Shown in pieces: positions 1 to 18,126 of a DNA stretch of 18,126 bases. Position 1 is the first letter of the stretch; the number at the start of each line of letters is the position of its first letter. The position numbers and the translations under genes were made by a program. Source of the stretch: Candidatus Eiseniibacteriota bacterium (GTDB lineage Bacteria > Eisenbacteria > RBG-16-71-46). Location: contig JANLWX010000014.1 in assembly GCA_031364845.1 (NCBI GenBank), forward strand, positions 1 to 18,126, in the 5' to 3' direction. The notes beneath the pieces were generated by a model. The model worked only from the letters and a program-made list of their open reading frames with translations, was not told the origin of the DNA and searched no databases.

Positions 1-875
1 GCGCGCTTCAAGGATCGCCGGCCGATGCTCGTGAACACGACGCCCTGCTGGGCCAGCGACGTCGGCAGGATGCAATCGAACATGTCGACGCCGCGATGCA
101 CGGCTTCGAGCAGATCGCGCGGCGTGCCGACGCCCATCAGATAGCGCGGGCGATCGTGCGGCAGATACTCGGTGACGACCGCGGTGCAGTCGTCGCGCTG
201 CGCGATGCTCTCACCCACCGCGAGCCCGCCGATGGCATAGCCATCGAACGGCATCTGCGTGATCGCGCGCGCGCTTTCGATGCGCAGGTCGTCGTAGCAC
301 GCACCCTGAACGATGCCGAACAGCGCCTGCGCAGAATCGCCGCGCGCGTCCAGACTTCGCTGCGCCCAACGATGCGTCAACTCCATCGCCTCGCGTGCAA
401 CGCTGCGCTCGACCGTGGAAGGCACGCACTGGTCGAGCACCATCATGATGTCGGAGCCGATCACCTTCTGCGTGGCGATGCTGCGCTCGGGGCTCAGAAT
501 GATCGTGCTGTGGTCGACATAGCTACGGAACTCGGCGCCGTCCTCGCGCATCACGCGACTGCTGGGCAGCGAGAAGATCTGGAAGCCGCCGGAGTCGGTC
601 AGCACCGAGCGCGGCCAGTTCATGAAACCGTGAATGCCTCCGAACTTCTCGAAGATCTCCACACCGGGCCGCAACAACAGGTGATAGGTGTTGGCGAGCA
701 ACACCTGGGCGCCGCACTCCAGCAGATCTTCCCGGCGCTGCGACCGCACGGAGGCATGCGTGCCGACCGGCATGAACGTCGGCGTGAGCACTTCGTTATG
801 GGGCGTGCGAAAGCGCCCGGCTCGCGCACGTGAACCGGACGCCGTGGCTTCGAGCGTGAAGTGCAGGCGGCTCAT
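1..875 (-). CDS. tgt: tRNA-guanine(34) transglycosylase (queuine tRNA-ribosyltransferase), 3' end outside the window
   Basis: Not in the ORF track because it runs off the edge. Manual translation from ATG at 875 gives MSRLHFTLEATASGSRARAGRFRTPHNEVLTPTFMPVGT...ANTYHL...TDSGGFQ...SDIMMVLDQC...FGIVQG...GYAIGGLAVGE...PRYLMGVGTP...GVDMFDCILPT. These are the hallmark TGT motifs, including both catalytic Asp residues (DSGG, FDC). Confidence 0.97.
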   Translation of the reverse strand, partial: MSRLHFTLEATASGSRARAGRFRTPHNEVLTPTFMPVGTHASVRSQRREDLLECGAQVLLANTYHLLLRPGVEIFEKFGGIHGFMNWPRSVLTDSGGFQIFSLPSSRVMREDGAEFRSYVDHSTIILSPERSIATQKVIGSDIMMVLDQCVPSTVERSVAREAMELTHRWAQRSLDARGDSAQALFGIVQGACYDDLRIESARAITQMPFDGYAIGGLAVGESIAQRDDCTAVVTEYLPHDRPRYLMGVGTPRDLLEAVHRGVDMFDCILPTSLAQQGVVFTSIGRRSLKR

Positions 876-964
876 CGAGTGAACGTCGAAACGGCGTTCG
901 CCACGATTCGCAGCGGCAGGTGTCCGGCGCGAGACCCTGCGCCCGGCAGCGTGTCGAGTGTCAT
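872..964 (-). CDS. putative 30-aa leaderless upstream ORF (MTLDTLPGAGSRAGHLPLRIVANAVSTFTR)
   Basis: ATG at 964 lies 7 nt after a candidate -10 element. Its TGA overlaps the tgt start codon (ATGA, 872-875). tgt has no visible Shine-Dalgarno. No recognisable homology. Confidence 0.3.
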   Translation of the reverse strand: MTLDTLPGAGSRAGHLPLRIVANAVSTFTR

Positions 965-970
965 GTGGCG

Positions 971-1001
971 ATTGGTAGACATTTGTGTGTTTCTGTCAAC
1001 C
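971..1001 (-). promoter_or_regulatory. sigma70-type promoter for tgt overlapped by an imperfect palindrome
   Basis: The minus strand reads TTGACA (999-994), an AT-rich 16-17 nt spacer, then TACCAAT (977-971). This is an AT-rich island in GC-rich DNA. GGTAGACA (974-981) and TGTCAACC (994-1001) form a 7/8 inverted repeat. Confidence 0.6.
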
Positions 1002-1046
1002 GTTCGCCACACGCTCAGGGGGGCCAAGAGCCCTCACCCGAACCGC

Positions 1047-2219
1047 TCAAGCCCTCGCCAGATACCCGATCTCGACCGTCGTCTCCGAGTCCACGGTTTC
1101 GAGCAGATCCTCGAACACGGCCGTGAACGGCGACGTCCACAAAACGCGTCCGGTCTTCTTGCTGAGTTCGGTAAGCGCCTTCTCGCCTTCGGGCCCGATC
1201 AACCGCAGTCCCTGAGTGAGCAGCTTGAGACCGTGGGTGTAGACGGGCAGGCCGCGCTGAACCGCCTTCAGCAGATACTCCGTCGCGGCCGCGCCGTCTT
1301 TGCGTTCCTGAATCGATTGCATCGCCCACAGGATGCAACCGTCGGGGATCTCGGTGAACCCGTTCGCCAGATTTCTCGCCCAGTCGTGCATCAGGTCGAA
1401 GCGCCCGAGGCGGAACAGCAGATAGGCGCCGACGGTCGCGGCCCAGGGGTCGGCCATCTTCGCCATCAGCATCCGTTCGGCGCTCTCGGCCCATTCGGTC
1501 ATCGCTTCGGCCGAGTAGTAGTCGCCGCGCGACAGGTAGCCTCCCACGACGTCCGCGAGTTCCGACGACGTCGAGACACGCAAGCTGACGTGCTTTCCCG
1601 ACTTGAGCTGGTTCACGGTGAGCAATGCATCGTCGACATTCCCCGGGAGCCGGACGACGACGCTCGAACCCACAGTGGTGTGGAGGCGAAGTTCGGAAGG
1701 TCGATATGACGGAGTCGGTGAGAACGTCACCTGGCGCCCGAAGTCGGAAACTTCTCCGAGCGCGCCCTGCGACCATTCGATCTTCACGCCGCTCGGGAGC
1801 AACTGGCCCGTGTAGGCTTCGGATTGAGGGGGCCCGGCGGGCGCGGGCCCGCCACCCGTCAACGGAGGGCCGCCACTCTTCATGGACGCTCTGCCCACCG
1901 AGGAGCGGTACTGCGCTTCTCGAACCTGTCGAACGGTGCTCGACATCTCGGGCGGTCGAACGGTAGTGGGCCGGCTCCGCGCGCCTTCGATATCCTCGCG
2001 TGTCACGACGTAGTTGAGATCTCCCGAGTGGCGCAAGGTCACGTTGCGGCCGGACGGCAATCGCAGACGAATGAACGAGGCCTCCGAAGGCACCTCCACC
2101 TTGGCCACCGACGACGGGCCGAGCATGAGCTGCTTCACGGTCTCGTGATCGGGACTGAGCACTTCGACCACCATCGCGGGAAGGCCGTCGCTCAGGCGAA
2201 TGCTCATGGTGCCGGCCAT
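1047..2219 (-). CDS. hypothetical protein (390 aa), third gene of the caspase cassette; beta-rich N-terminus, G/P-rich linker, helical C-terminal domain
   Basis: ORF track 1047..2336. The start is reassigned to ATG at 2219 (MAGTMSIRLS), which overlaps the caspase stop (TGATG). The C-terminal half looks conserved and helical (DPWAATVGAYLLFR...DWARNLANGF..IPDG...RGLPVYTHGLKLL). No signal peptide. Confidence 0.85.
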   Translation of the reverse strand: MAGTMSIRLSDGLPAMVVEVLSPDHETVKQLMLGPSSVAKVEVPSEASFIRLRLPSGRNVTLRHSGDLNYVVTREDIEGARSRPTTVRPPEMSSTVRQVREAQYRSSVGRASMKSGGPPLTGGGPAPAGPPQSEAYTGQLLPSGVKIEWSQGALGEVSDFGRQVTFSPTPSYRPSELRLHTTVGSSVVVRLPGNVDDALLTVNQLKSGKHVSLRVSTSSELADVVGGYLSRGDYYSAEAMTEWAESAERMLMAKMADPWAATVGAYLLFRLGRFDLMHDWARNLANGFTEIPDGCILWAMQSIQERKDGAAATEYLLKAVQRGLPVYTHGLKLLTQGLRLIGPEGEKALTELSKKTGRVLWTSPFTAVFEDLLETVDSETTVEIGYLARA

Positions 2220-3340
2220 CAGGGGTATTCCACGGGATACGTTGGAGGCGTCAGCTCGTCCTGAATGCTCTTGGGCGGAAACGTTGAGAACGTGAGATCG
2301 ATCTGGGCCGGTCCTGGATCCACCGTGTCCATCCACGGCCGGCTTTCTCCGGCCACGGAGTTGCGGACCTTGGCACCCTGAGTGATCCGGATCGCGGACT
2401 CCGCGCTCGCCTGATCATCATCGCAGCTCACGCTGACCACGACCGCCCCTTTGGGCGGATAGTGGAACGTGACAGGTTTGAGCACCGGACACTCGCACGT
2501 CAGCGGAAGATTTGTTACCGAGGCCATTTCCTCGATCACGGAGCCGAGGGCATAGCTCAGGGCCGCCGTGTTGACGCGCCAGGGAAGCGGCTTGCGCGCA
2601 CCGGCACCGTTGAGACACGTGATGAGCGCCTTGCAGAAGTACGTCTCTTCCCCGTCTTTGCCGTGTGCCGCGCGGCCCTCGGAGGCGGCGTAGTAGGCGA
2701 TCGACAGATCCACCGTGTCGAGGAACGTCGAGCCGCCGGCGAGCGGCCGGCCATGGGGATTCTTCTTCGTCAATGCGGCGATTGGCGCGTCGCGGCAGGC
2801 ATCGATGAAGTAGAGCTGCGTGTCCGCCTTGCACTTGATCATCCCCGACTTCATGCCACTGAAGTCGATGCAGTTCTCCCACTCATCCGGCAGATCGGGG
2901 TTGCCGAAGTCCGAGAGCAACAGGAACTGGCTGATCGTGCTGATGCCGTGTCCCGCGAAATAGAAGAACGCGATGCTGCCTTCGTCCTGATTGCACCGCG
3001 CATACCAGTCGTCGAACGCCTGCTTCGTTTCCGCCATCGTCGCGGCACCCGAGTTTACGTTCGATCCATCGGCTCGCGTCATGGTTTCCTTCGGCGACAG
3101 CACGACTTCGATCGAGCCGAGCGGACACGCGGGATTCTGGTATTCACGCTCGAGCCATTGCACGATGCGCCGCGCCGCCGGCACCGTGGTGGTCAGCGGC
3201 TGCAGGCCGCTGAGGAAGTTGGACGGCTTCAGAACCCCGGGCCCCAGATGCTCGTACTCGCCGACGCCGATCACCAGGGCATGCAGCCGTGGCGCATTCA
3301 GAACGACGTTCGCTGCCGACGCCGGCCAGTAGAGGCTCAT
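2219..3340 (-). CDS. caspase-family (peptidase C14, metacaspase/orthocaspase-like) cysteine protease, 373 aa
   Basis: First strand LHALVIGVGEY, catalytic His in FFYFAGHG (H131), catalytic Cys in YFIDACR (C182), then YAASEG..AHG and YFCKALITCL. A short beta-rich C-terminal extension follows. The start overlaps the upstream stop (ATGA, 3337-3340). Confidence 0.92.
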   Translation of the reverse strand: MSLYWPASAANVVLNAPRLHALVIGVGEYEHLGPGVLKPSNFLSGLQPLTTTVPAARRIVQWLEREYQNPACPLGSIEVVLSPKETMTRADGSNVNSGAATMAETKQAFDDWYARCNQDEGSIAFFYFAGHGISTISQFLLLSDFGNPDLPDEWENCIDFSGMKSGMIKCKADTQLYFIDACRDAPIAALTKKNPHGRPLAGGSTFLDTVDLSIAYYAASEGRAAHGKDGEETYFCKALITCLNGAGARKPLPWRVNTAALSYALGSVIEEMASVTNLPLTCECPVLKPVTFHYPPKGAVVVSVSCDDDQASAESAIRITQGAKVRNSVAGESRPWMDTVDPGPAQIDLTFSTFPPKSIQDELTPPTYPVEYP

Positions 3341-4527
3341 AGCGCGTCGATCCTCGCCCTCAGGCGTTCGTAAAACCGCGTCTGTTCGAAGTACGCACCG
3401 TGCGCCTTGATCACGTAGGTTTTCGTGTCGTAGCGGGCGTCCACATCGACCCGATCGAAGACCGGCTTGGCGGCGTACGAGAAGATGTCCACCTCATCGT
3501 AGATGTTGATCCAGTGAAGGATGTTCTTCGGCGTCACCGCCTTTCCCGGCGGCTTCGCCTTGTCACTGTTCTTGAACAGCTTCATCTCTTCGAAGTGCGC
3601 GACCTGGGAGCCGACCGAAACGAACAGATCCACTTCGAGCGGACGGAAGTGGCTCAAGAGATCGAACGTGATCACACCACCGAGACTGTGTCCCACGATC
3701 ACGAGCGGCTCTCCGGGTGGGGCGGCTTGAACCGCTTTGTCGATGCCAGCCAGCACCCGCTGGCCAATTGGACCCGGCTGCGCCGCGTCGCCTCTCGAGT
3801 TGAAGTAGATGAACACGTCCCCGAAGAAACGCCCGAGCGTCGCGTTCAAGGCCTCGCGATTGGCGGCAAGAATCTTGGTGGAGGCGAAATCCCCCGCGCG
3901 ATCGAGGGTGGTGCCCATCAGGCCTGTGGCAGCGCTCTTGAGGCGGGTGGCAATCCCGCCCAGAGCGTCGATCACCTTGCCGAGTCCCAGCGTCTCGACC
4001 GGAGTCGGAGCCTTGATCGCCAGCCCGAGTTGTCCGATCAAGGCATCGTCGGTGGTGACGTTGGCGAGCCACGCCGGCCGCGGATTGGCCTTCGCATACG
4101 CCTGGGCCGACGCGGCGAATTCTGCGATCTCTTCGATCAGATCGTCCGTCGACTGATCGAGCGCCAGGCTCGCGATCAGCTCGACCGCATTCGAGAAGTC
4201 ACGCTTCGCGAGCGCCAGGATCGGCTCGCCGGTCACGCTTCCCGGAACGGCGTCGTGAATCATCGCCAGGTAGGGCAACATGGCCGGATCGGCGTTGCCC
4301 GAGAGTGCCTGCATCTCGCCGCGGGGCAGCGAGGCCATGTTCCACGCAAATGAAGCGGCGAGATCGCCCCAGTAGGGGAACCCGATCTCGCCGACATTTG
4401 CGAACGACTTGCCGTTGATGGTCGCCCCGGCGAAGCACGACTTGAGCGCGTCGGCCTTGAGCTTCACGCCCGCGTCGTAGCTCGGACCCAAGCGATTGTT
4501 CACGCCGTGCACGAAGACGATCGGCAT
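3337..4527 (-). CDS. cytoplasmic lipase-like alpha/beta hydrolase with a large helical insertion, 396 aa
   Basis: N-terminal IVFVHGV (oxyanion-hole strand), nucleophile elbow IVGHSLGG (S281), FVSVGSQ, acid candidate in WINIYDEVDIFS, His in AHGAYF. No signal peptide. Confidence 0.88.
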   Translation of the reverse strand: MPIVFVHGVNNRLGPSYDAGVKLKADALKSCFAGATINGKSFANVGEIGFPYWGDLAASFAWNMASLPRGEMQALSGNADPAMLPYLAMIHDAVPGSVTGEPILALAKRDFSNAVELIASLALDQSTDDLIEEIAEFAASAQAYAKANPRPAWLANVTTDDALIGQLGLAIKAPTPVETLGLGKVIDALGGIATRLKSAATGLMGTTLDRAGDFASTKILAANREALNATLGRFFGDVFIYFNSRGDAAQPGPIGQRVLAGIDKAVQAAPPGEPLVIVGHSLGGVITFDLLSHFRPLEVDLFVSVGSQVAHFEEMKLFKNSDKAKPPGKAVTPKNILHWINIYDEVDIFSYAAKPVFDRVDVDARYDTKTYVIKAHGAYFEQTRFYERLRARIDAL

Positions 4528-4650
4528 GCTGGGCTCTCGCGGCTAATTGTGGGGTTTGAGCCTGAACGACTTGCGAATCGAAGAGCAGCGCTCAGGGCGT
4601 TTGCGCCAAAACTTGGACGGTCATTCTCGCACGAGGGTTCGACATCGTCA

Positions 4651-4664
4651 TTCAGAAATCTGAA
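4651..4664. promoter_or_regulatory. palindrome TTCAGA-AA-TCTGAA, candidate operator
   Basis: Perfect 6-bp arms with a 2-nt spacer, AT-rich, in the intergenic region about 125 nt upstream of the hydrolase-caspase cassette. Confidence 0.3.
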
Positions 4665-4724
4665 AGCGCCCCGGTCAGGGTTCGCAGGTGATGCGATTCT
4701 CGTCTCTCCGCATCCTTCCGACCG

Positions 4725-7700
4725 TTACCGCAATCGCACGATCCGCTCTACCAGATCGCCGCCCGGAAAGCGGTAGGCGACGAAGTAGATCCCGGGCGCG
4801 GTCAATGGTCCCGGCCACTCCACGCTGTGGGCGCCGGCACTTCGTGTTCCGTTCACGAGCGAAGCAACGCGTCGGCCTTGGAGATCGACGACGTTCAACT
4901 CGACGACGGCCTCGTGTGCGAGGGTGAAACGGATCATCAATGGACCGAATCCGGGGTTTGGGGCCACGCGCGTCAACTCGAAGCGATAGGGCACGATTTT
5001 GAGGACATGCACGGACTCGCTTATCACAACGGCTTCGCCACCTTCACGCGAAGTCAGTCGGTACCAGTATTCCTGCTCGGCGCGCGCACTTCGATCGATC
5101 CCCGCGAGCGCATCGCCCTGGGTAACGGAGCTGATCACGACGATCGTCCACGGCCCTGTGGCCGCATCAGCTCGCTCGATCCGTACGTCGGCCATGAGTG
5201 AACCGGCGGCAAGACTCCACCTCACTCGCACGCCGTCCGCCTCCCGCTCGGCGGTGAACATCGTCAGCAGTGTCGGAGTCGACGCACAGCCCTGCCCCCG
5301 CGCCCCGATCAACCCGCAGCCAGGTGCGTCGAGCAGCGGAGAATCTTCCGCGAGGCTGACGCTGTCGGCGTCGACATCGCAGAACAGCGGGTCGAGCGCG
5401 AGGTCGCTGGCGCCCGATGGCATTCCGCGCGTCGCCCCGGTGCCGTTGCCGAACCAATTGTTGCACGTGGTGGGCACGTCCAACGTGTCCGCGGACAGGC
5501 CATAGCCCACGTTTTGGAAAGCGATGTTCTTCGTCACGACCTGCGGCCATGCCGTCGACACGAGATGAATGCCATGTCCCTGGTTGCGGAAGACGGTGTT
5601 CGCAACGATCGACGCATCGGCGTTGGAACCCGAGAAGTCCACGCGAATCCCGTCCTGCCCGCTGCGACCCACAACGTTGCGCTCGATCACCACATCGCGG
5701 GATGCCTGAACTCGAAGGCCGTTTGTGACGGACCCGACGATCAGATTGTCCGATACATTGCGAGCGACCCCCGAGATACCCGTGCCGCAGTCACGCACGA
5801 CATTGCTTTCGACGCTGCCCTCGTAGCAGTTGATTCCGATTCCGCAGCTGGCGACGACGTTGCTGCGAATGGACCCATGGCCCAAGACACCGATCGACGA
5901 ACAACCTGTAATACGATTCTCGACCGCGTCGAGGATGGTTCCGGCGTCCGCGAGGATGCCGTGTTCGTAGGAACCGATGATCTCGCTGGTCTGAACGTTC
6001 ATGGCACCGCCGTCATCCTGGGAGATGGCGGAATACCCGGTGCCTTCGAAGCGGCAATCCCTCACGCTCATCGTCGGATTGTCGCCCGCCACCCGAATGC
6101 CTCCGGTAAGGAACGTGTCCGAGTCGCAGACCACGAAGTTGGTGGCGATCGTTCTCACCCACCCGAGAATCCGCGAACGGTAGATGTCGACGTGGGCGTA
6201 GTCCCAGAACTCGAAGCGGTCCGTCTGCACCAGCCCCGAATCGAGCGTGCACGACTCGATCTCCACCAGCGCATTGCCGTATCCGGCCCGCCGGAGCTCG
6301 ACGGCCCCATCGAAGGCAAAGTCGCGGACGCGCAACTGTCCGAGATCATTCAGAGACGTCGTGACCAGACCGTTCGCTCGCGGTCTCTGACCGCTGCCGG
6401 GAAGGCCTCGCAGCACGAGCGACTGCCCCACCTCGAGGCGCTCGGGATACGTTCCCGTCCTCACGTCGACGGTATCCGCCCCCGAATCGATCGCAAGCTG
6501 GATGGTGGCGAAGTCGTCCGGCACGGTGACTCTCGAGGAGTTGATCGGGCCCGCGCCCAGTTCACCCTCGCGAGTGAAATGCATCGCGTACACATCCGAG
6601 CGGTTCGGGACGAAGTCGCGGTGGTCCTGCCACAACAGATATGCGCCGTCCACTCCGTCCGATACGAGTGACACCGGAAACTGATTGCCCGAGAGTGAGC
6701 AAAGCGACAGTCCGGTGTCGGGGAATGCGGCGGGGACTTGCGCCAAGGCGTTCACGCGGCTGCCGAAGAGATTCGGAGTGTTGCGGCGGAAGGCGAACAT
6801 CGCGCCGCCATCGCCGTCGGGCGCGATGAGCGGCCAGCCCGACAGAATGTCCCTCGATGTGGCAAACGTGCGGCCGCCGCTCTGCCATGCCGATGCGAAC
6901 GTGCCGTCGGCTTCGATGCGCCGGGCGACGTAGGCATCGAGCGCGCCGCCGGGCACGAGCCACGCGATCATCGCGGCGCCGTCGCCGGTGGCGACGATCA
7001 CCGGCAGATCGTCGTCACCGGGCGAAGCACCAATGGCGACACCGCCCACCGGCCATCCGGGCCGTGGCGCGGCGGTCGGACCCAGCCGAATTGCGTAGAT
7101 CGCATCCGATCCGCTTCCGCAATCGCGGCAGTCGCGCCACGCCAGAAAGATTCCGCCCGTTTCATCACTCGCACCGATGACACGGCTCGCAAACGATGGG
7201 CTGGCCCAACGACTCGTCTCGGTTCCGTCGGAACCATGATGCGTGGCGGCGATCAGGCTCGTGGCGTTCGAATTCTCCGACGCGAGCCAGAACCCTCCGC
7301 TCCCATCGGCGATCAAAGCGTGCGGATACTTGTAGCCGGGCCCGGTCGTCAGTCCGCGCCCTGCGACCGGCCAACTCGGGTCGAGTGATCCGTCGAACCG
7401 CACGTGGTGCGCGAAGACGTCGTAGACAAGCGTGCCCATGACGGGCGTATTGCGCGCATCGGTCCAGGCGACGAATGCTCCGCCCGCACCATCGCTGCAC
7501 ACGGCCGTCAGGTCGTTGAGCGGCCCGGTTCCCAGAGGGGTGCTCGTTGTGCAGATCGGCGTGCCTGAAGCCACCCAGCCCGAAGCAATGCTCGCTTCGG
7601 AATCGACGCGAATGGCGTAGATCCCGCGTGATACGCCCGACGCCCGGTAGTCGTACCAAGCGAGAATCGCACCGCCGGCCCCATCCAGAATCAGCTTCGG

Positions 7701-8024
7701 AGTCGAGATCGCCGCCGGCGCAGCGACCACCCCGCGCCCACCCACGGGCCAGCCCGGCACCAGCGTGCCTTGCCGCGTCAGGTGCTGCGAATAGAGCGCG
7801 TACGGCGACGGACCCGCATCGACCCAGAACGCATGGAGCTCCCCGTTGGGACCGGTGAGTCCGACCGGAGACAATTGCTGGGTCGGGCCCGTTGCCAGCC
7901 GAACTCCCGAAGCGGGCCAGTCGGCGCGCGCGAGCGGCACCGCGAATGCGATGCTCGAGGCGATGGTTACGACCAGCTTCCACGCGTTCGATCGGGTCAT
8001 TGGATTCGCTCTGGCGGGAGTCAT
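4725..8024 (-). CDS. secreted/surface protein, 1099 aa: signal peptide, repeat (beta-propeller-like) domain, right-handed parallel beta-helix, C-terminal FlgD-Ig/T9SS-like sorting domain
   Basis: AGGGGA RBS 9 nt before ATG 8024. Signal peptide ends PLARA-D. About 8 DGxGGA-hhhW-xD-xR repeats. VTVPDDFATIQLAID...VRTGTYPE is a beta-helix cap, followed by repeated 'IxxNxI/V' coils. The C-terminus reads PNPGFG..IRFTL...VELNVVDLQGRRVASL...AGAHSVEW...GIYFVAY. Confidence 0.9.
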   Translation of the reverse strand: MTPARANPMTRSNAWKLVVTIASSIAFAVPLARADWPASGVRLATGPTQQLSPVGLTGPNGELHAFWVDAGPSPYALYSQHLTRQGTLVPGWPVGGRGVVAAPAAISTPKLILDGAGGAILAWYDYRASGVSRGIYAIRVDSEASIASGWVASGTPICTTSTPLGTGPLNDLTAVCSDGAGGAFVAWTDARNTPVMGTLVYDVFAHHVRFDGSLDPSWPVAGRGLTTGPGYKYPHALIADGSGGFWLASENSNATSLIAATHHGSDGTETSRWASPSFASRVIGASDETGGIFLAWRDCRDCGSGSDAIYAIRLGPTAAPRPGWPVGGVAIGASPGDDDLPVIVATGDGAAMIAWLVPGGALDAYVARRIEADGTFASAWQSGGRTFATSRDILSGWPLIAPDGDGGAMFAFRRNTPNLFGSRVNALAQVPAAFPDTGLSLCSLSGNQFPVSLVSDGVDGAYLLWQDHRDFVPNRSDVYAMHFTREGELGAGPINSSRVTVPDDFATIQLAIDSGADTVDVRTGTYPERLEVGQSLVLRGLPGSGQRPRANGLVTTSLNDLGQLRVRDFAFDGAVELRRAGYGNALVEIESCTLDSGLVQTDRFEFWDYAHVDIYRSRILGWVRTIATNFVVCDSDTFLTGGIRVAGDNPTMSVRDCRFEGTGYSAISQDDGGAMNVQTSEIIGSYEHGILADAGTILDAVENRITGCSSIGVLGHGSIRSNVVASCGIGINCYEGSVESNVVRDCGTGISGVARNVSDNLIVGSVTNGLRVQASRDVVIERNVVGRSGQDGIRVDFSGSNADASIVANTVFRNQGHGIHLVSTAWPQVVTKNIAFQNVGYGLSADTLDVPTTCNNWFGNGTGATRGMPSGASDLALDPLFCDVDADSVSLAEDSPLLDAPGCGLIGARGQGCASTPTLLTMFTAEREADGVRVRWSLAAGSLMADVRIERADAATGPWTIVVISSVTQGDALAGIDRSARAEQEYWYRLTSREGGEAVVISESVHVLKIVPYRFELTRVAPNPGFGPLMIRFTLAHEAVVELNVVDLQGRRVASLVNGTRSAGAHSVEWPGPLTAPGIYFVAYRFPGGDLVERIVRLR
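6560..7925 (-). repeat. about 8 degenerate intragenic protein repeats (~55-65 aa), probable propeller blades
   Basis: GPNGELHAFWVD, DGAGGAILAWYDYR, DGAGGAFVAWTDAR, DGSGGFWLASE, DETGGIFLAWRDCR, TGDGAAMIAWL, DGDGGAMFAFRR and DGVDGAYLLWQDHR. Most are preceded by a WPxxG-like motif (WPASG, WPVGG, WVASG, WPVAG, WPVGG, WQSGG, FPDTG). Confidence 0.8.
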
Positions 8025-8145
8025 TGAGCATGTTCCCCTGCTGGTCGAAGAGTCTACACCCGGCCGTTCACTTCTCCGTGAGATTCTGAATGGACTGTCG
8101 CATCCGGCTCAATCTCGCGATGGATCGGATCGAAGCACACGATGC

Positions 8146-8183
8146 GGGCCTGGCGGAACGGGGACACCTGTTCCGCCAGGCCC
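8146..8183. terminator. strong hairpin 13 nt downstream of the hydrolase stop (terminator without U-tract, or 3' stabiliser)
   Basis: GGGCCTGGCGGAAC (8146-8159) and GTTCCGCCAGGCCC (8170-8183) form a perfect 14-bp inverted repeat. No U-tract on the minus strand. Confidence 0.6.
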
Positions 8184-8196
8184 TTCGCGTCGAGAC

Positions 8197-9480
8197 TCAG
8201 GCTGCGTGCCGGTGCCGCCTGCCCGCCCGCGACACCAACTCGCGGAACTCGTTCATCAACTCCCCGGCGCTGAACGTGCAGTGTCCGTAGCGCTCGACTC
8301 GGTGCTGGACGAGCATCGGCCCTGCCGCGACCTGAGCCAGCAGATCCTCGTGGAACGCCGGCACCACCGGATCCCGTGACGTGTGGAGCGAGGTCACAGG
8401 AATGCGGAACCGGCCGCGCGGTTCGCCGAACCGCGCGAGGAAGGTTGCGGCTTCCGGCGAGACCGCATAACGCGCCACGCGTGCGTTCACATCGGCCACC
8501 AATGCGGGCGGCAGAGCCGCCGACGTGTATTGCCAGCCGGTGTTGTCGAAATACGACTGTCCCTGCGTGCGCTCGAACAAGTCAGCGCCACCCTGCATCG
8601 AGAATCCGAGCACGGTGATCAGCGAGTTGACGACTTCCTGCGTGCTGGCTCCGGGCAGCGATCGGCGCGCGAGGGCTTGTATGACTCCGACACCCTGAGG
8701 ATTCTGCTGGATCGCCGCCAGCACCGGCTGGACCACCTGAAGGTTGATGTTCGTGATGACGGGCGGATGTTCGAGGCCGCCCTGCAGCACGTTGGGATAG
8801 ACCGTGTCGAACAGGACCCGGATGTCTCCGATGTACTGAACTTCATCGTCACTGCCGCCGACGATGCCACACACGAGCAAGCTGCCGTCGTAGTCCTCCG
8901 GATGACGCTGGGACAGGATCATGCCGATGAGACCGCCCAGCGACTGGCCGAAGAGATAGGTGTGCCGGGGCCGGCCGCACCGGGACGCGAAGTTCTCGTC
9001 CAGTCTGCGCGAGTCCTGCACACCTTCACGAACGGCGTAGCCGTTGCTCGAATAACTCGATGCCGTGACCGCGAAGCCCAACGCCAGCAGCGAATCCCGA
9101 ATCGCCGCGTTGTTCGGCAGCGCAACGGGGTCCTGCGGATTCGTATAGCCATGCAGGTAGACGACCAGATCGCCATTCCAGCGCGCCGGGGTGTCGATCA
9201 CCCACAAGGCACCCGAGCTGGACACGCCTTCGATGTGGCGCGGACCCCGAATCCGCCTGCCGTCCGTCGAGGGCACCCCCTCGCGCGGATCCAGCAACGC
9301 AGGATTGGTGAGGGACGCCGTGGCGGGATTCGTGGCGAACGCATCGGGACCCGTGATGTTCTTGCCGCAGCCCGACGCAACGAACTGCACCAGGAGGATT
9401 GATACGGATGCCACGCCTCGCAGTCGTGAGCAGGCATGCAACCACGACGCGTACGGAACGCTTGAGAGCTTCGGGCACAT
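8197..9480 (-). CDS. exported alpha/beta-fold serine hydrolase (esterase/peptidase S9-like), probable lipoprotein, 427 aa
   Basis: Strong RBS GAGGAGG before ATG 9480. A hydrophobic stretch ends in lipobox-like VASG-C. Motifs: LVVYLHGY, YLFGQSLGG (Ser), RDPVVP (Asp), YGHC (His). Confidence 0.87.
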   Translation of the reverse strand: MCPKLSSVPYASWLHACSRLRGVASVSILLVQFVASGCGKNITGPDAFATNPATASLTNPALLDPREGVPSTDGRRIRGPRHIEGVSSSGALWVIDTPARWNGDLVVYLHGYTNPQDPVALPNNAAIRDSLLALGFAVTASSYSSNGYAVREGVQDSRRLDENFASRCGRPRHTYLFGQSLGGLIGMILSQRHPEDYDGSLLVCGIVGGSDDEVQYIGDIRVLFDTVYPNVLQGGLEHPPVITNINLQVVQPVLAAIQQNPQGVGVIQALARRSLPGASTQEVVNSLITVLGFSMQGGADLFERTQGQSYFDNTGWQYTSAALPPALVADVNARVARYAVSPEAATFLARFGEPRGRFRIPVTSLHTSRDPVVPAFHEDLLAQVAAGPMLVQHRVERYGHCTFSAGELMNEFRELVSRAGRRHRHAA

Positions 9481-9815
9481 GAGCGACCTCCTCGAGTGCT
9501 CGCGGAGGACGGCGCGTCACAATGATGCGAACCCGCCGCGAGGTCGCCTTGGCGACGCGTCTCCCTAGAGCAGGCGACGTGCCCGAGCATCGGGCCGCTT
9601 GGGTCCTTCACTGCATCACATGAGTATCGCTTGCACTCGCATCGACTTGCGTGACGACGGCATCGCCGAACCGCCGGCGAGTCGCGATGCCGGGACGCTC
9701 TTCGAGGCGCCGGAACTCCGCGATCGTGGAGCGCGGCTGTCGATCACGAGAGTTGAATTGATGCTTCGGATCGACCACGTCCCAGAGTTCACGATCGCGT
9801 GCGCCGCTTCCGCAT

Positions 9816-9857
9816 TGAACCCGGCCGGAGCGACGGGGATCGATCCGGCCGGGTTCA
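9816..9857. terminator. strong hairpin about 25 nt downstream of the 592-aa gene stop (terminator without U-tract, or 3' stabiliser)
   Basis: TGAACCCGGCCGGA (9816-9829) and TCCGGCCGGGTTCA (9844-9857) form a perfect 14-bp inverted repeat. No U-tract on the minus strand. Confidence 0.6.
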
Positions 9858-9881
9858 GGCACGATCTAGCCCTGGAAGGTC

Positions 9882-11660
9882 CTAGTTCAAGCGCACCACT
9901 CGCTGGACGTCACGGCCACCCGGGTAGCGATACTCCACGAAGAACACACCCGACGCATCCGACGGCGCAGCCCACTCGACCGTGTGCGTTCCGGCTGCGG
10001 CCGTACCCCGAACAACCGTCGCGACCTGGCGGCCCTGAAGATCCAGCACGTCGACTTCGACAGCCGCCTCGCGCGGCAGCATGAAGCGGATGATCATCGG
10101 ACCGAAGCCGGGATTCGGAGTCACGCGAGCCAGTTCGAACCGGCCCGAATTCGCCGCCGGAACCGCGATGGGTGCGCCGATCACCACGGATCTTCCCCCC
10201 TCGCGCGCGACGAGCCGGTACCAGAGTTCGCGACCACGTAAGGCACTGCGATCGAGTCCGTCGTGTCCGCCCCCGTCGCTGATGCCGTCGACGGCAATCC
10301 GGGCCCACGGACCCGAGATCGACTCCGAGCGTTCGACCCACACGTCCGCGAAGCGCGCAGGTTCCGCGAGTTGCCATCGCAACCGCACTCCGTCTGGTTC
10401 GCGATCCGCGCTGAACAATGACACCAAGGTCGGAGTGGACGCGCAGCCCATGCCTCGTGCCCCGATCAACCCGCAGCCCGGCGCGAAGAGCAGCGGTGAG
10501 TCCTCGGCAAGGCTGACCGAGTCCTGATCGACATCGCAGAACAGAGGATCGACCGCGAGATCGGTGGGCGACGGAGGCCTGCCGGACACCGCACCCAATT
10601 GATTTTCGAACCAGTCGTTGCAGGCCAGCATCGTATCGGCGAGTCCGATTTCGAGCAGGCCGTAACCCTGGTTGCGGTAGGCGATGTTGTTCCGGACCGC
10701 GGTCGTCGATCCTGAAGCAACGCGGACGATGGCAAAGCCGGCGGAGACATTGTCATAGCTCGTGTTGTTGTGGATCGAGTGATTTCCTGAAAGCAACTGC
10801 ACATACAATCCGTAGCGACCGGACCTCGCGATGACGTTGCACTCGATGCGCGTGTCGGCGCCTTCATCCTCGAATATGCGAATGCCGTCGCCGCCACAAT
10901 CCATGATGCGATTGTCGACGACTTGCACAATCCCGCTGGCGTTGATGCCGGCGGCGCACCGTTCGACGACGTTGCCTTCGATATGGACGGGACGATCCTG
11001 AGTACCCACGGTGATCGCCGATCCGTAGTCGCGAATGGTGTTCCGATTGACCTCGACCGCCACATCGCCGCTTGCGGTGACGGCGGCAAGAGCAGGGGAA
11101 CCTGAAAAGGTGCTGTTGTAGACGTGCATCACGCCATCCTGTTCGAGCGCAATGCTGCCTTGATCGAACCAGCATGAGTCCGCATAGATCCCGACGTCGC
11201 TGTTCGCCAGCACGCGGCCCGTGATGCGGCAGCCCACGAGCCTGACCGATCGGGGGTCTCCGTCGATGATCGTCGTGAGGCCCGCCTCGAGACGGCAATC
11301 CCGAAACACAAGATTCGCCTTCGCCACCGTGCGGATCAGCCCCGTGAAACGCAGGTTGGCGAAGGTGGCGACTCCTCCGGAACTCGTATTCGCCAGCAGT
11401 CGCCGGATCGAGGGGCGCGAAAGCGAATCACCCAGTCCGATCACCATCAGTCCATCGCCGAGGTTATAAGCCACCAACGAGTCCGTGACGACACCCGGCC
11501 GCACGAAGATCGTGTCCACCGTGCCGAACGGCGGATCGTCGATCGCGGCCTGGATGGTCGCGAAGTCGTCGGGAACCGTGACGGTCATCGCACGGGCACG
11601 CGGCGCGAGGCCGGGCAGGGCGACCGCAATCATCAAGAGGAGCCAGCGGGAACGGGGCAT
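9882..11660 (-). CDS. secreted right-handed parallel beta-helix protein with C-terminal FlgD-Ig/T9SS-like domain, 592 aa; paralogue of the C-terminal half of 4725..8024
   Basis: GGAGG RBS, signal peptide ending PRARA-M, VTVPDDFATIQAAID cap, beta-helix coils, DPLFCDVDQDSVSLAEDSPLL..GCGLIGARG.GC, and a C-terminal PNPGFG...DLQGRQVA...GVFFVEY domain. Confidence 0.9.
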   Translation of the reverse strand: MPRSRWLLLMIAVALPGLAPRARAMTVTVPDDFATIQAAIDDPPFGTVDTIFVRPGVVTDSLVAYNLGDGLMVIGLGDSLSRPSIRRLLANTSSGGVATFANLRFTGLIRTVAKANLVFRDCRLEAGLTTIIDGDPRSVRLVGCRITGRVLANSDVGIYADSCWFDQGSIALEQDGVMHVYNSTFSGSPALAAVTASGDVAVEVNRNTIRDYGSAITVGTQDRPVHIEGNVVERCAAGINASGIVQVVDNRIMDCGGDGIRIFEDEGADTRIECNVIARSGRYGLYVQLLSGNHSIHNNTSYDNVSAGFAIVRVASGSTTAVRNNIAYRNQGYGLLEIGLADTMLACNDWFENQLGAVSGRPPSPTDLAVDPLFCDVDQDSVSLAEDSPLLFAPGCGLIGARGMGCASTPTLVSLFSADREPDGVRLRWQLAEPARFADVWVERSESISGPWARIAVDGISDGGGHDGLDRSALRGRELWYRLVAREGGRSVVIGAPIAVPAANSGRFELARVTPNPGFGPMIIRFMLPREAAVEVDVLDLQGRQVATVVRGTAAAGTHTVEWAAPSDASGVFFVEYRYPGGRDVQRVVRLN

Positions 11661-11748
11661 GATTCGAGCCTCCAGAGTGAGCTTCCTTCAAACCGCCGGT
11701 CGGGGTGACCCTAACGCATTGGCGGCTCTGGAGGCGGACTTTCGTCCG
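11661..11748 (-). promoter_or_regulatory. structured 5' leader sequestering the RBS (candidate cis-regulatory RNA)
   Basis: A perfect 10-bp inverted repeat (11668-11677 / 11726-11735) has one arm containing the GGAGG RBS. Nested stems CCGCC/GGCGG and GGTC/GACC, plus an adjacent CGGAC-GAAA-GTCCG GNRA hairpin (11735-11748). Confidence 0.45.
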
Positions 11749-11771
11749 GCCAAGCGGTTCAACATCGCCGG

Positions 11772-14105
11772 CTATGCGCCGCGCAGCACCGATCGGATCT
11801 CGTCGTAGGCGGGCGGGAACAACGACGCCTGATCGGGATCCGCGAACAGCGCGGCGAAGTCTTCGGGCGTGAACGCGCGGGCGAGCCTCTGGGCGTAGTT
11901 GGCTCGGAGCACGCGAACGTAGTGCTCGACCTCGTAGTTGCGCAGGTCGGGCCTGCCATCGGTGGTTCGTTCGCTCGCGAGGCCGGCGGATCCCTCGCGG
12001 GTCCGAAACACTCGTACCCGGTCTCCGCGCCGCCACTCGTTTCGCCCCGCCGCGAGCATCGCTTCGTACGAGTGTTCTCGCCGGGACTCGCGCGAAGCCA
12101 GATACTGCGCCCGCGACTTGGTCAATCGCACGCGCGACGACACGTCAAACGTCGAATACTCCCGCCGCCGAAGTGCCGCGACCGTGTCGACGTACGCCTG
12201 CCGCACACCGGCGATGTCTCCCGCCAGCAGTCGTCCAACCGCGCGGCGAAGGAATGCTTCACCGAACGGCTCCGCCCGGCTCGATCGAAACGCCACTCCG
12301 CGCAGCGTGAGCGTGCCGTCGTAACCGAGCAGCGCGTAGTTCTTGGGCTCGTGCGACAGCATCGCGGCGTAGCGGCCTTCGAACTCCAATTGCACGAGCG
12401 GCGGAAGCAACGTTCCGACTTCCGCGACGACGCGCCGTTCGTCGGCCTCGGTCCAACCCGGCGGGGCGGCGAAGTAGATGCCGTCAGTGTCGGCTTCCAG
12501 GCGAATCACGCCACGCGCCTGCAACTCGCGGCACATCAGGTCGAGTGTCTCGCGCCCGCGCCGTGTGACTTCGTTCGCCGCATGGACGTCGGCGAATCGC
12601 GTGAGTCCGCCGGCGGCGAGATAGCCGTAGGCAGTGTTCACGACCAGCTTCATTGCGGCGGACATCGCCTCGTGCGTGTGCCGTTCGGCCGAGCCCGCGG
12701 GTGCCGCTCGCGCCGCGGCTTTAGCCGCGAGGCGCCGCTCGACCAGGCCGTCGACCAGCGCGAGCAACACGCCGAGCCGGTCGCGACTCGGCCCGATGCG
12801 ATGCGTGCGCATCAACGACGGATAGAGGCTCGCGACGTCGGCCTTCACCACGCGTCGCGCAACGCCGGTCGCAAACAGGTGCAGCGCCGCACCGCTGTGG
12901 GTCGTGCCATCGCCGCTCTCGTGCGCGGGCAGCGCGTGGCCCGCGCGCAGATAGGTTCGCACCAGGAGCGGATCGATCACGCCGGTCGCAGCGCCCGCGT
13001 CGGCCAGACGCTCGTAGCGTCGCGGCGCCAGTTGCGCGAGAGCGTAAGCCGCACCACCGAGCAGGCGCGCGAGTGCGGCGACTTCGATCACATCGGCGGT
13101 GGCGTAGCGCCGGACGCGTTCGGGGTCGGTGCGGTAGGTCGCGTGGACGAGATCGCCGCGAATCATCTCCCGATCCGGCGGTGCGATGCCGAAGTGCCGC
13201 GCGACCGCCTTCAATCCGTGCCCCGGCAATTCACGGATCGCGAAGTCGTAGCGCCGGACCGCATCGAGCGTGTCGATGCACTCCCGCCCCGGCAACACGT
13301 AGCGCGTCTGATCACGGCGCGATGCCCGCGCGCGCATGCCCAGCGATGGAATCCGCCCGAGACCGAGCCGAACGCCGAGCATGCGCGCGCGGCGTTCGAG
13401 AAACGGCAGATCGAAACCGTGCAGGTTGTGGTTTTCGATCACGTCGGGATCGGACGCGGTCACCGTCGCCACCAGCCTTCGTATGAGGTCGGCCTCCCCC
13501 GCGTTGTCCTCGCTCGCCGACTCGAGCACTTCCTCAGCACCCGAAGGGTGCCGCACTACAATCATGAAGATTCGGTTCGTTTCGGGCTCCAAACCGGTCG
13601 TCTCGAGGTCGAACTGCATGCGATGGAGTTGATCGAAGGCGAGGTCGCGAAAGTACGTGCGACCGGTCGTGACCAGGTACTGCTCCTCGGGCGGCAGCGA
13701 CAGCACCAATGACTTGCCGAGGTCGCGCACGTGGCCCAGCGTGCGTCCGAGCCGGCGCGAAGCGCCCTTCAAGACGGCCTGCGCCAGCGTCCGCGGGTCC
13801 GCGGAGCTCACGAGGAATCGGAGCTGGCCCGGGCCTTCGAGTTCCCGGTACGTGACGATCGCGTTGGAATGGTCGGTCTCGGGCGCCAACTCGCTCCCGA
13901 GATGCGAGAGGTCGTCGAGCCGATCGAGCAACAGCCACGGACGAAACCGAGCCTCTTCGCGGACGAGGTCACCCGACTCCGGAAGGCGACGCCAGATGAT
14001 CGCCTGCCCCGACGGCTGCGCCCACACCGAGACGATGCCGGGCGTGGGATCCCAGCCCCATAGCCATTCGAGCGGGATCGGAGCGGGTTCGGGGGTGGTG
14101 TGCAT
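11772..14105 (-). CDS. polB: family B DNA polymerase with 3'-5' exonuclease domain (Pol II-like); start at 14105 or 14135
   Basis: ExoI FDLETTG, ExoII HNLHGFDLPFL, ExoIII YATADV. Polymerase motif A ADVASLYPS, motif B KLVVNTAYG, motif C EADTDG, then KNYA. C-terminal QASLF clamp-binding motif. Confidence 0.93.
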   Translation of the reverse strand: MHTTPEPAPIPLEWLWGWDPTPGIVSVWAQPSGQAIIWRRLPESGDLVREEARFRPWLLLDRLDDLSHLGSELAPETDHSNAIVTYRELEGPGQLRFLVSSADPRTLAQAVLKGASRRLGRTLGHVRDLGKSLVLSLPPEEQYLVTTGRTYFRDLAFDQLHRMQFDLETTGLEPETNRIFMIVVRHPSGAEEVLESASEDNAGEADLIRRLVATVTASDPDVIENHNLHGFDLPFLERRARMLGVRLGLGRIPSLGMRARASRRDQTRYVLPGRECIDTLDAVRRYDFAIRELPGHGLKAVARHFGIAPPDREMIRGDLVHATYRTDPERVRRYATADVIEVAALARLLGGAAYALAQLAPRRYERLADAGAATGVIDPLLVRTYLRAGHALPAHESGDGTTHSGAALHLFATGVARRVVKADVASLYPSLMRTHRIGPSRDRLGVLLALVDGLVERRLAAKAAARAAPAGSAERHTHEAMSAAMKLVVNTAYGYLAAGGLTRFADVHAANEVTRRGRETLDLMCRELQARGVIRLEADTDGIYFAAPPGWTEADERRVVAEVGTLLPPLVQLEFEGRYAAMLSHEPKNYALLGYDGTLTLRGVAFRSSRAEPFGEAFLRRAVGRLLAGDIAGVRQAYVDTVAALRRREYSTFDVSSRVRLTKSRAQYLASRESRREHSYEAMLAAGRNEWRRGDRVRVFRTREGSAGLASERTTDGRPDLRNYEVEHYVRVLRANYAQRLARAFTPEDFAALFADPDQASLFPPAYDEIRSVLRGA

Positions 14106-14133
14106 GAGGGTGAATCTAGCGGTACGCCGGCAC

Positions 14134-14151
14134 ATGGACCACCGTGTCCAT
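14134..14151. promoter_or_regulatory. palindrome ATGGAC-N6-GTCCAT upstream of polB, candidate operator
   Basis: Perfect 6-bp arms at 14134-14139 and 14146-14151, over the expected -35 zone of a TAGATT -10-like hexamer (14118-14113). Confidence 0.3.
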
Positions 14152-14170
14152 CGACCGGCCCCGCCGACCG

Positions 14171-16381
14171 CTACGGACCCTCGTCCCGCTTCACCGGCTT
14201 CGATCGCCGATCCACATCCCTCGCCTTCTCCACGAGAGACACGAATTCCGCCACCGTCGCGTCGGCGGGCAGATCACGGGCGGCACTCCGTGCCACCGAC
14301 AGCACGTCGGTCAGGCTGCTGCCCCTCGCCCAGTAACTACCTCTCATCATCTCCGCGAACTCGGCAACCGCAGCGTCCAATCGGAAACGCGGTGCAGTGC
14401 GCTCGAACCTTCGCTGGATCGCTGCGGCATCGAAGCGGCGTTCGATCTCATGCACTCGAGGAGCTCCGGCCACGTCGTGTTCCTGCTCGGCGTATCGAAG
14501 CCGCACGGTGGCGAGTGTGCCGTCTTCGAAATCGCGCGCCAGTTTCACTTCGTACAGCGCCGTGACCTCATGGCCTGCTCCGATCTCGCCCGCATCGACC
14601 TTGTCGTTTCGGAAGTCGCGGTCGGCGACATCGCGATTTTCGAAGCCCAGGAGCCGGTAGCGGAGCACGCGCGTGGAATCGAATTCGACTTGCACTTTCG
14701 CGTCCTTAGCGATGGTCTGAAGCGTGCCGGTCAGATTCTCAACGAAGACCCGGCGCGCCTCGTCGAGATTGTCGACGTAATAGTGGTTGCCATCGCCTCG
14801 ATCGGCGAGTTGCTCCATAAGCACGTCGTTGTAGTTCCCCATGCCGAAGCCGATCGTCGACAGGTGGATGCCGCGGTCTGCCGCGGTGCGGACGCGCTCG
14901 AGAATCGACTCGGGTCCGGTGCGGCCTACGTTCGCAACGCCGTCGGAGCACAACACGACGCGATTGATCGCCCCCCAGCGGTATGCGCGCCACGCCATTT
15001 CGTATCCCAGACGCAGGCCGTGCTCGGCGTTGGTGCTGCCCTCAGGGTGCAGGTTTTCGATGGCATCCAGAATCCGCTTCCGGCCGGCACCCGCCGGCGC
15101 GTCGGAATCGCCTTCTGAATTCCAAGAGCGATCGCTCAGCGGGGCAGGCTCGAGCAGCACACGCCCCTCGTTTCCGAACACCACGATGCCGACCTGATCG
15201 CCACCTCGAAGACGTGCAACGAGGAGCCTGAGGGACCGCTTCACCAGTTCGAGCCGATCTTCTCGCGCCATCGAACCGGACACATCGATCACGAACGTCA
15301 ACTGAGCCGGCATGCGATCGTGCTCGGCAATTTCGCGACCCTTGAGGCCCACACGCATCAGGTGGTAGCCGCGCCCGAACGGCGAAGGCGCTGCGTCGAT
15401 CATGATTCGGAAATCCCCGTTCTCAAACTTCGGATAGTCCTGAGGGAAGAAGTTGACGAACTCCTCCACACGGACCGCGCCGACGGGCGGAAGATGGCCG
15501 AGCTCGAGATAGCGACGCGTGACCGTGTACGACGCGGCATCGACATCCACCGCGAACGTCGAGAGCGCGTCCTCTTCGGTGGCGATGAACGGATTGACGC
15601 CGTAGTTCTTGAAGAACATCGAGTCGAACGCTTCATCATTCGGAAGCCGGGTGCCCCCGGTGATCGGAATCACTGGGGGAGCAACGGGGCCGCTGGTTCC
15701 GTCGATCTGGAACTTCACCTCGCCGCTGCGTCCGCCGCGGAAGTGCAGGTCACCGCCGCGCGCGACGACGCCGGCCTTGGTGCCGATTGCCTGGCTGAGG
15801 TTGTCGACCGGCAGTTCCTTGAGCTTCTCGCCCGAAAGGTTCTGCTTTGCCGTCGACGACTTCGTGTCGATGCGGCGCTCGGCCTTGACCTCGATCGCGT
15901 CGTTCGTTCGCACGAACTGCGTCGAGCTTTCAACGCCATCCGATCCGGAAGACATTGCGGCGAGTTCGCGGAGTGGGAGCGCCGGGACTTCGGTGGCTCG
16001 AGGCGACACCGGCGGAACAGAAGCCTCGAGCATCGGCCTCGCAACCTGCGAGACCGGCGGCTTCAGCGTAGCCCCAGCGTCGTCGACGACCGTGGGTGCT
16101 GCGGTTTCGCTCCCGGCACGCCCGCGTTCCGAGTCCCGAACGCCGCGCCGCGAGTCGAGCGTGGCACGCGCTCCGTCACCCGGCGCCTGACGAAGGATCG
16201 GTATCGGTCGCGAGGAAAACATCGTGATCGCCGTCACGAATGCCGCGAACGCCGTCGCGAGCCACACCGGACGCCGATCCGGACGCCGGGACATCGATGG
16301 ATATGCCGACAGCGCTTCCCACAGTTCAATGCGTTCGTCGGGCGCGAGGCGCTCCGCGTAGCGGTCGAAGAGGTCTTTCAT
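14171..16381 (-). CDS. YfbK-like vWA domain protein (vWF_A + VWA + DUF3520) with N-terminal TM anchor and TonB-plug-like segment; probable anti-sigma/sensor, 736 aa
   Basis: Start reassigned to MKDLFDRY (16381), which overlaps the sigma stop (ATGA). TM segment VWLATAFAAFVTAITMF. NPFIATEEDALSTFAVDVDAASY...VRVEEFVNFF, MIDAS motif DVSGS, GSTN, SDGVAN, then TIAKDAKVQVEF...YRLLGFENR...NDKVDAGEIGAGHEVTALYE. Confidence 0.92.
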   Translation of the reverse strand: MKDLFDRYAERLAPDERIELWEALSAYPSMSRRPDRRPVWLATAFAAFVTAITMFSSRPIPILRQAPGDGARATLDSRRGVRDSERGRAGSETAAPTVVDDAGATLKPPVSQVARPMLEASVPPVSPRATEVPALPLRELAAMSSGSDGVESSTQFVRTNDAIEVKAERRIDTKSSTAKQNLSGEKLKELPVDNLSQAIGTKAGVVARGGDLHFRGGRSGEVKFQIDGTSGPVAPPVIPITGGTRLPNDEAFDSMFFKNYGVNPFIATEEDALSTFAVDVDAASYTVTRRYLELGHLPPVGAVRVEEFVNFFPQDYPKFENGDFRIMIDAAPSPFGRGYHLMRVGLKGREIAEHDRMPAQLTFVIDVSGSMAREDRLELVKRSLRLLVARLRGGDQVGIVVFGNEGRVLLEPAPLSDRSWNSEGDSDAPAGAGRKRILDAIENLHPEGSTNAEHGLRLGYEMAWRAYRWGAINRVVLCSDGVANVGRTGPESILERVRTAADRGIHLSTIGFGMGNYNDVLMEQLADRGDGNHYYVDNLDEARRVFVENLTGTLQTIAKDAKVQVEFDSTRVLRYRLLGFENRDVADRDFRNDKVDAGEIGAGHEVTALYEVKLARDFEDGTLATVRLRYAEQEHDVAGAPRVHEIERRFDAAAIQRRFERTAPRFRLDAAVAEFAEMMRGSYWARGSSLTDVLSVARSAARDLPADATVAEFVSLVEKARDVDRRSKPVKRDEGP

Positions 16382-16965
16382 GACTTCATCCCTTCCCATT
16401 CGCAATCGGCGAGAGGTGGCGTCGTGGCGCGCAAATCGGCGCGCATGTGTTGGCGGGCTCGGGCATGGTGGACGCGCGCGGTGCTCTCGGCGCAGCCCAG
16501 GAGATCCGCGATCTCGCGGAAGCTGCGCCCCTCCCACTCACGCAGCAGGAGTGCGGCGCGCTGATGACGCGACAACCGCGACAGCGCGAGATGTAGGGCG
16601 CTGTCCTCGGACTCGAAGCGCACGCTCTCGACATCCGGTTCGATGCGGACGTGCGCTTCGTCGAGCCGGGCCGTTCGCTTGAGCCGGCGCAGGATGACGC
16701 GCTTCCAGTCAATCGAGCGGCCGAGCGCAATGGAGCGCAGCCAGACCTCGAGCGGCGCCTCCCCGCGATACTGGCCGAGTTTTCGGAACGCCTGGAGGTA
16801 CGTCTCCTGCAGGATGTCCCGGGCCTCTTCACGATCCCCCATCTGATAGCAGAGGAATGCGAACAGGCGATCGCACGTCGATTCGTAGATGGTTCGCCAG
16901 GCGGAAGAGTCACCTTGCCTGGCCCGCTCCGTCAGAATCCGATCCGGCTGGACATCACTTGGCAT
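16378..16965 (-). CDS. ECF-type RNA polymerase sigma-70 factor, 195 aa
   Basis: Region 2: GDREEARDILQETYLQAFRKLGQYRGEA..EVWLRSIA. Region 4: LSRLSRHQRAALLLREWEGRSFREIADLLGCAESTARVHHARARQHMR. AAGGGG RBS. Confidence 0.95.
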   Translation of the reverse strand: MPSDVQPDRILTERARQGDSSAWRTIYESTCDRLFAFLCYQMGDREEARDILQETYLQAFRKLGQYRGEAPLEVWLRSIALGRSIDWKRVILRRLKRTARLDEAHVRIEPDVESVRFESEDSALHLALSRLSRHQRAALLLREWEGRSFREIADLLGCAESTARVHHARARQHMRADLRATTPPLADCEWEGMKS

Positions 16966-17149
16966 CGCCCCTTCGTTTCTCCCGGCTAGCCGATAGGTCG
17001 ACTCTACGTGGAGAAACGCTTACCGCGAAGGGAAAGAATCCAGCGACAGGTTCGGGGGTTGAGGGTCGCGGCCGTTCTGACCGAGGTCACAGGCTTGAAC
17101 GCTCCGAGCACGCGTTCGGCGCGGCCGGAGTGGAACACACGATCGCCGC

Positions 17150-17668
17150 CTAGAGTCGCGCCGCCGGAACGAACCAGTGCACCAGCGCGAACACACCGAT
17201 CACGACCTCGATCGTCGCGGCCATGACCAGTTTGCGCCGCGTCCTTGGCGACGGCGCCAGAATCGCGAACAGCACGAACGCCATGAACCACAGCGGCGCG
17301 CCGAGCAGTTGCGCGATGCCGAGCAGGCTCATGAACAGGGGCGCGATGTGTTGGGTGTCCGGGACCACGAGCGGTGTGAGCACGGCCACCAGTCCCGCGA
17401 TCGCGAACGCGACCGATGCCACGGCCACCGCATTCCAGAACCGCTCGTGACGGCGCAGGAACCACAGCGCCAGCAGCGTGGGCACCAGTGCCACGGCGCA
17501 GAATGCCGCGAGCGAGGTGAGCAACTGGCCGCCCGCATACATCCCGCCCGAAGTGTCGTAAGGCAGCTTCGCCACGCGCGCGTCGTACAGCACCGCCGCA
17601 ACGTAGCCGGCAACGACGGCAGCAACGAACCCGCCAACCACCAGCGTGACCTGCGCCCTGCGGCTCAT
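17150..17668 (-). CDS. hypothetical integral membrane protein, 172 aa, about 5 TM helices
   Basis: GGAGG RBS. Several long hydrophobic stretches separated by Arg-rich loops, and a DTSGGMYAGG loop. Confidence 0.8.
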   Translation of the reverse strand: MSRRAQVTLVVGGFVAAVVAGYVAAVLYDARVAKLPYDTSGGMYAGGQLLTSLAAFCAVALVPTLLALWFLRRHERFWNAVAVASVAFAIAGLVAVLTPLVVPDTQHIAPLFMSLLGIAQLLGAPLWFMAFVLFAILAPSPRTRRKLVMAATIEVVIGVFALVHWFVPAARL

Positions 17669-17747
17669 GGACTGCCTCCGAAGACGGAACTACACAACAG
17701 ATGCGTCTTCGCCCCCCCGCCCTGCTGGCGGACGCCGCCGGGCGACC

Positions 17748-18126
17748 TCAGCGCACGACCAGCATCCGCCGCGTGACGACCTCGCGGCCCACGCTCAGCC
17801 GGCACAGATAGACGCCGGCGGGAATTCCCGCGGGCCGAAACTCGACGCGATGCACTCCCGCTGGCATCCATGCATAGGGCTGCGGGGTCTCGACGCGTCG
17901 GCCTGCGAGGTCGAACAGGTCCAACCGCACGTGTGCTGCGGAAGGAATCGCGTACCGAATCGTCGTCGCGTCACCGAATGGGTTCGGAAGGTTCGACAGA
18001 CTGAGTGGCCCGGACACCTCGTCCAACTCCGGAACCTCGACCACCGGCACGGCCAGCATCGCTGCGATTCCCGACACCGGAACTCCCCCGACGCTGATGA
18101 AGTCGCCGCCGAGATAGATCCGCGTT
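17748..18126 (-). CDS. 3' end of a secreted beta-propeller-repeat protein with C-terminal FlgD-Ig/T9SS-like sorting domain (5' part outside window)
   Basis: The frame is open to the window edge: TRIYLGGDFISVGGVPVSGIAA (GGxF propeller blade), then LSNLPNPFGDATTIRYAIP...VRLDLFDLAGRRV...AGVHRVEF...AGVYLCRL...TRRMLVVR. Confidence 0.88.
   Translation of the reverse strand, partial: TRIYLGGDFISVGGVPVSGIAAMLAVPVVEVPELDEVSGPLSLSNLPNPFGDATTIRYAIPSAAHVRLDLFDLAGRRVETPQPYAWMPAGVHRVEFRPAGIPAGVYLCRLSVGREVVTRRMLVVR

Follow-up and report, generated by a model that had tools for sequence, protein, structure and literature searches.

The window analysed here is an 18,126-nt stretch of DNA from a Candidatus Eiseniibacteriota bacterium, and it contains a cassette of three consecutive genes on the minus strand: a hydrolase gene (4527-3337; 396 aa) whose product is a predicted zymogen effector, a caspase gene (3340-2219; 373 aa) encoding a C14 caspase/paracaspase-like protease that is CanA-like, and a third gene (2219-1047; 390 aa) whose CanB-like product belongs to Pfam family PF27295 (Y4kD_C). 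As described in the initial annotation of this DNA, the genes are joined by stop/start overlaps that can be read in the sequence, ATGA at 3337-3340 from hydrolase to caspase and TGATG at 2217-2221 from caspase to third gene (both minus strand), and the gaps given there as roughly 200 and 170 nt measure 197 nt on the hydrolase side (4528-4724) and 171 nt on the third-gene side (876-1046). The view that all three proteins lack signal peptides agrees with a crude hydropathy scan, in which the maximum 19-residue values were 1.46, 1.31 and 0.99 and no signal-peptide-like or membrane-helix-like hydrophobic stretch was found. The tgt gene named as a neighbor is indeed present, but as a second, accessory tgt paralogue and not as the housekeeping copy. 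No promoter or terminator exceeding chance was found at the cassette. Defence-island neighbors were not detected by Pfam around the window cassette, and most of its close relatives are located amid ordinary metabolic genes; IetAS, SspA/DndA, HNH, Vsr, PDC-S02 and Upx-like genes adjoin several homologous loci.

The caspase matched Pfam Peptidase_C14 (PF00656) over the family cut-off (E 4.3e-11), and its His-Cys dyad, H131 and C182, earlier noted as intact, was unchanged in all 36 aligned homologues. The best solved matches to the predicted caspase model were MALT1 (E about 1e-6), and a beta-rich C-terminal domain was located at about residues 297-373. At the position equivalent to MALT1 E500, alignment by eye placed Gly in the window caspase and Glu in the caspases of L153 and L142, two related loci with R/K-type cut sites. 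PADLOC 2.0 and NCBIfam returned generic caspase matches only. Membership in the EACC1-caspase system was considered and rejected, as the window caspase scored 30.1 bits with NF047832, far under the cut-off of 140.

The third protein was modelled as two beta-rich domains, a disordered linker and a TPR-like helical bundle. The best rows of its TPR-like match had Z 10-11, a range usual for helical bundles, and the fold comparison barely covered the two beta domains; Foldseek with this protein gave no match reaching E 0.001. Modelling of the protein pairs, a step suggested in the initial annotation, gave a complex score of 0.90 for the caspase with the third protein, against 0.01 for the best of three controls; of 157 solved complexes, 116 attained the mark used for this score, as did 2 of 215 mismatched pairs. 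The caspase-partner runs shared at least 87% of contacts, with a partner pLDDT of at least 79. A single protease complex of caspase and Y4kD_C protein is predicted, with an interface taking in caspase residues 133-137, 183-194 and 217-225, beside the catalytic His and Cys and the substrate loop. When the beta domain at the C-terminus of the caspase was compared with that at the N-terminus of its partner, they aligned at 16% over 18 columns only. C-terminal add-ons vary among Y4kD_C proteins (KTSC, histone-like, RAMA, pYEATS) and the window copy carries none; that the Y4kD_C subunit performs the sensing step is our guess.

Pfam alpha/beta-hydrolase matches to the hydrolase fell short of the family cut-offs, and Foldseek gave no match reaching E 0.001. 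Comparison of the hydrolase model with alpha/beta-hydrolases gave a best Z of 13.7 (rmsd 2.8, 164 aligned), and its fold was matched by lipases, by the DDHD domain of Nir2 and by lysosomal phospholipase A2, among others. The candidate Ser/Asp/His triad proposed earlier was borne out by conservation, S281 (in GHSLGG), D344/D347 and H376 being invariant in 30 of 30 aligned homologues; for the substrate, we would guess a lipid or ester. A relative from Lysobacter capsici AZ78, LcHydrolase, acts with LcCaspase, and the consulted part of the preprint describing the pair (Evans et al., bioRxiv 10.1101/2025.11.14.688446) reports cleavage of LcHydrolase and toxicity of the fragment, and contains neither phage protection nor a substrate. 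The window hydrolase profile matched six hydrolases, classed as Lc-like after visual comparison with the supplement to that preprint, at 99.6% (E 1.2e-23).

At the sequence level, two conserved candidate cut sites of the [QE]-x-L|G type bracket an insert in the hydrolase. Candidate site 1 (4300..4314, minus strand) spans residues 72-76, M-Q-A-L|S, with L75 as P1; candidate site 2 (3985..3999, minus strand) spans residues 177-181, V-E-T-L|G, with L180 as P1; and the helical, acidic insert predicted to be excised (3988..4302, minus strand) comprises residues 76-180, that is 105 aa with a net charge of -9. Site 1 falls in a low-confidence loop of the model, and residues 173-178 near site 2 have pLDDT < 50. 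By eye, site 1 lies 20 residues past the aspartate of YWGD, the same offset as R73 in LcHydrolase, and this D+20 position is kept in 25 of 31 hydrolases. When a matrix was trained on site 2 alone, site 1 was the best-ranked 5-mer in 23 of the 31 hydrolases and among the top three in 28, and in the reverse test, with a matrix from site 1 alone, site 2 ranked first in 23 of 31; these hydrolases are mutual relatives and the ranks are not probabilities. The P1 residue type covaries at both sites among hydrolases (L/L, F/F, R/R, K/K). Motif scoring found no strong cut motif in the caspase or the third protein, the best scores being 4.2 and 3.3, respectively, vs 13.1 and 12.6. An Lc-style Arg-Gly site at R69-G70 of the window hydrolase was discarded, since it is not conserved among homologues. 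Where LcHydrolase has Arg-Gly scissile bonds, the window hydrolase has L|S and L|G at its conserved sites, P1 being Arg in LcHydrolase and predicted to be Leu here; the removable middle piece measures 44 aa in LcHydrolase. The Lc module also has two genes, its caspase carrying a fused C-terminal domain, whereas the window cassette has three. The hydrolase family, the C14 caspase partner and two sites flanking a middle piece are common to both, and we would assign the window hydrolase to the LcHydrolase-type two-cut zymogens.

Homologues of the cassette genes were found to co-occur, a point that the initial annotation had proposed to check. Of 49 third-gene clusters with sufficient flanking sequence, 46 have the caspase directly upstream or fused, and the other three are fragments. 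All 25 related loci inspected share the gene order and a 4-nt overlap between caspase and third gene, and for this reason the coupling is more than chance. The effector gene, in contrast to the constant caspase and Y4kD_C pair, is exchanged: next to the pair we found an alpha/beta-hydrolase in 29 of 40 loci, an MBL nuclease in 5 and a gasdermin in 1 (L017, order gasdermin - caspase - Y4kD_C; PADLOC bGSDM E 6.6e-66). Motifs of the hydrolase cut-site kind also occur in the MBL partners, at two positions that align with each other and coincide with the tested glycines G104 and G189 of KaeCanC. In the window, no MBL gene lies within or next to the cassette, where tgt follows, and none of the three proteins matched PADLOC bGSDM. 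Six gammaproteobacterial loci selected by an MBL family had a caspase or Y4kD_C match in 0 of 6 cases, and the family used for that selection is thus not tied to the core.

The distribution of the cassette is rare and patchy, patchiness being one of the checks proposed earlier. It was absent in 60 of 60 relatives, and in the genome G027 a patatin gene lies upstream of a tgt that is 88% identical, and the cassette is missing. Among 400 genomes each of Acidobacteriota and Alphaproteobacteria, centre genomes not counted, the third gene was present in 1 and 2, respectively. A single-protein search of genome contigs gave nothing, whereas an alignment-based search did find relatives. The module occurs on 31 plasmid records, of which 26 are typed conjugative; in viral contigs, 78 pattern matches to third-gene relatives yielded 0 confirmed.

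The closest parallel for the protease half of the cassette is Canu (KaeCanABC) of Klebsiella aerogenes, which blocks phage T4 and is triggered by the T4 dda helicase (Tuck et al., Science 2025, PMC12799240). Both have three genes and a caspase in complex with an adjacent partner (in the window, by prediction); CanA is a caspase resembling MALT1 whose C-terminal domain is Ig-like, and the window caspase has the beta-rich tail; and the effectors have two Gly-containing cut sites, CanC reading E-G-L|G and E-S-M|G. By eye, the window caspase resembles KaeCanA motif by motif, and the third protein shares with KaeCanB equally spaced G-x4-A, K-x2-D-P-x2-A and N-L-x8-D, although KaeCanB lacks four conserved positions (Y266, W280, P325 and G330); the two window proteins thus resemble CanA and CanB at this level of comparison. 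The Canu effector is an MBL nuclease encoded downstream, whereas that of the window is an alpha/beta-hydrolase encoded upstream; the caspase-partner-MBL form of the related loci matches the Canu arrangement. A protein search for a Klebsiella-like canu locus returned close relatives only. On plasmid pNGR234a of Sinorhizobium fredii, the y4kD locus has the same order, hydrolase - caspase - Y4kD, but its Y4kD differs in having 549 aa with a C-terminal extension; our literature search found no paper on Y4kD function. Gasdermin systems likewise use a caspase-fold protease to free a death effector by a Leu-Gly cut, and L017 combines a window-type core with a gasdermin; the window itself has no gasdermin, and in Runella the protease is of the CHAT type. 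A 2020 paper (PMC7159879) predicted obligate pairing of caspase and hydrolase genes, but the window cassette has no MoxR, vWA or VMAP component.

We consider it probable that the cassette is a Canu-type anti-phage suicide module whose CanAB-like core switches on a dormant toxic hydrolase where Canu has a DNase. Caspase and Y4kD_C protein would assemble as a CanA/CanB-like protease complex and, once the cell is infected, would cleave the hydrolase behind both L75 and L180; the double cut would free the acidic 105-residue insert and turn the hydrolase on, with cell death or arrest as the likely outcome. Double cleavage and toxicity would be expected by analogy with LcHydrolase, and complex formation and phage defence by analogy with KaeCanABC. 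The protease-activated effector module of defence type put forward in the initial annotation finds good support in synteny, a patchy distribution, the matching cut motifs and relatives already published, but the idea that it is unlike any named system is not supported: the caspase and third gene resemble CanA/CanB, the caspase-hydrolase pair is characterised in Evans et al. 2025, and PADLOC gave no match to genes 1 and 3 because its library dates from 2023, not because they are novel. Both halves have been published; the hydrolase-CanAB combination was not found in our literature search.

An addiction or toxin-antitoxin role, in which a labile Y4kD_C protein inhibits the caspase until it disappears through plasmid loss or a halt in translation, whereupon the released protease activates the hydrolase, with any phage effect secondary, would suit the conjugative plasmids, the tight translational coupling and an interface beside the catalytic residues. 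We regard it as unlikely, given that in vitro it is the CanAB complex that activates CanC, that CanA was obtained only together with CanB (PMC12799240), and that caspase-Y4kD_C fusions (L016, L159, L161 and L172) are ill-suited to a labile antitoxin. Scarcely different in weight, and if anything a shade weaker, is a non-defence proteolysis switch, with the caspase complex processing an intracellular esterase or lipase into its mature form so that lipids can be remodelled under stress or during development; here the ordinary neighbors in the window and at many close loci, the lipase-like fold matches and the stress roles raised for some modules by Evans et al. have to be set against the pairing of the core with DNase-type MBL and gasdermin effectors and the scarcity of the third gene. 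It would be surprising, finally, if the module served defence but the Leu-Gly motifs stayed uncut, acting as docking motifs while the caspase has targets elsewhere. Cleavage rests on inference, the characterised hydrolase is cut after Arg, and window site 1 is L|S, but the offset shared with R73 and the joint shift of P1 type at both sites argue for cutting, and the gasdermin-associated protease of Runella has been shown to cleave a Leu-Gly bond (Johnson et al., bioRxiv 10.1101/2021.06.07.447441).

The Canu-type reading would join two separate 2025 results, Canu (caspase, CanB and nuclease, with phage defence shown) and the hydrolase zymogen (cleavage and toxicity shown). If true, it would assign a function to both the Y4kD locus and the family PF27295, predict exact cut sites and Leu specificity, and provide a compact three-gene system to probe CanB sensing and the hydrolase target, and swaps among hydrolase, nuclease and gasdermin effectors would be a direct test of modularity. 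A broader proposal, on which we are nearly evenly divided but lean slightly against, is that PF27295 is the CanB family, a widespread sensor-platform subunit docking at the caspase dimer face, where a second caspase would otherwise sit, and that the core is a universal Leu/Phe-Gly protease switch for lipase-fold zymogens, DNases, gasdermins and PLD enzymes, with the hydrolase form commonest and the Lc-type caspases a fused version. The fused C-terminal domain of the Lc-type caspase may be a remote Y4kD_C relative: alignment of this tail to Y4kD_C gave 10-15% with E 0.002-0.003, vs 0.15-0.42 for controls, global alignment failed, and the predicted structures superposed with a TM of 0.66.

The source contig, C112, which the window spans entirely, belongs to a 4.6-Mb genome. 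Three intact genes lie on its minus strand: a hydrolase of 396 aa (4527-3337), a caspase of 373 aa (3340-2219) and a third gene of 390 aa (2219-1047), coupled through ATGA and TGATG overlaps as the initial annotation had described. The caspase scored above the cut-off for Pfam Peptidase_C14, and its best solved-structure matches were MALT1. The catalytic residues proposed from the sequence also held up, with the His-Cys dyad H131 and C182 unchanged across 36 homologues of the caspase and the candidate triad S281, D344/D347 and H376 kept in 30/30 aligned hydrolases. The hydrolase model (mean pLDDT 86.7) matched alpha/beta-hydrolase folds, including the lipase Lip_vut1 (Z 13.7), Nir2 DDHD (Z 12.6) and lysosomal phospholipase A2 (Z 11.9). 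The GC content of the cassette genes (0.63-0.645) is slightly lower than that of the genome (0.663), and no second copy of the cassette was found in this genome.

PF27295, which carries the name Y4kD_C in the Atlas output, was present in 27/27 matches from the first protein search with the third protein, and a profile search with its family reached 2406 representatives with E <= 0.001. On pNGR234a, the namesake locus follows the window's gene order (hydrolase, caspase, Y4kD); our literature search returned no paper on Y4kD function. In the third-protein model (pLDDT 81.2), two domains are rich in beta structure, a linker is disordered and a helical bundle matches TPR proteins at Z 9-11, a range usual for such bundles. 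Longer Y4kD_C members carry extra KTSC, histone-like, RAMA, CHAT, methyltransferase or pYEATS domains, and the copy in the window has the core alone, with no added domain. C-terminal KTSC, histone-like, RAMA, LCM methyltransferase or CHAT domains were seen on the Y4kD_C proteins P0063, P0072, P0137, L059, P0151 and P0043.

Loci were gathered through the third gene alone (84 matches, forming 65 clusters at 90% identity). The caspase was directly upstream of, or fused to, the third gene in 46 of the 49 clusters with at least 1200 nt upstream, and the three clusters without it (L034, L072, L080) are fragments, one of them, L080, broken by a Tn3 transposase insertion. Among 40 clusters whose upstream sequence ran to 2500 nt or more, the effector was an upstream hydrolase in 29, a downstream metallo-beta-lactamase (MBL) protein in 5 and an upstream gasdermin in 1, a ratio skewed by the choice of query. 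PLD-type partners occurred in L068 and L077, an uncultured alphaproteobacterium has a gasdermin - caspase - Y4kD_C operon (L017:5102-8525; PADLOC bGSDM, E 6.6e-66), and caspase and Y4kD_C are fused in L016, L159, L161 and L172. The effector thus varies beside the caspase and Y4kD_C, and this pair is therefore the constant core and the effector the changing part. The L017 gasdermin bears an N-terminal Cys, and its tail contains candidate cut sites of the form M↓G or Q↓G (the arrow marking the cut bond). A protease-rich island on a Bradyrhizobium plasmid (L077; NZ_CP096257.1, 66000-100000) holds the core twice, once with a 1788-aa fusion of Y4kD_C, trypsin and PLD and once with a hydrolase. An IS200 gene stands in place of the hydrolase in L044, the hydrolase is split in L158, and L069-L072 are short cassette remnants.

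Structure prediction supports binding between the caspase and the third protein. The pair scored 0.90, a mark attained by 116/157 solved complexes versus 2/215 mismatched pairs, and the best of three controls scored 0.01; at least 87% of contacts were shared between model runs, with partner pLDDT of at least 79. On the caspase side, the predicted interface includes residues 259-289 and the active-site-adjacent loops 133-137, 183-194 and 217-225, a list compatible with the third protein as either activator or inhibitor. From the topology, we infer that residues 259-289 are the helix and last strand of the caspase dimer face; caspase dimerisation runs along beta-6 (PMC4357240).

The hydrolase family carries a pair of similar motifs, [QE]-[AST]-[LF]↓G, in loops of low model confidence that flank a helical insert, and those of the window hydrolase, at L75 (site 1) and L180 (site 2), are its two highest-scoring 5-mers. 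Of 55 hydrolases collected, 14 (Lc-type, that is, like those of Lysobacter capsici AZ78, split or poorly aligned) were set aside, and the remaining 41 gave 31 at 90% identity. A matrix built from site 2 only placed site 1 first of about 390 5-mers in 23/31 and in the top 3 in 28, and one built from site 1 only ranked site 2 first in 23/31; two ranks were poor (48 and 60), and the ranks are not probabilities because the hydrolase sequences are related. The insert is acidic, with a net charge of -9 (median -7), and site 1 lies 20 residues past the YWGD aspartate in 25/31 hydrolases. The residue before the cut bond (P1) shifts jointly at both sites, being F/F in L018, L019, L152 and L156, R/R in L153 and K/K in L142. 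The caspase residue aligned by eye to MALT1 E500, an Arg-specificity residue (PMC4357240), is Gly in the window and Glu in L153 and L142. Motifs of the hydrolase kind also occur in the MBL partners, at two aligned positions.

Evans et al. (bioRxiv 10.1101/2025.11.14.688446) report that LcCaspase cleaves LcHydrolase at two Arg-Gly bonds and that its N and C fragments kill E. coli; no phage test of the pair was found in their MBL and hydrolase results, discussion, method passages or Table S1. Six Lc-like hydrolases from Xanthomonadaceae genomes matched the window hydrolase family at 99.6% in profile comparison, and LcHydrolase R73, counted by eye, has the site 1 offset of 20 residues after the YWGD aspartate. 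Lc-type caspases (L153:5424-7247, L142, L147, L149, L150) carry an unnamed C-terminal domain of 270 aa, possibly a distant relative of Y4kD_C/CanB: its predicted structure matched a caspase-Y4kD_C fusion cluster at TM 0.66 over 237 residues, and its profile probability against Y4kD_C was just 10-15%. At Lc-type loci, the hydrolase-site P1 varies (R, K, M, L/Q) together with the E500-equivalent caspase residue.

The core also resembles Canu of Klebsiella aerogenes, in which Tuck et al. (PMC12799240) describe a caspase with an Ig-like tail (CanA), a partner that co-purifies with it (CanB) and a pro-nuclease (CanC). Canu blocks T4 in a manner that depends on the two active sites and on the two cut-site glycines; its escapers map to the dda helicase. 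Compared by eye, KaeCanA matches the consensus of our caspase alignment motif for motif, and KaeCanB shares the spaced Y4kD_C motifs but lacks four conserved Y4kD_C residues; the tested KaeCanC sites are E-G-L↓G and E-S-M↓G. Searches for a locus close to KaeCanABC found none. Leu-Gly cleavage has a precedent in a preprint by Johnson et al., and the caspase-hydrolase pairing was predicted by Kaur et al. (2020); passages of Kaur et al. (2021) gave nothing more specific. Both mechanisms, the Canu-type protease core and hydrolase zymogen activation, are already published. In our literature search, no paper described a CanAB core paired with a hydrolase effector, though Fig. 4A and the supplement of Evans et al., Fig. 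4B and fig. S2 of Tuck et al. and Burroughs and Aravind (2020) may show such loci. No report appears to exist of both mechanisms combined, of the third gene's family assignment or of the effector swaps; all three are directly testable.

The distribution was patchy. None of the 60 relatives searched yielded the third gene or the hydrolase, and, with four candidates scored per genome, the third gene occurred in 1/400 Acidobacteriota and 2/400 Alphaproteobacteria genomes besides the centre genomes; it was also present on 31 plasmid records. In a PADLOC scan of 66 proteins, mostly hand-picked neighbours of homologous loci, several gave matches to defence models, namely IetA/IetS (L073/L074, L157), SspA/DndA (L079), HNH and Vsr (L081), PDC-S02 (L156) and Upx (L019), but neighbours were ordinary in the window and at most close relatives' loci. 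IetAS (AAA ATPase and S8 protease) directly adjoins MBL-type and hydrolase-type cassettes alike (L073/L074, L157, L158).

The flanking tgt (3-875, minus strand) is a second paralogue, 49% identical to the canonical copy on contig C33. In the relative G027, the accessory tgt (88% DNA identity to the window's) has a patatin gene upstream and the cassette is missing; this copy (L105:1291-3303, 93% identical) encodes TGT fused to a Methyltransf_30 domain, 671 aa in all. Contig C127 of the window's genome shares 141 nt with the window's left end and seems to encode the remainder of the same fusion. Also on the minus strand are two related secreted-type proteins (4725-8024 and 9882-11660) that have regions of right-handed beta-helix and match FlgD-Ig weakly at the C terminus, a second alpha/beta-hydrolase (8197-9480), unrelated to that of the cassette, with weak tannase/DUF6351 matches and an apparent signal peptide, a family B DNA polymerase-like gene of 787 aa (11772-14135) with an exonuclease domain and only a short polymerase-domain Pfam match, and, by Pfam, an ECF sigma factor and, after it, a vWA/YfbK-type protein (14171-16965).
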